From Candidatus Saccharimonadota bacterium (GTDB taxonomy: Bacteria; Patescibacteriota; Saccharimonadia; Saccharimonadales; SLHW01): DNA of 64,000 bases. Shown piece after piece: positions 1 to 64,000 of the stretch. Under the pieces are notes generated by a model that saw only the letters and a program-made list of their open reading frames with translations, did not search any database and was not told the origin of the DNA. The stretch lies in contig JBJHDA010000001.1 in the NCBI GenBank assembly GCA_050486305.1, forward strand, positions 307,071 to 371,070, written 5' to 3'. The position numbers and the translations under genes are program-made. The stretch's first letter is position 1; the number at the start of each line of letters is the position of its first letter.

Positions 1-627
1 GGTCGTATTGCCTTTGGCCCGGATGGTTATCTGTACGTGACGACCGGCGACGCAAGCGAGCCGAATCTTTCGCAAGACAGGGATTCATTAGCCGGCAAGA
101 TACTGCGGTTGACTGATGACGGCGGAGTTCCGGATGATAATCCGTTTGGTACCGCCGTGTATTCATACGGGCACCGTAACCCGCAAGGGCTGGCATGGGA
201 TGATGAAGACCGTCTGTGGCAGACAGAGCATGGCCCCAGAGCGCAAGACGAGCTTAACCTGATAAGACCTGGCAATAACTACGGCTGGCCAGTTGTAGAA
301 GGCGATGGCACGGCAGAGGGCATGACGCCTCCAGTTGAGCACTCTGGTACAGATGAAACGTGGGCGCCTTCCGGCATGGCGTATTATGATGGCTCTCTGT
401 TTTTTGCAGGGTTACGAGGGGAGAGCCTTTATGAGGCGGTGATACAAGAAGATGAGTCAGTAAATATCAGAGTACATTTTAGTGAAGATTACGGCCGTTT
501 GCGCACGGTTGTCGTTGGTCCGGACGGGCATTTGTATATTGCGACGTCAAATACAGACGGTCGCGGTACGGAACGGGATAATGACGATAAGGTTATACGC
601 GTAAACCCGGAGATATTCCGTAATTGA
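1..627 (+). CDS. PQQ-dependent soluble sugar (aldose/sorbosone) dehydrogenase, beta-propeller; 5' end lies outside the window
   Basis: Frame 1 is open from nt 1 (GRIAFGPDGYLYVTTGD...). The motifs HGHRNPQGLAWD and NNYGWP are typical of the YliI-like family. Confidence 0.8.
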   Translation, partial: GRIAFGPDGYLYVTTGDASEPNLSQDRDSLAGKILRLTDDGGVPDDNPFGTAVYSYGHRNPQGLAWDDEDRLWQTEHGPRAQDELNLIRPGNNYGWPVVEGDGTAEGMTPPVEHSGTDETWAPSGMAYYDGSLFFAGLRGESLYEAVIQEDESVNIRVHFSEDYGRLRTVVVGPDGHLYIATSNTDGRGTERDNDDKVIRVNPEIFRN

Positions 628-725
628 TGCGTGAATTAAGTAACTACGATTGTAAAGTTAAGTTTTTATAAAGTTTCGCCTCATGAGCGACATACTTTTA
701 CCTCCAGCTGCAAAAGTATGCAAAA

Positions 726-909
726 GAGCCGCAGGCGGCACCAAAACAAAGATTGAACCCATGTACCACCATGCAGCCGCGCTTACTCAACTCCCTTTGG
801 TCGGTTTTTGCTCTTTCTTATTTTAAGTTGGAGCAAAAACAAAGGAGCTCGCTTGATTCGACTGCACGCTGACTGGGTTCATCTGTTTTGGTGAGCCTGG
901 GAGGGCTCA
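726..909. ncRNA. Candidate structured ncRNA: ~184-nt extended imperfect hairpin with 6S-like architecture. A MITE-like palindromic element is the alternative.
   Basis: About 56 hand-paired bp: a 30-bp closing stem, an open central region, and a 17-bp apical stem with a 17-nt loop. The region has no ORF of 60 aa or more. Confidence 0.35.
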
Positions 910-952
910 TTGGATCGGTTGCTACTCTTACCTGGTTGCTGATTGCTATTTT

Positions 953-982
953 CTGAATGCACCAGTCGATTGGTGCATTCAG
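953..982. terminator. Perfect 12-bp stem with a 6-nt loop (CTGAATGCACCA/TGGTGCATTCAG)
   Basis: Inverted repeat read directly from the sequence. It lies between convergent genes and has only a weak T tract on the + strand. Confidence 0.35.
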
Positions 983-989
983 TGAAATT

Positions 990-1017
990 TAAAAGACCGC
1001 CCTTTCTTGAGCGGTCT
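990..1017 (-). terminator. Intrinsic terminator of the beta-helix protein gene
   Basis: AGACCGC/GCGGTCT 7-bp stem followed by TTTT on the minus strand, 21 nt after the stop at 1038. Confidence 0.5.
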
Positions 1018-1037
1018 TTGTAGTGTTTATGCGTTTA

Positions 1038-2069
1038 CTATTCTTTCGGCGTCACTAGACCTCGAACCATGTTTGTGCCTTCGTCAGCATTTAGCGAATA
1101 TGTGAATCCACTTATCCTGTTACCAGTGAATTTGTTGTTATTTGATTCATCATATACATATACACCGGCTGCGCCGTTGGTGGTAGTCATAGTGTTCCCT
1201 GCTAAGTGGTTGTCATTGCCTGACACTAACGCTCCGTATGCTTTGAATCCAAGACCTGATTCGCTAACTACGTCAGAATTGAGCGTGTTTCCAGTGACAC
1301 GGTTATCGTTTCCGAATACGTACATACCAAATTCATTATCATCGAGTGTGTTATTTACCACCGAGTTACCGGATCCAAATAACATTATTCCTGTCGAAGC
1401 CCAGTTTGACTCTCCGTCCCACCAGTGACCTGCAACAGTATTGTTTCTTAGGTCGACTGTGGCGCCTTGGTCAACCTGGACACCATTTTCTGCCCAGCCA
1501 CTTGTTTTGGCACCTGTGCCTTCAATGACATTGCCGAGCAAGGTCACGTGCGTATTCTCACTTCGTACAAGTACGCCAACACGATGAGCACCAGAGATAG
1601 TAGAATTTTGTACAGTACCTGTAGCTCCATCAAGGTACGCTATGCCGATGAGCTGATGAGGAAAATCCTCTTCAACATTAATACTACTGTTACGAATGTT
1701 TACTTTTGAGCCTAATACGTAAACACCGTACTGCGTTGGCTCTGCTTCTTCTGCTATAGCATTAACTTGGACGTTGCTTAGGTTAATGTCTTCGTTAACA
1801 AATACCCCAATATCACAGGTTACCGTAAAGGCGGATGCTGGAGCCTCATTTATATAGTTCGCTGTCAGGGTTTCGCCGTCCACTTCTACATCTTGACAAA
1901 TTCCCGGCTCGATATCTGCAATGCTAATGTTTCCGTTGCCGCGCGCACTCGCAAATGAAAAAGCACCTACTGCGGCTGTTAAAGCAAAAAGGAGCGCTAT
2001 CGTAAGTAGAGCTAGTTTACTGATACGCTCCTTCATTGCCCCTTGATAATATTTATAACTCATATGCAC
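1038..2069 (-). CDS. Secreted or membrane-anchored right-handed parallel beta-helix repeat protein (pectate-lyase/NosD-like fold)
   Basis: N-terminal hydrophobic anchor (LALLTIALLFALTAAVGAF). Repeated ~22-aa units rich in G-N-x-V/I (NNTVAGH, GNDNRVTGNTL, GNDNHLAGNTM, FTGNRISG). Confidence 0.7.
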   Translation of the reverse strand: MHMSYKYYQGAMKERISKLALLTIALLFALTAAVGAFSFASARGNGNISIADIEPGICQDVEVDGETLTANYINEAPASAFTVTCDIGVFVNEDINLSNVQVNAIAEEAEPTQYGVYVLGSKVNIRNSSINVEEDFPHQLIGIAYLDGATGTVQNSTISGAHRVGVLVRSENTHVTLLGNVIEGTGAKTSGWAENGVQVDQGATVDLRNNTVAGHWWDGESNWASTGIMLFGSGNSVVNNTLDDNEFGMYVFGNDNRVTGNTLNSDVVSESGLGFKAYGALVSGNDNHLAGNTMTTTNGAAGVYVYDESNNNKFTGNRISGFTYSLNADEGTNMVRGLVTPKE

Positions 2070-2302
2070 TCCCCTTTTTTAATAACTGTTTTTCATTATA
2101 CTCCTCCTAGCTAAGCGGAGTGGTAGTTTTCCACAAGCAGGAAAATGTTGCCGGGTAGGCGTATAATAGAGCTTAGTTGTATGGTTCATGAATGAGCACC
2201 CGCTCGCCATCGTCCATAAACTTTATATACGATTCATTTGGCAATCACACTCCGGTCACTGTGCGCCAGCTACAGTTCACTTTATTTATAGATAATTACA
2301 CA

Positions 2303-2330
2303 GGAAATGCTTGCGCCCGCAAGTATTTCC
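2303..2330 (+). promoter_or_regulatory. 28-nt near-perfect palindrome or hairpin (12-bp stem, GCCC loop)
   Basis: GGAAATGCTTGC-GCCC-GCAAGTATTTCC. The single non-Watson-Crick position is a G-U only on the + strand. No U tract follows. Confidence 0.35.
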
Positions 2331-2363
2331 CTTGCCCCTTTATAAAAACCTAAAATAGCTGCC

Positions 2364-2381
2364 TACGCTATATGTAGCGTA
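2364..2381. promoter_or_regulatory. Candidate operator: TACGCTA-N4-TAGCGTA
   Basis: Perfect 7-bp inverted repeat ending 28 nt upstream of the ATG at 2410 in the polymerase operon. Confidence 0.35.
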
Positions 2382-2409
2382 AGCATGCACTCTTGTAAAG
2401 GCTTTGTAT

Positions 2410-2691
2410 ATGGATCCATACGAACTTATAAACGAGCGGGTCGCTGTGGTGGTTACCTACCGCGTGCAGGACTCCCTGTCGGTTTGCTATCCGGTTAAAA
2501 TGCGGTTTCGCAGCCATGACATAACGTTTACCGAACTGGGCTTGCGCCACCCGACGACGAAGGGCAACCGAATGATACACGTGTTTGATATGTCTGACGG
2601 CATCAATGATTACCGCCTGGAGTTTGATGCCGAGGCGCTGACCTGGACGCTAGTTTCAATTCTAGAGGGGGCCAATCGTGCTGCCGCGTGA
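2410..2691 (+). CDS. Small hypothetical protein (93 aa) translationally coupled to the Y-family polymerase
   Basis: ATG at 2410 with AAAGG 8 nt upstream (alternative TTG at 2404). Its 3' end overlaps the polymerase start by 14 nt. I recognise no family. Confidence 0.55.
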   Translation: MDPYELINERVAVVVTYRVQDSLSVCYPVKMRFRSHDITFTELGLRHPTTKGNRMIHVFDMSDGINDYRLEFDAEALTWTLVSILEGANRAAA

Positions 2692-3931
2692 GCTGAGTCG
2701 GGCTAAACCGCAAATCATGCACATAGACCTAAACAGTGCATTTGCTACGACCGAGCAACAAGCCCGCCCTTCTTTGCGCGGTAAGCCGATTGGGGTGACG
2801 AACCGGATTTCAAAATATTGCTGCGTGATTGCCGCCTCGTATGAAGCCAAGGCGCGTGGTGTGCAGGTGGGCATGCGGCTTGACCAAGCAAAACAACTGG
2901 TGCCGGAATTTATTATTCTGGAGACCGACCCGCCGAAGTACCACCACATGTACAAAAAGCTTGGCAGTATTATGAAGGCCTACTCCCCTGCCATAATGAT
3001 GAAAAGTATCGACGAAGGCATTATTGATTTTACCGGTACGGAGGAGCACAACCAGCATAAATCGCTGGAGACAATCGGTTACGAAATAAAGGAACGGGTC
3101 CGCCGAGAGATCGGCAGCTGGATGCGCATAAACATTGGTATCGGGCCGAACCGCTTTTTAGCCAAACAGGCAGCCGGGTGGCACAAGCCGGACGGGCTTG
3201 ATGTGCTGGATTACCAGAATATCCGTGCTTACTACGAGCAGATCGGGCTAACCGACCTGTCCGGTATTGCCAAGCATTATGCAGTACGCCTCCGGGCAGC
3301 CGGCATTCATACACCGCTGCAGTTTTTAGATGCGTCAGCAGATAGGCTGCGGCGTCAGGTGTTTCGTAGTGTCGTGGGCGAGGATTGGCACCAGCGCTTG
3401 CGGGGCTATGAGGTGGATGACCAGCCGACAAAGCTTGGTAGCGTCGGCCGCCAATTCGTGCTAGATATTCGTAGCAATGATGAGGAGGCGCTACTGTCTC
3501 GGTTTCATTACTTGTGCGAAACGACAGCACGTAAACTCCGCTATCGCCGCGTTGACGCCCGTGGCGTGTTGGTTTGGGCGCAGTTGCAGTCTGGTGAAAG
3601 CTGGTATCTGCGTAAAATGTATAAGTCTACGTTCTATACAAATCAGGCGGTGTATCAGCGGGCGCTGGAGCTGTTTAAGCAGCGACCGCGCCATGCTCCG
3701 GTAACCGTGATGGGGATAACCTGTTATCAGCTGACGCCAAGCATGCGGAGCCAGATCAGCCTGCTTGAAGACGTTAATAAAGATGCGTGGGTCACTGAAG
3801 CGATTGATGAAATAAACGAGCGGTATGGCATGTTTACGATTGCCTCGGCTGATGCGCTGGCTGGACATACAAAAGTTAAACAGAAGATTCCGTTTGGCGG
3901 TACGGAGTATTTTCGGCTGCTGCTTGGATGA
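2678..3931 (+). CDS. Y-family (translesion) DNA polymerase, UmuC/DinB-like
   Basis: HIDLNSAFATTEQ...LRGKPIGV and CVIAASYEAKARGV motifs. GTG start preceded by AGAGGGGG. Confidence 0.85.
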   Translation: MLPRELSRAKPQIMHIDLNSAFATTEQQARPSLRGKPIGVTNRISKYCCVIAASYEAKARGVQVGMRLDQAKQLVPEFIILETDPPKYHHMYKKLGSIMKAYSPAIMMKSIDEGIIDFTGTEEHNQHKSLETIGYEIKERVRREIGSWMRINIGIGPNRFLAKQAAGWHKPDGLDVLDYQNIRAYYEQIGLTDLSGIAKHYAVRLRAAGIHTPLQFLDASADRLRRQVFRSVVGEDWHQRLRGYEVDDQPTKLGSVGRQFVLDIRSNDEEALLSRFHYLCETTARKLRYRRVDARGVLVWAQLQSGESWYLRKMYKSTFYTNQAVYQRALELFKQRPRHAPVTVMGITCYQLTPSMRSQISLLEDVNKDAWVTEAIDEINERYGMFTIASADALAGHTKVKQKIPFGGTEYFRLLLG

Positions 3932-3937
3932 TGTTTC

Positions 3938-6190
3938 TTACGGTAAGTTTACGTTGAGAGGGCCGCCGTTGTTAGCTTGGTTGTCGTTCTCTTCTTCTTC
4001 GTCGTCTTCCTCTTCATCATCATCGTCTTCATCATCGTCACCAGGAAGTGGCGGTAATGGGATCTCTTCTTCCTCGTCATCGTCGTCTTCCTCTTCTTCT
4101 TGCTGTCGACGGCGCTCTTCTTCCTCGGCTTGCCGCCGGCGCTCTTCTTCTTCCTCGCGGCGGAGGCGTTCTTCAATATCATCGTCGCTGACTTCTGGTT
4201 CGCAGCGGTTCGGCTGGGTGCCTCGGATAAACGACTCGATATACACGCCGTGCATGTTACATATCTGAACGTTGACGATGGCCCTAGAGTTAGAAAACTC
4301 TTCCCGTTCCATGTCATTTAACATACGTTGCATACTATTTCGCCAGATAGGTCCGGCGGCAGCTGAACCACCGATAGTCATTTCATCATGAGTGTTATTG
4401 CCAACCCAAACACCAACCGATATACCGGGGGTATAGCCAATTGTCCAGGCGTCTTTATTGTCATTAGTAGTACCGGTCTTAACTGCTACATCGTGGCCCG
4501 ACATGTTTAAGCTGCTGCCAAAAGTTGGCGCTCGAGCTGAATCGTCGCTTAAAATTGACGATATCAGATAGGACGCTTCGTGACTTTGCACCCTGTTCGG
4601 GCGTTGATTGTTTTCGTAAATCGAGCGGCCGAACTTGTTATGGATGGTGTGGATCGTGGTCGGGCTGAATGATTCGCCGTTGTTGCCAAATGCAGCATAT
4701 GCGTTGGTCATTTCTAAAAGTTCTGTTTCTGCCGTACCTAGCGCAAGCGCAAGTCCGTACGTTTCAGGAGCGCCATCGATCGAACGAATGCCCATTCGGT
4801 TCGCCGTGTCTATAGTTTCCTGAATACCCAGTTTTCGCAGAACCTCGATAGACGGAATATTAAGCGACTGCGCCAGTGCATGCCGGACTGCAATATCACC
4901 ACGGAAACGAAAATCAAAGTTTTCGGGGCGGTAGTCGCCATATTCTTTACGCTCGTCGCGTATAACGGTAGCTGGAGTAATGAGCTGCTCCTGTAGTGCC
5001 TCTGCGTAATAAATCGGCTTAAAGGTCGAGCCAGGCTGCCTTGGCGTGGTAACCATGTTAACCTGACCGAATTCTTCGTTACGCCAATCGGCGCTGCCAA
5101 CAAGTGCTCGTATCTCTCCGTTCTTCGGATCGAGTGCAACGAGCGAGCTGTTTGTAGCTCCGCTATATGAAATGCCGGCTATGTGATTTTGTAGGGTGGA
5201 TTCAGCTTCTTTTTGCCATTCTAGGTCAATTGTTGTTTGCACGCGAAAGCCTGAACGGGCAATCTCCTCTTCGCCGTACTCCTCGCGAAGCTCGCTCATA
5301 ACCATATCAATAAAATGATGGGCGTAATCCGGCTCGTTGGGCTGTATCTCGGCAAAAGTAAGCTCTTCAGCAAGAATAGTTGCTATCTCTTCCTCTTCTA
5401 GCATGTCGTTCGCATGCATTCGCTCCAGCACTCGTTCTTGCTGTGCTTTTGAGAGGTCAAAGTCACCAGAGACTGGCGAGAATGCACTCGGTGCCGGCAG
5501 CAAACCGATAAGAATCGTTCCTTCGGCGACAGTAAGCTCCTCGGGTGATTTATCAAAATAATTTTCGGCAGCCTGAATAATACCAAATGATGCCTCACCG
5601 AAGTAAACTGAGTTGAGATACATCTCCAATATCTCTTCCTTCTCGTACCGTCGCTCGATTGCGATTGACATGGCAAGTTCTTGATATTTCCGGAGGAACG
5701 TTTGTTTGTCGGTTAGCAAGTTGTTCTTAACGAGCTGCTGGGTAATCGTAGAACCGCCGTAGCGTGTAATATCTCGGTTCATTACGTTTGCATAAAGGGC
5801 TCCGGCAATGTTTCTAGGAGAAAAGCCGCCGTGCTCGTAAAAGTGACGATCTTCGCTTGCAATTAGAGCATCTTGAACGTGCTGTGGAATCTGATCAAGA
5901 CTCGCGTTGCGCTCATCTGAGGAGCGGCCAAAACTGTATATGGTCTCGCCATGCATATCAGTAAGCACCACCCCGGTATTATTGCGGTTCATCAAACGTT
6001 CAGGATCGTTAATATCCCGGACAAAGTACAAATATGTAATAGTTGGTATGACGATCAAAATAATAAGCGCAGTACCGGAAATTACCGCGAATTGCTGCTT
6101 TCGGTTTAAGCTTTTAAACCACCGCCATTTATCCTTCACGAAATCAACCGGCATCTGTATTATTCTGCGTACGTAGTCTCTTTTTTTCAC
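3938..6190 (-). CDS. ponA: Class A penicillin-binding protein (glycosyltransferase + transpeptidase) with a ~95-aa poly-acidic C-terminal tail
   Basis: N-terminal TM helix; GT51 motifs (EDRHFYEHGG, GGSTITQQL, RKYQE); transpeptidase motifs (STFKP, KTGT); tail EEEEERRRQAEEEERRRQQEEEEDDDD. Confidence 0.9.
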   Translation of the reverse strand: MKKRDYVRRIIQMPVDFVKDKWRWFKSLNRKQQFAVISGTALIILIVIPTITYLYFVRDINDPERLMNRNNTGVVLTDMHGETIYSFGRSSDERNASLDQIPQHVQDALIASEDRHFYEHGGFSPRNIAGALYANVMNRDITRYGGSTITQQLVKNNLLTDKQTFLRKYQELAMSIAIERRYEKEEILEMYLNSVYFGEASFGIIQAAENYFDKSPEELTVAEGTILIGLLPAPSAFSPVSGDFDLSKAQQERVLERMHANDMLEEEEIATILAEELTFAEIQPNEPDYAHHFIDMVMSELREEYGEEEIARSGFRVQTTIDLEWQKEAESTLQNHIAGISYSGATNSSLVALDPKNGEIRALVGSADWRNEEFGQVNMVTTPRQPGSTFKPIYYAEALQEQLITPATVIRDERKEYGDYRPENFDFRFRGDIAVRHALAQSLNIPSIEVLRKLGIQETIDTANRMGIRSIDGAPETYGLALALGTAETELLEMTNAYAAFGNNGESFSPTTIHTIHNKFGRSIYENNQRPNRVQSHEASYLISSILSDDSARAPTFGSSLNMSGHDVAVKTGTTNDNKDAWTIGYTPGISVGVWVGNNTHDEMTIGGSAAAGPIWRNSMQRMLNDMEREEFSNSRAIVNVQICNMHGVYIESFIRGTQPNRCEPEVSDDDIEERLRREEEEERRRQAEEEERRRQQEEEEDDDDEEEEIPLPPLPGDDDEDDDDEEEDDEEEENDNQANNGGPLNVNLP

Positions 6191-6338
6191 TTCAAATACC
6201 TCAACTAAGTCTACCGTAAAAACTTAGGTAGTATACATTATTATAGTAGTAAAATACACAAGCTCATATTATGGTTTTCGCGCCAAGCTCCAGTAGTAAA
6301 AACTGTTACAATAGGCGTATAACGGAGTAAAGTGAACA

Positions 6339-6914
6339 ATGACAAAAAAATCGTCGAACCTTACCTATCAGCAATGGCTGCAAAAAAGCTCTCAGCGGGT
6401 CAGTAAAGCATTTCTTGCACTAGGGTTGATATACATCGTTTCAATTATTTTATACGATGCCTTTAACTTGATAACCCCTGATATGCTGCTGGTTCGCTGG
6501 ACTGCCGTAAGTATATTGGTAGCCCTCACTGCTCTACTCTGGTATGCAGCACGACAGCCGTCAAAAAGTGAACAGTTTTACAGCTGGCTGCTAGCTGGGT
6601 ACGTTACGATCGGCGTTCTTTTTGCCAGCTTAAACGTCTATATCCAGCGTGGTATGGCGAGCCGTGCAGTGTTTCTTTACATTATCCCATTAGTCGTGGC
6701 CGCTATGTTATTGCGACGTGCCGCAATTTATACTGTTGCGATTGTTGCCGCTGCCGTTTATTCGCTTACTGCTGTGCTCTATTTTGTGAATAACCCGAGC
6801 GAAGGCTATAAGATTGAACTCTACGGCGAAGTTGGCTTTTATAGCTTACTGTTCTTTGTCGTTGCAGCACTCTTAGGTAGTCTTGTGCGATCCATGAACG
6901 GCGAGGATAATTAG
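6339..6914 (+). CDS. Polytopic membrane protein, unknown function
   Basis: 191 aa with about 5 hydrophobic helices. No family recognised. Confidence 0.6.
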   Translation: MTKKSSNLTYQQWLQKSSQRVSKAFLALGLIYIVSIILYDAFNLITPDMLLVRWTAVSILVALTALLWYAARQPSKSEQFYSWLLAGYVTIGVLFASLNVYIQRGMASRAVFLYIIPLVVAAMLLRRAAIYTVAIVAAAVYSLTAVLYFVNNPSEGYKIELYGEVGFYSLLFFVVAALLGSLVRSMNGEDN

Positions 6915-7100
6915 CACAAGTTGATCGGTTTACCCTTAGAGGCGTAATAAGCTGCTGCAGCTTGACTGGCGCGAAATTATTTCATGAAGCAGCGGACTAC
7001 TTTTTGGCGGCACTTGTAAATAACACAAAAACAATACCCATATAAATTAAGTGATTTTTTTGCGGCTTTGCAACAAAATGTCGTAGTATAGAAGTATCGT

Positions 7101-8039
7101 ATGGCAAAAATAGAAGAAAATAGACTAGTAGATTATATTGAGCCCTTGAACATGAACGGGTTGCGAGGACGTGTTTTAAACGCGCCACCTCGAAAAAAAA
7201 GTGCTAAACGGCAGATTTTATTGATTTATGGTCATCATGCCAGTATTGAGCGTATGCTCGGTTTTGCCGAGGAGCTGACGCGTTATGGCACTGTGACTGT
7301 TCCGGATTTGCCCGGGTTTGGCGGCATGGAGAGCTTTTATAAAATCGGTGTCACCCCCACGATCGATGCCAATGCAGATTATTTAGCAGCTTTTATTAAG
7401 ATGCGATATAAGAACCGGAGAGTTACGATCGCAGCGATGTCTTTTGGCTTCGTGGTTGTTACACGTATGCTTCAGAAATATCCTGAACTTGCCAAAAAGG
7501 TAGATGACCTAATAAGCATTGTGGGGTTTGTCCACCACGAGGACTTTAAGATGAAGTCACGTACAAAGTTTTTGCTCCGAACGGTCGGGCAGATATGCAC
7601 AAATAAAGTACCAGCAATACTAACAAGGTATATTCTTTTGAGTCGTCCGGTTATTTACGCCGCTTACTTGCTTGTCGGCGAGAGGAACGTCAAAATGCGT
7701 GAAGCATCGTTTAAGGAGCGAATGAAGCGGATAGATTTTGAAGTAGAGCTGTGGCAGTCGAACGATGTAAGGACCTATGCCTATACAGGAAAGTCCATGC
7801 TGTCAGTAGACCTGTTTAAGGGGAAATCACAAGTAGATATCGCTGTTACCCACGTTGAAGTTACTGAAGACAGGTACTTTGATAATAGGATCGTCGAACA
7901 GCATTTTGGTGTTATCTTCCGTGATGTGAATGTCTTAACAACAAAACTGAAAGGTCATGCCCCGACGGTTATTGCTACTGCTGAAGATGCTGCTCCGTTT
8001 ATTCCGCGAAAGCTGAGAAGCATCCTCAAGTCGACATAG
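7101..8039 (+). CDS. Alpha/beta-fold hydrolase
   Basis: LLIYGHH oxyanion region and an AMSFG nucleophile elbow (GxSxG variant). Confidence 0.6.
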   Translation: MAKIEENRLVDYIEPLNMNGLRGRVLNAPPRKKSAKRQILLIYGHHASIERMLGFAEELTRYGTVTVPDLPGFGGMESFYKIGVTPTIDANADYLAAFIKMRYKNRRVTIAAMSFGFVVVTRMLQKYPELAKKVDDLISIVGFVHHEDFKMKSRTKFLLRTVGQICTNKVPAILTRYILLSRPVIYAAYLLVGERNVKMREASFKERMKRIDFEVELWQSNDVRTYAYTGKSMLSVDLFKGKSQVDIAVTHVEVTEDRYFDNRIVEQHFGVIFRDVNVLTTKLKGHAPTVIATAEDAAPFIPRKLRSILKST

Positions 8040-8079
8040 CGTAAATAGCTATAGGCTGATAGGCTGATATACTACCTCT

Positions 8080-9222
8080 ATGAAGATCGGTCTAGTGTGT
8101 CCGTATAACATTATTGCAGGCGGGGGTGTACAAGAATGTGTTTTTGCGCTGCGTGACGAATATATAAAGCGTGGTCATGAGGTTCACATCATGTCGCCTA
8201 TGCCTCGAGACTATACAGGTGAGCCTCCTGAAGGGGTAATTTTTGTTGGCAAAGCTGCAGAGGTTAAGTCTTTTCATACGACAGCCCAAGTATCGGCCAG
8301 TGCAGAGAATGATGCGATAGAACGGGTGCTTGAGAAATATTTGTTTGATGTGCTTCATTTTCATGAGCCGTGGGTACCTTTTGTAAGCCGGCAGATATTA
8401 ACCCGGTCTAACGCCTGTAATATTGCCACGTTCCATGCAAAGCTTCCAGATAGCCGCATGAACAGAACGATCGAGCGAGTGATTACCCCTTATGCGAGCT
8501 CCATCTTGAATTACCTAGACGCGTTTTCTGCGGTTTCAGAGCCTGCTACCGACTATGTGCGCAGCTTAACTGATCGGCATATAGAGCTGATTCCAAACGG
8601 CATTGACTTACAGAAATATAAATCAGCCAGTTCTCCAAAGCCATCAAAGAAAAACAAGTCGATTCTTTTCGTTGGTCGGCTTGAACGTCGCAAAGGAGTT
8701 GCCTATCTGCTTGAGGCGTTTTCTCTGTTGCAGCACAAGTACGGAGACGATATTTCGCTTGAAATTGCCGGCGCAGGCCCTGATGAGAAACGACTTAAGC
8801 GTTATGTCGACAACCGGGCGATACGTAATGTGACATTTCATGGCTACGTTTCTGAGCAAAAAAAGCTAGAGTTGATGGAAGGCTCGACTGTTTTTTGCTC
8901 CCCTGCTCCATACGGCGAGAGCTTTGGCATTGTGCTGCTTGAAGCGATGAGTCTCGGTACTCCAGTGGTCGCTGCTGATAATGCTGGCTACAGCTCTGTT
9001 TTGAAGGAACGTGGTGCGATCTCGATAGTCAACCCGAAGAATGCGGTAGCGTTTGCCCACCGTCTTGATGCGTTCATGCACGATGAGCAGTTACGTGATA
9101 TGTGGAAGGAGTGGGCATTGAGCTATGTTAAACAATTTTCTTATGATGTTATTGCGGAAAAATACCTAAAGCTTTATGAAGCGGCATGCGAGCAAAAACA
9201 AAAACGAGAAAAGTCACAATGA
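8080..9222 (+). CDS. GT4-family glycosyltransferase (PimA-like)
   Basis: C-terminal GT-B motif SPAPYGESFGIVLLEAMSLGTPVVA. The N-terminus is a typical GT4 start (MKIGLVCPYN). Confidence 0.85.
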   Translation: MKIGLVCPYNIIAGGGVQECVFALRDEYIKRGHEVHIMSPMPRDYTGEPPEGVIFVGKAAEVKSFHTTAQVSASAENDAIERVLEKYLFDVLHFHEPWVPFVSRQILTRSNACNIATFHAKLPDSRMNRTIERVITPYASSILNYLDAFSAVSEPATDYVRSLTDRHIELIPNGIDLQKYKSASSPKPSKKNKSILFVGRLERRKGVAYLLEAFSLLQHKYGDDISLEIAGAGPDEKRLKRYVDNRAIRNVTFHGYVSEQKKLELMEGSTVFCSPAPYGESFGIVLLEAMSLGTPVVAADNAGYSSVLKERGAISIVNPKNAVAFAHRLDAFMHDEQLRDMWKEWALSYVKQFSYDVIAEKYLKLYEAACEQKQKREKSQ

Positions 9223-10349
9223 ACATCGCCTTTTTGCTTGATGATAGTCTGGACCGCCCCGATGGAGTTCAGCAGTATATATTGACGCTTGGTAACTGGA
9301 TGCAGCAACACGGACACACCGTACACTACCTGACGAGCGGCGACGATTATGTCTCCCAGGCGCCTAATGTGCATGTTTTGACAAAAAATATACCGGTCTC
9401 ATTTAACCGAAACACATTATGTATACCAAAACCTGTTCGAAAACAGCGTATTAATCAGTTCTTTCGCGATAATAAAATCGATGTGGTTCATGCTCAGCTT
9501 CCGCACAACCCTGTATTTGCAGGAAGAGTTATGCGGCATATGCCAAGTGACATCCCGCTTGTAGGCACCTTTCATGTTGCGCCGTTTGGCGGGCTAGAGA
9601 CAGTCTTTACTAGATTACTACGCGTACTTTATACGCGTTCACTGTCGAGATTCTCGTGCATTATTAGTGTTTCTGAGCTGGCAAAAGATTATGCTGACAA
9701 AATATACCGTCCATTGTCTATAGTAATCCCAAATGCAATCGATACTGCAAAATTTCAAGTCGATAGAGATCGAATTAACATAAAAAAGAAGACAGAGGTA
9801 GAGATAAGGTTTCTTGGTCGTCTGGTTGAGAGAAAGGGGTGCCAGTTTTTACTAGAGGCGGTGAATGAGGCAGCCCGGAGTAATCCCGACTTACGTATTC
9901 ACGTTACTGTCGGCGGCAAAGGGCCACTCTCATCACGACTAAAGGAATATACTAATAAGCACGGGCTACAGGAAATTGTCTCCTTTTCCGGATTCGTATC
10001 AGAGAAGGACAAACCATCTTTTTTCGCAGAGGCAGACATTGTCGCCTTCCCGAGCACCGGAGGCGAGAGCTTTGGTATCGTATTGGTTGAAGCGATGGCG
10101 AGCGGCAACTCAGTCGTCTTAGCCGGAGACAATCCAGGATACAGCCGAGTCATGGGAATGAGTGAAGCTCTAATTGACCCCTATGACATCCAGGAGTTTA
10201 GCGAGAAGATCGCCACATACGCAAGGGACAAGAAATTACGAGCTTCTGTTGCAGAAAAACAACGCAAAAGAGCAAAGGAATTTGACATAAACGTTATTGG
10301 GCCAAAGCTGCTTAATGTTTATGCCGCTGCTCGAAAGGAAACGCGATGA
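9219..10349 (+). CDS. GT4-family glycosyltransferase
   Basis: ATGA start/stop overlap with the upstream GT4 (start MNIAFLLDD). Motif GGESFGIVLVEAMASGNSVV. Confidence 0.85.
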   Translation: MNIAFLLDDSLDRPDGVQQYILTLGNWMQQHGHTVHYLTSGDDYVSQAPNVHVLTKNIPVSFNRNTLCIPKPVRKQRINQFFRDNKIDVVHAQLPHNPVFAGRVMRHMPSDIPLVGTFHVAPFGGLETVFTRLLRVLYTRSLSRFSCIISVSELAKDYADKIYRPLSIVIPNAIDTAKFQVDRDRINIKKKTEVEIRFLGRLVERKGCQFLLEAVNEAARSNPDLRIHVTVGGKGPLSSRLKEYTNKHGLQEIVSFSGFVSEKDKPSFFAEADIVAFPSTGGESFGIVLVEAMASGNSVVLAGDNPGYSRVMGMSEALIDPYDIQEFSEKIATYARDKKLRASVAEKQRKRAKEFDINVIGPKLLNVYAAARKETR

Positions 10350-10371
10350 TAAAGCCTGCTCATGCTAGACT

Positions 10372-11787
10372 TTACGCCAAGCGAGTCCATATTTGACCAA
10401 AATCGGTATCCTGGACGATAATCTGCTGCTTTGCTAGCTTGTCTCGTATTGCGTCTGACTCGTGCCATTGCTTCGTGTCGCGAGCTGCCTGCCGCTTCGC
10501 AAGTAGCTTCTTCTGCGTCGGGGTAATGTCTTTCCGCTCAGAAAGATGCAGGCCGAGCAGTTTATCGATTGAGGCTAGTGTGGCGCGAAGAAGCTTAATT
10601 TCTTCACCTGAAATAAGCCGATCAGATGCCTGGCTAGATAATTCACTTAATAGTGCGAGCGCTTCAGGAGTGTTTAGATTATCAGCAAGTCTGGCCTTTA
10701 GTTTTGATACGACGTTAGCCCTAGTTAACCATGGCTTGACTGGTTTTGGCTGAAACGCGAGATCAGCCAGCGATTTATAATGGTTCAGTCTGTTTTGGGC
10801 CGCATCTAGTATTTCCCACGTAAAGTTTCCTTCAGTTTGATAATGACTGGATAGAACCAGCAGTTTAAATGCGTCAATTTCGTATCCTTTATCGGTAATA
10901 TCCTGTAATGTATAGGTGTTTTCAAGTGACTTTGCCATTTTTCCGCCGTCAATTTTTAGGTGGTTATTGTGGAGCCAGGTCTTGGCAAAACGCTGACCAG
11001 TAATCGCTTCTGTTTGCGCGATCTCGTTTGTGTGATGAACTGGAATATGGTCAATCCCACCGGTATGGATGTCTATTTCGTCTCCAAGTAACTCTCGAGC
11101 CATAACAGAACACTCCAGATGCCAGCCAGGAAAACCAACACCCCACGGGCTATCCCATTCCATATCACGCTGTTTGCCGACTGGGCTGAATTTCCATACA
11201 GCAAAGTCGGTTACGTTCCGCTTATTGTCGTTTTGCACTCTGGCACCAGCTAAGAGTCCTTCGACATCTAATCTAGCCAGCTTTCCGTAGTCCTTGAGTT
11301 TAGAGGTATCGAAGTACACTCCATCGTTTTTAATAGTGTAGGTGAAGCCTTTTTTCTCTAGTAATTCAACGAAGTCGATTTGCTGCTGTATAAAGTCAGT
11401 GGCACGTGGCATATGGTCTGGCTTTAACAGGTCAAGCAGCGTGTAGGCTTCATGGTTTGCGACTGAAATGTATTTTTCGGCAATATCCCAAGCAGATATA
11501 CCTTCGCTTCGGGCACCTTTCTCCATCTTATCTTCGCCGGTATCTTCGTCGCTGACCAAGTGTCCCACATCAGTTATGTTTTGTACGCGAGTGACATCAT
11601 AGTTGTGTGCGAGAAGTGTTCTTACGAGCACATCCCAATAAATGTATGCCACCCAATTCCCTATATGCGGATGACTGTAAACGGTAAGTCCGCAGGTATA
11701 AAGAGATAGTTTGTTGTCGGAAATTGGTTGAACAGGCTCTATCGAGCGGGTTAACGTATTGTAGAGCTTTACTTGCTGGTTTTTCAT
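10372..11787 (-). CDS. cysS: Cysteinyl-tRNA synthetase
   Basis: HIGN and KMAKS class I signatures. Conserved CysRS motifs (TCGLTVYS, WHLECS). Confidence 0.95.
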   Translation of the reverse strand: MKNQQVKLYNTLTRSIEPVQPISDNKLSLYTCGLTVYSHPHIGNWVAYIYWDVLVRTLLAHNYDVTRVQNITDVGHLVSDEDTGEDKMEKGARSEGISAWDIAEKYISVANHEAYTLLDLLKPDHMPRATDFIQQQIDFVELLEKKGFTYTIKNDGVYFDTSKLKDYGKLARLDVEGLLAGARVQNDNKRNVTDFAVWKFSPVGKQRDMEWDSPWGVGFPGWHLECSVMARELLGDEIDIHTGGIDHIPVHHTNEIAQTEAITGQRFAKTWLHNNHLKIDGGKMAKSLENTYTLQDITDKGYEIDAFKLLVLSSHYQTEGNFTWEILDAAQNRLNHYKSLADLAFQPKPVKPWLTRANVVSKLKARLADNLNTPEALALLSELSSQASDRLISGEEIKLLRATLASIDKLLGLHLSERKDITPTQKKLLAKRQAARDTKQWHESDAIRDKLAKQQIIVQDTDFGQIWTRLA

Positions 11788-12803
11788 TGGTTCGTGGCCT
11801 CTTCATCATTAAGCAGTTCACCGGTTTTCTTTACTATTTCAGGAACGATACGGTCCACAGAGTCGTAGTCACTTGTTTTAAAGCCGGCAGCATACGGGTG
11901 TCCGCCGCCGCCAAAAAAACTTGCTAGTTGTGCTGCAATCTTATAGCCATTGTTGCAGCGGATTGCTCCGGTAATTTTCCCGTCATCATATGATTTTATA
12001 ACTATTGCAATGGCTACGGATTCAACCTGCAACATATCCGCTTGAATAAGCGGTGCGGGATTGTATAACGGACTGTGCTCATTGATTTCATTCTGCGGTA
12101 TTGTTACGAGAGACAACTTGTTTTCGTGGAATAACCTCGTACGCTTAATAAGCTCTGCCTTATACCTAAATATAGATTCCGGCATTTTATTGTATAGCCT
12201 GCGCTTTTCTTCAAGGGCCGGCCGATTAACTCCGCTCTCTACGAGGCTTGCCATAACACGGTAGGTGCTTGGCTTGGCTAAATCGTTGCTAAGGCCTTGA
12301 GTATCGCCTAAGATTGCGGTCATCAAGTGCTCGCCTGCAAGTGCATCGATTGTCCAGCCAAGTCTCTCGCCTAGCAGATAAATAAGCTCGCCTGTAGAAG
12401 AAACAGTCGAGTCATTAATCACAGTAGTGGCGAATGATATCTCTTCTTCGACGGAACTGTGATGGTCTAAGACGATACATGGCTTTGTGGCAAGTTTTTT
12501 CATGTCGCCTTTTTCTCGGGCTTTATCCAGCAGAGACGGCGTTGACGTATCTACGATTATACTTAAGTCGTAATCATTTGGCAGCGACGGCTCAATCCGG
12601 TCCCAGCCATTCATATAGCGTAGGTATGATGGGACATCAACTGCACAATATAAATGCGGTTCTTTATCAGATAAGTGAAGTATTTGCTCTAACGCAAGCG
12701 CTGAGCCCATGCTGTCTCCATCGGGGTTGTCTGCCTGAACGATAACAATACGTTTGGCCTTGTCTACGAGGCTTCTGATGGCGGTAAGATTTTCATGGTT
12801 CAT
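11784..12803 (-). CDS. nrnA: DHH/DHHA1 phosphoesterase (NrnA-like oligoribonuclease/pAp phosphatase)
   Basis: DNPDGDSMGS, VLDHH and GGGHPYAAG motifs. It has 4-nt overlaps with both neighbours. Confidence 0.8.
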   Translation of the reverse strand: MNHENLTAIRSLVDKAKRIVIVQADNPDGDSMGSALALEQILHLSDKEPHLYCAVDVPSYLRYMNGWDRIEPSLPNDYDLSIIVDTSTPSLLDKAREKGDMKKLATKPCIVLDHHSSVEEEISFATTVINDSTVSSTGELIYLLGERLGWTIDALAGEHLMTAILGDTQGLSNDLAKPSTYRVMASLVESGVNRPALEEKRRLYNKMPESIFRYKAELIKRTRLFHENKLSLVTIPQNEINEHSPLYNPAPLIQADMLQVESVAIAIVIKSYDDGKITGAIRCNNGYKIAAQLASFFGGGGHPYAAGFKTSDYDSVDRIVPEIVKKTGELLNDEEATNQ

Positions 12804-13402
12804 AATATGGTTCTGCCTTCCAGGGCTCGGCTCAAGGTAATCTGATCAGCATAGTCTATATCGGTGCCCACCGGTAAGCCACGCGCGAGCCGGGTAATTC
12901 TGGTGTTACCTGGAATGTGTTTTTGGATGTACAGTGCAGTTGATTCTCCTTCTACGCTTGCATTGGTTGCCAGGATAACTTCCGAAACCTTATCTTCCGT
13001 TATTCGCTTTAAAAGTTCTGGTATATGAAGGTCTTCGGGTCCGAGGCCGTCAATTGGCGACAACAAACCTCCAAGAACGTGGTAGGTTCCCTTATATGTG
13101 CCTGTTTTTTCAAGCGCGATGACATCGAAGGTGTCTGCAACGACCGCGATTGTCGTCTTATCACGGGAGTCGTCACTATAAAGCGGGCTGATGTCTACCC
13201 CTTTCTCTACTAACGCATAGGTTTTTTTGCAATAGTCGACTCCTTGATGCAGGTCTTTAATCGCATCTGCTAATTTCTCGGCAGCTGTTGGATCGGACTG
13301 AAGCAAGAAGTATGCAAACCGTTCTGCACTTTTCGGACCAACACCTGGCAGCACGCCAAGTGCCTCAACAGCTTGTTGTAACGATTTTGGTAGATGCTGC
13401 AT
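12800..13402 (-). CDS. recR: Recombination protein RecR (Cys4 zinc finger absent)
   Basis: N-terminal HhH motif (LPGVGPKSAERFA), a Toprim region and a C-terminal RecR motif. The whole protein contains only one Cys. Confidence 0.9.
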   Translation of the reverse strand: MQHLPKSLQQAVEALGVLPGVGPKSAERFAYFLLQSDPTAAEKLADAIKDLHQGVDYCKKTYALVEKGVDISPLYSDDSRDKTTIAVVADTFDVIALEKTGTYKGTYHVLGGLLSPIDGLGPEDLHIPELLKRITEDKVSEVILATNASVEGESTALYIQKHIPGNTRITRLARGLPVGTDIDYADQITLSRALEGRTIL

Positions 13403-13422
13403 AAGCGAAGGAGGATAAAGGT

Positions 13423-13716
13423 CTAGAGCCCGAGGTTACCCAAACTCCCCATCATGGGTTTCATTTTTTCCGAAGCTACTTTTTGACTCTCTGCGATTGC
13501 ATCGCGAACAGCTTCTTCAAGCCACCGCTCCAGCTCAGAAATATCATCCAAGTCGACCATTTCAGGATCGATGTGTATTTTTTTAATCTTCTGTTCCCCG
13601 GTAATTTCAACCGTAACCGCTCCATCACCGCCTTCTACAGATATAACCATCTTCTTGAGTTCTTTCTGAACCTTTTTCACTTGCATCAGCATTTTTGCTT
13701 GATCGAATCGACTCAT
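13423..13716 (-). CDS. ybaB: YbaB/EbfC nucleoid-associated protein
   Basis: 97 aa (MLMQVKKVQKELKK...GGDGAVTVEITGEQKI) in its conserved position upstream of recR. Confidence 0.9.
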   Translation of the reverse strand: MSRFDQAKMLMQVKKVQKELKKMVISVEGGDGAVTVEITGEQKIKKIHIDPEMVDLDDISELERWLEEAVRDAIAESQKVASEKMKPMMGSLGNLGL

Positions 13717-13784
13717 AGTAATTTAATTCCCTCTTAAGTATTGTTATGAATTCCAGCTTCCATTGTACCAAACTATAGGTGGTA

Positions 13785-14996
13785 TCACTCGCGGAACTGG
13801 GCTTGTACACCAGGCGTTCGCGGCCAGGCAATAAAATATCGGTGGGTATTATAGAATATCGACATACTAATACACGCAATTACGACGACAATACCAACAC
13901 TCCGTGCAAAAGGATTTTTCGGAAAAACAGTAAACCACTGCTGAAGTAATAGGGCGAGACCTGTCGCAGCAATGATATATACAAAAGGCACAAGTGCGAA
14001 TGAAGTTATAGGGCCACCGAGGCCTGCTAATAACATGAGTAGTGCCATCGTCACGAACAATACTTTTGTTCTATCCAGACTCCTCTGGTAATAGTAGCTG
14101 TAGCAACCAAGGAAGAACAGTACAGTTACAAAGATATCGATGATACCTGCAGTGCCAATCCATAAAACCGGATTGTCAGGCCCCCACGCAAAGAGCTCTA
14201 TCGGAACATTTGCGAGATTTATAGCGTATTCACGAATACTGGGTAAATCACCACCTGGTAATCCTAGCCACGACAAGAGCACGTTGGTTTCAAGAGCAAA
14301 CGTAAAGGCGAGCAACCCAGCAAATAAAAACGCCAATGAGCCAGACACCACTAGAGTGATAGTACTGAGAGACTGAATGGCCTTCTTTATCTGTTTAAAA
14401 TAAATAAGCCCGAGTGTTAATATGATCCATATTATGCCAGGGGTATAAAGGGTTAACACTACACCAAAAGCTGCTGCAATAACCTTGAGCGAAGTTGAAC
14501 TTCTATCCTTACTGTATAACGCTATAGCGATTAAAGCTGGAACGAGCAGGTACATCGAGAGCACATCGCCGAGTCGGGCAATATGTAAAAAGCCTGCGCT
14601 TGAAACGTAGAGGCAAGTCGCGAATAACGAGACCCGTAACGTGTGCCATCGAGAAATTATGTAAAAAACTGCGATTGCACTCAAGAATCCAAGCGATACA
14701 CTGATGAGGCGAATAAATACGGGGTTATCGATAGAGAAAATCTGCAGAACATACAACCCGAAAGTAAAAGGCAGGAAAAGCGGATCCTGGGTTATCGTTT
14801 GTACGATACTAATTTCACGGTTTTCAATTAACTGGTAATTAGCAGCTTCTTGAGGGCTTAAGCCCGGGACAAGAGAGCCGAGCTGGTAGGTAAGCAGTGT
14901 GATGCTGATGATCGCGCCTAGTCCGATCAATAAGATTGGCGGCCAATTATCAATCAGCGCAGTCGGAATACGTTTTAGCCAGGTTTTTTTCTTCAT
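13785..14996 (-). CDS. Polytopic membrane protein (~11-12 TM); a GT-C-like glycosyltransferase is possible but unproven
   Basis: 403 aa, hydrophobic throughout. It is embedded between dnaB and ybaB. Confidence 0.6.
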   Translation of the reverse strand: MKKKTWLKRIPTALIDNWPPILLIGLGAIISITLLTYQLGSLVPGLSPQEAANYQLIENREISIVQTITQDPLFLPFTFGLYVLQIFSIDNPVFIRLISVSLGFLSAIAVFYIISRWHTLRVSLFATCLYVSSAGFLHIARLGDVLSMYLLVPALIAIALYSKDRSSTSLKVIAAAFGVVLTLYTPGIIWIILTLGLIYFKQIKKAIQSLSTITLVVSGSLAFLFAGLLAFTFALETNVLLSWLGLPGGDLPSIREYAINLANVPIELFAWGPDNPVLWIGTAGIIDIFVTVLFFLGCYSYYYQRSLDRTKVLFVTMALLMLLAGLGGPITSFALVPFVYIIAATGLALLLQQWFTVFPKNPFARSVGIVVVIACISMSIFYNTHRYFIAWPRTPGVQAQFRE

Positions 14997-15014
14997 TTAT
15001 ATGTGTAGTATACG

Positions 15015-16388
15015 CTACGATTCAAAGGGTTCGGAAGCCCTGCGTTTATCAAGGCTTCTAAAGCGTTGCTTATTCTTGTCAAAATATAATTCAACGCCAC
15101 CGGTTGGGCCATTTCTGTGTTTTTTTATTAATATGTCTGTAATATTCTTGCGGTCAGTGTCAGGGTTGTAATAATCTTCTCGGTAAATGAATGCAACTAC
15201 GTCAGCATCTTGCTCTATAGATCCCGATTCACGCAAGTCTGCAAGCTGCGGTATCTGCGGGCTTCTACTTTCTACTGACCGGCTTAACTGCGAAAGAGCT
15301 ACCAGCGGAACATTTAACTCTCGTGCGACCTGCTTTAATCCTCTAGAAATCTCAGAAATCTCTTGGACGCGGTTCTCGCCGCCGCCATAACGGGCACCGC
15401 CACTCATAAGCTGAAGGTAGTCAACGATAATCAATCCAAGCGGGCGCTTGTGTGCTTCGCGTCTGGCTTTTGTGCGCAGGTCACTCACGGTGATGCCAGG
15501 AGTGTCGTCGATATACATCTGTGCTTCGCTTAAGCTACCCATTGCCTGTCCGATTTTTTCAAAGTCCGAGTCACTTAAGTTGCCGGTTCTGAGTGCCCAC
15601 GCATCAACACCCGATTCAACAGCGAGCATTCTGTCAACCAGCTGCTCTTTGCTCATCTCAAGGCTGAACAACAGTACTGGCAGCTCTGAGTCAATGGAAA
15701 CGTTATGTGCGATATTAAGCGACAGCGCTGTTTTCCCCATTGATGGCCGTGCGGCCAGAATAAACAAGTCGGACTGCTGAAGACCGGCTAAGATATTGTC
15801 TAGATCTTTAAAGCCTGTCGGTACACCTCTTATCTTGCCTTTGTCTTTGTGAAGGTCGTCAAGTCGCTCAAAGCTGCCACTCAATATATCCTCAAGGCTC
15901 GTGATGTCATGCTTAATATGCCGATGGCTAACCTCGAATAAACGCTGTTCTGAGTTTTCAATGAGCTCTTTTAGGCTCGTCGCCTCATCAAAGCTAAGGT
16001 TAGATATGTCTTGTGATGCCTTAATCAGACGCCGCCTGAGCGCTTTTTGGGCAACAATATCGGCATATTGCGCTACGTGTGATGCAGTTGGAACAAAGTT
16101 TGTCAGTTCTGTCAGATAAGCTGATCCGCCGGCCATTTCGAGCAACCCATCGGCTCGAAGCTGATTTGCTAGGGTGAGGACGTCTATCGGGCTATGCTTT
16201 TCGTATAGCTTTTGGGTAGCATCAAAAATATGCCGGTGTCTTTCTTCGTAAAAATCATCAGACGAAACAATATCAGCAATTTTTACGATTGCATCACTAT
16301 CAATTAACAGGGCACCGAGCAAAGAAGCTTCTGCATCACGGTCTTGTGGAGGGATTCGGTCTTTTCTGGCTGTTGTAACTGTTGCCAT
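15015..16388 (-). CDS. dnaB: Replicative DNA helicase DnaB
   Basis: IPPQDRDAEASLLGALL N-terminus; Walker A (ARPSMGKTA); IIVDYLQLM; SQLSR; RESGSIEQDAD. Confidence 0.95.
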   Translation of the reverse strand: MATVTTARKDRIPPQDRDAEASLLGALLIDSDAIVKIADIVSSDDFYEERHRHIFDATQKLYEKHSPIDVLTLANQLRADGLLEMAGGSAYLTELTNFVPTASHVAQYADIVAQKALRRRLIKASQDISNLSFDEATSLKELIENSEQRLFEVSHRHIKHDITSLEDILSGSFERLDDLHKDKGKIRGVPTGFKDLDNILAGLQQSDLFILAARPSMGKTALSLNIAHNVSIDSELPVLLFSLEMSKEQLVDRMLAVESGVDAWALRTGNLSDSDFEKIGQAMGSLSEAQMYIDDTPGITVSDLRTKARREAHKRPLGLIIVDYLQLMSGGARYGGGENRVQEISEISRGLKQVARELNVPLVALSQLSRSVESRSPQIPQLADLRESGSIEQDADVVAFIYREDYYNPDTDRKNITDILIKKHRNGPTGGVELYFDKNKQRFRSLDKRRASEPFES

Positions 16389-16394
16389 AATTAT

Positions 16395-17942
16395 CTAAGA
16401 TTCTAACACTTCGGCGCCGCCGAAAATATTGCTTACGTTTGAAATTGCATCGGTATGCTTTTGCTTCGTTGCAACAGGCGGGCGTGTTGATTCACGATCG
16501 ACTGTATCAGTTTTTTCGGCAACGACGCACATTATGCTGAGTGCTTCACCTGTCAACTTATGCAAGTAGCCTTCCAGCGTCTTTTTATGTTGGCTATCAC
16601 TCAAGCGCTTTGCATGAAATGCATACTTACACTCAAGTACAAATGAGTCGTTGCTCCGACGTACCTTAACTACCCGTGCCATGCCGTACAATGTGTTGTG
16701 TCTGCCCTTCAACTCTTCAAGTACCTGATTCCACACTTCTTTGGCTTCTTTGCTGCTCAAGCTCTTAGAGGCGCCTTCACTTTTTACCGCTTTAGGCGAG
16801 GCTGGTGTTGTGTTCGTCCGTTTTATTGATTTAGCTGTCTTCTCTTTTGGTTTACTTTCCGGCGCTTCTTTCTTTTGTGGGGTGTTGGCAGGCTTCGCAT
16901 TTTGTTTCGGTGGCTCATTTTCGAGGGTGGACTGCTTGTTTTGAGTTTCTGCCAAGCTAGAAGTGGTAGGCACGGCTATATCATCAGTAATTGACTCGAG
17001 TAGCGCCAGTTCTAGTGATAAAAGCGGCTCAGAAGAAGATGGAACCTCAAGTAAGCTCTTTAGGAGGCGTAGTGTTTCTGTAGTTGTCGCGCCTGTGCTC
17101 TGGATATTTTCACGAATTCTTCTACTTACGTGAGCCGCTACGACGCTCGGGTCATATCCTTGTGCTTGAATGTCAGAAATTGTCTGCATTAACGTTGCCG
17201 CTGTCTTCCCATCTATAGAGTTCATGATTGACTGAACGATCGTGTCTGGTGGTATACCGAGCAACGAAGCAACATTATCCCGCTCGATCACTCCTTTTTC
17301 TGACTGGGTATGACGAGCCTGATCCAATAAACCGAGGCTGTCGCGGAAGGAGCCGGTGCCGTGAGCAGCGATGAGTTCTAGTGCTTCAGAATTGATCTTA
17401 ATACCCTCTCGTTCAGCAATATCAGCAAGGTGACCCTCCATAACCTTTTGTCCTATCGGCTTGAATGTGAACCGTTGGGTGCGGCTTATGATGGTTTCTG
17501 GAAGTTTATGAATTTCGGTTGTCGCTAAGATAAAGATGACATGTGCCGGTGGCTCCTCGAGCGTTTTTAATAAGGCGTTAAACGCTTCTTTCGTAAGCAT
17601 ATGGACTTCGTCAACAATGTACACCTTGTATTTTGCCTGCGCTGGCGCGATATGCACCTTGTCGCGCAGGTCACGCACTTCATCAATTCTGCGATTGCTC
17701 GCAGCATCTATCTCAATGATATCGAGATGGTTTTCTTCCGTATTATGGTCGAGCTCATTAACTTCGCGCGCTAAGATTCGTGCAATACTCGTTTTGCCGA
17801 CACCCCGCGGGCCTGTCAGTAAATATGCATGACCAATGCGGCCATTTTTTATTGCGTTTTTAAGCGTATCAGTAATATGTTTCTGCCCGACAATTTCATC
17901 AAGCGTGCGCGACCGATACTTTCGATATAGTACGTTTCCCAT
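16395..17942 (-). CDS. dnaX: DNA polymerase III subunit gamma/tau (zinc module absent)
   Basis: GPRGVGKTS Walker A, IDEVHML, LLKTLEEPP and SRTQRF motifs. Confidence 0.95.
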   Translation of the reverse strand: MGNVLYRKYRSRTLDEIVGQKHITDTLKNAIKNGRIGHAYLLTGPRGVGKTSIARILAREVNELDHNTEENHLDIIEIDAASNRRIDEVRDLRDKVHIAPAQAKYKVYIVDEVHMLTKEAFNALLKTLEEPPAHVIFILATTEIHKLPETIISRTQRFTFKPIGQKVMEGHLADIAEREGIKINSEALELIAAHGTGSFRDSLGLLDQARHTQSEKGVIERDNVASLLGIPPDTIVQSIMNSIDGKTAATLMQTISDIQAQGYDPSVVAAHVSRRIRENIQSTGATTTETLRLLKSLLEVPSSSEPLLSLELALLESITDDIAVPTTSSLAETQNKQSTLENEPPKQNAKPANTPQKKEAPESKPKEKTAKSIKRTNTTPASPKAVKSEGASKSLSSKEAKEVWNQVLEELKGRHNTLYGMARVVKVRRSNDSFVLECKYAFHAKRLSDSQHKKTLEGYLHKLTGEALSIMCVVAEKTDTVDRESTRPPVATKQKHTDAISNVSNIFGGAEVLES

Positions 17943-18053
17943 GTCTGTAATTATTGTAACAAGTAATCAGATTTACCCGTTATGTAAAATCTATAACGAA
18001 ACAGCTGCAATATAGCTACTGATAACTAGTGATTGACGAGTTCTGTTTTATTG

Positions 18054-18569
18054 CTAGAGTGCGGCCTCAAGCGCTGCCCATTCTGCGCTTGTATCGTCTT
18101 CTGGGACGTTAACACTCACCTGATCACCAGGCTTGGCCTTGAAGTATGTCACACTCGCGAGTAGTACGCGGTACATTTTATCTCCGACTTCTACGAAGTA
18201 GTGACCGTTTTCTAACTTAAGCGTTCCGACAATTTGTTTTCGTGGGATTGGGCCGATTTGCTTATAAAGGAATGCTCCATCATCAGCGATGGTAAGTTTT
18301 AAGATATCACCTTGGACAAGCTTCGACTTGCTAGCGTAGTTTGCTGGCACTGGATATGTCTTGCCGTCAGAGCCGACCATGTTTTGCCCGTCAAACACAC
18401 CTTCGATAATTTTGCCAATGTTCTCATCAGAAGCAGTCGGTGCACTCACATGCTCATCATCATCGCCTACAAGACTAACAAGCAGCTCTTTGGCAGCGGC
18501 TAAATTTGTCTCTGCTTCGGTAATTAATGACTTTAATCGTTTGATTTGTTTATCTGGTACATCGGCCAT
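18054..18569 (-). CDS. Hypothetical protein (171 aa): N-terminal helix plus two beta-rich segments
   Basis: ORF with GAGG 11 nt upstream and its own TTGACA-17-TAACTT promoter. No family recognised. Confidence 0.6.
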   Translation of the reverse strand: MADVPDKQIKRLKSLITEAETNLAAAKELLVSLVGDDDEHVSAPTASDENIGKIIEGVFDGQNMVGSDGKTYPVPANYASKSKLVQGDILKLTIADDGAFLYKQIGPIPRKQIVGTLKLENGHYFVEVGDKMYRVLLASVTYFKAKPGDQVSVNVPEDDTSAEWAALEAAL

Positions 18570-18622
18570 AACTCGCCTGCCTCATATTTCTTCGTGTTTA
18601 TCTCATCGTACACTTACCTTTG

Positions 18623-18651
18623 AAGTTATCAGAATATAACAGATATGTCAA
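18623..18651 (-). promoter_or_regulatory. Promoter of the 171-aa ORF (TTGACA-17-TAACTT)
   Basis: Hexamers and spacing read from the minus strand. Confidence 0.4.
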
Positions 18652-18666
18652 AAATAACTACAGATG

Positions 18667-18675
18667 TGTGGATAA
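18667..18675 (-). promoter_or_regulatory. Perfect DnaA-box 9-mer (TTATCCACA)
   Basis: Exact consensus 15 nt upstream of the -35 hexamer of the 171-aa ORF. Confidence 0.3.
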
Positions 18676-18677
18676 CT

Positions 18678-18711
18678 CAAAAAGAGAGCTACGCTATACA
18701 TGTAGCTCTCT
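18678..18711 (-). terminator. Intrinsic terminator after rplL
   Basis: 10-bp stem AGAGAGCTAC/GTAGCTCTCT followed by T5 on the minus strand. Confidence 0.65.
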
Positions 18712-18745
18712 TTCTTGCCTGCTGATAAGCTATCTGAGAATAACT

Positions 18746-19126
18746 TTACGCAAGTTCAACTGTAGCGCCAGCTTCTTCAAGCGTCTTTTTGGCGGTTTCA
18801 GCATCTTCTTTTGCAGCCTTTTCAAGCACTGGCTTTGGTGCTTCGTCGACAATAGCTTTCGCCTCGCCAAGCCCAAGACCGGTAATGTCTTTTACGGCCT
18901 TAATTACAGCGACTTTTTGTGAACCAGCGTCCTTTAGTACGACGTCGTATTCGCTCTTCTCGTCTGCTTCAGCGCCGTTGTCGCCACCAGCTGCCGGACC
19001 GGCAACGACTGCTGCAGCTGCAGCTGGTTCGATGCCGTACTCATCCTTCAGTATGGTCTTTAGCTCGTTCACTTCTAGAACGGTAAGACCGGTTAATTCT
19101 TTTGCTAATTTCTTAAGATCTGCCAT
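18746..19126 (-). CDS. rplL: Ribosomal protein L7/L12
   Basis: Conserved N- and C-terminal domains with an Ala/Pro hinge ([14 protein letters not shown]). Confidence 0.97.
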
Positions 19127-19147
19127 CTTATTATCCTTTCTTATTTA

Positions 19148-19672
19148 CTAACTCGTTGCTTTCGCTTCAATACCATCGAGTAATCCATGCAAGTTGCCCG
19201 CCAAACCGCTCAACACACCATCAACAGGTGATTGAAGTGTTGCAAGCACAGAGGCAATGAGTTCCGGCTTGCTCGGCAGGTTAGCTAATTCTGTAACTTT
19301 CTCTGCTGACAGGAATGTGCCATCTTCTGCAATCGCTCCAACAAAACTGAGTGTTGGCTGTTTCTTAGCAAAGTCAGCGATTGTTTTCGCAGGCGCGACC
19401 TCATCTTCATTATTGAAAGCATATAGCAACATTCCTTCAAGCGCGCTTGTGTCTGTGTCTTTTAGCGGATCAACAGTAGCAACGGCTTTTTTAACAAGGC
19501 GGTTCTTTACAACTTTCAGTGTTGTGCCTGTTTCTGCGCCCTGACGACGCAATTCCTGCATTGCCTTTACTGGTGTACCTTGGTACGTGGCGATAACCGT
19601 AAGTCTCGAATCTTTTAGTAGCGACGCTACTTCTTCGATTACTTGCTTCTTCTTATCTTTCGTTAGTGCCAT
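19148..19672 (-). CDS. rplJ: Ribosomal protein L10
   Basis: Conserved L10 sequence in its position upstream of rplL. Confidence 0.95.
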   Translation of the reverse strand: MALTKDKKKQVIEEVASLLKDSRLTVIATYQGTPVKAMQELRRQGAETGTTLKVVKNRLVKKAVATVDPLKDTDTSALEGMLLYAFNNEDEVAPAKTIADFAKKQPTLSFVGAIAEDGTFLSAEKVTELANLPSKPELIASVLATLQSPVDGVLSGLAGNLHGLLDGIEAKATS

Positions 19673-19876
19673 GTAGTAATACCATTTATTTATTATACGT
19701 TTGTGACTGCTTCGTTATCGACCGTTCCATTTGTTTACGAAGCGGTTACCATGAAAAAAGCTCCTTAGTGGTTACCAAGAAGCTTTCATGTGCTCAAAAA
19801 ACAATACTATCTGCTTTATTGCACCTCGGTGACAAATTAAGTCCAAACTATTCGGACGGTCACGGTCTTTGGTAAC
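19673..19876 (-). promoter_or_regulatory. Candidate rplJ (L10) leader, ~200 nt, containing a terminator-like attenuator hairpin
   Basis: Lies between the promoter at 19883-19911 and the rplJ ATG. The hairpin at 19758-19766/19777-19785 is a 9-bp stem with one G-U valid only on the minus strand, followed by a T run. Confidence 0.4.
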
Positions 19877-19882
19877 TGAGTT

Positions 19883-19911
19883 ATTCTACCCCATTATTTT
19901 CGTAAATTCAA
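19883..19911 (-). promoter_or_regulatory. Promoter TTGAAT-17-TAGAAT driving rplJL
   Basis: Read on the minus strand, starting 2 nt after the stop of the 390-aa ORF. Confidence 0.5.
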
Positions 19912-19912
19912 C

Positions 19913-21085
19913 CTATTGCGCTATCTGGCCTGCAATCTCGTTCTGTTCTGCCGCTAACACATCTTTTGTGGCACGCGCTTTCTGTATCTTTGAGACCAAT
20001 CGATTCTTAAAGCACTTTGGTTTTTTATATGTTTCGATGTAGATTACTTCTGCTGTTTCAGCAAGAGCGACTGACCCTGTGTGCTGGGCAAGTCGTAGCT
20101 GAATGTCAGCGTACGCTTCTGTAATTCGAGTATCCTTGGAGATTGAAAAACTTTCAAAGTAACCATGTAACATGTCAAGCGCTTTCTCTGTTTGCCCCTG
20201 TTCGGTGAGCCAGTCGACTAAACTCCTTATCTCTTCATGATCCTGTCTAGCGTCAATGCTTGGGTAAGTTCCCGCAAGCTTTTGTAGCATCGTTATGGCT
20301 TTTTCTCTATCATCTGTCTCGATCGCCTGTTTGTAACGACCAAAGACATCAAGCATCTCTCTTCCGCTGCCTGAATCGTAAACAGTCGTAACTAGTAAGT
20401 GTTTCCGGTCAAATGGCGCTTGAGTTCTTTGTTCACGATAGTGATGGTTTTGATTCTTTGCGTATACCAGCCATGGGTGCCTTGCGGACAAATCACCGTG
20501 TTTTTCTCCAAGCTCATCGCTAAAAATCGAAGTATTAAGCATAAACGCACCTCGGCCATTATTGTCAACTTGCTCTACCAGTCGGGACATACTTGTGCGC
20601 TGGATACTTTTGCCCATTTCGTGGTTAAGGTGCGGCATCAGCGGGTCAATAAAATGAACACCATTATTTGTTTCAGTGTTTGGTGGAAGCAGTATGAAGG
20701 CATGAGGTAAAGGCCCACCCGCGTAACCTATCCAGTGTTTTACGCCTACTTGGTCAAGAACCTCAGACGTAATGTAGGCATAGCCATAGCAGTTAGCCGC
20801 CTGTACGCCCAGCTCGTCTAAGGTCACTGGTTCGGGTATGCCTAAAGCCTCAAAGTCATTACGATTACCCTCGACTTCTGGATACCAGAGCGCCCTGTGT
20901 ACTTCATGCGCAATTGCAGCCGTAGCTTCTACTGACTTCTCTTGGTAGTTTCTGGCATCGGTTTGTTGTGCGTGCGATAAGCTTTCTGTCAGCTGCTCTA
21001 CATTAAGTACTTCTAGGAGCGGTCTCGAACCAGATTCAGGCTGGGTTTTGTTTGGATGTGGTGTAATCAATTGTTCTGAGATCAT
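19913..21085 (-). CDS. Hypothetical protein: predicted transglutaminase-like (papain-fold) Cys-His-Asp domain plus a C-terminal helical repeat region
   Basis: AANC99YGYA...PLPH128AFILL...VHFID147P. The spacing C-29-H-19-D matches the transglutaminase-core pattern. The C-terminal ~140 aa are helical and TPR-like. Confidence 0.6.
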   Translation of the reverse strand: MISEQLITPHPNKTQPESGSRPLLEVLNVEQLTESLSHAQQTDARNYQEKSVEATAAIAHEVHRALWYPEVEGNRNDFEALGIPEPVTLDELGVQAANCYGYAYITSEVLDQVGVKHWIGYAGGPLPHAFILLPPNTETNNGVHFIDPLMPHLNHEMGKSIQRTSMSRLVEQVDNNGRGAFMLNTSIFSDELGEKHGDLSARHPWLVYAKNQNHHYREQRTQAPFDRKHLLVTTVYDSGSGREMLDVFGRYKQAIETDDREKAITMLQKLAGTYPSIDARQDHEEIRSLVDWLTEQGQTEKALDMLHGYFESFSISKDTRITEAYADIQLRLAQHTGSVALAETAEVIYIETYKKPKCFKNRLVSKIQKARATKDVLAAEQNEIAGQIAQ

Positions 21086-21122
21086 AGTTATATATTGTTT
21101 TTACATTTACCTTAGAGGTATT

Positions 21123-21476
21123 TTACGCAGCTTTAGTGGCACTGAATTCCTGGGCTTGATTGCCCCTCAAATCCCCACTATGCTTGAACTCGGATGTTTC
21201 TTCTATGCTCTCGACTACTAGAGACTCGGCTCGAGTTACGAGTGCTCCGACTTGTATCCCTAAACTTTCTGTAGCCTTAGTTATGTCTTCCGTCGAAACA
21301 GCAATGTCTTGATACTCAGCAACTCCCGTATGCTTCGTTCGCAGTGATACCTCCCCTGAGCTCATAGCATTCGCTGCAACCTGCCTACCAAGTAGTTGCG
21401 CACACCTTTCTTGTGCTGCCTGCTTCATCTCTGTTTGTCTTAATGATTCTCTAGCGTACTGTGACGGTGATTCCAT
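21123..21476 (-). CDS. Hypothetical protein (117 aa), first gene of the two-gene operon with the transglutaminase-like protein
   Basis: AGAGGAA ribosome-binding site 5 nt upstream. There is a 37-nt gap to the downstream ORF. No family recognised. Confidence 0.55.
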   Translation of the reverse strand: MESPSQYARESLRQTEMKQAAQERCAQLLGRQVAANAMSSGEVSLRTKHTGVAEYQDIAVSTEDITKATESLGIQVGALVTRAESLVVESIEETSEFKHSGDLRGNQAQEFSATKAA

Positions 21477-21537
21477 TATAAGTTCCTCTTTTTTGGTTTA
21501 AACTTATGCTTGCAAAATAAAAATGCTTCTCCCTTTG

Positions 21538-21601
21538 TGGTTGAAGCCTGGTGTCGGTTATCGGACTATGTTTTGTTTACTTTTCAGCGGCTTCAACCAC
21601 A
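21538..21601. repeat. Perfect 12-bp inverted repeat GTGGTTGAAGCC/GGCTTCAACCAC with a 40-nt spacer
   Basis: Read directly from the sequence. It lies in the predicted leader of the 117-aa ORF. Confidence 0.6.
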
Positions 21602-21675
21602 TCGAAACATAGCCCTAAGCGGACTAGAATAATGTTTACGATGTAGAAGCCTGAGTAGTTCATAACTTATCCGAC

Positions 21676-21725
21676 AATATAGCACGTGTAAGAAATTTGA
21701 CAAGCACAACGTTACCGTGTACATT
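21676..21725. promoter_or_regulatory. Back-to-back promoters with overlapping -35 hexamers
   Basis: Plus strand: TTGACA (21697-21702)-17-TACATT (21720-21725). Minus strand: TTGTCA (21703-21698)-16-TATATT (21681-21676). Confidence 0.4.
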
Positions 21726-21906
21726 TGTTTTTGGTATGAATCAATTGAATCTAGCAATTCGAAACATCTGCATCAAGCCAATTATGGTCGGCTTTGTGTA
21801 TGTGCGGACGAATTAGCTGGAGCAATTTCATACATCATCAACTCAAGTAATTTTGAAAAACAAAAGCTCCAGCAAATCGCCGGAGTTTTTTTAAGGACAA
21901 AAGTAC

Positions 21907-21935
21907 TTGACAACAATTGAACAATAACGTATAAT
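21907..21935 (+). promoter_or_regulatory. Perfect consensus sigma-70 promoter TTGACA-17-TATAAT for the 169-aa ORF
   Basis: Exact hexamers and spacing, 20 nt upstream of ATG 21956, with AAGGGA as the ribosome-binding site. Confidence 0.65.
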
Positions 21936-21955
21936 AAGTTACAATAAGGGATGTT

Positions 21956-22465
21956 ATGTCCGAGCTTATCAGCAGACCAGAACTAGAAGTTCCTACCTTT
22001 CGTGACAGAGTAAAAGGCATATTTAAAGCTAACCTAATAAAAAGTGAAGTTTTGGTAGAGCCGGTTGAGCATAAGCAGTCAGCAGAAGACCTAAAAGAAA
22101 AAGCTCGTAGGCGACTTGAGCTGTTTAAGCAAAACCCTGAAGCTGCGGCTGAAAGATTCGGCAGGCGCATTGCGCAAGAGTTCGATAACTTTAGCAATGA
22201 CCTCACCGACAGCTTTAATGCATACTTCGTTATTTCATCTGAGTTGCATTACGAATCTGACGCTGCACAGATGCATCGATTATCACATAAATATTTTGCT
22301 GATTCGTTCGGACTTACAGCCGAGGAGGTTCTAGCTCGTGATACGGGGAATGGACAGAAGCACACGATCATAGCGAAAAACGGCGCGGAACTTCAGGTAC
22401 AGTTTAACCGCTATGAAGAAGGGGCTCCGCCTTCTGGCATAATGTACCGCGGCGTAAAGCACTAG
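21956..22465 (+). CDS. Hypothetical protein (169 aa)
   Basis: ORF behind a consensus promoter and ribosome-binding site. No family recognised. Confidence 0.6.
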   Translation: MSELISRPELEVPTFRDRVKGIFKANLIKSEVLVEPVEHKQSAEDLKEKARRRLELFKQNPEAAAERFGRRIAQEFDNFSNDLTDSFNAYFVISSELHYESDAAQMHRLSHKYFADSFGLTAEEVLARDTGNGQKHTIIAKNGAELQVQFNRYEEGAPPSGIMYRGVKH

Positions 22466-22471
22466 TATAAG

Positions 22472-22502
22472 GTCTGGAATCGTAATATTCCTATTGCCAG
22501 AC
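22472..22502. terminator. Hairpin GTCTGG/CCAGAC between convergent genes (no U tract)
   Basis: 6-bp stem with a 19-nt loop in the 42-nt convergent gap. Confidence 0.25.
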
Positions 22503-22507
22503 GGTAG

Positions 22508-24844
22508 TTACGAAAGCTTTTCTAGTTTGTACTGCGAGTAGCGCTCTGCCGCAAGCCGGGTAAGCTCAGGGTCTTCATCTTCACTGACAAACTGCATTGC
22601 TTCTGCAGTCAGCGGGTGAACCTCGGCCAGCTTCCGATGCATCTCACCGACTAGCTTCCGGTACCCTGGATGACCCTGAGGTGTTGTCCTGAGCTCATGA
22701 AGATGAAACGCCTGCCGGGCATTGTAGGTAATAGTCCAGCGCATCTTATGGCCAAGGAGTGTGGCATACTGAGCTTCATAGCCATATCCGGCGGCCTGCA
22801 GCTCGCCATAAAGCTCGACAGATATACCAAAACACCTTTCAAAGAGGTCGGTTAGCCCAGCATCTTCAACGATTTGCGGTATGTCAAACCCGTAGCGAGG
22901 GGTAAGTTGCTGCCAAGTTAAATTGTCTACCATACGGTGCCGCTGTAGGTCACGAAAAATGCCATAGTCGCATATAAGATCCCATGTGTAATGAGGTATC
23001 TCTAGCGCTCGGCCGGGACGATGCCGGCGATTGAGGCGCTCTCCCATGTATGCACGAAAAGCATCAATCTTTTTGTCAATTGTCCAGTCGTCCACTTGTG
23101 TCTCAATATCCCTGAGTGACATTGAAGAGTGCTCATACAGCATGTATGGAACTGTGTCGAGCTCGTTTCTTGGGGAATAGCTTCGCAGTACGACAGATGC
23201 TTCGTCCGACTTGCCATATGACTCGTTTAAATTTTCTTTTGCAAACTCTTTAATTGCGTCTCGAGTGTTGGCTAAGTAGGCAGTCGTTGCGCCACCGCGC
23301 TCGGGCTTGTCGGCGCGCTCCAAGAACGTTGGAATAATCTTCCTGGTCTCTTTCAGGATTGCGTTCCCGGTTTCACGAGCTTCTTGGCTTTCGCTGGCGC
23401 GCAAACGCATAATCATACTTTCGATTGCTTGGCCACTTCCGTATATCCCAACCGTTGCCTTTGTAGCCACTGGTAATACGGGACGAATCGCATCACATGC
23501 TTGTGCTCGGGTTGCGGCTTTCCATGCTCCATCTTGCTCTTTTTTTGGTACGGTTGAGGATTTTCGAATATAATCGGTAGCCTTGTGGACCATCTCAGAG
23601 TACAGGTCAAAAATATCGTCCATTTTCTGCTGGTAATTTCGCTTTGTTTTTGCGTCGAATTGTTCAGGAACCACGTACTTATACCTACCGTCTTTATCCT
23701 TTTGGTCAAAGTAAATATAACGAGTTGATTGCTCTAAATATGAGGCTAGCCTTCCCCACTCTAGTTGCTTTGTTAGAAGATTGCTGGCATTCTCTACTAC
23801 AAAATGTGCCCCAACGAGCTGTTGGACGGAGTCATCACCGTAGGCTGATATGACGCGTTGCAGCAATTTCTCATCTTTGCCATGGGATGTAGCGAATTCA
23901 TCAAGGATTGTGACGCGCATGTCGTCACCCCGACGGCTAAGACGGGCCATGCCGGCCGCTACGGTTAGTGTGCTCAGCCATGTCTTAAAGGCGTATACAT
24001 TAGACGTGGTGTCGGTAATTGATTTCTCTAAAAACTCGATACCTTCGCGAGTAATATGCCAGTTATTGTCTATCTTTTTGATGTATGGATTCTTTGCTGT
24101 TGGGTTTTTTATCTTTTTTGTCATTGTGTCGCCCCCTTTTTCATTCTCTATTGTAGGTAAAAGTGGATATATTGATTCCCACACAAGATTTGATATGTCG
24201 TCTACGCTCATCAGTGCATCACTGCGAGCGCAATCGATACGTGTAAAATCTTTCGGAAACAGCTGGCAAAGGTCATCATACACCTGTAGTGAGCGGCTAA
24301 TGTGGCTCTCGTCTGCCTCGTGAATGTCACGCTGTTTATCGGTATAGGTACGTTTGCCGCGTTCGCCCATTTGTTTTCTTGACACCTCTAAAGGCACCCG
24401 AAGCACGATAGATCGGTCTGGCCGGGGTATGCCCAGCATCTCGAACTCAAGATTATCGAGCCATATAAAGTAACCGCGTCGTTCTTCACTGCTTGAAAAT
24501 TTTGTGCCTTGATGTGCCATGTTTGACCCCGTGTAACGGTCAGCTAACACGACCTTTCCAGCCTCAAGCGCGTCACGTATCTTAGAGGAAGCTTCAAACC
24601 TGTCTAGCGCGTAAAATAAAGAGCCGGTGTACGGACCAACTTCATCTGCACTTCCATAGACACCGTTTAGATATTGAGTTACAAAATAACTAGAGGGCGA
24701 GTCATACTGCGGGAATTTGAAGGTTTCTACTTCATATCCTTCTTGCGTCAAGCGTTCGTGCAGTCTTGTAAACTGTGTGCTTTTGCCAGAACCGTCGGTT
24801 CCTTCTATTACAAAAAAAGCTCCAGGGTACGCTTTTTGGTGCAT
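22508..24844 (-). CDS. tmk/thyX: Fusion protein: thymidylate kinase (aa ~1-228) plus two tandem ThyX (flavin-dependent thymidylate synthase) domains (aa ~280-505 and ~555-745)
   Basis: Tmk P-loop FFVIEGTDGSGKST with DRY and lid regions. ThyX copy 1 has WGR-LASYLEQ-STRY and AIRPVLPVA. ThyX copy 2 has RHR-x10-TPRY and ARQAFHLHELR. Confidence 0.85.
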   Translation of the reverse strand: MHQKAYPGAFFVIEGTDGSGKSTQFTRLHERLTQEGYEVETFKFPQYDSPSSYFVTQYLNGVYGSADEVGPYTGSLFYALDRFEASSKIRDALEAGKVVLADRYTGSNMAHQGTKFSSSEERRGYFIWLDNLEFEMLGIPRPDRSIVLRVPLEVSRKQMGERGKRTYTDKQRDIHEADESHISRSLQVYDDLCQLFPKDFTRIDCARSDALMSVDDISNLVWESIYPLLPTIENEKGGDTMTKKIKNPTAKNPYIKKIDNNWHITREGIEFLEKSITDTTSNVYAFKTWLSTLTVAAGMARLSRRGDDMRVTILDEFATSHGKDEKLLQRVISAYGDDSVQQLVGAHFVVENASNLLTKQLEWGRLASYLEQSTRYIYFDQKDKDGRYKYVVPEQFDAKTKRNYQQKMDDIFDLYSEMVHKATDYIRKSSTVPKKEQDGAWKAATRAQACDAIRPVLPVATKATVGIYGSGQAIESMIMRLRASESQEARETGNAILKETRKIIPTFLERADKPERGGATTAYLANTRDAIKEFAKENLNESYGKSDEASVVLRSYSPRNELDTVPYMLYEHSSMSLRDIETQVDDWTIDKKIDAFRAYMGERLNRRHRPGRALEIPHYTWDLICDYGIFRDLQRHRMVDNLTWQQLTPRYGFDIPQIVEDAGLTDLFERCFGISVELYGELQAAGYGYEAQYATLLGHKMRWTITYNARQAFHLHELRTTPQGHPGYRKLVGEMHRKLAEVHPLTAEAMQFVSEDEDPELTRLAAERYSQYKLEKLS

Positions 24845-24846
24845 CG

Positions 24847-25563
24847 TTACAGATCTTTCACGTTTAAAGGTTTTCGTCGCTCGTCTTTGTACGCACGAGG
24901 CAGCATTTGCTCGGGGCGCCAGTCGCGTACCAGCATCTTTACATCCTTGCTGGTATCTGTTTGGTATTTGCCGCTGATGCTCTTGTATTCACCGTCGACA
25001 GGCCCTGTATGATAAAACACAAGCTGTGCTATTCTTTCGCCTACTGGCAAGACAACACTTTCGTGCTGATTCATGTTGTAAATCTCCATTGTCCAACGAT
25101 TTATGTAGCCCGGGTCACCCCAACCGGCGTCCAGGCATACTGCTACCCCGTTTCTCCCCCAAGTACTACGGGCCTGCATTGTGCTTGTTCCCGGTGCTTT
25201 TATGCCGATAAATTCGTGCGTATGGGCTAATATTCTTTCTCCGGGTTGGATGACGATAATTGGGTGGTCTGGCGGTATGCCGTCAAAAAGCTTTCGGTCG
25301 TTTTCGTCTGCCCAAATCTCGTGGAGCTCTGCGTGGTGCGGACCATCAAAATATCGACCAACGTCTTTTTCATCAAACGGATTATAAAAACCACTGCTGA
25401 TTTTACGTTCTGTTCGGTAGTACCAATAACCAAGCGTTACGTCGACGCTGCTCCCGGCAATGTGCTCATCTATGTACGGGTGGAATACGATGTGGCCACG
25501 CGCGATAGCATCGCGGATTTCTCGGTTGCTATACACTCCTTTTTTTTGCGAATCTTCGATCAC
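24847..25563 (-). CDS. dcd: dCTP deaminase family protein (long form, 238 aa)
   Basis: SSVDVTLG and ARSTWGRNGV...DAGWGDPGYINRWTMEIYN align to the Dcd/dUTPase-fold core. GTG start. The stop lies 2 nt from the tmk/thyX start. Confidence 0.8.
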   Translation of the reverse strand: MIEDSQKKGVYSNREIRDAIARGHIVFHPYIDEHIAGSSVDVTLGYWYYRTERKISSGFYNPFDEKDVGRYFDGPHHAELHEIWADENDRKLFDGIPPDHPIIVIQPGERILAHTHEFIGIKAPGTSTMQARSTWGRNGVAVCLDAGWGDPGYINRWTMEIYNMNQHESVVLPVGERIAQLVFYHTGPVDGEYKSISGKYQTDTSKDVKMLVRDWRPEQMLPRAYKDERRKPLNVKDL

Positions 25564-25640
25564 CCTTTTGTTTCCCCATATATTATTGACACCAGTGTAC
25601 TGTGGTGGCTAGAAATCATGCAAGCATAAGCCTCGAGCAA

Positions 25641-26405
25641 TTATTCTTGCGGTGCCTGAGATGTCTGATAGAGAACCTGCAGACGATTATTCTTTATATC
25701 CTCTAATATTTGCTTGGCACACCGTTTTACATCATCAACTGTCCCATTGCTCATTACTGTACAGTCAACATTAATATTATCGCGCTCCCTCTCTGTCGGG
25801 TCGAGCATGTCATTCTGTAGGTGTCCTGGGCGATAAACTTTGATAATTATACCGCCGGCGTGCCGAATTGCCGCAGCATCGCTTGGAAATCTAAGCCCGC
25901 CTACAATGCAGAGCTTACAGCCAGTTGTTGCAGAGTCATATACCATTCGAGTGACCTCGCGGAACCAAATTCCCGGGTCAACCTTTTTTATGAGATAGCC
26001 GCCAAGCCATTGTAGGAATGGACGGTATGTTTCTTTATTTTCAAGGGTAATTCCCTGCTGTGCAAGCTCTGGGTTACGATGCAGATTCTCAACATGCATG
26101 ATGAGCTTCTGGTATTCGATAGGGTGCTGCTCAATTGAAGCAGGGTCAAGCCTAATCTGCTCGAACGTACATTCGGCATGAACCGTCTCAGAGAGTATTC
26201 CAGGTAATGCATGCAGCCATGAATTGAGCGACTCTACGTCATAAGGATCGGGCAGCTCACGCAGAGAAGCATGCATAGCGTTTGCGACGCGAGCAATAAC
26301 AAGACTCGATTCCAGGTGAATAGTATGAGGCTCTAGCTCCATCAGCGCATTGGCAAACGTTGTTTTGCCATGACTAATTGGGCCAGTCATGCCAAGCAAA
26401 ATCAT
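25641..26405 (-). CDS. P-loop NTPase, dNMP-kinase-like (nucleotide kinase, substrate unknown)
   Basis: Walker A GMTGPISHGKTT. The C-terminal GGLRFPSDAAAIRHAGGIIIKVYRP resembles the deoxynucleotide monophosphate kinase motif. Confidence 0.6.
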   Translation of the reverse strand: MILLGMTGPISHGKTTFANALMELEPHTIHLESSLVIARVANAMHASLRELPDPYDVESLNSWLHALPGILSETVHAECTFEQIRLDPASIEQHPIEYQKLIMHVENLHRNPELAQQGITLENKETYRPFLQWLGGYLIKKVDPGIWFREVTRMVYDSATTGCKLCIVGGLRFPSDAAAIRHAGGIIIKVYRPGHLQNDMLDPTERERDNINVDCTVMSNGTVDDVKRCAKQILEDIKNNRLQVLYQTSQAPQE

Positions 26406-26445
26406 AAGCGTAGTGTATCAGCTCTGTAGGGTTTACACTAGTGTT

Positions 26446-27432
26446 CTAGGCAGCGAGTTCTGATGATTGAACAAGGATGCTCGGCCCCATACTTGTCGTT
26501 ACATAGATACTTTTAACGAATGAGCCTTTTAAGCTGCTGGGCTTGTTTGATTTAATGCTTCGTAACAATTCTGTGGCATTGTTAAGCACTTTGTCTTCGC
26601 CAAAGCTGACTTTTCCAATTGGCGCGTGAATGATTCCCGATTCATCAACACGGTACTCAATTTTACCGGCTTTTGCCTCCTTGACCGCTTTTTCAATGTC
26701 ATTTGTTACCGTACCGCTCTTCGGGTTTGGCATTAACCCTTTCGGGCCGAGAATACGAGCATATTTACTAAGTTTTGGCATCATGCTCGGGGTTGCAATC
26801 AGTATGTCGAACGCGATAGACCCTTTTTCCAGTTCCTGTAAAAGCTTGTCTTCTCCTGCGATGTCAGCACCAGCTTTTTTTGCTGTATTGGCATCTTCAG
26901 CATCCGCAAAAACACCGACACGGACAGTCTTGCCTGTACCTGATGGCAGAACGATAGAATCCCTGATATTCTGATCAGCTTGCCGAGGATCAACATTCAA
27001 TCTTGCGTGTAGCTCGACAGTAGCATCAAAAGAAACATGGCTTGTGCTTACAGCTAAAGCGATCGCCTCTTTTAGGTCATATGCTTTCCCTTTTTCGATT
27101 TTCTTGGCTGACTCTTTATACCCTTTTGCACGACGTTCACTTCTCGGTCGAGTGGGGTTTTGTTTCTGCTTAGGCTTCTCTACAGACTTTTCAGCTGATT
27201 GCTTTCTCGCTTCTTTTTCCTCTAGTTCTTTTTCTTCACGAAGAGCTTTTGCGCTCCGCTTTCCAGCTTTTGCAACAGCTGTCTTGCTATCATTTTCCGG
27301 CTTCTCGTCCGCATTTTTGCTTGCGGCAGCATTTTTTATCGCTTCGTTGATTTCTTTTACTGTATTCTTTTCAGAAACATCAAGCTTTAGCGCTTTCGCT
27401 TCACTTAAGAGTTCGGCTTTCGTTTTAGCCAT
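26446..27432 (-). CDS. rplA: Ribosomal protein L1 with a ~105-aa Lys/Glu-rich N-terminal extension
   Basis: Conserved L1 core from about aa 110. The start is set at the ATG with AAGGAG 7 nt upstream (MAKTKAEL). Confidence 0.93.
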   Translation of the reverse strand: MAKTKAELLSEAKALKLDVSEKNTVKEINEAIKNAAASKNADEKPENDSKTAVAKAGKRSAKALREEKELEEKEARKQSAEKSVEKPKQKQNPTRPRSERRAKGYKESAKKIEKGKAYDLKEAIALAVSTSHVSFDATVELHARLNVDPRQADQNIRDSIVLPSGTGKTVRVGVFADAEDANTAKKAGADIAGEDKLLQELEKGSIAFDILIATPSMMPKLSKYARILGPKGLMPNPKSGTVTNDIEKAVKEAKAGKIEYRVDESGIIHAPIGKVSFGEDKVLNNATELLRSIKSNKPSSLKGSFVKSIYVTTSMGPSILVQSSELAA

Positions 27433-27511
27433 GACTATTCTCCTTTTGTGGTTCAAGCCCTCGGTACATTACCGAGGTCCCACGCATATTATTAATACAA
27501 TTGACTGATAC

Positions 27512-27937
27512 TTACTCTACTTCTACACCCATCGATCGTGCGGTGCCAGCGACCATCTTTTTTACCGATTCGATGTTATCAGTATTCATGTCTTCCGCTT
27601 TTGCTTCTGCAATTTCTTGCAGCTGAGCCTGTGACAGTTTTTTCGTTAGCTTTTCCTTGTTTGGTACTCCAGAACCTTTCTTCTCGCCGATTGCTTTAAG
27701 AATAAGAACATCTGTAGGTGTGCCGACGACCCGCCATGACATTGAACGGTCATCATATATTGAGATATGGACGGTAATGTCTTGCCCCATTTTGTCCTTC
27801 GTTTCTTCATTAAACGGGGTGATGAAGTCCATCATGTTGACGCCGTATTGGCCGAGCGTAGAGCCGACTGGTGGCGCCGCGCTAGCTTGACCGCCACGTA
27901 GTTTCATCTTTAGATTTGCTTTAACCTTCTTTGCCAT
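27512..27937 (-). CDS. rplK: Ribosomal protein L11
   Basis: Conserved sequence (KLRGGQASAAPPVGSTLGQYGVN). Confidence 0.97.
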   Translation of the reverse strand: MAKKVKANLKMKLRGGQASAAPPVGSTLGQYGVNMMDFITPFNEETKDKMGQDITVHISIYDDRSMSWRVVGTPTDVLILKAIGEKKGSGVPNKEKLTKKLSQAQLQEIAEAKAEDMNTDNIESVKKMVAGTARSMGVEVE

Positions 27938-27973
27938 AAAAAATAACTCCTTTGGGAGTGCGTAACTGCGTTA

Positions 27974-28516
27974 CTATACCTTCTTTACCTGTAGTGAGTC
28001 AAGTTCTACCGGTGTTTCACGACCAAACATATTTACAAGTACTTTAAGCTTGCCCTTTGTTTCATCTACCTCGTTAATTGTTCCATCTGTGTCCTTAAAC
28101 GGTCCGTCGACGATGTTGACTACTTCGCCTACCTTAAAGTTCATCTTATATTTCGGCTCTTCTCGCCCCATGCGCTTTAATATTTTGTCTACTTCTTCTT
28201 GTGCTAGCGGTGTCGGCTCTGTACCAGATCCAACGAACCCGGTGACGTTCGGAGTATTCCTGACGATATACCAGGCATCTTCGCTCATCTTCATTTCAAC
28301 GATAACGTAGCCCTGAAAAATCTTCTTTTCAACAACTTTTCGTTTACTGTTTTTTACTTCGATCATTTTCTCTTTCGGTACTAATACCTGGAATATCTTA
28401 TCTTTCATTTCCAAGCTGTCTGCCCGTTGCCTGATGCTCTCTGCGACTTTTTCTTCATAGCCGCTGTAAGTATGGATGGCGTACCATAACTTTTGTGAAT
28501 CATACCGCTTGCTCAT
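27974..28516 (-). CDS. nusG: Transcription antitermination factor NusG
   Basis: NGN domain (WYAIHTYSGYE) plus a KOW domain (GEVVNIVDGPFKD). Confidence 0.95.
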   Translation of the reverse strand: MSKRYDSQKLWYAIHTYSGYEEKVAESIRQRADSLEMKDKIFQVLVPKEKMIEVKNSKRKVVEKKIFQGYVIVEMKMSEDAWYIVRNTPNVTGFVGSGTEPTPLAQEEVDKILKRMGREEPKYKMNFKVGEVVNIVDGPFKDTDGTINEVDETKGKLKVLVNMFGRETPVELDSLQVKKV

Positions 28517-28920
28517 AGTCCTAATATAACCCTTCTAAATACATTATCTAATACATAGTCGATTCCGGCTATCAAGCCGCCAAAGAAAGCAGCGAATAGC
28601 AGTACTGCTATTGTTAACCGAAACGTTTCTGACCTGTTTGGCCAGGTAACACCCTTTACTTCATTCCAGGCATTTCGAATCATTCCCGGCATAAGTGATC
28701 GACGCTTGTTTAGCTTTCCTACAAAGCCCTTATCTGGGAGGGGCAAATAGTATTCTTTACCGCCTTTTTTGGCGAGCCTAGTCTTTGCTCCGCCAACTTT
28801 CGACTTCACCTGTTTGATTCGACGTGGCTTTTTCGCAGCATCATTTGTTCCGCGTTCAACCTTATCACGAATCGTCTCTTGTTTCTTTATAACTCGACGC
28901 TTGCTCTTTTTTTCAGCCAT
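28513..28920 (-). CDS. secE: Preprotein translocase subunit SecE with a basic N-terminal extension
   Basis: C-terminal VKGVTWPNRSE plus a TM helix. The start is set at the ATG with AGGAG 7 nt upstream (alternative upstream ATG at 28956). Confidence 0.85.
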   Translation of the reverse strand: MAEKKSKRRVIKKQETIRDKVERGTNDAAKKPRRIKQVKSKVGGAKTRLAKKGGKEYYLPLPDKGFVGKLNKRRSLMPGMIRNAWNEVKGVTWPNRSETFRLTIAVLLFAAFFGGLIAGIDYVLDNVFRRVILGL

Positions 28921-29093
28921 CGGTTTCTCCTGCCTCTTCTTGGCCTTATAAGCCATTTAAAAAAGCCTAACTATACGTAGGCTTCCAAGCAAGTCAACTA
29001 TACTACTTCGTGCCCCTTGTGGTCAAGCAGTTTTATCGCAAAGCTTGTTCATTATATCGAGGCTGGATAATGTAAATGGTATAGAATAGAAAC

Positions 29094-30557
29094 ATGTTTA
29101 TGCTTATCGCAATTCTTGTAACGAGTATTCTATTCGAGTTGCTCCTTATAAATCGCTTATTTTGGAAATTCCGGTATCCGATAGTACTGCTAACGTCCGC
29201 CCTGCACGTACTTACTGCGACGGTGATTTTATTTCATTTTGCTACAGTCATCGGATTCGTCGCTCTTTACATTGTCATTTTTCGTTTGATTGCAAACATA
29301 CGTATAGTTTTTGACCGCTTGCACGGTGAACATTTGTATAGGGTTACGAAACGAACGGTGCTCTGGCTTGCTTTTTTTCAAGTAATTACATTGAGCGGGT
29401 TGTATTTTGAGTCGCAAGTGATTTTACCAATGACTCTTGATATGCTTGCTGCTGTTCAATTTTCGGCTTCGTTATTGTTTTTGGCTTTTATTATTAACTC
29501 AATTCGTCAAACGAAGTATCATAAGCACAATGAGTTTTTATCCGATAAAGAGCTTCCTGCTATAACTGTAGCAGTTCCTGCTAGGAACGAGACGGCTGAC
29601 TTGGAAGCTTGCCTAGAATCCATACTCAGCAGCAACTACCCCAAGCTAGAGATAATAGTGCTAGATGACTGCTCGCAGGATAAAACTCCAGACGTGATTA
29701 AACAGTACGCCCACGCAGGCGTACGGTTTATCCAGGGGAAACCGGCAGATGAGGGGTGGCTTGCGAAAAACTATGCTTATGAGCAGCTTACGAGAGAAGC
29801 CAGCGGGAGTTATATCGCGTTTTGCGGTGTTGACGTTCGCATGTCACCAAACTTTCTTCGTGACCTAATAACACACATGAAAGTGAAGAAAAAAAGAATG
29901 ATGAGCGTACTGCCCGTCCGATTGGGTGGCGATGTTCGGAGTAGCTTCATCCAGCCAATGAGATACTGGTGGGAACTTGCGTTGCCGCGGAAGCTGCTGA
30001 ATAAGCCGGCGGTACTTAGCACTTGCTGGGTCATACAAACGAAAGTACTAAAAAAGCTCGGGGGTTTTTCTGCTGTGAAACGCAGTATACTCCCAGAGCG
30101 CTTCTTTGCCCGCGATGCTGTAGCTCACGATACATATACGTTTATACGTGCAGACGAGGCCCTTGATATCAGAACAACTAAAAAACCCAGCCAGCAGCTA
30201 TCAACTGCAGTCCGTGTCCGCTATCCGCAATTTCGTAACCGAATCGAGACAACCATGATCTATACGCTCGGCTTACTAGTTCTCTTTTGCCTACCGTACG
30301 TTTTATTCACTGCGTCATTATTTACACTTATGCCCGTCGTCCAAGTGCTTAGTGTTCTTACAATTTTAGTATTAACCTTGTCTCACGTGATGATTGTAAC
30401 AATAAGCAACCCAGTGAACAGTGTCGCTGCTTTAGTGAATTTACCGTTTGTTATCATTAATGAGATTTATGTTGCGATTTACTCAATGCTGAAGTACGAA
30501 TTCGGAAGCGTTATATGGAAAGGTCGCAACATCTGCATTCCTGTCACTAAGCAATAA
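29094..30557 (+). CDS. Integral-membrane GT2-family glycosyltransferase (synthase-like: N-terminal TMs, GT-A domain, C-terminal TMs)
   Basis: ITVAVPARNE, VLDDCSQD, GVDV and the QPMRYW motif, flanked by about 4+4 hydrophobic helices. Confidence 0.8.
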   Translation: MFMLIAILVTSILFELLLINRLFWKFRYPIVLLTSALHVLTATVILFHFATVIGFVALYIVIFRLIANIRIVFDRLHGEHLYRVTKRTVLWLAFFQVITLSGLYFESQVILPMTLDMLAAVQFSASLLFLAFIINSIRQTKYHKHNEFLSDKELPAITVAVPARNETADLEACLESILSSNYPKLEIIVLDDCSQDKTPDVIKQYAHAGVRFIQGKPADEGWLAKNYAYEQLTREASGSYIAFCGVDVRMSPNFLRDLITHMKVKKKRMMSVLPVRLGGDVRSSFIQPMRYWWELALPRKLLNKPAVLSTCWVIQTKVLKKLGGFSAVKRSILPERFFARDAVAHDTYTFIRADEALDIRTTKKPSQQLSTAVRVRYPQFRNRIETTMIYTLGLLVLFCLPYVLFTASLFTLMPVVQVLSVLTILVLTLSHVMIVTISNPVNSVAALVNLPFVIINEIYVAIYSMLKYEFGSVIWKGRNICIPVTKQ

Positions 30558-30596
30558 AGGGTGGGATACGGCAGAATTTGGTAGTTGATACTATGC

Positions 30597-31763
30597 CTAC
30601 TCTTCAGTTTTCTCTAGGTTTGGCACGACTATTCTAAACGTAGACCCTTTATTGAGTTCGCTCTCCAGGTCAATATCAGCATGAAGCAACCTCGCCAACT
30701 TCATAGTTACGTATAGCCCGAGCCCTGTACCGCTATTTTGCCTGGTTCGGTAGTCTTCACTCCGGAAAAATTTATCAAAAACTTTTTCTTTATCAGATTT
30801 ACTGATACCGATGCCAGTATCGCTTACATAAAATTCCACGCCATTCTCTGCGGGCTTAGCTCCGATGGTTATCTTCCCGTTTTCAGTGTATTTTATTGCG
30901 TTGGTAATAAAATTTTGTAAAATTTCTTTCGTATACAGCTTACTCGACTGCAGTAACTCAAGATGGGGATCGACCTCGCAAGTTATTTCAAGCCCTTTCT
31001 CTTCTGCTTCATTTTCGTAAAGCTCAGCCAATTCTTCAGCTAGCTCGTGGGCATTAATGCTTTCTATGTCTAGTGTTAGCTTTCCACGCTCAGCTCGAGA
31101 AAGTGTTGCAAGGTCGTTCATCATTCCAGATAAAAAGTTTATTTGTTCATGTGCTTGCTCTAGTGCTTTCTCTACGACCGGATCATTAATACCCGACTTC
31201 TTAAACAAGAACACTGCATTTGAGATATTTCCTTCAGAAATAGCAATTGGGGTTCGCAGCTCATGACTCACAACACTTATGAACTCATCGCGCTCCTCCT
31301 CAAGTGACTTCTCGTGGGTAATATCTCTAAGTAAAACGACATACCCATGCATCCCTTTCTTTCCATAGCCGAGCCGAACCGGCGCTATACTGGTATACAG
31401 ATTAACCGTGCTGCCATCGTGATACTGTATCCGCCAATCGCGCGACGTAAATGACGTCTTAGTCGATTCGATAATGTCTTTTAGGTCAATAGTTTGATTT
31501 GTTTTATCTATAAGATGAAGAGTCTGATAGATTGATTTGCCTACTAAAGACTCATTGCTGTCGAGGATGTTTAGTGACGCTCCATTGGTAATAACAATCT
31601 TGCCTTGTCTGTCAACTGCAATAACACCGTCAGCCATACTGTTGATAAGGCTAATTAGCCGTTCTCGCTCTATGTCTGCTCGTGCAGGCTTTACGGCGCG
31701 CTGTGGCCTTCCTGCTTTGGTTGTATGGTTTGATTTTTTCGTTAGGGTGGTTTTATTCGGCAT
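30597..31763 (-). CDS. Cytoplasmic sensor histidine kinase (PAS + HisKA + HATPase_c)
   Basis: H-box SHELRTPI, N box FITNAIKYT, and G boxes DTGIGI and GTGLGL. No TM segment. No response regulator is adjacent. Confidence 0.9.
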   Translation of the reverse strand: MPNKTTLTKKSNHTTKAGRPQRAVKPARADIERERLISLINSMADGVIAVDRQGKIVITNGASLNILDSNESLVGKSIYQTLHLIDKTNQTIDLKDIIESTKTSFTSRDWRIQYHDGSTVNLYTSIAPVRLGYGKKGMHGYVVLLRDITHEKSLEEERDEFISVVSHELRTPIAISEGNISNAVFLFKKSGINDPVVEKALEQAHEQINFLSGMMNDLATLSRAERGKLTLDIESINAHELAEELAELYENEAEEKGLEITCEVDPHLELLQSSKLYTKEILQNFITNAIKYTENGKITIGAKPAENGVEFYVSDTGIGISKSDKEKVFDKFFRSEDYRTRQNSGTGLGLYVTMKLARLLHADIDLESELNKGSTFRIVVPNLEKTEE

Positions 31764-31804
31764 ATGCTTTTTTATTTTTACACAGATTGCGTCAGTTGTC
31801 AGTT

Positions 31805-32509
31805 TTATAGCGGAAATAACCTTGGCTCCATGGCTCTCATCCGACGACGAATCTCTGCTAAATCGGGCACATATTCAGCTAGGGCGCTCCAGAATTTTGC
31901 TCCGTGAGCTTGTATCTTTGTGTGTAGCAGTTCGTGCATAAGTACATAATCTATCAGTTCGTCATCAAGCTGCATCAAAAAAATATTGAGCGAGATATTT
32001 TTCTGGCTCGTACAGCTGCCCCAGCGACTTTTCATGCGTTTTACCGATACCTCTTTGAATGAGAAATTGTGCGACATTGCAAGCTCCTGAAGTCTACGTG
32101 GTAAATATTCTTTTGCTTCAATTCTGAGCGCTTCGATGCAGGCATCAAGCAGTTTTTTCTGCAGAGCGGTGCTAGTTTCATCGTAGCCAAAGGGTACTTC
32201 TACTCTGATTAAATCATTTGAAATCGTAATTTTTGGAACATCCCTGTCTTTTCTATAAGAAAAGACGACTCTGTGTTTTTTTCCTATCCGGGTATCGTGC
32301 AAAATACGGCTAGGCTCTGGTGACTGGGCTTTAATCCAGTCCCGTTTACTGTTCACAAAGCGAACACCGGCTGCATAAGGAACCCAGCTTGGTATCGTAA
32401 CGCGTATCGCACCGTCACTTCCCACGCGAAGTCTGAGCACACGTACACCTCGCCGCTTATATACACTTACCTTGCCTACACCTTCAAGTGTAAATATTTT
32501 TTTTGGCAT
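31805..32509 (-). CDS. YgjP/DUF45-type (M48-like) zinc metallohydrolase
   Basis: RWGSC plus HELLH (HExxH) near the C-terminus. Confidence 0.75.
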   Translation of the reverse strand: MPKKIFTLEGVGKVSVYKRRGVRVLRLRVGSDGAIRVTIPSWVPYAAGVRFVNSKRDWIKAQSPEPSRILHDTRIGKKHRVVFSYRKDRDVPKITISNDLIRVEVPFGYDETSTALQKKLLDACIEALRIEAKEYLPRRLQELAMSHNFSFKEVSVKRMKSRWGSCTSQKNISLNIFLMQLDDELIDYVLMHELLHTKIQAHGAKFWSALAEYVPDLAEIRRRMRAMEPRLFPL

Positions 32510-32523
32510 CGCGGCTTCTTCTC

Positions 32524-33195
32524 TTAACGGATTTTTATATTTCTTCTTCGCTCTGTGTCAACGCGGCCGGCACGCGGGTTCGGAATGAGGTTAACTAGCC
32601 CAGGCTTAACGAGCCCGAGTTTTGATCCGGTAGGTGATTCGACCAATCCTTGACTATAAAGCTTCTTATATACGTTATGTTTTTGTGTCGTGAATGTATG
32701 CTTGCCACTGATGACGACATAGTCCTCTTCCATAGTTGGGTTTTGCATTTGGCTTGAAAGGCTTTCAAACGTTGTGCGGTCAATCGGTGAGGCAAATTTA
32801 TCATCAATTTTACGGCGGTCACGTTTTATCACACGGTTAAACCCACTCTCTGGATCAATCTGTATCCACACTAAAACTGGCGAAAATTTGTATTTCCGCG
32901 CTAGATCGCGAAGTGCACGCCTGTCACGAAGTGTTGGAGTATTTGCATCGTATATAACACTTATCTTGGCGCGCATAAACTCTTCTGTCATGTAGTCCAT
33001 AATATGGTTGACTACATCATTTTCACGGTTGTCATAGCGCGGCTTTTCAAATAGCTCGTGTCGGATACGATCACTGTGCACATGAGCCATACCAAGCTCG
33101 GTAGAAAGATGACGTGCGAATGTTGACTTTCCAGCTCCTGGAAATCCATATAGTAGTACAAGTACCGGCTTAGTTGGTATTGGCTTTCCCATCAC
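32524..33195 (-). CDS. P-loop kinase (AAA_33 / zeta-toxin-like fold)
   Basis: Walker A GFPGAGKST. The small size and layout are typical of this kinase family. Confidence 0.6.
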   Translation of the reverse strand: MMGKPIPTKPVLVLLYGFPGAGKSTFARHLSTELGMAHVHSDRIRHELFEKPRYDNRENDVVNHIMDYMTEEFMRAKISVIYDANTPTLRDRRALRDLARKYKFSPVLVWIQIDPESGFNRVIKRDRRKIDDKFASPIDRTTFESLSSQMQNPTMEEDYVVISGKHTFTTQKHNVYKKLYSQGLVESPTGSKLGLVKPGLVNLIPNPRAGRVDTERRRNIKIR

Positions 33196-33299
33196 CGTAT
33201 TGTATAACAGATTTCATCTTAAAAGAAAAGTTTCACAGATGATGACATTTCCTTCAAATTATCGTACTATGAATGCCGTCTGGCCTTAAAAATTACTAA

Positions 33300-33376
33300 A
33301 GGGGAGTAGCTCAGTTGGCTAGAGCATCGGTCTCCAAAACCGAGGGTCGCAGGTTCAAGTCCTGTCTCCCCTGCCA
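33300..33376 (+). tRNA. tRNA-Trp (anticodon CCA), CCA end encoded
   Basis: Cloverleaf folded by hand: acceptor stem AGGGGAG/CTCCCCT, anticodon loop CTCCAAA, T loop TTCAAGT. Confidence 0.93.
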
Positions 33377-33392
33377 TAAGTGTTAATTTTAC

Positions 33393-33438
33393 CTCCAAGC
33401 ACGATACGTAAAGAAGCGTCCGTGTTTGGAGCTTTTTA
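33393..33438 (+). terminator. Intrinsic terminator after tRNA-Trp
   Basis: 11-bp stem CTCCAAGCACG/CGTGTTTGGAG with one G-U valid only on the + strand, followed by CTTTTTATTT. Confidence 0.6.
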
Positions 33439-33619
33439 TTTCTTTGATTATTAACCTTGTTATTGTTTCCAAAACTTGGCGTGTGACTTGTATTACCCAT
33501 GCTGATCATTTCATCGTAATACCATCTAAATTTTTTGCTTCCATAAAATACGCACCCGGCGAGAATATATCCCGCACGGGTGCCATAAATTTATTTTGGC
33601 CTTCTGGCATCACGTAAAT

Positions 33620-34486
33620 CTAGTAAATGTACACAAAGCTACTTGCTGGGACAGTTCTTGTACTCGTTACGTATAGTCCGTTCCAGTTCATTTCACTTAC
33701 TGTCACCGTCCCGTCATTATTCACTGACTCAACGTATGCCACATGCCCGTATGCTCCTTGGGTTGTGGCGGCAACAGCTCCAGCTCGTGGAGCAGCCCCG
33801 GTCGCTAATCCCTGGGCTGATGCTCGTGCATACCAAGTATTTGCATTTCCTAGATTGTTTGGGAGGTCAGGCCGGCGGTTTTTAACGTACCACGTACAGT
33901 ATCCAGGTGTGTACGTGTTTCCGCTGCTTGAGCCTCGCTGAACTTGCTGCCGTGCAGCAGATGCATTTTGCGTCGACTGTCTGGCATCATTAGAATTGCC
34001 ACCTCTTGCTGATGCTGCAGGTTCCCGTGAATCAGACGCGGGCTCCGGCTCAGGTTGCGGAAGTGGACGGTCATCAAGCTCTTCGTCTTCATCCGGAATG
34101 ACTAATTCTTGTTTAACTGACAATTTATCCGGATGATCTAGGTCAGTATTCTTTTGCCAGATCCTAATCCACACTGTGTCATATTCTTCTGCGATTTTAG
34201 TTAGGTTCTCGCCTTTAGTGACAGTATGGATTTTCGGCTCAGGCTCATGGCTTTCATTATCGTCACGCGCCTCATCTCCGCTTTCTGACGAATCGTCCGT
34301 TTCAATCAGCTCTTTTAGGACTGTTGATTTTTCGCTACTAAACAACGATGCTAGTTCCACCTCATTTAGCTCAGCGGTATTTGACCGCTCTCTATTCGCT
34401 TGTGTATCAGCTGAAACAGGCTGATCTGACAAGCTTACTATTGCACTCGTCGCAAAAATGCTGACGATTAGTGCTAAAACACGCAT
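33620..34486 (-). CDS. Secreted LysM + CHAP domain peptidoglycan hydrolase
   Basis: Signal peptide; LysM (HTVTKGENLTKIAEEY...ELVIP); acidic/Pro linker; CHAP (GYCTWYV...GHVAYVESV). Confidence 0.88.
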   Translation of the reverse strand: MRVLALIVSIFATSAIVSLSDQPVSADTQANRERSNTAELNEVELASLFSSEKSTVLKELIETDDSSESGDEARDDNESHEPEPKIHTVTKGENLTKIAEEYDTVWIRIWQKNTDLDHPDKLSVKQELVIPDEDEELDDRPLPQPEPEPASDSREPAASARGGNSNDARQSTQNASAARQQVQRGSSSGNTYTPGYCTWYVKNRRPDLPNNLGNANTWYARASAQGLATGAAPRAGAVAATTQGAYGHVAYVESVNNDGTVTVSEMNWNGLYVTSTRTVPASSFVYIY

Positions 34487-34729
34487 GATATATAAATCAC
34501 CTCCTTATACCCCGTATGCGTTTTAAAATGTAGGCCAGATTTTTAGCACAATAAACACCACCCCCATCTCTAATGAGTTACTGCGGTGTAAATTGTATTT
34601 ATTATCTACGCATATTATCTCGCGATAGCTTTTCTGGCGTACGCGGGTTGATTAGTGCAGACATTTTCCACCTCACATGAAAAATGGCACAAAAACAATC
34701 GTACAGGGCAATAATAATAAGTCAACTAG

Positions 34730-34738
34730 TTATCCACA
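34730..34738 (+). promoter_or_regulatory. Perfect DnaA-box 9-mer (TTATCCACA)
   Basis: Exact consensus in the divergent CHAP/PspC spacer. Only 2-mismatch relatives lie nearby. Confidence 0.25.
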
Positions 34739-34905
34739 GGCCTATAGTGTCGTATCTGTTAACTATTTCACTAAATATGGTGTATTGTCGACTACAATTC
34801 ACTATTGCGTTATGCCGGGATTATTGTGATGAATTATTTTTGTATGTCTCTGGAGCGCACTCTACCTCTAGTGGTATACTACACATAAAACCGTGGAGGT
34901 ATAAA

Positions 34906-35361
34906 TTGTCCCAACCAAAAAAACTTCAACGATTACCAAACAAAGGTATGATAGCAGGAGTTATTGCAGGGCTGGCAGATTACTTTGAGGTTGATACGAC
35001 CCTTTCTCGAATTCTTTTTGTTGTTTTTACTGTACTAACCGGCATTTTTCCGGGAATTGTTACGTACTTACTGATGGCAGTTATAATGCCTATTCCGGGA
35101 GAGGGCCCTGTTCGCACTCAAAAAAAGGTCGATAACGTCGCAAATAGTGTTAGATCCGTTGCAGATGAGATTCGAAACGATATTGACCTAATGGACAGTT
35201 CGGTAAAAATTCGAACGATTATTGGTTGGTTGCTTATATTTTTTGGCGCTTGGTATTTAGCCGCACAGCTTTTTCCTAATATAATACTGCCGACCTGGGG
35301 AGTAGTATGGCCGATTATCTTAATAATCTTTGGGATATATGTCGTATCGAGATCGCGTTAA
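34906..35361 (+). CDS. PspC-domain membrane protein
   Basis: TTG start with GGAGG 6 nt upstream. PspC motif GMIAGVIAGLADYFEVDTTLSRILFVV. The long upstream extension in the ORF track is probably non-coding. Confidence 0.8.
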   Translation: MSQPKKLQRLPNKGMIAGVIAGLADYFEVDTTLSRILFVVFTVLTGIFPGIVTYLLMAVIMPIPGEGPVRTQKKVDNVANSVRSVADEIRNDIDLMDSSVKIRTIIGWLLIFFGAWYLAAQLFPNIILPTWGVVWPIILIIFGIYVVSRSR

Positions 35362-35501
35362 TTACCGCGAAAAAATAGCCCGTAAGGCGGAATAAGTTAG
35401 CCTACATCAAAGTAAATACATTGAACTACTCGAAAGCTTGAGAAAATTATAATCTTGCCTATTTAAGCATATCCAGCCGTATGTCGATTTGCTGCCTAAT
35501 T

Positions 35502-35529
35502 AAAGAAAAGAGGAGCCGTGAAGCTCCTC
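35502..35529 (-). terminator. Intrinsic terminator (GAGGAGC/GCTCCTC followed by TTTTCTTT on the minus strand)
   Basis: 7-bp stem with a 6-nt loop, about 150 nt downstream of the 146-aa ORF. Confidence 0.5.
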
Positions 35530-35680
35530 AATCCCGTACAGCAAACTGTTTCCAGTCTACTGTTCTAGCCACCTCACAGTGGCTACTTTCATAGTAGTGG
35601 CTTTTGCTCTACTGTGTCAATGATATTCTGAGGTGATTTATGCACACATGGACCGTTATTGAGTCGCGATCGAGGAATAT

Positions 35681-36121
35681 TTAACTAGTATGACCAATGA
35701 ACATATAGTAGGCAAAAGCAGCGAGCAACAATATAACAATCAGAATTATAGGTAGGATTATCTTCAAGTTGCTCTGATTCTCCATATCAATTTGGGCTTG
35801 TGACGCTGTAGTGAATGATTGAGGCTTATTTTTCTTATTATTCTCTTGTGAATATTCAGGGGCAATTACCTGTACCTGACCTTGACCCCCCTCATCATCC
35901 CCGAGGCCAGAGAGGCCCACTACGGTCGTTTGTCTTGGTAGGTAATTTTGACTTGAATCCGTCTCTTCATCCACATCACCCTCTACGTCTTGCATAGGCG
36001 CTGAGCCGCCAATTTTTACTGCTGTTGACGGAACGGCACTGGTATTCATCTCCTCACTAATCGGACTGCTTGAGCTTGAAGAAGTCTGCTGTTCGGTCTG
36101 ATTCTCGTTCTCTGGTTTCAT
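35681..36121 (-). CDS. Hypothetical tail-anchored protein (acidic/Ser-rich with a C-terminal TM helix)
   Basis: 146 aa of low-complexity sequence followed by ILPIILIVILLLAAFAYYMFI. Confidence 0.5.
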   Translation of the reverse strand: MKPENENQTEQQTSSSSSSPISEEMNTSAVPSTAVKIGGSAPMQDVEGDVDEETDSSQNYLPRQTTVVGLSGLGDDEGGQGQVQVIAPEYSQENNKKNKPQSFTTASQAQIDMENQSNLKIILPIILIVILLLAAFAYYMFIGHTS

Positions 36122-36193
36122 GTCAGTCTACTTTCAATTTATCAGCGTATTACTTATGTTTAATTATAGCAACTCAGCATATACTGGTACATA

Positions 36194-36781
36194 ATGTCGT
36201 ATATACAAAATATCAGCAACACAAAATCCTCGATCCGCAAGCGTGTGCGCGAAAAGCTTAGCACGTTATCGGAATCCGACTATGCTGCCCATGCGCATAA
36301 GCTATCGATGCATTTAACAGCAACTTCATGGTTTATGCAGGCTAAGCATATAGCGGTATATTTCCCTAAGGATAAAGAAATTGACACACGGCCATTTATT
36401 AAGGCTAGCTGGAATATGAACAAAATACTCTACCTCCCTGTAGTTTCAGCTGATAAAAATAAGCCGATGCCTATCATAAGATATACTCCAGGCACGAAGT
36501 TAGTTGAAGGAGCCTATCAGTTGCTGATACCGCAACACGACGACCGGAGTACGTGCAGCGTAGCTATGCTTGATCTCGTCATTGTACCGTTGGTTGCATT
36601 TGACTCACGATATCATCGGCTAGGAAGAGGGGGTGGGCACTACGACCGGCTGCTATCTGCTTGTAGAGCTACAACAAGGATTATCGGTGTCGCACATAGT
36701 ATGCAAGAGATCGACACCATACCAATAAGCCCTTATGACATTTCGATGAACTCCATAATAACCGAAAAAGGGGTACTGTAA
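36194..36781 (+). CDS. 5-formyltetrahydrofolate cyclo-ligase
   Basis: Family layout and the RLGRGGGHYDRLL motif. Confidence 0.85.
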   Translation: MSYIQNISNTKSSIRKRVREKLSTLSESDYAAHAHKLSMHLTATSWFMQAKHIAVYFPKDKEIDTRPFIKASWNMNKILYLPVVSADKNKPMPIIRYTPGTKLVEGAYQLLIPQHDDRSTCSVAMLDLVIVPLVAFDSRYHRLGRGGGHYDRLLSACRATTRIIGVAHSMQEIDTIPISPYDISMNSIITEKGVL

Positions 36782-36862
36782 TGATGCGATCAAAAGGCTT
36801 TGGCTACATAACCCATAAAGGGCCGAAGCTTCAAACGTGGTTTTTATAAAATAGCGTAGTAT

Positions 36863-37465
36863 ATGAACATGGTGCTTACATCACGACTCGAAAAAGCTAT
36901 ACGATGTTCAGCATGGGCGCATCGTAATCAGAAGCGTAAAGGCACCGGGCTACCCTATATTATTCACCCATTCGGTGTCATGGCGATAGCCAGTGAGGTC
37001 ACTCAAGACGAAGACACGTTAATTGCCTGCCTGCTACACGATGTTCTTGAGGATGTCCCTAAAGAATACCCGGAAGAAGCTATAAGAACTGACTTTGGGA
37101 ATAATGTTGCCTCAATTGTAAAGGGCGTAACAAAAGATACTGCTATTTCAGACTGGCATGAGAGGAGTCGCGCATATCTCCAAACACTAGCGAAAGAAGC
37201 TCCGGACGAATCGATTATCGTCGCCTGCTCAGATAAAATTCATAACTTAATGGCAATACTTGACGACCACAGCTCCCAAGGAGATGAAGTTTGGACGATA
37301 TTTAAGACCGGAAAAGACTCCCAGGTTTGGTGGTATACGTCAGTACGAGATGTTGTACGTAGCCGTTTACCTAGTTTGCCTATTCTTCCAAGGTACGAAC
37401 AATTGATTAAGCAACTGGAGACTATCACGAAAAAAACTCCAAGGAGTCAAAAAGTACTTGATTAA
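36863..37465 (+). CDS. HD-domain (p)ppGpp-hydrolase-like protein (SpoT/Mesh1-type small alarmone hydrolase)
   Basis: AHRNQKRKGTGLPYIIHP...LLHDVLED motifs. There is no synthetase domain. Confidence 0.75.
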   Translation: MNMVLTSRLEKAIRCSAWAHRNQKRKGTGLPYIIHPFGVMAIASEVTQDEDTLIACLLHDVLEDVPKEYPEEAIRTDFGNNVASIVKGVTKDTAISDWHERSRAYLQTLAKEAPDESIIVACSDKIHNLMAILDDHSSQGDEVWTIFKTGKDSQVWWYTSVRDVVRSRLPSLPILPRYEQLIKQLETITKKTPRSQKVLD

Positions 37466-37552
37466 TGTCTCGACCACCTACCCAAATACAAGCAGCAAAC
37501 AATAAAGTCGTGAAATTGTGAAAGCAAACTAATCGAACGTATAATAGCTTCT

Positions 37553-38737
37553 ATGGAGACGACTCCCCTTGCAGAAAAAATGAGACCCAAGACTGCCAAC
37601 GACGTTATTGGGCAGGAGCACCTTTTATCAAAAGGTAAAGCGCTTCGAGAATTATTAGATAAAAAAGAGTTGGTGAGCTTACTCCTATGGGGACCACCAG
37701 GAAGCGGCAAAACTACGCTTGCTCGCGTAATTTCCAACGAAACAGGAGCTGATTTTATTGAATTAAGTGCAGTTTCTTCAGGAAAAGCCGATGTCATGAA
37801 AGTGATAGAACACGCAAAGACCAATCGCCGCCTTGGTCAAGCAACCGTATTATTTATAGATGAAATTCATAGGTTTAACAAAGCGCAACAAGATGCATTC
37901 CTGCCCCATGTCGAAGACGGTACGATTATCCTTATAGGAGCAACGACAGAGAACCCAAGTTTTGAAGTAATTACCCCGCTTCTCAGCAGGTGTCGAACGC
38001 TCGTACTTGAGCCATTAACCGAAGCTCATATCAAGTTAATTTTACGCCGAGCACTCCGGACGCTAAAACAATCAAAGCGGCTTACGCCAAAGGCTGTTGA
38101 ATTAATCGCAAAGACAGCAAGCGGGGATGCACGTATCGCTCTGAGTAATCTAGAGCTTACCTTAAAGCTCACAGAAGCATCTAGAAAAATCACGCCAGAC
38201 CTAGTTACTGAACTGTTAAGTAAGCGGCTGCCTTCTTACGACAAAAAGGGCGACACTCACTACAATATTATCAGTGCGTTTATTAAGTCGATGCGCGGCA
38301 GTGACACGAACGCGACGTTTTATTACTTATCCCGAATGCTTCAAGCGGGTGAAGATCCAAAATTTATAGCTAGACGTATGATTGTTTTTGCCAGCGAAGA
38401 TGTTGGCATCGAAGCCTCGCAAGCGTTAACGATTGCTGTTTCTACTTTTCAAGCTGTTGAAAGAATAGGCATGCCAGAATGCCAATACAACTTATTCCAC
38501 TGTGCTCTTGTCCTTGCAAAATGCAAAAAATCACGCGTTGTCACTGACGCTATGCAAAAAGCGCTAAAACTTTCCGAAAAATACGACAACTTAGCTGTTC
38601 CGCTTCATATCAGAAATGCCCCTACCTCGCTCATGAAAGAATTAAACTACGGTAAAGGCTATAAATGGCAGTCTGGCTATCGCCCTAAGCAAGGCTTCCT
38701 CCCTGAGGAAATCGCCAGCACCGACTTCTTTCATTAG
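37553..38737 (+). CDS. rarA: Replication-associated recombination protein A (AAA+ ATPase)
   Basis: [28 protein letters not shown] and the C-terminal MgsA region ([16 protein letters not shown]). Confidence 0.93.
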
Positions 38738-38838
38738 AGAATAGACAATTAAGATTTAGTGAATCAGGCATGGTGTATTTTTTACGCAAAAACATCGTAG
38801 TATTTACGTAAAAAATAGAATAAAATCGGCTAGTCATC

Positions 38839-39765
38839 ATGAACAACACACAAATTTCTGACATATTTCGGGAGTTCGAATATTTTCTCGTTCAACCGAA
38901 CGCGTATCGTTCAATCTTGACCTTGATATTGGCCATCGTTATTTCATACTGGTTAAGCCGGTTTTTAGCAAAAGGCATCATTCGCGTAGCACAATACATT
39001 GGGACCCGCTCTGATAACAGCACGGATGAATTATCAAAATTTAAGTTACGTCGGATTGAAACGTACTTAAGTATAACGATTGCGATCGTTAGAGCGTTAA
39101 CAGTAGCGGTTGTTGCATTTTTTGCCTGGCAATACCTAAGCCCAGCCGCATCGAGCTCTACAGCTGCCATCGGTGCAGGGGCACTTTTTATTGTGTTTGC
39201 AGGTGGAACTATCGGTGTTATGCTGCGCGACCTTACAGCAGGAACATCTATGATCGCTGAGCAATGGTTTAACGTAGGCGACTACATACGTGTTGAGCCC
39301 TTTATTGATGTTGGTGGCGTTGTCGAACGGGCAACACTACGTTCCACAAAGCTAAGAAGCTTAACCGGTGAAGTTATATGGCTCCACAATCAACACATCC
39401 ACGGAGTGAAGGTAACGCCAAGTGGCATACGCACGATCGCTGTTGATATCTTCGTCAATGATAAAGAAAAAGGTGAAGCGATTGTACAGAAAGTAATCGA
39501 CGCTATCCCTGTTGGCACCTTGCTGATTACAAAGAAGCCCAGAATTGAATCAGTTCAACAATGGGGTGAGGAATTGTGGCGTATAATCGTTTTCGGATAC
39601 ACAGCACCTGGGAGAGAGTGGTTAATGGAGCAAGTTTTCGTTAACTCTATTAAAACTGCAGACAGTAAGCAGAAATCAAAAAGAATTGTAATGTATGACC
39701 CCATCGTTCGACTTGCTGACCCTGAAGCTGAAAAGAATTTCAAACGTGCTATACGCATGAATTAA
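38839..39765 (+). CDS. MscS-family mechanosensitive channel
   Basis: Three N-terminal TM helices followed by a beta domain (GDYIRV...GGVVERATLRSTKLRSLTGEVIWLHN). Confidence 0.8.
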   Translation: MNNTQISDIFREFEYFLVQPNAYRSILTLILAIVISYWLSRFLAKGIIRVAQYIGTRSDNSTDELSKFKLRRIETYLSITIAIVRALTVAVVAFFAWQYLSPAASSSTAAIGAGALFIVFAGGTIGVMLRDLTAGTSMIAEQWFNVGDYIRVEPFIDVGGVVERATLRSTKLRSLTGEVIWLHNQHIHGVKVTPSGIRTIAVDIFVNDKEKGEAIVQKVIDAIPVGTLLITKKPRIESVQQWGEELWRIIVFGYTAPGREWLMEQVFVNSIKTADSKQKSKRIVMYDPIVRLADPEAEKNFKRAIRMN

Positions 39766-39846
39766 ATTTCATTTAAAAACAGATTTTGTTCAGAAATTCT
39801 ATACGTACCTACCTTCGTAATTCAATGAGATGATTTAAATAAGCAC

Positions 39847-39874
39847 TTGCATTTTAAATATATTCATGTATAAC
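39847..39874 (+). promoter_or_regulatory. Promoter-like TTGCAT-16-TATAAC in an AT-rich spacer
   Basis: Hexamers read from the sequence. No annotated gene lies downstream on this strand. Confidence 0.3.
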
Positions 39875-40092
39875 GATTATTAAGGCACCTTAAAATGTTG
39901 GCAGAACGTATAACCGAAGCCCGAGGAACCGATAAGAGCTCGTTGGAACCAAGGGATAGGGAGTATGAAGCTCATCAATAACCATAAAAAGCGCTTTAAA
40001 TAAAAATTATCTCGCAAGATGGTAAACCAAACGGAGCGTTACGGCGTAAACCGAAGAGGATTACCGTCAAAAAAGGTCGTTGATAAGCCTAC

Positions 40093-40120
40093 AGACAAAG
40101 CAAAAAACTTTGTCTATTTC
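40093..40120 (+). terminator. Hairpin AGACAAAG/CTTTGTCT followed by ATTTC
   Basis: 8-bp stem with a 7-nt loop. The U tract is weak. Confidence 0.35.
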
Positions 40121-40143
40121 TGCCAACATTTAACGGTGTCTAT

Positions 40144-40884
40144 TTATTTCGTCAGATATACGTCCACAAGCCTGTTTCCGTAGCTGATGTCGTATGGGTC
40201 ATCACCAATATTTCGCTCAGTTGGCGAAAGATGAGTCGAAAGAAGGCTAGACTTAACGTAGCTATGGTCTCTTATACCAATGGAGGGGTTTACTGCTCCT
40301 AAAACCGTTGCGCCAAATATAGCAAGTTGCTGCTTATGAACCCGGTTCCCTCTCTCGTTTCTTTCAACTATTCGTGTCTTCGTGCTCATGAGTCGTTTAT
40401 TCATTTTTTTTAGATCTATACCATGCACTTCATCAACAAGGTGAGTCGCTGCTTGCAGGTGTGACGCTTCATCCATTCCTGGCTCTAGATAATATTCTAT
40501 GTTCACCATAGGCGGACTTTCGCCAGCAATAGAATCACGTACTGCCTGCGCAAAAGCAATCGAACCGATGCCGACCATACGATCCGCTGATAAATACCGA
40601 TATAATCTCGCATGCTCACTTAAAAAAAGGTGCTCGAGGGACTCCGTTTCTCGACGTGTCTTTTCAGGTTCAGACAAGCTATTTAGATCAAGTCCTTGCC
40701 TCGTTACAATCCTGTGCACTCCGGCACCTACGATCCGCTGGTAACGATGTATTGCCTCCTTACCGGCCGATATCTCAATATCAGGATGCTCTGCTTGTGC
40801 CTGAATAAATGTTGCTATTTCCCAGAGATCAGTTTGATTAGCCCGCTCTGCAGTAATATATTGCGTATCCGCCGCTAGACTCAT
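40144..40884 (-). CDS. Hypothetical protein (246 aa)
   Basis: Long ORF with no family recognised. Confidence 0.55.
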   Translation of the reverse strand: MSLAADTQYITAERANQTDLWEIATFIQAQAEHPDIEISAGKEAIHRYQRIVGAGVHRIVTRQGLDLNSLSEPEKTRRETESLEHLFLSEHARLYRYLSADRMVGIGSIAFAQAVRDSIAGESPPMVNIEYYLEPGMDEASHLQAATHLVDEVHGIDLKKMNKRLMSTKTRIVERNERGNRVHKQQLAIFGATVLGAVNPSIGIRDHSYVKSSLLSTHLSPTERNIGDDPYDISYGNRLVDVYLTK

Positions 40885-40908
40885 AATTTGAGTGTAGCAG
40901 ATTAAGTC

Positions 40909-40988
40909 CTGGTTGTATGCATTTATTTACTGTGCGTGTTAAATCTTCGTTTAACTTCGTAGACGTAAATCAAAAGGCATACAACCAG
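40909..40988. repeat. Perfect 12-bp inverted repeat CTGGTTGTATGC/GCATACAACCAG with a 56-nt spacer
   Basis: Read directly from the sequence. It lies in the divergent spacer between the 246-aa ORF and the glucan operon. Confidence 0.6.
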
Positions 40989-41114
40989 TCACCGTTCAGT
41001 GTTAAAGCTGCCATAAAAAATTGTCGGTGATCTCCAGATGAAAACGGTTGTGCTTGGTTGGCAAAAAGACTATACTGATAGCCATAATATAAACAGAATT
41101 ATGTATCGAGGGTC

Positions 41115-42320
41115 ATGAAAATATTAATGCTCGGGTGGGAGCTACCCCCTCATAACAGTGGCGGCCTCGGAGTTGCTTGTTATCAGCTCTGTAAAACACT
41201 GGCAAAAAATAACGTGGATATTGACTTCATTGTCCCGTATCGAGCTGATTACCGTATTAATTTTATGAAAGTTAAATCAGCTCACCAAACACATATTGAC
41301 GATATATCTGTGCTCGCTACAGCGTATGACAGCTACAAATACCGAGTACGAGACGGATCCGTCGCGTATATTGATATCCATGATCAACAAAAAATGTATG
41401 AAGAAGGAGTGGGCCGGCTTGTAAAACGTTCTTCATTTGATGTAATACACGCTCACGACTGGCTTACCTTCCGAGCCGGTATCCGAGCAAAACAAGAGTC
41501 CGGCAAACCGCTGATACTGCATGTTCACTCAATAGAACGTGACCGTGCAGGCGGAAACAGCGGAAATCCGTTAGTGCGGGAAATCGAACATCTTTCGATG
41601 CTCTTGGCCGACAAAGTTATAGCTGTGAGTAACCATACAAAGCAAGCAATTGTCCGCGACTATCACATTCCTCCAGAAAAAATTGATGTCGTGCACAACA
41701 GCATGGACCTCGAAGATATGGTACCGCTCAGCGGTGACACTTCTTATGCCTACGTTGACGAGATGAAAAAGCACGGCTACCGAGTAGTGGTTAACATCGG
41801 TAGAATAACAGTGCAAAAGGGCTTGACCAACCTGCTTTATGCAGCGAAAGAGGTTATTCACCAAAATCCTAAAACCCTGTTTCTGCTTGTTGGAAGCGGC
41901 GACCAGGAACGTGAATTAATTGAGTTAGCCGCTCAGCTTGGCATTAGTCGTAACGTCGTATTTACTGGGTTTCAACGCGGAAAAAAGTGGCGCGACTCAT
42001 ACGCTATTGGTGATATTTTCGTCATGCCTTCTGTTTCTGAGCCGTTTGGCTTAACTCCGCTTGAAGCAGCCGGTTACGGCACTCCGTCGCTTATTAGCAA
42101 ACAATCTGGCGTTGCCGAAATTATGAAAAACTGTTTAAAGATAGATTTTTGGGACGTCGACGAGATGGCGAATCAAATCACGGCTGTAGTTACGAACGAC
42201 TCTTTACGGGATGAACTCCACGCGAACATACATAAAGAGTACGTGCGACTTAGCTGGACTGACGCAGCCAACAAACTAATTGCTACCTACTCATCACACA
42301 TTGAAAGAGCTCACGCATGA
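41115..42320 (+). CDS. GT-B glycosyltransferase, glycogen/alpha-glucan synthase-like
   Basis: MKILMLGWELPP...SGGLGVA N-terminus, C-terminal PSVSEPFGLTPLEAAGYGTP, and operon context with GH57 and GH15. Confidence 0.75.
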   Translation: MKILMLGWELPPHNSGGLGVACYQLCKTLAKNNVDIDFIVPYRADYRINFMKVKSAHQTHIDDISVLATAYDSYKYRVRDGSVAYIDIHDQQKMYEEGVGRLVKRSSFDVIHAHDWLTFRAGIRAKQESGKPLILHVHSIERDRAGGNSGNPLVREIEHLSMLLADKVIAVSNHTKQAIVRDYHIPPEKIDVVHNSMDLEDMVPLSGDTSYAYVDEMKKHGYRVVVNIGRITVQKGLTNLLYAAKEVIHQNPKTLFLLVGSGDQERELIELAAQLGISRNVVFTGFQRGKKWRDSYAIGDIFVMPSVSEPFGLTPLEAAGYGTPSLISKQSGVAEIMKNCLKIDFWDVDEMANQITAVVTNDSLRDELHANIHKEYVRLSWTDAANKLIATYSSHIERAHA

Positions 42321-43528
42321 AAAAGTCTATCGTTTTATACATGCACGTCCATCAACCATATCGGATTAGACACTACACTATATACGATGCCGGCAACAAG
42401 CACGATTACTTCAACGCACACTACGACGACAGAACAAGTAACGAGCGTATTGTTCATAAGGTAGCAGAAAAGTCCTATCTGCCGACAAATCGTATCTTAA
42501 AACAACTCTTAGACACATATCCGGAGTTCAAGCTAAGCCTTTCAATTACCGGAACCCTCCTTGAACAGTTAGAACGATGGGCTCCTCGTGCACTTAAATC
42601 TTTCCAAGATCTTGTCAGCACTGGCAGAGTCGAGATTGTCGCAGAAACATATCACCATAGTCTCGCATTCTTTTACTCGCAGGCAGAATTTGAAATGCAG
42701 GTTGCGATGCACCGAGAGAAAATCCAACAACTGTTCGGACAAACACCGACCGCCTTTCGTAATACCGAGCTCGCGTACAATAACGATCTTGCTTATTGGG
42801 CGGATAAAGCCGGGTATCAAGCAATACTCGCTGAGGGCTGGGATCCAGTACTCGGTTGGCGTAGCCCAAATTACGTCTACCGACCGACGTACACCGACAA
42901 CATTCGTTTACTAATGAAGAATTACAAGCTTAGCGACGATATAGCCTTTCGCTTCGGAGATCAGGCGTGGGGTGAGTGGCCGTTAACTGCCGACAAATTC
43001 GCCCATTGGCTTAGCGAATCAGGCGATGCCACAAACTTTAATTTGTTCATGGATTATGAGACATTCGGAGAACACCAGTGGGGAGACACCGGCATTTTCA
43101 GCTTTCTCGAACACTTACCGGCCGAATGGCTCAAGAAGGGTGATCACACATTTATGACCATCACTGAAGCTGCTAACAGTTACGATCCGGTCGATGTTGT
43201 TGATGTTGAGCACACTACTACTTGGGCTGATACCGAAAGAGACTTGTCCGCTTGGCTCGGTAACCCCATGCAACACCAAGCTATAACTGCCCTTTATGAT
43301 TTGCAGACGCCAATCATTAAAACAGGCGACCTAGAGCTTATCGAAGACTGGAGAAAACTACAAACGTCAGATCATTTTTATTACATGTGCACAAAGTGGT
43401 TTAATGACGGTGATATACATGCTTACTTTAGTCCGTATGAGTCTCCTTATGAAGCATTTATGAATTTTATGAATTCTTATCACGACTTACAATATCGATT
43501 AGCAAAGAGAGGCTACTTGCCCGAATGA
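42317..43528 (+). CDS. Glycoside hydrolase family 57 (alpha-glucan-active)
   Basis: HVHQPYR, GRVEIV, NTELAY and MDYETFGEH regions. 4-nt overlap with the upstream gene. Confidence 0.8.
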   Translation: MKKSIVLYMHVHQPYRIRHYTIYDAGNKHDYFNAHYDDRTSNERIVHKVAEKSYLPTNRILKQLLDTYPEFKLSLSITGTLLEQLERWAPRALKSFQDLVSTGRVEIVAETYHHSLAFFYSQAEFEMQVAMHREKIQQLFGQTPTAFRNTELAYNNDLAYWADKAGYQAILAEGWDPVLGWRSPNYVYRPTYTDNIRLLMKNYKLSDDIAFRFGDQAWGEWPLTADKFAHWLSESGDATNFNLFMDYETFGEHQWGDTGIFSFLEHLPAEWLKKGDHTFMTITEAANSYDPVDVVDVEHTTTWADTERDLSAWLGNPMQHQAITALYDLQTPIIKTGDLELIEDWRKLQTSDHFYYMCTKWFNDGDIHAYFSPYESPYEAFMNFMNSYHDLQYRLAKRGYLPE

Positions 43529-45492
43529 GTCGTTCTGTCATTCTTAGCAACGGAAGTCTAGCAGTCGGGTTGAATGAAAACGGCCTCGTACAAGATTTTT
43601 ATTACCCGTATGTCGGGTTAGACAATCTTGCTAATTCTCGTCTCGGCAGTCACCGTATAGGTGTTTGGATAGACGGAACGTTTTCTTGGGTTTCAGCTAA
43701 AGAATGGGAGACGTCTGTAGATTTCGAGACAGATGCATTAATCAGCTCCGTTACACTACATAATAATAAACTAGCTCTTACGCTTAAAATGAAAGACGTA
43801 GTTGATCATGCACAAAATATTTTTGCTCGCTTGATAACGATAGTAAATCATTCCGAGCACCAGCGTGAGATTAGAATATTCATGCATCAAGTTTTTCAGA
43901 TATCCCGTGGAGGAAGAGCTGATACCGCGCTTTACGTCCCTGACGACCATTACATTCTAGATTATAAAGGGCGATGCTGTTTACTTATTTCGGGGCGGCA
44001 TGAAGGTAGCACTGCCAGTTTCGACCAATTCGCAGTAGGAAACTTTGGTATTGAAGGAAAAGAAGGCACATTTCGGGACGCTGAAGATGGAGAGCTTTCC
44101 GGCAGTGCAGTAGAACACGGTGGCGTAGATTCCGTCATCAGATTTTCGAACACCATAGAAGGAATGCAAGAAAAAAGTATTGAGTATTGGATTGTTGCGT
44201 CTGATTCACAATACAATGCTGAAAAGATTAATAATGAAATTAAAAAGAACCCTGCAGCCGAAATATTCAATAGAAATAGAAACTATTGGCATCAATGGTT
44301 TAGCGAGAGCGCTAACGCTCTCCATACTATAAAACCTGAGTATCTGGATTTAACCAAGAAATCTCTAATGCTCATTAAAGCCCATGCGGACAAACGTGGA
44401 GGGATTATTGCGTCTTGCGATTCTTCAATATACAACTATGGCAGAGACTACTATAGTTATGTCTGGCCTAGGGATGGCGCTTACGCAATTTGGCCATTGA
44501 TCCGATTAGGTCACTACTCTGAGGCAAAGAATTTTTTTAACTTCTGTCGAGATATCATTACTGACGAAGGTTATCTGATGCATAAGTACCAACCAGACAA
44601 ATCTATTGGCAGCACATGGCACCCTTTGGTTATAAATGACCGCAAAGAACTAGCGATTCAACAGGACGAAACAGCAATAGTTCTTTATATGCTAGGTGAA
44701 TATTTTCACTACTCTGGGGATAGTGATTTCGTTCAAAGCTTGTACGAGACCATGGTACGACCGATGGCAAACTTCTTGGATACTTTTGTTGATGAAGAGA
44801 CCGGCCTACCTCACGCAAGCTATGACTTATGGGAGGAAAAGTTTTTAACCACTACGTATACTGTGGCAATTTCATACCAGGCACTGCTGGTGGCAGCTGA
44901 TTTTGCAGAGGACTTTGGATACCCTGACGATGCTGTTCGATGGAGAGATAGAGCAAGTGCATTTCTGTCAGCGCATGAAATATTTTTCTATGAGGACAGG
45001 GGTTATTTCAGGAAGGGCTGCATTTTGTCGCCTGGTATAGAAAAGTCGCTGCAGTTTGATAATATCCTTGATGTATCTAGTATATACGGTGTTATGATGT
45101 TCGATTATTGCAAAGATAAGTCGCTATTGAAGAAGAGTGTTACAGCGATAGAGAAATATCTATTGGACAAGTCACCTTCTGGTGGCGTCCCGCGCTATGA
45201 GCATGATCAGTATTTCGCTACCCAGCCTCCATATATGGGGAACCCCTGGTTCGTTACCACACTATGGATGGCGCAATACTACATTAGAGACGGCCAAACC
45301 GAAAAAGCGAAGTCAATGCTAAAATGGGCTGCTGATAATACGCTTCCAAGCGGTGTAATGGCAGAGCAAATCCATCCCGAGTCCGGTGATTCTATATCCG
45401 TGGCACCATTAGTTTGGAGTCATGCTGAGTTTGTAAACACCGTTTTAGATTTGTCCCGTGCAGACAATAATAATGATGGGTCTATAAAGTAA
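43525..45492 (+). CDS. Glycoside hydrolase family 15 (glucoamylase/glucodextranase-like)
   Basis: GGIIASCDSS...YSYVWPRDGAY, QQDETA, LWEEK and WSHAEF motifs. 4-nt overlap with the upstream gene. Confidence 0.85.
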   Translation: MSRSVILSNGSLAVGLNENGLVQDFYYPYVGLDNLANSRLGSHRIGVWIDGTFSWVSAKEWETSVDFETDALISSVTLHNNKLALTLKMKDVVDHAQNIFARLITIVNHSEHQREIRIFMHQVFQISRGGRADTALYVPDDHYILDYKGRCCLLISGRHEGSTASFDQFAVGNFGIEGKEGTFRDAEDGELSGSAVEHGGVDSVIRFSNTIEGMQEKSIEYWIVASDSQYNAEKINNEIKKNPAAEIFNRNRNYWHQWFSESANALHTIKPEYLDLTKKSLMLIKAHADKRGGIIASCDSSIYNYGRDYYSYVWPRDGAYAIWPLIRLGHYSEAKNFFNFCRDIITDEGYLMHKYQPDKSIGSTWHPLVINDRKELAIQQDETAIVLYMLGEYFHYSGDSDFVQSLYETMVRPMANFLDTFVDEETGLPHASYDLWEEKFLTTTYTVAISYQALLVAADFAEDFGYPDDAVRWRDRASAFLSAHEIFFYEDRGYFRKGCILSPGIEKSLQFDNILDVSSIYGVMMFDYCKDKSLLKKSVTAIEKYLLDKSPSGGVPRYEHDQYFATQPPYMGNPWFVTTLWMAQYYIRDGQTEKAKSMLKWAADNTLPSGVMAEQIHPESGDSISVAPLVWSHAEFVNTVLDLSRADNNNDGSIK

Positions 45493-45501
45493 GTAAACTG
45501 G

Positions 45502-45705
45502 TTACTTTTTTGGCTTTACTTCGTTCCGGCCGAGGTTCTTTTTCGTTTCTACGTAGACAGCATGCTTCCGAAGCACAGGATCATACTTCCGTATACTAAT
45601 CTTGTCTGGAGTGTTCATTGTGTTCTTTGTTGAATAGTAGTGCCTGTGACCACTCTCTTCAGATACCAAACCAATGATTTTTCGCTTATCGCCTTTTTTT
45701 GCCAT
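45502..45705 (-). CDS. rpmG: Ribosomal protein L33 (Cys-less form)
   Basis: GHRHYYSTKNTMNTPDKISIRKYDPVLRKH matches L33. No CxxC pairs are present. Confidence 0.9.
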   Translation of the reverse strand: MAKKGDKRKIIGLVSEESGHRHYYSTKNTMNTPDKISIRKYDPVLRKHAVYVETKKNLGRNEVKPKK

Positions 45706-45840
45706 GACAGTATCCTTTCTGGCTCATGAATTGCATGCTGTTCACTTATGAATTATCAGCACTGCTAATAGATTAGTTATTTTTACAAATTATAACTTAA
45801 AAACCTGAAATTATAAAATTTTCTAGAGTAGGAGTAGAAA

Positions 45841-45917
45841 TGGAGCCACCTATCGGATTCGAACCGATGACCTACTGTTTACAAAACAGCCGCTCTAACC
45901 AGCTGAGCTAAGGTGGC
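45841..45917 (-). tRNA. tRNA-Thr (anticodon UGU), CCA end encoded
   Basis: Hand-folded cloverleaf: acceptor stem GCCACCT/AGGTGGC, anticodon loop TTTGTAA. Confidence 0.92.
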
Positions 45918-45922
45918 ACAAA

Positions 45923-46008
45923 TGGTGCAGGGAGAGGGATTCGAACCCCCGAAGGCATAAGCCATCTGATTTACAGTCAGACGTGTTTGACCGCTTCACT
46001 ATCCCTGC
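45923..46008 (-). tRNA. tRNA-Tyr (anticodon GUA) with a long variable arm, CCA end encoded
   Basis: Acceptor stem GCAGGGA/TCCCTGC, anticodon loop CTGTAAA, 14-nt variable arm. Confidence 0.92.
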
Positions 46009-46038
46009 GAGTCAAAATAAAAGAACAAAATGTTAACA

Positions 46039-46113
<75 letters not shown>

Positions 46114-46211
46114 GTAGGTATATATTTACCCAAGCTCGCTTTTATTCACATGCAGGCCGTAGGTAAAGCGACCACTTTTTATGGTACCAGAAAAGTGTAG
46201 CAAAACAGAGG

Positions 46212-46868
46212 TTAAATCACAACTTTTCTTGGACGCTTCACAGACTGCTTGGTTGTTGAGCGTTTTTTCCTGGTTCGCTTGAGTTTGTCTTCAATTTGAT
46301 CAGCTTCTGCTTTCATGCCCATCTCATCATACGCTTTCATGAGCAGACTAAAGCTCTCACGACTGGGCTCAATTTCAACAGCTTTTTGTAATTCCTTTAG
46401 CATGAGTTTTTTGTTATCGAGTTTTTCTTGTACTTTCGCGTATGCAATATGACGTGCAGCTAGATTGTCTTCGAGGCGAAGCGCCTGCTCAAAGGCTACT
46501 GCTGCTCGTTCATAATTCTCTGTTTCGTAGTATATCAAACCAAGGTTATGAAGACTTGAGGCGGTTGGCTCAATACTGCTCGCAATCTCAAAGCAATCAA
46601 TTGCATCTTTGTATTCTTTTTGTTTCGCATACAGTATACCGAGCCGGTTATAGGCAGCCGCGTTCTTCTTGTCAATTTTTAAAATAGTTAATAGCGCCTT
46701 CTCCGCCCTTGTAAAGCGCTTATCCCGCATACCCTGATGAGCAATGTCCCATAATTTACCAAGTCGCTCACTTATCTTCTGAGGTACTATAAGGGCCTCC
46801 TCGTCGCGCACTCTTAAATTGTGCAGCGTCAATGCTCCGAAACCAAACAATAATGCAATCTCAAACAT
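46212..46868 (-). CDS. TPR-repeat protein with an N-terminal membrane anchor
   Basis: N-terminal hydrophobic helix followed by about 4 TPR units (AYNRLGILYAKQKEYKDAIDCFEIA...). Confidence 0.7.
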   Translation of the reverse strand: MFEIALLFGFGALTLHNLRVRDEEALIVPQKISERLGKLWDIAHQGMRDKRFTRAEKALLTILKIDKKNAAAYNRLGILYAKQKEYKDAIDCFEIASSIEPTASSLHNLGLIYYETENYERAAVAFEQALRLEDNLAARHIAYAKVQEKLDNKKLMLKELQKAVEIEPSRESFSLLMKAYDEMGMKAEADQIEDKLKRTRKKRSTTKQSVKRPRKVVI

Positions 46869-46883
46869 CTGGTAAATAGTTTA

Positions 46884-47726
46884 CTACACTTCCAAAAATA
46901 AGTCAGTTAACAGAAGCTTCTTATTTGCCGAACCGTGAAGGCTAGATTCAACCTCCAAGCACTTTTTTAGCTGCTTTGCTTGTTTCTGGCCTGAGTTTTG
47001 GTGCAACTTATACTCGAGTATCCTCTTCATACAGTAGAGTACTGCGTTAATTTGGTTCGGCTCTTTCACTAGCTCGTCAACATAGAGCATCCTTTCATAT
47101 GTTGGAGAAGTAAGTATATTTTTTGCACGGGTCATAGCTTCTAGTAAAGGATGACTAGCTTCATTTCGTGCCAATGCCATAAATAAGCCGGCGTTACCGC
47201 CGCTTAAATGAAAAGCTTGCTTGCGTTGTGCAGTAGTGATCTCGTTATCGCTCAGCTCTGTTTCTTCGAAGCGAAGCGGTAATACTGTAATTGCTGTTAA
47301 CCGCGATACTACAGTAGGAAGCAGTCGATTTTTTGAAGTTGCAGTTAGGATTATCGACGTATCTGCGGGCGGTTCCTCAAGTGTTTTTAGTAGCGAGTTC
47401 TGCGCCGCATCTTGCATCATGTGCGCATCACGAATCACGATAATGCGCCGACGCGACACCTTGTCATTGTTGCTTGGTACTTTTAGCTTCAAAATACCTC
47501 TTATTTTACGTACCTCGTCGATAGATATTACCCCTTTATCATCCGGCTCAATTTTATATATTCCATGGCTCTTCTTGAAGTTAGCACCTAGAAAAGCATC
47601 AGCAATATAGTGAGCAACCGAAGATTTGCCTGCTCCCTCGTTACCCAAGACAAGTACTCCTTGCGGCTTTTGCTTAATAATTTGCCGTATAGAAGCTGCC
47701 GTAGCTGCATTAAGTAAAAGCTTCAT
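46884..47726 (-). CDS. holB: DNA polymerase III delta' subunit
   Basis: GNEGAGKSS and LLKTLEEPP motifs; SRLT sensor region. Confidence 0.8.
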   Translation of the reverse strand: MKLLLNAATAASIRQIIKQKPQGVLVLGNEGAGKSSVAHYIADAFLGANFKKSHGIYKIEPDDKGVISIDEVRKIRGILKLKVPSNNDKVSRRRIIVIRDAHMMQDAAQNSLLKTLEEPPADTSIILTATSKNRLLPTVVSRLTAITVLPLRFEETELSDNEITTAQRKQAFHLSGGNAGLFMALARNEASHPLLEAMTRAKNILTSPTYERMLYVDELVKEPNQINAVLYCMKRILEYKLHQNSGQKQAKQLKKCLEVESSLHGSANKKLLLTDLFLEV

Positions 47727-48601
47727 TTATTGTCACCGACCCTATCATTAAATTCTGATGGAAGTGGCGCTCGGAATGTTTGGAGCGTTCCGTCGATCAA
47801 CTGTACTGACAGTTCGCTCGCGTGCAAATAAAGCCTGTCGGCTTTGTCACCGCCATACAGTTGATCGCCAACAATAGGACAGTTGATATATGATAAATGT
47901 ACACGAAGCTGATGTGTTCGACCGGTTTTTGGTTTGAGCTCCACGAGGGCTCGCTTCGCATGAGTACCTAGCACCTTGTAAGAGGTTTCGGCAACCTTGC
48001 CGTTTTTACCTGGCCTAAAGGTAGCGGGCGCTTTCGGATTACGTTCAAGCGGCACATTTATAGTTGCTGAACGATGTTTCGGTATGCCGGATGTAACCGC
48101 AATATATTTTTTTGTCACCTTTCTATCAGAAAACTGACGCTGAAGGTGTTTCATAACCTCATCGTTTTTTGCACATACCATCACGCCGCTCGTCAGCCTG
48201 TCGAGCCTATGCACGATGCCATAACGAACATTATTACCCGCCGCATCTCTTCGCCCAGTACGCTGACGCAAGAAGCTCGCAACGCTCGGCTCGTTCTTAA
48301 ACTTGCTTAATGCGTGACTCAGTACTCCGGAAGGTTTATTAACGACAAGCACGGAACTATCTTCGTATATGATTGGTATAGATATGTCTGGAACTACCCC
48401 AGTAGTAGCCATGTCATATAGAAGCTCAATAGTATCACCCCATCGCAGCCTATACCCTGATTTTTCTGGCTTGCCATTTACTAATACTTGGTCGGTTTTG
48501 CAAAGCGACTGGAGAAAACTTCTACTTACATCACCAAATTGATCTGCTAAAAAATGATCGAGTCTATTTTTATCCTCTGCTGGTGACACTGTTAATTTCA
48601 T
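47723..48601 (-). CDS. rluD: RluA-family pseudouridine synthase with an S4 domain
   Basis: HRLDRLTSG catalytic motif, an N-terminal S4-like region, and KTGRTHQLRVH. Confidence 0.85.
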   Translation of the reverse strand: MKLTVSPAEDKNRLDHFLADQFGDVSRSFLQSLCKTDQVLVNGKPEKSGYRLRWGDTIELLYDMATTGVVPDISIPIIYEDSSVLVVNKPSGVLSHALSKFKNEPSVASFLRQRTGRRDAAGNNVRYGIVHRLDRLTSGVMVCAKNDEVMKHLQRQFSDRKVTKKYIAVTSGIPKHRSATINVPLERNPKAPATFRPGKNGKVAETSYKVLGTHAKRALVELKPKTGRTHQLRVHLSYINCPIVGDQLYGGDKADRLYLHASELSVQLIDGTLQTFRAPLPSEFNDRVGDNK

Positions 48602-48605
48602 GTCA

Positions 48606-49718
48606 CTAGTTCTTATTTGGTCGAAGCCCGACTTCTTGTTGTATGCGCAGGAGGGTCTGTTGGGCTACAGGGCGTACAGTTGACTCCCCCTGCTCCAGCG
48701 CAGCAACTGCATGATCTGGACTGATTTCTGCGAGCTTGGCTTGATGTGCCGCTAAAAAGCCACGCACAGCTTCTGAGACCGCTGATTTAAGTGGTCCGTA
48801 CTGCGTTTGGCCAATGAATTGGCGTTTATCACCGCCAAATAGCTCGAGTATATCCAGCAAATTACTAATACCAGGTCGGGTCTCATAGTCGTATTGAATG
48901 TTTTCTAAACTGTCTGTAGTTGCTGACATAATCTTTTTTGTGGCTGATTCTGGGGTATCAGACAGGAAGATAACACCTTTACCCGTATCATCGCTTTTAC
49001 TCATTTTTTTACTTGGGTCTGCAAGGTCACGTATGCGTAACCCTTGGTCTTTACCAAAAAATTCGTGCTGCTTTTGTACTGGCTCTGGAACCGTAAACAA
49101 TTCGCCGAACTTGCTGTTCATCCGTTCAGCAATATCTCGGGTAAATTCAAGATGCTGTGCTTGATCGTCACCCACGGGCACATACGTTGCCTGGTACAAC
49201 AAAATATCTGCAGCCATTAATATCGGATAACTAAACAGGCCTACCGATACTCTCGATTTAATGTATTCATAAACTTTAGCTTGCTCGACAGTATGAGTAT
49301 GTGTGTCTGACTCCCTTAGTTCGTTGACTGCCCCGGAATTTTCGTCATATATTTTTCCAGACTTCTCTTTAAATTGTGTCATCCTCCCCATCTCTCCTAC
49401 GCCAGTAAAGCAGCTTAATATCCACGTTAGCTCACTGTGTGCAGATATGTAGCTCTGGCGGTAGACGTGCACGTCAGTATGCTCAACCGGAAAGCCAAGG
49501 GCGAGGTATGTTCTAACGGTTTCAATGATTGATGTCTGCAGTTTTGTGTGATCAATCGGTGTCGTGAAGCTATGAAGATCGGGTACGAACAAATTAATCT
49601 GATAATCCCCAGCTTTCTGACGGGCAATATCAATCATGGGCAACAAAGCACCTAAATAATTTCCGATGTGCAGGTCTTTATTTGCTCTTAGACCCGTTAA
49701 TATTACTGGTTTGCTCAT
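48606..49718 (-). CDS. trpS: Tryptophanyl-tRNA synthetase (with a ~30-aa insertion)
   Basis: HIGNYLGA and KMSKS signatures; MTQFKEKS and YPILMAADIL motifs. Confidence 0.93.
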   Translation of the reverse strand: MSKPVILTGLRANKDLHIGNYLGALLPMIDIARQKAGDYQINLFVPDLHSFTTPIDHTKLQTSIIETVRTYLALGFPVEHTDVHVYRQSYISAHSELTWILSCFTGVGEMGRMTQFKEKSGKIYDENSGAVNELRESDTHTHTVEQAKVYEYIKSRVSVGLFSYPILMAADILLYQATYVPVGDDQAQHLEFTRDIAERMNSKFGELFTVPEPVQKQHEFFGKDQGLRIRDLADPSKKMSKSDDTGKGVIFLSDTPESATKKIMSATTDSLENIQYDYETRPGISNLLDILELFGGDKRQFIGQTQYGPLKSAVSEAVRGFLAAHQAKLAEISPDHAVAALEQGESTVRPVAQQTLLRIQQEVGLRPNKN

Positions 49719-49754
49719 AAGATTACCTCTATTATATCGTAGTTAGCGACATGT

Positions 49755-50033
49755 TTATACATCGGACTGTAACCGACTGTGAATTTCGAGATAGGTTGCT
49801 TCAATCTGGCTCGCTATTACTTGGCCGATGACCTTCCCTGTATCAGCTGAAATTTTTTCGGCGCGATTATGAGCAATATGAAGCACTATATAATCAAACA
49901 GCTTGGCATCAGCAGATACTGCATTAATAATACGCTCTGATAGCTCAACTTCGCCATTGATGCCATTCAATTCGGTGATACTAGCGCTTGGATCTGTTTC
50001 AGCTTTTATTTGCTCGCGAGAAGCAGTTGTCAT
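49755..50033 (-). CDS. Hypothetical protein (92 aa)
   Basis: ORF with AAAGGA 9 nt upstream. It is the first gene of the trpS operon. No family recognised. Confidence 0.5.
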   Translation of the reverse strand: MTTASREQIKAETDPSASITELNGINGEVELSERIINAVSADAKLFDYIVLHIAHNRAEKISADTGKVIGQVIASQIEATYLEIHSRLQSDV

Positions 50034-50051
50034 TCCATATGTCCTTTCATT

Positions 50052-50075
50052 AAAAAAACCGCCTACGAAAGGCGG
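50052..50075 (-). terminator. Intrinsic terminator (CCGCC/GGCGG followed by T7 on the minus strand)
   Basis: CCGCCTTTCGTAGGCGG followed by TTTTTTTA. Confidence 0.6.
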
Positions 50076-50193
50076 ATTTTACTTTGTCTGATTATCTATC
50101 TACTCACATTTTTATAAATACAAAGCGAACCGCCCGTGTAAACCCGGTAAACCAAAATACATAGCTGGTTCGCAGTTGTGTTTTCATACGTAA

Positions 50194-50222
50194 AAGATAC
50201 GGCTTAGATAAAAAGCTGTCAA
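50194..50222 (-). promoter_or_regulatory. Promoter TTGACA-17-TATCTT immediately after the rpsI stop
   Basis: Hexamers and spacing read on the minus strand. The -35 hexamer starts 5 nt after the rpsI stop codon. Confidence 0.45.
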
Positions 50223-50226
50223 GCTT

Positions 50227-50628
50227 TTAACGCTTCGTAAACTGTTGTTTACGACGAGCGCCACGGAGACCTGGCTTCTTACGCTCTTTCTCTCTTGGAT
50301 CGCGCCCGAGCAAATCAGCCCGGCGCAGGGTGCCTTTAAGATCCTCGTTTAGGGCGGTAAGTGCTTTGGCGATACCAAGCTGAATTGCTTCGGCTTGGCC
50401 AGTTCGTCCGCCTCCACTTACAACAACGCTAACGTCAAACTTTGCTGCTTCTAGGTCGACTGCTCCAAACGGCCGAGCAATCTCATACAGGAGCGGCTTA
50501 CTGGTGTTAAAGTACTCTTTTACTTCTTTACCGTTAACGACAAATTTGCCGTTGCCGCTTTGCAACCTAACGCGAGCAGTTGCACTTTTGCGCCGTCCCA
50601 ACCCGTAATGATAGTGTTTATTCGCCAT
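50227..50628 (-). CDS. rpsI: Ribosomal protein S9
   Basis: Conserved sequence ending in the KR tail (RRKQQFTKR). Confidence 0.97.
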   Translation of the reverse strand: MANKHYHYGLGRRKSATARVRLQSGNGKFVVNGKEVKEYFNTSKPLLYEIARPFGAVDLEAAKFDVSVVVSGGGRTGQAEAIQLGIAKALTALNEDLKGTLRRADLLGRDPREKERKKPGLRGARRKQQFTKR

Positions 50629-51071
50629 TACTTAGACTCCTTATTAAGTGGCAGTTTTACTGGCTTTTGAGCTTCATGATTGTGTTGATCAGTAGCGTAG
50701 ACCTTTAGCCGCTTCATTCTCTCATCCCGAAGCTTATTCTTCGGCAGCATGCCAAACACAGCCTTTTCAACCGCTTTTGCTGGGTTTTTTACCAACAACT
50801 CATCGAGAGTTGTTTCGCGAATACTGCCTGGGTAACCGCTGTGTCGGTAATATACCTTTTTAGTCTTTTTATCACCAGTAACCTGAACATTCTCTGCATT
50901 AACGACAACTACGTAATCTCCACCATCTGTGTGCGGAGTAAAGCTTGGTTTTTGCTTACCGGAAAGTAGTTTTGCAATTTCCGTCGCGACTCTTCCTAAT
51001 GGAGCTTCGCTAGCATCAACAAGGAACCAGTCCCTTGTAACATCTGCCGGTTTCTGACTATATGTCTTCAT
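50628..51071 (-). CDS. rplM: Ribosomal protein L13
   Basis: Conserved sequence (WFLVDASEAPLGRVAT). Confidence 0.97.
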   Translation of the reverse strand: MKTYSQKPADVTRDWFLVDASEAPLGRVATEIAKLLSGKQKPSFTPHTDGGDYVVVVNAENVQVTGDKKTKKVYYRHSGYPGSIRETTLDELLVKNPAKAVEKAVFGMLPKNKLRDERMKRLKVYATDQHNHEAQKPVKLPLNKESK

Positions 51072-51083
51072 ATGCCTTTACTC

Positions 51084-51578
51084 CTATCTCTTCGCTTTCT
51101 GTGGCTTTGGCTTCTCTGCTGATGATTTTGGTGCGTTTTTCAGGCTAGCCGCTGGACTCGTTTTTGGCTTGGCATCTTGACTGTTGCTATCTGGTGCTGG
51201 AGATACTGAAGCAGATGCAATGTCGTCTACAAACTCTATACGTGCCATTTGTGCGTTATCTCCACGGCGGGCAGTCGTGCGTTCGATTCGTAAATAACCG
51301 CTCGTCCTGCCTTTTAGCCTTGGAGCAATCTCATCAACGAGTTTGTGCGCACTTGAAAGTGTATGTAACTTAGAGATTATTTGACGCCTGTTATGCAGAT
51401 CGCCTTTCTTTGCTTTTGTTACAAGCTTTTCAACATATGGTCGAAGCTCTTTGGCCTTGGAGATCGTAGTCTCAATTGAGCCGTGCTCAATAAGAGAATC
51501 TGCCAGGCTTTTCATCATCGCCCTGCGCTGATCCGTTTCTCGATGGAATTTTCTACCCTTATAACCGTGACGATGCAT
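51084..51578 (-). CDS. rplQ: Ribosomal protein L17 with a ~45-aa C-terminal extension
   Basis: MHRHGYKGRKFHRETDQRRAM core followed by a Pro/Lys/Ser-rich tail. Confidence 0.95.
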   Translation of the reverse strand: MHRHGYKGRKFHRETDQRRAMMKSLADSLIEHGSIETTISKAKELRPYVEKLVTKAKKGDLHNRRQIISKLHTLSSAHKLVDEIAPRLKGRTSGYLRIERTTARRGDNAQMARIEFVDDIASASVSPAPDSNSQDAKPKTSPAASLKNAPKSSAEKPKPQKAKR

Positions 51579-51581
51579 GAA

Positions 51582-52520
51582 TTAAAGCTCCAATTCAGCC
51601 ATTTTATCTTTTACTTCATCAAGTGCCTTATTGCCAAACCCTTTTAACTCTCGTAGCTCGACATCGCTTAGGGAGAATAGGTCTTTTAACGTATGAACAT
51701 CGTTGTTAATAAGGGCATTTGTTGTACGAGCAGATAAATTAAGATCCTCAATCGGCGTCATCAACTCAGCTGGCTCCTCAGATTCAGGTTCAGCTTCAAT
51801 TGTCTGGCTCGTAAGTGGCGCTCCGGCCTCAACCTTAGTCTGTCCTGCTAGCGCAGTGTACTGGTTGACTAAAATGGCAGCAGCTTCCTCGAAAGCATCA
51901 CGAGGAGTAATTGTGCCGTCAGTTTCGACAGTTATCAGTAGCTTATCCAGGTCAGTAATTTGCCCAACACGAGTATCCTCAACTTTATAGCGTACCCGAG
52001 TGACTGGGCTAAACACTGCATCGACAGCAATGAGGTCGGATTTTTTTCGCTCAGCTACCTCTTCAATTGTCCGGTACCCTCTGCCCGTCTCTACCACGAT
52101 ATCAATACTTATGCTGCTTTTTGGGTCATCAATCGTAGCGATTACATGATCAGAATTAACAACTTCTACGTCTGCATTAGTCTGAATATCCGCAGCAGTA
52201 ACGGAACCGCTGCCTTTTTTAACAATACGTAGCGTTTGTGGCTCATCTCCATAAACTTGAAAACGGACACCTTTTAAATTTAACATTATCTGAACGATGT
52301 CCTCTTTTACTCCTGGAACGGTAGTGAATTCGTGAGTTGCTCCTTCGATTTTAAAGCCTGTAATTGCGGCGCCAGATATACTCGACAGTAAAACCCGTCG
52401 TAACGAATTTCCAAGCGTCATACCGTATCCGGTGTGCAATGGCTCGATAGTAAATGTAGCGTTAGAGTCACTGTGATCTTCAACGTTAACAAGTCCTGGT
52501 GTGTGAATTAGATTTGACAT
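51582..52520 (-). CDS. rpoA: DNA-directed RNA polymerase alpha subunit
   Basis: Conserved NTD, and a CTD with LNLSARTTNAL. Confidence 0.97.
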   Translation of the reverse strand: MSNLIHTPGLVNVEDHSDSNATFTIEPLHTGYGMTLGNSLRRVLLSSISGAAITGFKIEGATHEFTTVPGVKEDIVQIMLNLKGVRFQVYGDEPQTLRIVKKGSGSVTAADIQTNADVEVVNSDHVIATIDDPKSSISIDIVVETGRGYRTIEEVAERKKSDLIAVDAVFSPVTRVRYKVEDTRVGQITDLDKLLITVETDGTITPRDAFEEAAAILVNQYTALAGQTKVEAGAPLTSQTIEAEPESEEPAELMTPIEDLNLSARTTNALINNDVHTLKDLFSLSDVELRELKGFGNKALDEVKDKMAELEL

Positions 52521-52537
52521 ACTTTTTTCGGCCTCCC

Positions 52538-53152
52538 TTACCGTGAATAGTACTCTACGATTAATTGCTCATTAATATCTGGCTCGGCATCTTCTCTTGA
52601 TGGTAAACCGGATGTAACGATTTCGAATTTTTTACGACTAACCTTAAGCCAAGCTGGTTTTTCTGATGGCGCAGGGCTAGTATCATCGATTTTCTTGAAA
52701 TATTCTGATGTCTTGCTCTTCGGGCGAATGGTTATGGTATCGCCAGGCTTAAGACGAATTGACGGAATGTCTACACGGCGACCATTAAGCATAAAGTGAC
52801 CATGTGTTACGAGCTGTCGGGCAGCTCTGCGAGACGGAGCAAATCCGGCCCTATAGACTGCGTTATCAAGTCGACTCTCAAGAAATTGAAGTAAGGTTGC
52901 ACCGGATTGACCCTTACTTTTTGCTGCCTCTTTCATCAAATTACTAAACTGGCGCTCAAGTAAACCATACAGCCGTTTTACTTTTTGTTTTTCGCGTAAC
53001 TGTATTGAATATTGGCTTGGCTTGCTTCGTCGGCCCTTCCCCTGCTCACCTGGTGGTGTCGATCGTTTAACTAGTGCCTTATGAGCCTTCGGGTGCAAGG
53101 CGTACCCTTCGCGTCGGCTCATTTTAACTATTGAGTGTCTGTCTCGTGCCAT
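52538..53152 (-). CDS. rpsD: Ribosomal protein S4
   Basis: The start is set at MARDRH, with AAGGAGGG 10 nt upstream. The rest of the protein matches the conserved S4 sequence. Confidence 0.95.
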   Translation of the reverse strand: MARDRHSIVKMSRREGYALHPKAHKALVKRSTPPGEQGKGRRSKPSQYSIQLREKQKVKRLYGLLERQFSNLMKEAAKSKGQSGATLLQFLESRLDNAVYRAGFAPSRRAARQLVTHGHFMLNGRRVDIPSIRLKPGDTITIRPKSKTSEYFKKIDDTSPAPSEKPAWLKVSRKKFEIVTSGLPSREDAEPDINEQLIVEYYSR

Positions 53153-53157
53153 TGTAA

Positions 53158-53571
53158 CTATACCCTCCTTGCCTTTCTCGGACGGCAACCGCCATGCGGC
53201 ACGCCAGTCACATCGGTCAGAGTCTCTACTTGAATATTGTTGCCCTGCATTGCCCGGACAACTGCTTCTCGACCGAGTCCAATACCCTTCACAAATACGT
53301 CCACCTTGCTCATACCGTGTAGCTGCTTAACCGCCTCTGCAGCTTTGTCGGCTGCAACTTGCGCAGCATAAGCTGTTGATTTTTTACTGCCTCGAAACCC
53401 ACAGGCTCCAGCACTTGAGCTAACAAGGACTCCGCCAGACTGATCAGTAAAGGTTACGATTGTATTATTAAACGTTGCTAGCACATGAAGTTGCCCGTAC
53501 GGAACTGAGCGCTTCACTTTCTTTTTCTTCGTCTTCGCTTTTGGTGCGACTGCCTTCTTATCTTCACTCAT
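53158..53571 (-). CDS. rpsK: Ribosomal protein S11
   Basis: Conserved sequence (NNTIVTFTDQSG...PHGGCRPRKARRV). Confidence 0.97.
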   Translation of the reverse strand: MSEDKKAVAPKAKTKKKKVKRSVPYGQLHVLATFNNTIVTFTDQSGGVLVSSSAGACGFRGSKKSTAYAAQVAADKAAEAVKQLHGMSKVDVFVKGIGLGREAVVRAMQGNNIQVETLTDVTGVPHGGCRPRKARRV

Positions 53572-53597
53572 AAAATATTCTCTGCTTCCCTTCTACG

Positions 53598-53984
53598 CTA
53601 GGTTTTAGCGGGTGCCTTTTTCTTAGCTCCACCAACAGCAATTTTCTTGCCACGACGTGTTCTAGCATTTGTTCGAGTTCGTTGGCCACGTGCCGGTAAG
53701 CCGGCTTTGTGCCGAAGCCCACGGTAAGTACCGATATCCTTCAAGCGCTTTATATTTCCAGAAACAGCTCGCTGAAGATCACCTTCGACAGAATATGATT
53801 CATTAATACAATCTTGTATTTTAGATATCTCTGCATCCGTAAGGTCCTTTACCCGTACTGTTGGATCTATTTTTGTTTTAGCTAATATTTCACTGCTTGT
53901 TGTACGGCCTATTCCATAAACATACGTCAAAGCTATTTGTACTTGCTTTGCGTCAGGAATAACTACGCCAGATATACGAGCCAT
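53598..53984 (-). CDS. rpsM: Ribosomal protein S13
   Basis: Conserved sequence ([10 protein letters not shown]...YRGLRH). Confidence 0.97.
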
Positions 53985-53987
53985 AAA

Positions 53988-54104
53988 CTACCCCTGCCTC
54001 TGCTTATGCTTTGGCTTAAACTTATTTATTACGTAAACCCGGCCTTTTCGGCGGACAATCTTGTCGTCAGGGCTGATTTTTTTAACGCTTGCACGCACTT
54101 TCAT
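53988..54104 (-). CDS. rpmJ: Ribosomal protein L36 (Cys-less form), absent from the ORF track
   Basis: Translated by hand as [38 protein letters not shown], with AAAGGAG upstream. Confidence 0.9.
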
Positions 54105-54161
54105 GCGGATCATCTCCTTTTTCGCTTGTGATGACACACTGCTTAATTGAATTGATAAAAC

Positions 54162-54380
54162 TTATTTACGGAAGGTTATCCGACCCTTAGTAAGATCGTA
54201 AGGTGTCAATTCTACCTTCACGCTGTCTCCTGGCACAAGTCGGATATAATACTTCCTCATTTTACCAGCGACGTGAGCTATGATTTGATGGCCGTTCTCG
54301 AGCTCAACCCGAAACTGTGTTCCCGGTAATGCCTCAGTGATAACACCGTCTAACTCGATTACTTCCTTATTTTTAGCCAT
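54162..54380 (-). CDS. infA: Translation initiation factor IF-1
   Basis: Conserved S1-fold sequence ([20 protein letters not shown]). Confidence 0.97.
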
Positions 54381-54437
54381 ACAAATATAACAAGGGTTGA
54401 TTATAACAGTAGTGTAAGCTGTCTGTAAAGTGTTTTA

Positions 54438-55964
54438 TTATTTTTTCTTCTCATTTTTATTTTTGTTGCGGAGTATACGTGTCTTTAGAGAAGTTTTTTT
54501 AGTAGATTTTTCGCTGTCTTTTGGCTGATCTTCACCTAGTTCACCGAAGAAATCAGGCTGTTCATACTGGTCATACGTGATCATCATTGCTCGAGATTCG
54601 ATCTTTCTCAGTGACTCAAGGGCAACAGCAACAAGAATCAAAATACTTGTGCCAGCGATGGCTAAGTTGTTGCCTAAAAACACTTCTCCGATGATTGGAA
54701 TTGTTGCAATAAGGCCGAGTGAAGTAGCGCCGAATAGCGTAAGACGGTTAACGACTTTCCCTAGGTACTTTTCAGTCTCTTTCCCGGGACGGATGTTTTC
54801 AATAAAGCCGCCTTGTTTTTGCAGATTTTCTGAAATTTCTTTTGCGTTAAACGTTATATTTGTATAGAAAAAAGTAAACGCAAAGACAAGCACGAAGTAC
54901 GTTATCGGATAAATATAAAATGTTAAACCACCTTCAATAAACGCCTGCGCAGTAGGAGGGGCAAACCACTCGGATAAGTTTGCGCCGATTGCTTGCCACT
55001 GCGGATTATCAGTTCCCAGCAAAAGCTGCCCTGCAAAACTAGGTATGCTCAAAAATGCAACTGCAAATATAATCGGTATAACCCCTGCTGTGATCATTTT
55101 TACAGGCAGGGTCGTTGTCACGCCGCCATAAGTACGGTTCCCTTGCACACGTTTTGCGTACTGGACCGTGAGGCGTTTAGCAGCCTCGTTAAGCTTTACG
55201 ACCAGTACAGTTAATATGAGTACGAATAAGGTGATTATCACGGCAACAATTAGTTGTGTCGTATTAATCGGCAATGAACGGCCAAACAGATCAAGTGAGT
55301 AGTTTTGATCAACTATTGAACCTCCTAGTGCTCTGATCGTCACCGGAAGTTCGCTTACGATGCTAGCGGTAATCAGAAGCGAGATACCGTTTCCGACGCC
55401 TTTTTCCGTAATTTGCTCACCCATCCACATCAATATCATTGAGCCAGCAGTCAGTGTGCTCACCATTAGTATCCATTGTGTGAGCCCGACGCCAGCAGAT
55501 ATATCTGTAACGGCAGTACCTTCAATTGAAGCAATCGCTTGGCGAAGTAAGAATATTGCCCCGACAGACTGAATAATCGCGAGCGGGAATGTCAACATCC
55601 TTGTATACTGGTTGATTTTCTTTCTGCCAAATTCACCTTCTTTGTTTAACTCTTCCAGCTTCGGGATTGCCCGAGTAAGCAACTGCATGATAATCGATGC
55701 ATTAATATAAGGAATGAGCCCAACGATCATAATCGAGAAGTTGGCCAATGCGCCACCCGATGCAAGATTTAAGAAGCTCAGAAACTGCGAACCGCCGCCA
55801 GCAGTTAGCACGGTATCTAGCAACTCACGCAACGTTACAGGGTCACTTACAGGGATTGGAATAACTGCCATGATCCGGAAAACCAAAATGATACCTAAAA
55901 CCGCTAATAGGCGATTTGTCATATCAGAGTTTCTCAATGACCTCCAGATAATTTTCCAGTTCAT
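54438..55964 (-). CDS. secY: Preprotein translocase subunit SecY with a ~45-aa charged C-terminal extension
   Basis: Ten-TM SecY pattern and its position after rplO. Confidence 0.95.
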   Translation of the reverse strand: MNWKIIWRSLRNSDMTNRLLAVLGIILVFRIMAVIPIPVSDPVTLRELLDTVLTAGGGSQFLSFLNLASGGALANFSIMIVGLIPYINASIIMQLLTRAIPKLEELNKEGEFGRKKINQYTRMLTFPLAIIQSVGAIFLLRQAIASIEGTAVTDISAGVGLTQWILMVSTLTAGSMILMWMGEQITEKGVGNGISLLITASIVSELPVTIRALGGSIVDQNYSLDLFGRSLPINTTQLIVAVIITLFVLILTVLVVKLNEAAKRLTVQYAKRVQGNRTYGGVTTTLPVKMITAGVIPIIFAVAFLSIPSFAGQLLLGTDNPQWQAIGANLSEWFAPPTAQAFIEGGLTFYIYPITYFVLVFAFTFFYTNITFNAKEISENLQKQGGFIENIRPGKETEKYLGKVVNRLTLFGATSLGLIATIPIIGEVFLGNNLAIAGTSILILVAVALESLRKIESRAMMITYDQYEQPDFFGELGEDQPKDSEKSTKKTSLKTRILRNKNKNEKKK

Positions 55965-56050
55965 GTGCTTACGTTTCCCTCACGTTTGTTTTAAATCTAG
56001 CTGTAAGTATAACGCATAGTGCCATTTGATTATAATGCGTCATTAGATTT

Positions 56051-56530
56051 TTATTTTTTGTCGTTCTTCGACTCTGTCTTTGCCTGGCGTTTTACCTGAG
56101 GTACCTGCGTATATGTACCTCCGGCTTTTTGCACGGCACTGACTGCAGACTCGGTTGCGCCTTGAAGCTTCACTGAAACTTTTTTTGACACTTCACCTTT
56201 GTTTATAAGCTTTACCCGTGTATACGGGCTTGAAACCAAACCAGCATCAAACAGGCTAAAATTATCTATCGTTTTTGCTTTTATGGAATCGAGTTGTCCT
56301 GTGTAGACATTATCTGTTTTCGCTCTGATTGAACGAAATCCAGGAAGCTTTGGTATTCGCTGAAGAAGCGGATTTTGTCCACCTTCAAAGCCAGGTTTTC
56401 TGCCACTACCAGCTCTCGCTCTTTGTCCTTTCGTGCCGCGACCAGCGGTTTTTCCGCGTCCAGCACTTATACCGCGACCAGCTCGTTTTGCTTTCTTTGC
56501 GGCGCTCAAGTTTAAGTCATTGTATTTCAT
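56051..56530 (-). CDS. rplO: Ribosomal protein L15
   Basis: Conserved Gly/Arg-rich N-terminus. It overlaps the rpsE stop by 4 nt, so no rpmD lies between them. Confidence 0.96.
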   Translation of the reverse strand: MKYNDLNLSAAKKAKRAGRGISAGRGKTAGRGTKGQRARAGSGRKPGFEGGQNPLLQRIPKLPGFRSIRAKTDNVYTGQLDSIKAKTIDNFSLFDAGLVSSPYTRVKLINKGEVSKKVSVKLQGATESAVSAVQKAGGTYTQVPQVKRQAKTESKNDKK

Positions 56531-57069
56531 TCTGAACTACCTTTCGCTTTTGTAGCCTTCTTTTCTTTCGGTCGAACCGTGGTTGTGATCCAATCTTTCT
56601 TCGGCTTTAGCTGCTTCAAGGCTTCAAGTACTGCGTACGAAATATTTACCTTATTTGACGATCCGAGCGATTTCGATAACACGTCACTAATACCGGCAAC
56701 TTCAAGAACAACACGTACCGCTCCACCAGCGATAATACCGGTTCCGGGCGATGCAGGTTTAATAAGTACATTGGCACCTGAAACCTTAGCTTCAACTTCG
56801 TGGGGTATCGTATGCTTATACAATGCGACTTTTACGATATTCTTCTTCGCTACATCAACCGCTTTGCTGATTGCAGTAGTTACGTCAGCACCTTTGGAAA
56901 CCCCAATACCAACACTACCCTTATGGTCTCCAACAACCACTAGAGCACGAAACCTAAAGCGACGTCCGCCCTTCACGACCCGTGCAACGCGGTCAATATT
57001 AATCACACGTTCATCAAACTGCTTTTCTTCTTTAATAAACTCTTTCTTGTTCGTTCGTTCTCTTTGCAT
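56527..57069 (-). CDS. rpsE: Ribosomal protein S5
   Basis: Conserved sequence (VINIDRVARVVKGGRRFRFRALVVVGD). Confidence 0.97.
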   Translation of the reverse strand: MQRERTNKKEFIKEEKQFDERVINIDRVARVVKGGRRFRFRALVVVGDHKGSVGIGVSKGADVTTAISKAVDVAKKNIVKVALYKHTIPHEVEAKVSGANVLIKPASPGTGIIAGGAVRVVLEVAGISDVLSKSLGSSNKVNISYAVLEALKQLKPKKDWITTTVRPKEKKATKAKGSSE

Positions 57070-57078
57070 AGCTATACC

Positions 57079-57438
57079 CTAAAACTCCAATCCCTCTGCA
57101 CGAGCAGCTTCTGCAAGCGCCTTAACTCTACCATGATATAAGCGACCATTTCGATCGAAAACAACAGTTTTAACATTCGCTTTTTTGGCTTTTTTGGCAA
57201 TCTCCTTACCAATCTCGCCCGCTTTGGTGCTCATTGAGCCATTCAGTTTTGCTCCATGACCAACAGTGGTTGCACTTGCGATCGTATGATGTGCCACATC
57301 GTCGATAAGTTGAGCAGATATATGTTTCTTACTAATAAAGACGGATAGCCGGGGCCGCTGAGTCGTACCTTGTATACGCGAACGAATGCGGAATTTCCGC
57401 TGAAATAAATTCTGATTTTTTTTCTGTAACCTATTCAT
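57079..57438 (-). CDS. rplR: Ribosomal protein L18
   Basis: Conserved sequence and operon position. Confidence 0.96.
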   Translation of the reverse strand: MNRLQKKNQNLFQRKFRIRSRIQGTTQRPRLSVFISKKHISAQLIDDVAHHTIASATTVGHGAKLNGSMSTKAGEIGKEIAKKAKKANVKTVVFDRNGRLYHGRVKALAEAARAEGLEF

Positions 57439-57448
57439 ATATCAACCT

Positions 57449-57988
57449 CTATGCTTCCTTACCGGACTTGCCGCTTTTACGTATAATTCTTTCTCCGACA
57501 TACTTAATGCCTTTACCCTTGTAAGGCTCTGGCTTTCTCAACGCTCTGATCTCTGCTGCGACCTGACCCACTTGTTGTTTATCAATACCGCTAACCGTAA
57601 TAATATTCTGTTCTACAGTTGCAGTTACACCAGTCGGCAACGCGTATTCTACGTCGTGTGAATACCCAAGACTAAACTTTAAGCCATTCCCTGATTGGGA
57701 GACCCGAAAACCGACTCCATTTATTTCAAGCTTTTTTTCAAATCCTTTTGTAACTCCAGTCACCATGTTGGCTACGAGTGTACGCAACAGTCCGTGTTTT
57801 GAGCGGTGCTCGGGAGCATCTGATGCACGCTCGACGATAATATTATTATCTGTTTGCCTTACCGTAATTCCCGGTAATGCTGCCTGAGACAACGAACCTT
57901 TCGGCCCATTGACAGTTATTGTCTCAGGGTCGACAGTAATTGTCACACCGCTTGGAATCTCAATCGGTAGTTTTCCTATTCGACTCAT
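57449..57988 (-). CDS. rplF: Ribosomal protein L6
   Basis: Conserved sequence (MSRIGKLPIEIP). Confidence 0.97.
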   Translation of the reverse strand: MSRIGKLPIEIPSGVTITVDPETITVNGPKGSLSQAALPGITVRQTDNNIIVERASDAPEHRSKHGLLRTLVANMVTGVTKGFEKKLEINGVGFRVSQSGNGLKFSLGYSHDVEYALPTGVTATVEQNIITVSGIDKQQVGQVAAEIRALRKPEPYKGKGIKYVGERIIRKSGKSGKEA

Positions 57989-58005
57989 ATTTAATATCTC
58001 CGTTT

Positions 58006-58416
58006 TTAATAAACCTTACAAATTAATTCACCACCAAGGCCAAGTTTTTTGGCTTCGTCACCAGTAACCATTCCTTTGCTCGTCGAAACAATCACGATGC
58101 CGCGCCCACGTTTTACCACAGGTATTGCATCTGACCCTGAATAGTATCGTCTGCCCGGTTTGCTCATCCGTGATATTTCGGTAATTCGTGGATTGCTCGT
58201 TGGGCTATTAATGACAATTTTCATCATTTTGCCAACAGGCGCAGATTCTACTTTAATGTCGTCAATAAACTTATTTTTTGCAAGTATACGAGCAACGGAT
58301 TCTTTCACCTTTGAGTGAGGGATAAACACTTCAGATTTGCGCACAGCTATTGCATTACGAATTCTCGTAAGCATATCAGCTATAGGATCGTTTAGTACTG
58401 TAGTAGTTTTTTTCAT
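58006..58416 (-). CDS. rpsH: Ribosomal protein S8
   Basis: Conserved sequence (DPIADMLTRIRNA). Confidence 0.97.
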   Translation of the reverse strand: MKKTTTVLNDPIADMLTRIRNAIAVRKSEVFIPHSKVKESVARILAKNKFIDDIKVESAPVGKMMKIVINSPTSNPRITEISRMSKPGRRYYSGSDAIPVVKRGRGIVIVSTSKGMVTGDEAKKLGLGGELICKVY

Positions 58417-58431
58417 AATTTATCCTCTCGT

Positions 58432-58701
58432 TTACCAGCTCGATTTAGTTACGCCGGGTATTTCGCCCTTACTTGCATGCTCACGGAAAGAAATCCTGGA
58501 GAGGCCAAACTGCCTCATGTATCCCTTTGATCGACCTGTCTGACTGCAGCGATTCGTTCGACGTGTTGGAGATGAATTACGTGGTAGCTTATGCAAAGCT
58601 TCATAATCACCAAGCTCTTTAAGCTCAGCACGCTTTTTGGCGTACTTATCAATCATTTTTTGGCGTTTTTTGTCTTTTACGATCATAGATTTTCTGGCCA
58701 T
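58432..58701 (-). CDS. rpsN: Ribosomal protein S14 (long, Cys-less form)
   Basis: The start is set at MARKSMIV, with AAGGAG upstream. The C-terminus is [11 protein letters not shown]. Confidence 0.93.
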
Positions 58702-58705
58702 GTGT

Positions 58706-59287
58706 TTACTCCTTGCCTTTCTTTTCAAATGGCATGCCAAACTTCTGCAAAAGTGCTTTTGCGTGTTCGGGCTGCTGACACTCTATAACAAACACAGCCT
58801 GCAAACCGTGCACTGTAGTTGTTTCTTCATACGTTAGCTCAGGGAACACTGATTGATCTGAGATGCCAATGCTGTAGTTGCCTGACTTATCAAACGCTTT
58901 AGTATTAACACCACGGAAGTCTCGCAGCCTTGGAAGAATTAGTGAGATTAACCTGTCAGTGAACTCATACATCCTATCACCACGCAAAGTCACCTTTAAC
59001 CCAATCTTGTTACCTTCACGAAGCTTAAATCCTGCTACAGCTTTTTTCGCAGGTATTTCGATCGGTTGCTGGCCAGTGATCTTCCTTAATGTATTAGATG
59101 CAACTTCAAGTAACTTCTTGTCATCCTTAGCCCGCCCAGCACCAACGTTGACCACAACTTTTTGCAGTTTCGGTACCTCGTTAATGTTCGACAAACCTAG
59201 TTCATCACGAAGTTCTGAACGAATTGACTCAAAGTACTTGGCTTTAAGACGTGGGGTATATGTATCAGTTTTTGATTTAGCAGTCAT
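58706..59287 (-). CDS. rplE: Ribosomal protein L5
   Basis: Conserved sequence and operon position. Confidence 0.97.
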
Positions 59288-59640
59288 TATTCTATCTCCT
59301 TGCCCGATGGTCGTGCAATACGCGTTTTCTTGCCTTTTGCGTCAACCTTATAGCCAATCCTAACCGGCTTCTTCTTTTGGCCCTTTGCAGCAGGGTCAAC
59401 GATGCCAACTTTGCTTACGTTTATCGGTCGCGTCTCATCAATTATCCCACCTTGTGGGTGCTCACGGTTTGGCTTAACGTGCCGCTTTACAACGTTAACA
59501 CCTTCAACGGTAACAGCATTAATTTTCGGATGCGTCTTCGTAACCTTACCTGTTTTTCCTTTGTATTTACCGGAACGTACGACAACTGTATCGCCTTTTT
59601 TAAGCCGAATTTTATAAACAGTATTTTCGGTGTTACCCAT
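59287..59640 (-). CDS. rplX: Ribosomal protein L24
   Basis: KOW motif (KKGDTVVVRSGKYKGKTGKV). Confidence 0.96.
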   Translation of the reverse strand: MGNTENTVYKIRLKKGDTVVVRSGKYKGKTGKVTKTHPKINAVTVEGVNVVKRHVKPNREHPQGGIIDETRPINVSKVGIVDPAAKGQKKKPVRIGYKVDAKGKKTRIARPSGKEIE

Positions 59641-60008
59641 TAGAGTACCTCCGGTGCTAAGCTAATTATTTTTGTATAGCCCTGCTCGCGTAATTCTCGA
59701 GGGACAGGACCAAAAATTCGAGTTGCTTTCGGTTGCTTGTCTTCACCGATAATTACTGCTGAATTATCGTCAAAGGCGATAGTAGAGCCGTCTTTTCGAT
59801 GAATCTTGTCCTTTGTACGTACAATTACTGCACGGACGACTGACTTCTTCTTTACGCCGCCGCTCGGGCTAGCTTGTTTTACTGAAGCAACTATCACATC
59901 ACCGACTCGAGCATAACGACGCCGAGTACCACCAAGCACACGAATACAAAGCAACTCTCTTGCTCCAGAATTGTCACACACATTTACTCGTGATTCTTGC
60001 TGTATCAT
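59640..60008 (-). CDS. rplN: Ribosomal protein L14
   Basis: [16 protein letters not shown] conserved start. Confidence 0.98.
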
Positions 60009-60292
60009 TTCTCTTCCTCCGGCTGCTCTGGCGATGCCTCTTCATGCTTAATCGGCGCGCGACTTACAATTTTTGCCAGCGCAAATCGCTTTCGGCGGCT
60101 AATCGGCTTCGTCTCGACGATTTGTACCGTGTCGCCAATTGCAGCCTCATTTTTCTCGTCATGCGCGATAAACTTCTTCGTTACTGAATATTGCTTTTTA
60201 TAGACTGGGTGTGTTTTCCGATTCTCGACAGCAATAACAATCGTCTTATCGGCCTTATCAGATGACACAACACCAATGAAGGACTTAGCCAT
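60005..60292 (-). CDS. rpsQ: Ribosomal protein S17
   Basis: Conserved sequence ([16 protein letters not shown]). Confidence 0.96.
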
Positions 60293-60491
60293 TACGTGTC
60301 TCCTTTACTAGTTGCTCGCTTAGGACGGTCATTACCCGTGCGAGATCTTTTCGTTTATGTCGAATAGCTCTGACGTTTTGCAGCTCACCCGTTCTTACGC
60401 GACGCTTCATATCAGCAAGTTCATCGCGAAGCTTGCTGCTTTCTTTGGTCAAATCCTCGGTCTTCATCTTTCGAAAGTCTGAAATCGTCAT
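60285..60491 (-). CDS. rpmC: Ribosomal protein L29
   Basis: Conserved sequence and operon position. Confidence 0.93.
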   Translation of the reverse strand: MTISDFRKMKTEDLTKESSKLRDELADMKRRVRTGELQNVRAIRHKRKDLARVMTVLSEQLVKETRNG

Positions 60492-60905
60492 CTATCTATC
60501 CTCCTTAACAATAAAGCGAGTCTTGATAGGGAGTTTGTGGGCCGCTAGGCGCATAGCCTCTCGGGCAACGTCTTCACTAACTCCTTGCATTTCAAATAAA
60601 ATCGTACCTGGCTTTACTCGAGCGACAAAAAATTCTGGGTTTCCTTTACCTGACCCCATTTTCGTACCGAGCGCTTTTCGGCTGACAGACAGGTGGGGGA
60701 AAATTCGAATCCAAATCTTTCCGCCACGCTTGATGTAACGTGTCATAGCCTGGCGCGCCGACTCGATCTGGCGACTTGTTATACGTTCATGGCCTTGCGA
60801 CTGCAGGGCGTAATTACCAAAAGATATATAGTTACCACTTGTAGCTGGGCCACGTACTCGTCCTTTGAAGACCTTGCGATGTTTTGTTCGTTTCGGCATT
60901 AACAT
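60492..60905 (-). CDS. rplP: Ribosomal protein L16
   Basis: The start is set at [16 protein letters not shown] overlap with the rpsC stop. Confidence 0.96.
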
Positions 60906-61537
60906 TATCGGGCCTCCCCTTTGTAGATCCATACCTTCACGCCGATTATGCCAGATCCTGGGTACTGTGCACGGGCAGCGTGGTAATCAACATCTGCGCG
61001 AACTGTATGCAGCGGCACACTACCTTCTACTGTCCGCTCCATGCGACTCATCTCTGCTCCGCCTAAACGACCAGCAACCTCAATGCGAATACCTTTTGCA
61101 CCTGCGCGCATAGTTGCAGCAGCTGCTTGTTTGGTCGCACGGCGAAAAGCAATTCGCTTTTCCAGCTGGTAGGCAATGTTTTCTGCTACAAGCTTTGCGT
61201 ATAGTTCTGGTTTCTTAAGTTCTTCAATGTTTACGCGTGCAGGGATTCCATAAATTTTTTCGATGGCAGACTTCAGCTCTTGGACGCCTGCACCGCCTCG
61301 CCCTATAACAACACCAGCCTTTGCTGTTTGAATAGTAACAGATACGAGGTTTGGAGATCGCTCAATATCGACTTTATTTATAGATGCTCGGGAGCCGAGT
61401 TTTTTATCGATGAGTTTTCGCACTTCAAGATCTTGAGTTAAAAACTTCGCATAATCGCGCTTGTCGGCGAACCATTTGCTCCGCCAGTTTTTATTAACCT
61501 GGAGGCGCATACTAATTGGATTAACTTTTTGCCCCAT
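60905..61537 (-). CDS. rpsC: Ribosomal protein S3
   Basis: [12 protein letters not shown] start and a KH domain. Confidence 0.98.
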
Positions 61538-61923
61538 TATTTGGCCTCCTTATTTGCTGTTGCCTTAGTTGCTTTCTTCTTTGGCTGTCGTTTTTGTCCA
61601 TCAACAACAACTCGAATGTGTGACGATTTCATTTCGTACGGTAAAGCCATGCCACGCGCTGCAGGCCGATATCGTTTATATCGAGGACCTGGCGTTACAG
61701 TTATTTCAGTAATCGTAAGTGTCTCGGGTTTATAGTTGTGATTGTAGTCGGCATTCGCTGCAGCACTCTGAACTGCCTTTTTTACTGCAGTCGCAGACCG
61801 ACGAGGAGTATGCTCAAGGATAGTAACAGCATCCGACACACTTCGGCCCCGCACCAATGATGCAACAACGCCCACTTTCCGCGGAGCAATTCGAACTGAT
61901 TTTGCAATCGCAACCACAGACAT
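61537..61923 (-). CDS. rplV: Ribosomal protein L22
   Basis: Conserved sequence and operon position. Confidence 0.96.
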   Translation of the reverse strand: MSVVAIAKSVRIAPRKVGVVASLVRGRSVSDAVTILEHTPRRSATAVKKAVQSAAANADYNHNYKPETLTITEITVTPGPRYKRYRPAARGMALPYEMKSSHIRVVVDGQKRQPKKKATKATANKEAK

Positions 61924-62198
61924 TACTTGGCTCCTTTCGCGAGCTTGCCACCATGAGTACGGAACTTGCGCGTAGGGGCAAACTCTCCGAGCTTGTGCCC
62001 GACCATATTTTCAGTAATAAAAACCGGAACATGAACTTTCCCGTTGTGAACGGCAATTGTACGGCCAACAAACTCTGGAGGAATAGTGCTTGCACGGGCC
62101 CACGTCTTTACTATTGTCCGGTCATCGCTGCCAAGTGCTTCGATTTTCTTTGCTAACTTCGGATCTACAAAAGGTCCTTTTTTTAGTGATCGACTCAT
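61923..62198 (-). CDS. rpsS: Ribosomal protein S19
   Basis: [12 protein letters not shown] conserved start. Confidence 0.98.
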
Positions 62199-62207
62199 AT
62201 ACTTCTC

Positions 62208-63044
62208 CTACCTTCGTTTCGCTTCGTGCCGACTACGGATAATTGATTTATTTGTGCTTTTGCGCCGTCGAGTTCGATAGCCAAGCGTCTTTTGGCCCCA
62301 TGGTGTTACCGGGTTGCGGCCAACACCGTGTGAGCCACCATCACCTCCACCGTGTGGGTGATCAACAGCGTTCATAACAACACCTCTGACTGACGGCCTG
62401 CGACCCATCTTCCGACTTCGACCCGCTTTGCCTATCTTGATGTTTTTATGCTGCTCGTTACCAACTGCACCGAGACTTGCAGTACACGTCTTATGAACAG
62501 TTCGGACTTCACCGCTTGGTAGCTTAATTTGAACATTGTTACCTTCTTTGGCTACAAGTTGCGCACGAGCGCCTGCTGAACGAACAATTTGTGCACCACG
62601 TCCTGGCTGAAGCTCAATAGCGTGAATAATACTGCCAGCTGGAATTGAACTTAGCGGCAAACGATTCCCATGCTCAATATCAATTTCATCTCCACTGGCA
62701 ATCTTCATGCCTGTCTTCATCTTCGTAGAAGCTAGAACATAGTGATACGCACCGTCTTGATCTTTAATACGTGCGATTCGGGCACTACGATTCGGATCGT
62801 ATTCGATAGCTTCTATTGTTGCAACTGTTCCAGCAGGCAAAGAGAAATTAACGTTTCGATAAAACACTCGAGTACCACCGCCACGATGCCGTGTGGTAAT
62901 ACGCCCTTGATTATTTCGACCGCTGCGCTTTTTCTTTATTGTTACAAGCTTTTTAATCGGTTTGTTGTTGGTCACGCTCGATAAATCTTGCGTCGTCATG
63001 CCACGCTGGCCGGGAGTTGTTGGTTTGTATTGTCGAATTGCCAT
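62208..63044 (-). CDS. rplB: Ribosomal protein L2
   Basis: Conserved sequence (VDHPHGGGDG). Confidence 0.98.
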   Translation of the reverse strand: MAIRQYKPTTPGQRGMTTQDLSSVTNNKPIKKLVTIKKKRSGRNNQGRITTRHRGGGTRVFYRNVNFSLPAGTVATIEAIEYDPNRSARIARIKDQDGAYHYVLASTKMKTGMKIASGDEIDIEHGNRLPLSSIPAGSIIHAIELQPGRGAQIVRSAGARAQLVAKEGNNVQIKLPSGEVRTVHKTCTASLGAVGNEQHKNIKIGKAGRSRKMGRRPSVRGVVMNAVDHPHGGGDGGSHGVGRNPVTPWGQKTLGYRTRRRKSTNKSIIRSRHEAKRR

Positions 63045-63394
63045 TACTTTCTCCCTTTCTTAGCTGCCTTTTCGGCTTTCTCTTGTGCTTCATCAATCGC
63101 TGCAAAAACTGGTATATGATCTCCAGCCTTAATGGTAACGTAGGCTCGCTTTACATCATTTCGCTTGCCAAACGCAGCTCGGCCACGTTTATTGATCATA
63201 CGCTTAACTTTGCCCTTGGCGATAAGTATATTCACGCTAACTACGGTTACATTAAATTGTCCTTCTACCGCTTCTGCGATTTGCTGTTTATTGACATTTT
63301 TAGCTACCTCAAACACATAAACGTTTCTGTCTTTACTCAGATCGTATGCCTTTTCACTAACTCGTGGGGTTAATATGAACGTTGCGTTACTCAT
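63044..63394 (-). CDS. rplW: Ribosomal protein L23
   Basis: The start is set at an ATGA overlap with the rplD stop, with AGGAG 8 nt upstream. Confidence 0.93.
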   Translation of the reverse strand: MSNATFILTPRVSEKAYDLSKDRNVYVFEVAKNVNKQQIAEAVEGQFNVTVVSVNILIAKGKVKRMINKRGRAAFGKRNDVKRAYVTIKAGDHIPVFAAIDEAQEKAEKAAKKGRK

Positions 63395-64000
63395 GCTGAA
63401 TCTCCTAGCCAATTGCTAATGACATCAAGTGCTGGCTTTTCGATTAAAACTGTATCGGCATTTAGGATATCGAAAACATTGAGGTGTTGCGCACGAACAC
63501 AAGATACATTTTTTACGTTACTGACAGCTCGTAGAAGGAGATCGTTTTTATCATTGACAACCAGCAAGATGGATCCATCGAGCTTCATCTTATCGCGTAA
63601 CGAAGTAAACTCTTTCGTCCTGCCTTCTTTGACGCTTAATGACTCAATGATTTTAATAGAACCTTCTTCTAGTGCTACGCTTAGCGCTTGTCTTACTGCC
63701 TTCTTCCTGGCACTTTTATGCATCTTTTTCGTGTAACGCTCTTCACCAGATGGCCCAAAAGTGATGCCACCGCCTCGCCAAAGCGGGCTTCTAATTGAGC
63801 CTACTCTAGCGCGTCCCGTACCTTTTTGTCTCCATGGCTTTCGACCGCCGCCACGAACTTCACCTCGACGTTTTGTAGTTGCGAGATTCACACGGCCATT
63901 TGCGAGGTAAGAAACATATGCCTGCTGCAATAGATCATGCTTTTCCGGAACCTCACTAAAGACGGACTTTGGTAACGTTACTTTCGCAGTAGACTTAGCA
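63391..64000 (-). CDS. rplD: Ribosomal protein L4; 5' end lies outside the window
   Basis: GGGRKPWRQKGTGRAR motif. The reading frame stays open to nt 64000 (…AKSTAKVTLPKSVFSEVPEKHDLLQQAY…). Confidence 0.95.
   Translation of the reverse strand, partial: AKSTAKVTLPKSVFSEVPEKHDLLQQAYVSYLANGRVNLATTKRRGEVRGGGRKPWRQKGTGRARVGSIRSPLWRGGGITFGPSGEERYTKKMHKSARKKAVRQALSVALEEGSIKIIESLSVKEGRTKEFTSLRDKMKLDGSILLVVNDKNDLLLRAVSNVKNVSCVRAQHLNVFDILNADTVLIEKPALDVISNWLGDSA

Follow-up and report, generated by a model that had tools for sequence, protein, structure and literature searches.

A thymidylate kinase fused to two ThyX-fold domains with complementary active-site motifs in Saccharibacteria

Introduction

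The thymidylate synthase ThyX is an antibacterial target. In its canonical form, four identical subunits build four active sites, each pocket combining R74, Q75, R78 and R174 of one subunit with E86, S88, G89, R90 and R147 of its neighbour. To our knowledge, analyses of this site between subunits have been confined to symmetric homotetramers. Griffin et al. in 2005 reportedly described an active, divergent ThyX of unusual length (CT632, ~529 amino acids) in Chlamydia trachomatis.

Residues from two subunits are also combined in the crystal structure of PolB/ThyX, where the nucleotide site consists of F79, R82, H83, R86 and R193 of one monomer and E94′, S96′, A97′, R98′ and R166′ of the other (PMC5003785). 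Catalytic roles have been assigned to ThyX residues R174, S88, R90 and Y91 (PMC8316439), and a stacking contact with folate or reduced flavin to the conserved His53 (PMC11940539). Chlamydial ThyX sequences are too divergent for standard phylogenies (PMC6171736). Among fusions involving thymidylate synthesis, the protozoan bifunctional DHFR-TS has been mentioned (PMC8104401).

Here, we describe a gene in which thymidylate kinase (Tmk) is joined to two tandem ThyX-fold domains. In our main reading, to which we give a probability of about 0.68, it encodes a bifunctional enzyme of thymidylate metabolism, in which catalytic roles are split between the two ThyX halves such that each chain holds one complete site.

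A single reading frame for Tmk and tandem ThyX

The gene lies in the window, a stretch of 64,000 nucleotides from a Candidatus Saccharimonadota bacterium, and comprises the following parts:

22508..24844, minus strand: tmk-thyX-thyX fusion open reading frame (ORF; 778 amino acids, ATG start, stop codon at 22508..22510), from the ORF listing and Pfam PF02223 and PF02511
24161..24844, minus strand: thymidylate kinase domain, residues 1-228, from the Pfam match at residues 13-206, the P-loop and D102-R103-Y104
24059..24160, minus strand: inter-domain linker, about residues 229-262, from low column conservation and pLDDT below 50 at residues 234-249
23231..24058, minus strand: ThyX-fold domain 1 (half 1), about residues 263-538, from a profile match to 3gwc, hhalign and the tandem model
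22511..23230, minus strand: ThyX-fold domain 2 (half 2), about residues 539-778, from a profile match to 4fzb, hhalign and the tandem model

From the N to the C terminus, the protein thus contains Tmk (residues 1-228), a disordered linker and two ThyX-fold domains. The first-pass annotation of this DNA had proposed one Tmk and two ThyX domains in a single chain, and this architecture is borne out by PF02223 and by PF02511, which matches in two stretches. All of its residue numbers are likewise right: the P-loop FFVIEGTDGSGKST at residues 10-23, W363-G-R, S373-T-R-Y, R635-H-R and T648-P-R-Y.

The reading frame is uninterrupted in the ORF listing, and an NCBI contig of 629,769 bp carries an identical protein (P0001). 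In all, 120 homologues of 765-798 amino acids, 65-72% identical, come from NCBI, JGI, ENA and Logan assemblies, and the fusion occupies one ORF in 39 species-representative Saccharibacteria genomes. Unfused neighbours exist in some relatives, in the gene orders dcd-tmk-thyXX (L040) and tmk-thyXX (L043) and as adjacent genes in P0144, and they lend some colour to the idea that assembly, a frameshift or gene calling has artificially joined adjacent tmk and thyX genes. This idea is effectively refuted: the frame is unbroken, and four data sources yield more than 100 independent clusters with the same fusion. We consider such an artefact next to impossible. With the homologues and the 39 genomes carrying the fusion in one ORF, the gene proves to be a single genuine ORF, as first proposed, and neither a chimera nor a frameshift.

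The Tmk domain and its linker

In the N-terminal domain, a PF02223 (Thymidylate_kin) match spans residues 13-206 (1.9e-20; 73.8 bits, cutoff 27). The domain's translation contains the P-loop G15-T-D-G-S-G-K21-S-T and, as D102-R103-Y104, the DR(Y/F/H) motif; K21 is kept in all 120 close homologues. The closest solved structure found by phmmer against the PDB is M. tuberculosis Tmk (1g3u, 7e-18, residues 11-193), and in the full-length model strands and helices alternate as in Tmk up to residue 228. The dTMP kinase equivalog cutoffs of NCBIfam, whose models were made for whole single-domain proteins, are missed (NF005923, 131.4 bits against 193; TIGR00041, 66.2 against 83.25). By sequence, the domain is therefore a divergent Tmk; it would act as an ordinary, M. 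tuberculosis-like thymidylate kinase, converting dTMP and ATP to dTDP.

Channelling of dUMP through dTMP to dTDP within the one protein had also been suggested. It finds no support: in the full-length model pTM falls to 0.58 and linker pLDDT is below 50, so the Tmk domain appears to be tethered flexibly, which points to tethering and co-expression and not to a defined channel. A fixed ThyX-Tmk channel was set aside on these grounds. The flexible linker of about 30 residues would tether Tmk to the tandem ThyX, and the main effect of the fusion would be to keep two consecutive steps close together and co-expressed at 1:1.

Neighbouring genes

Two genes upstream of the fusion have the same orientation:

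24847..25563, minus strand: dcd, a dCTP-deaminase-family gene (238 amino acids; PF22769, 4.4e-33)
25641..26405, minus strand: P-loop kinase-like gene (254 amino acids; PF21448 DNMK, 8.3e-07, 29.3 bits against a cutoff of 27.1)

The dcd product scores 115 bits against a cutoff of 27 for PF22769, and 88.5 against 92.8 for TIGR02274; its relatives of known structure are of two kinds, monofunctional and dUMP-forming bifunctional. As originally noted, dcd ends 2 nucleotides upstream of the fusion, at a TAA-CG-ATG junction. It is directly upstream and co-directional in 35 of the 39 fused loci, and from this translationally abutted position it would supply dUTP or dUMP. The P-loop kinase-like gene, a weak match to T4-type dNMP kinase, may open the block; 9 of the 39 fused loci have a homologue of it upstream of dcd. 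The window also encodes a 5-formyl-THF cyclo-ligase, an observation in keeping with the use of folate.

Two ThyX-fold halves

PF02511 (Thy1) matches the C-terminal region with 2.9e-37 (128.8 bits against a cutoff of 24.8), and the ThyX equivalog cutoff of NCBIfam is missed (TIGR02170, 65.1 bits against 87.9). The profile of half 1 matches M. tuberculosis ThyX (3gwc) at 5e-10 and that of half 2 matches PBCV-1 ThyX (4fzb) at 3.2e-3. Alignments by hhalign to T. maritima ThyX span its residues 6-219 for half 1 and 6-215 for half 2 (E 1.8e-4); made against this single sequence, they are statistically weak, with probabilities of 14% and 48%. In phmmer searches of the PDB, the whole protein finds only Tmk matches and half 2 none; since these searches missed ThyX, profiles are needed to recognise the ThyX halves.

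Structural models agree with the profiles. An AF2 model of residues 250-778 reaches a pLDDT of 89.2 and a pTM of 0.84, and all the structures that it retrieves in Foldseek are single-domain ThyX, each aligned to about half of the model, with a probability of 1.00, a TMt of ~0.7 (0.66-0.72) and a TMq of ~0.3. Compared profile against profile, the halves show no significant similarity (probability 0.5%). Duplication as the origin of the two halves is supported by their predicted fold and by profile matches to Pfam and the PDB; it does not show as a direct resemblance of one half to the other.

A composite active site

Alignment with solved ThyX enzymes places the catalytic motifs as follows:

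23717..23770, minus strand: half-1 motif K359-Q-L-E-W363-G-R365-L-A-S-Y-L-E371-Q-S373-T-R375-Y376, aligned to M. tuberculosis and T. maritima ThyX
23483..23485, minus strand: R454 of half 1, corresponding to T. maritima R147; subunit assignment from PolB R166′
22934..22954, minus strand: half-2 R631-D-L-Q-R635-H636-R637, corresponding to R74...R78-H79-R80, from hhalign to T. maritima ThyX
22892..22903, minus strand: T648-P-R-Y651 of half 2, kept in Tmk-fused proteins only, from profile alignments
22670..22723, minus strand: half-2 N708-A-R710...H714...R719...H725, corresponding to N163, R165, N169, R174 and roughly H178, with flavin and uracil contacts

Half 1 retains E371, S373, R375, Y376 and R454, the equivalents of T. 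maritima E86, S88, R90, Y91 and R147; by analogy, R454 would be the phosphate-binding arginine from the same monomer as the serine loop. K359 and R365, equivalent to R74 and R80, are also kept, W363-G364 stand at the positions of R78-H79, and the R174 position is R482, which is ~60% conserved. Each listed residue of the K359-Y376 motif is kept in 120 of 120 homologues. Half 2 has the reverse pattern. Its R631...R635-H-R is kept in 120 of 120 close homologues and 24 of 24 standalone tandem representatives, and its N708...H725 contact residues in 120 of 120 homologues; it lacks the Ser-Gly-Arg loop and has Q692 at the R147 position.

Neither half alone holds the full RHRxxSxxxxSxR(Y) signature, which is complete only across both. 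Together, the halves contain the full set of nucleotide contacts, with R631, R635 and R719 from half 2 and E371, S373, R375 and R454 from half 1, all of them invariant. Every mapped residue is invariant in the 120 close homologues and, except for TPRY, in the 24 standalone tandem representatives. The complementary degeneration of the two halves reported in the first-pass annotation is therefore confirmed, extends beyond the signature motif and is invariant throughout the clade.

Asymmetric, subfunctionalised sites are the best reading of this pattern because the published PolB structure assigns the two complementary residue subsets to different monomers. Half 2 would supply the side with RHR, R74 and R174 together with most flavin contacts (N163, R165), and half 1 the Glu-x-Ser-x-Arg-Tyr loop and the R147 equivalent. 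By analogy, these two sets may be expected to meet in three dimensions, and the reciprocal pocket, formed by the W-G-R side of half 1 and the loop-deleted side of half 2, would be dead. With catalytic roles divided in this way, each chain would contribute one complete site; and since published ThyX-family structures draw the two residue sets from different monomers, a single working catalytic site per chain is probable. A dimer of two chains, mimicking the tetramer, would then carry two sites against four; the dimeric assembly and its number of sites are extrapolated from these structures, and the intact pocket might lie within one chain or between two. The reaction would be dUMP + CH2-THF + NADPH -> dTMP. 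Both enzymatic activities of the fusion are putative, assigned from its sequence.

The TPRY motif of half 2

T648-P-R-Y651 had been taken for a Ser-x-Arg-Tyr element shifted by three residues. The motif does lie three residues farther from RHR than S-x-R-Y would, but its reading as a shifted S-x-R-Y finds no support in the profile alignments or in the pattern of conservation. In the alignments, a deletion of 4 residues falls on the Ser-Gly-Arg loop, and TPRY comes to stand opposite the next strand, T. maritima S95-F98. Fused forms keep TPRY even where their catalytic motifs are dead; in standalone forms it is variable, and its R and Y are not conserved. It is therefore probably the strand that follows the deleted loop; this placement is probable and not settled because the underlying profile alignments are weak.

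This bears on whether both kinds of pocket could function, giving four sites per dimer with the non-canonical residues tolerated or compensated. Conservation of TPRY in the fused clade, where it can be read as a displaced S-x-R-Y, would fit such an arrangement, as would the retention of R365 and K359 in half 1; however, the reciprocal pocket lacks R78, H79, a conserved R174 equivalent, R147 and the Ser-Gly-Arg loop, and the R and Y of TPRY vary in standalone tandem enzymes. We consider four working sites very unlikely.

Loss of His53 and a possible variant reaction

His53 is missing from both halves in the hhalign alignments to T. maritima ThyX: its position is an invariant D338, within G-D-D-S-V, in half 1 and P610 in half 2. 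Handling of folate or flavin may therefore differ from that in canonical ThyX. The tandem could even be an active flavoenzyme with a variant reaction or different partners, such as another pyrimidine C5 modification, action on UMP like that of PolB, or another source of the one-carbon unit or of hydride. Besides the substitutions of His53, a new invariant basic patch in half 2, N-R-R-H-(K/R)-P-G-R, is compatible with this, and there are precedents in PolB, a ThyX homologue of altered specificity (PMC5003785), and in the direct use of formaldehyde by ThyX (PMC8316439). Yet the attached dTMP kinase and the conserved presence of dcd next to the fusion argue for conversion of dUMP to dTMP, and the dUMP-contact residues are all kept, so that a variant reaction seems unlikely.

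Distribution and origin

The tandem ThyX subfamily can be defined by two motifs, Y[LI]E[QR]STRY for half 1 and [FY]RDLQRH for half 2; the fusion has the pair in its one ORF, with end-to-end similarity over ~510 residues. At least 598 confirmed tandem loci are found in species-representative genomes, and in 79 of the 80 loci kept the tandem lies within one ORF. Unfused tandem ThyX occurs in Actinomycetota, Binatia, Acidobacteriota and phages; standalone forms in Actinomycetota and other phyla have the same residue set with no Tmk within 4 kb. The tandem core is thus wider than the Tmk fusion and predates it, and the fusion would have arisen from the conserved gene order dcd-tmk-thyXX.

The first-pass annotation knew of no described Tmk-ThyX-ThyX protein. 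The architecture turns out to be widespread and automatically annotated, for example at JGI as ‘thymidylate kinase/thymidylate synthase ThyX’. Searches of the literature on ThyX, including ThyX in Saccharibacteria and Patescibacteria, and on thymidylate in Saccharibacteria turned up no paper on tandem ThyX or on fusion of Tmk with ThyX. The fusion is common in databases and apparently unstudied.

Decayed relatives

Among the 150 representatives listed (50%-identity clusters), 102 are Tmk fusions without the half-1 E-x-S-x-R and without the half-2 RHR, and Tmk K21 is retained in all 102. Such decayed fusions in Saccharibacteria (for example P0122, P0128 and P0206) share the gene position, Tmk, fold-level sequence and TPRYG motif of the window protein; P0206 lies in the order SecE-NusG-L11-L1-DCD-[fusion]-L10-L7/L12. 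In contrast to the window protein, which keeps them all, they have other residues in place of RHR, E-x-S-x-R-Y and the equivalents of R147 and R174, and they have lost much of half 1. DHFR adjoins a decayed fusion in two cases.

With so many related fusions lacking ThyX catalytic residues, the module can evidently be retained without catalysis. The ThyX module of the window protein might likewise be silent and serve an active Tmk only in structure, oligomerisation or regulation, while ThyA or salvage encoded elsewhere in the genome provides dTMP. The decayed representatives with K21 intact indicate that a non-catalytic role exists in the family, and the absence of His53 from both halves is in keeping with one; but a composite site that is invariant in the window protein and its 120 closest homologues is unexpected without selection for catalysis, and the standalone tandems, which have no Tmk nearby, keep the same set. 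We rate a silent module in the window protein as quite unlikely. There is also a more tentative proposal, on the doubtful side: tandem ThyX proteins may be obligate half-of-sites synthases that arose by duplication and strict subfunctionalisation of the two pocket sides, and in Saccharibacteria they may have acquired a second, non-catalytic, Tmk-linked role marked by the fusion-specific TPRYG. Such a role would explain why the pseudoenzyme is retained on Tmk where all ThyX catalytic residues have decayed, apparently once a ThyA/DHFR route had taken over.

Implications

If the split-role reading is right, tandem ThyX is a natural and widespread covalent pseudo-dimer whose pocket sides are encoded by different, separately evolvable domains. 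It would offer a ready-made heterodimer for studying subunit contributions, for half-of-sites tests and for asking how asymmetry becomes fixed after duplication. Together with its decayed relatives, the Tmk fusion documents three stages, from gene adjacency through fusion to pseudoenzyme, within one lineage of ultra-small symbionts. These proteins also show that automatic labels such as ‘FAD-dependent thymidylate synthase’ or ‘dTMP kinase’ are an unreliable guide to whether a genome can make dTMP de novo, which affects predictions of auxotrophy in Patescibacteria.

Comparison with known systems

Canonical homotetrameric ThyX/FDTS (T. maritima TM0449, M. tuberculosis Rv2754c, PBCV-1 A674R) has the fold of each half and a catalytic inventory equal to that of the two halves combined, and presumably catalyses the same reaction. 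The fusion differs in having two non-identical copies per chain, neither with the full RHRxxSxxxxSxR, in lacking His53 and in carrying Tmk; its assembly would have two sites where canonical ThyX has four. C. trachomatis CT632 is a candidate member of the tandem family; unlike the window protein, it has no Tmk fusion.

Standalone tandem ThyX-ThyX proteins (~525-560 amino acids) of Actinomycetota/Acidimicrobiia, Binatia, Acidobacteriota and some Patescibacteria have the same core and complementary pattern; the cellular forms are 40-55% identical to the fusion over ~510 residues. They have no Tmk domain, and the closest unfused relatives carry tmk and dcd as separate neighbouring genes. Models of two-domain phage proteins (Microcystis phage LMM01 ‘thymidylate synthase’, A0A6B7EUB9) match the tandem of the fusion at a TMq of 0.61-0.70. 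We found no literature description of these standalone or phage proteins.

Protozoan DHFR-TS is, like Tmk-ThyX, a Rosetta-stone fusion of consecutive steps around dTMP synthesis, built from different enzymes (ThyA and DHFR). Its junction is rigid and its electrostatic channelling is documented, whereas the model of the Tmk-ThyX fusion predicts a flexible tether.

Domain organisation of the fusion protein

The fusion is encoded by a single open reading frame:
22508..24844, minus strand: uninterrupted ORF of 778 aa with an ATG start in the ORF listing of the window

The Pfam model Thymidylate_kin (PF02223) matches residues 13-206 at 73.8 bits (cutoff 27), and Thy1 (PF02511), the Pfam name for ThyX, matches two separate stretches at 128.8 bits (cutoff 24.8); the NCBIfam dTMP kinase and thyX models also match, both under their equivalog cutoffs. 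Together with a predicted model containing two similar units, this bears out the first-pass annotation, which had read the protein as one thymidylate kinase (Tmk) followed by two ThyX domains, here termed half 1 (about 263-538) and half 2 (about 539-778); all residue numbers that it quoted for the fusion are correct on re-checking against the translation.

For residues 250-778, AF2 gives a confident model (pLDDT 89.2, pTM 0.84) made of two similar alpha/beta units. Its best PDB matches are the single-domain ThyX proteins of M. tuberculosis, T. maritima and PBCV-1, and PolB, each spanning about half of the tandem model (TMt ~0.7, TMq ~0.3); the structure search against the PDB found no solved tandem ThyX. 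The full-length model is weaker (pLDDT 78, pTM 0.58), with pLDDT below 50 at residues 234-249 and at the Tmk LID (162-174), so that the position of the Tmk domain against the ThyX module is not confidently predicted.

A proposed composite nucleotide site

ThyX residues were mapped by aligning T. maritima ThyX (219/220 identical to PDB 1kq4) to the profile of each half, and this mapping agrees with HMM alignments to the M. tuberculosis and PBCV-1 enzymes.

Equivalents of T. maritima ThyX residues (T. maritima; half 1; half 2)
R74; K359; R631
Q75; Q360; D632
R78; W363; R635
H79; G364; H636
R80; R365; R637
E86; E371; T643
S88; S373; deleted
G89; T374; deleted
R90; R375; deleted
Y91; Y376; W644
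R147; R454; Q692
N163; S470; N708
R165; Q472; R710
R174; R482 (~60% conserved, variable in standalone forms); R719

The deletion in half 2 removes four residues, over L87-R90. With R482 set aside, the mapped residues show little or no variation across the 120 closest homologues, and none across 24 standalone tandem representatives, the exception there being the R and Y of the TPRY motif discussed below.

In ThyX, dUMP is contacted by R78, R80, S88 and R90 (PMC3498832) and activated by R174, with S88, R90 and Y91 assisting methylene transfer (PMC8316439). The PolB/ThyX co-crystal assigns nucleotide contacts F79, R82, H83, R86 and R193 to one monomer and E94', S96', A97', R98' and R166' to its neighbour (PMC5003785). 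By numbering offsets, these sets equal T. maritima R74/Q75/R78/R174 versus E86/S88/G89/R90/R147. As we match them, each half retains exactly one side: half 2 the first, half 1 the other. The complementary degeneration proposed earlier for the two halves is thereby upheld, each carrying one monomer's residue set, invariant in the 120 homologues. From this split we infer, as the most economical reading, one complete nucleotide site per chain in a dimer of chains. In the reciprocal combination of halves, R78, H79, R147 and a conserved R174 are missing, as is the entire Ser-Gly-Arg loop. Two chains would pair in imitation of the canonical tetramer, and the dimer would hold two complete and two vestigial pockets.

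Decayed relatives and the TPRY motif

The window protein belongs to the clade retaining every residue of the proposed composite site. Tmk fusions that lack both the half-1 E-x-S-x-R and the half-2 RHR make up 102 of the 150 listed representatives, a decay confirmed by regex and pairwise alignments; all 102 retain the P-loop lysine of Tmk. The related protein P0122 (48% identical) reads LLHFQQ for LQRHRM, VTPQTRY for LEQSTRY and SVLQAVLP for DAIRPVLP. In most sequence clusters of Tmk-ThyX-like fusions from Saccharibacteria/Patescibacteria, the R147 and R174 equivalents are gone along with RHR and E-x-S-x-R-Y (P0122, P0123, P0128, P0133, P0206 and others; loci L083-L085), and shorter forms have a large part of half 1 deleted. 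Named members come from Candidatus Saccharibacteria/Saccharimonadales or Patescibacteria, and their labels range from 'dTMP kinase' and 'hypothetical protein' to 'FAD-dependent thymidylate synthase'. The decayed module looks like a pseudoenzyme: its ThyX-like scaffold can still be recognised, and the Tmk fused to it is intact. P0206 has a synteny identical to that of the window (SecE-NusG-L11-L1-DCD-[fusion]-L10-L7/L12). Two decayed fusions adjoin a DHFR gene, one of them also a dCMP deaminase gene, which hints at displacement of ThyX by a ThyA/DHFR route in these relatives.

The fusions also bear on a motif of half 2:
22892..22903, minus strand: T648-P-R-Y

This had been taken for a Ser-x-Arg-Tyr element shifted by three residues. 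Two independent, weak alignments instead put it on the strand after the loop: aligning half 1 with half 2 sets R650-Y-G-F-D-I-P opposite R387-Y-K-Y-V-V-P, and aligning half 2 with T. maritima sets TPRY opposite S95-F98. In the 102 decayed fusions the column holds T/S in 83, P in 73 and R in 83. Conservation of (T/S)-P-R-Y-G-(Y/F) in Tmk-fused proteins with or without ThyX catalytic residues, whereas its R and Y vary in standalone tandem ThyX, argues against a catalytic role; the role of TPRY may be tied to the fusion.

Distribution and origin of the fusion

A word-indexed search yielded 120 full-length homologues of 765-798 aa, with 65-72% identity, from NCBI, JGI, ENA and Logan assemblies, all 120 with both PF02223 and PF02511; the closest named ones are from Candidatus Saccharibacteria/Saccharimonadales, and some are already labelled 'thymidylate kinase/thymidylate synthase ThyX'. 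An exhaustive search of 50%-identity representatives gave 1203 proteins at E <= 1e-30. With two peptide patterns taken from the ThyX halves, one genome per species, at least 598 loci were confirmed. Among the best 80 of these, which were analysed more closely, 39 Saccharibacteria genomes encode Tmk and both halves in a single ORF, two loci (L040, L043) have a separate tmk directly upstream of tandem thyX, and 34 genomes of Acidimicrobiia and other Actinomycetota, Binatia and Acidobacteriota carry standalone tandem ThyX (~40% identity), none of the 34 with tmk within 4 kb. In Patescibacteria, standalone forms lie next to dcd and tmk or adjoin L1-L11-NusG-SecE. An assembly artefact is ruled out by the four data sources of the 120 homologues and the 39 single-ORF genomes, and rarity of the architecture by these homologues and the at least 598 tandem loci. 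Because of this survey, the tandem core is regarded as old and widespread, and the Tmk fusion as specific to one lineage and derived from the conserved order dcd-tmk-thyXX.

Genomic context and pathway

The fusion lies in an ordinary chromosomal housekeeping region, with SecE, NusG, L11 and L1 upstream, L10 and L7/L12 downstream, and DnaB, a clamp loader, RecR, CysS and a PBP farther out. At 18746..28956 (minus strand) the usual SecE-NusG-L11-L1-L10-L7/L12 cluster is interrupted between L1 and L10 by a kinase-like gene, dcd, the fusion and three ORFs without Pfam match; in the relative L085 this gap holds DCD and the fusion only.

Genes around the fusion
26446..27456, minus strand: ribosomal protein L1, 336 aa, TTG start as called, Lys/Glu-rich N-terminal extension of ~100 residues
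25641..26405, minus strand: P-loop protein, 254 aa, upstream of dcd; marginal match to T4-type deoxynucleotide monophosphate kinase (PF21448, 8.3e-07)
24847..25563, minus strand: dcd, dCTP-deaminase family
21956..22465, plus strand: ORF without Pfam match
21123..21476, minus strand: ORF without Pfam match
19913..21085, minus strand: ORF without Pfam match

Long L1 genes also occur in relatives (316 aa in L001, 335 aa in L085). The 2-nt spacing of dcd and fusion noted earlier holds, the junction reading TAA-CG-ATG, and the two genes are predicted to share a transcript, probably with coupled translation. We interpret the fusion as a predicted bifunctional dTMP synthase/dTMP kinase, which with dcd would lead from dCTP through dU(T/M)P and dTMP to dTDP. 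Solved relatives matching the dcd product include both dUTP-forming and dUMP-forming types, and either could be its product. The proposed dCTP-to-dTDP block stands as far as gene order goes, dcd being directly upstream and co-directional in 35/39 fused loci (a 36th, L039, has a weak opposite-strand match only); for channelling there is no support beyond proximity, given the poorly docked Tmk. The 254-aa P-loop protein, with a homologue at the same position in 9/39 fused loci, may be a second dNMP kinase of the block.

Other genes in the window
36194..36781, plus strand: 5-formyltetrahydrofolate cyclo-ligase (PF01812, 1.6e-41)
32524..33195, minus strand: AAA_33/zeta-toxin-like P-loop kinase, 223 aa (PF13671, 1.3e-20; PF06414, 6e-08), adjoining a YgjP-like metallopeptidase gene
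13785..14996, minus strand: ORF, 403 aa, no Pfam match at E <= 1e-5
18054..18569, minus strand: ORF, 171 aa, no Pfam match at E <= 1e-5
40144..40884, minus strand: ORF, 246 aa, no Pfam match at E <= 1e-5

The cyclo-ligase points to interconversion of folates and is consistent with folate use; ThyX would need CH2-THF.

Comparison with known ThyX proteins

No publication on tandem ThyX or a Tmk-ThyX fusion was found in the accessible literature. The ThyX of C. trachomatis, characterised in 2005, is reportedly ~529 aa long and might be a member of this family. Two viral models in BFVD match the two-domain model end to end (phage protein A0A6B7EUB9, 461 aa, TMq 0.70; A0A7D4, Microcystis phage LMM01 'thymidylate synthase', 491 aa, TMq 0.61), and tandem ThyX-fold proteins therefore occur in viruses too. 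In contrast to canonical ThyX, both halves lack His53, which is replaced by an invariant D338 in half 1 and by P610 in half 2. At this position half 1 has the motif G-D-D-S-V (nt about 23829..23843). Half 2 carries a new basic stretch, N-R-R-H-(K/R)-P-G-R (residues 605-612, nt about 23009..23032). Both motifs are invariant in the family, have no counterpart in canonical ThyX and could reflect a change in how folate, NADPH or flavin is handled.
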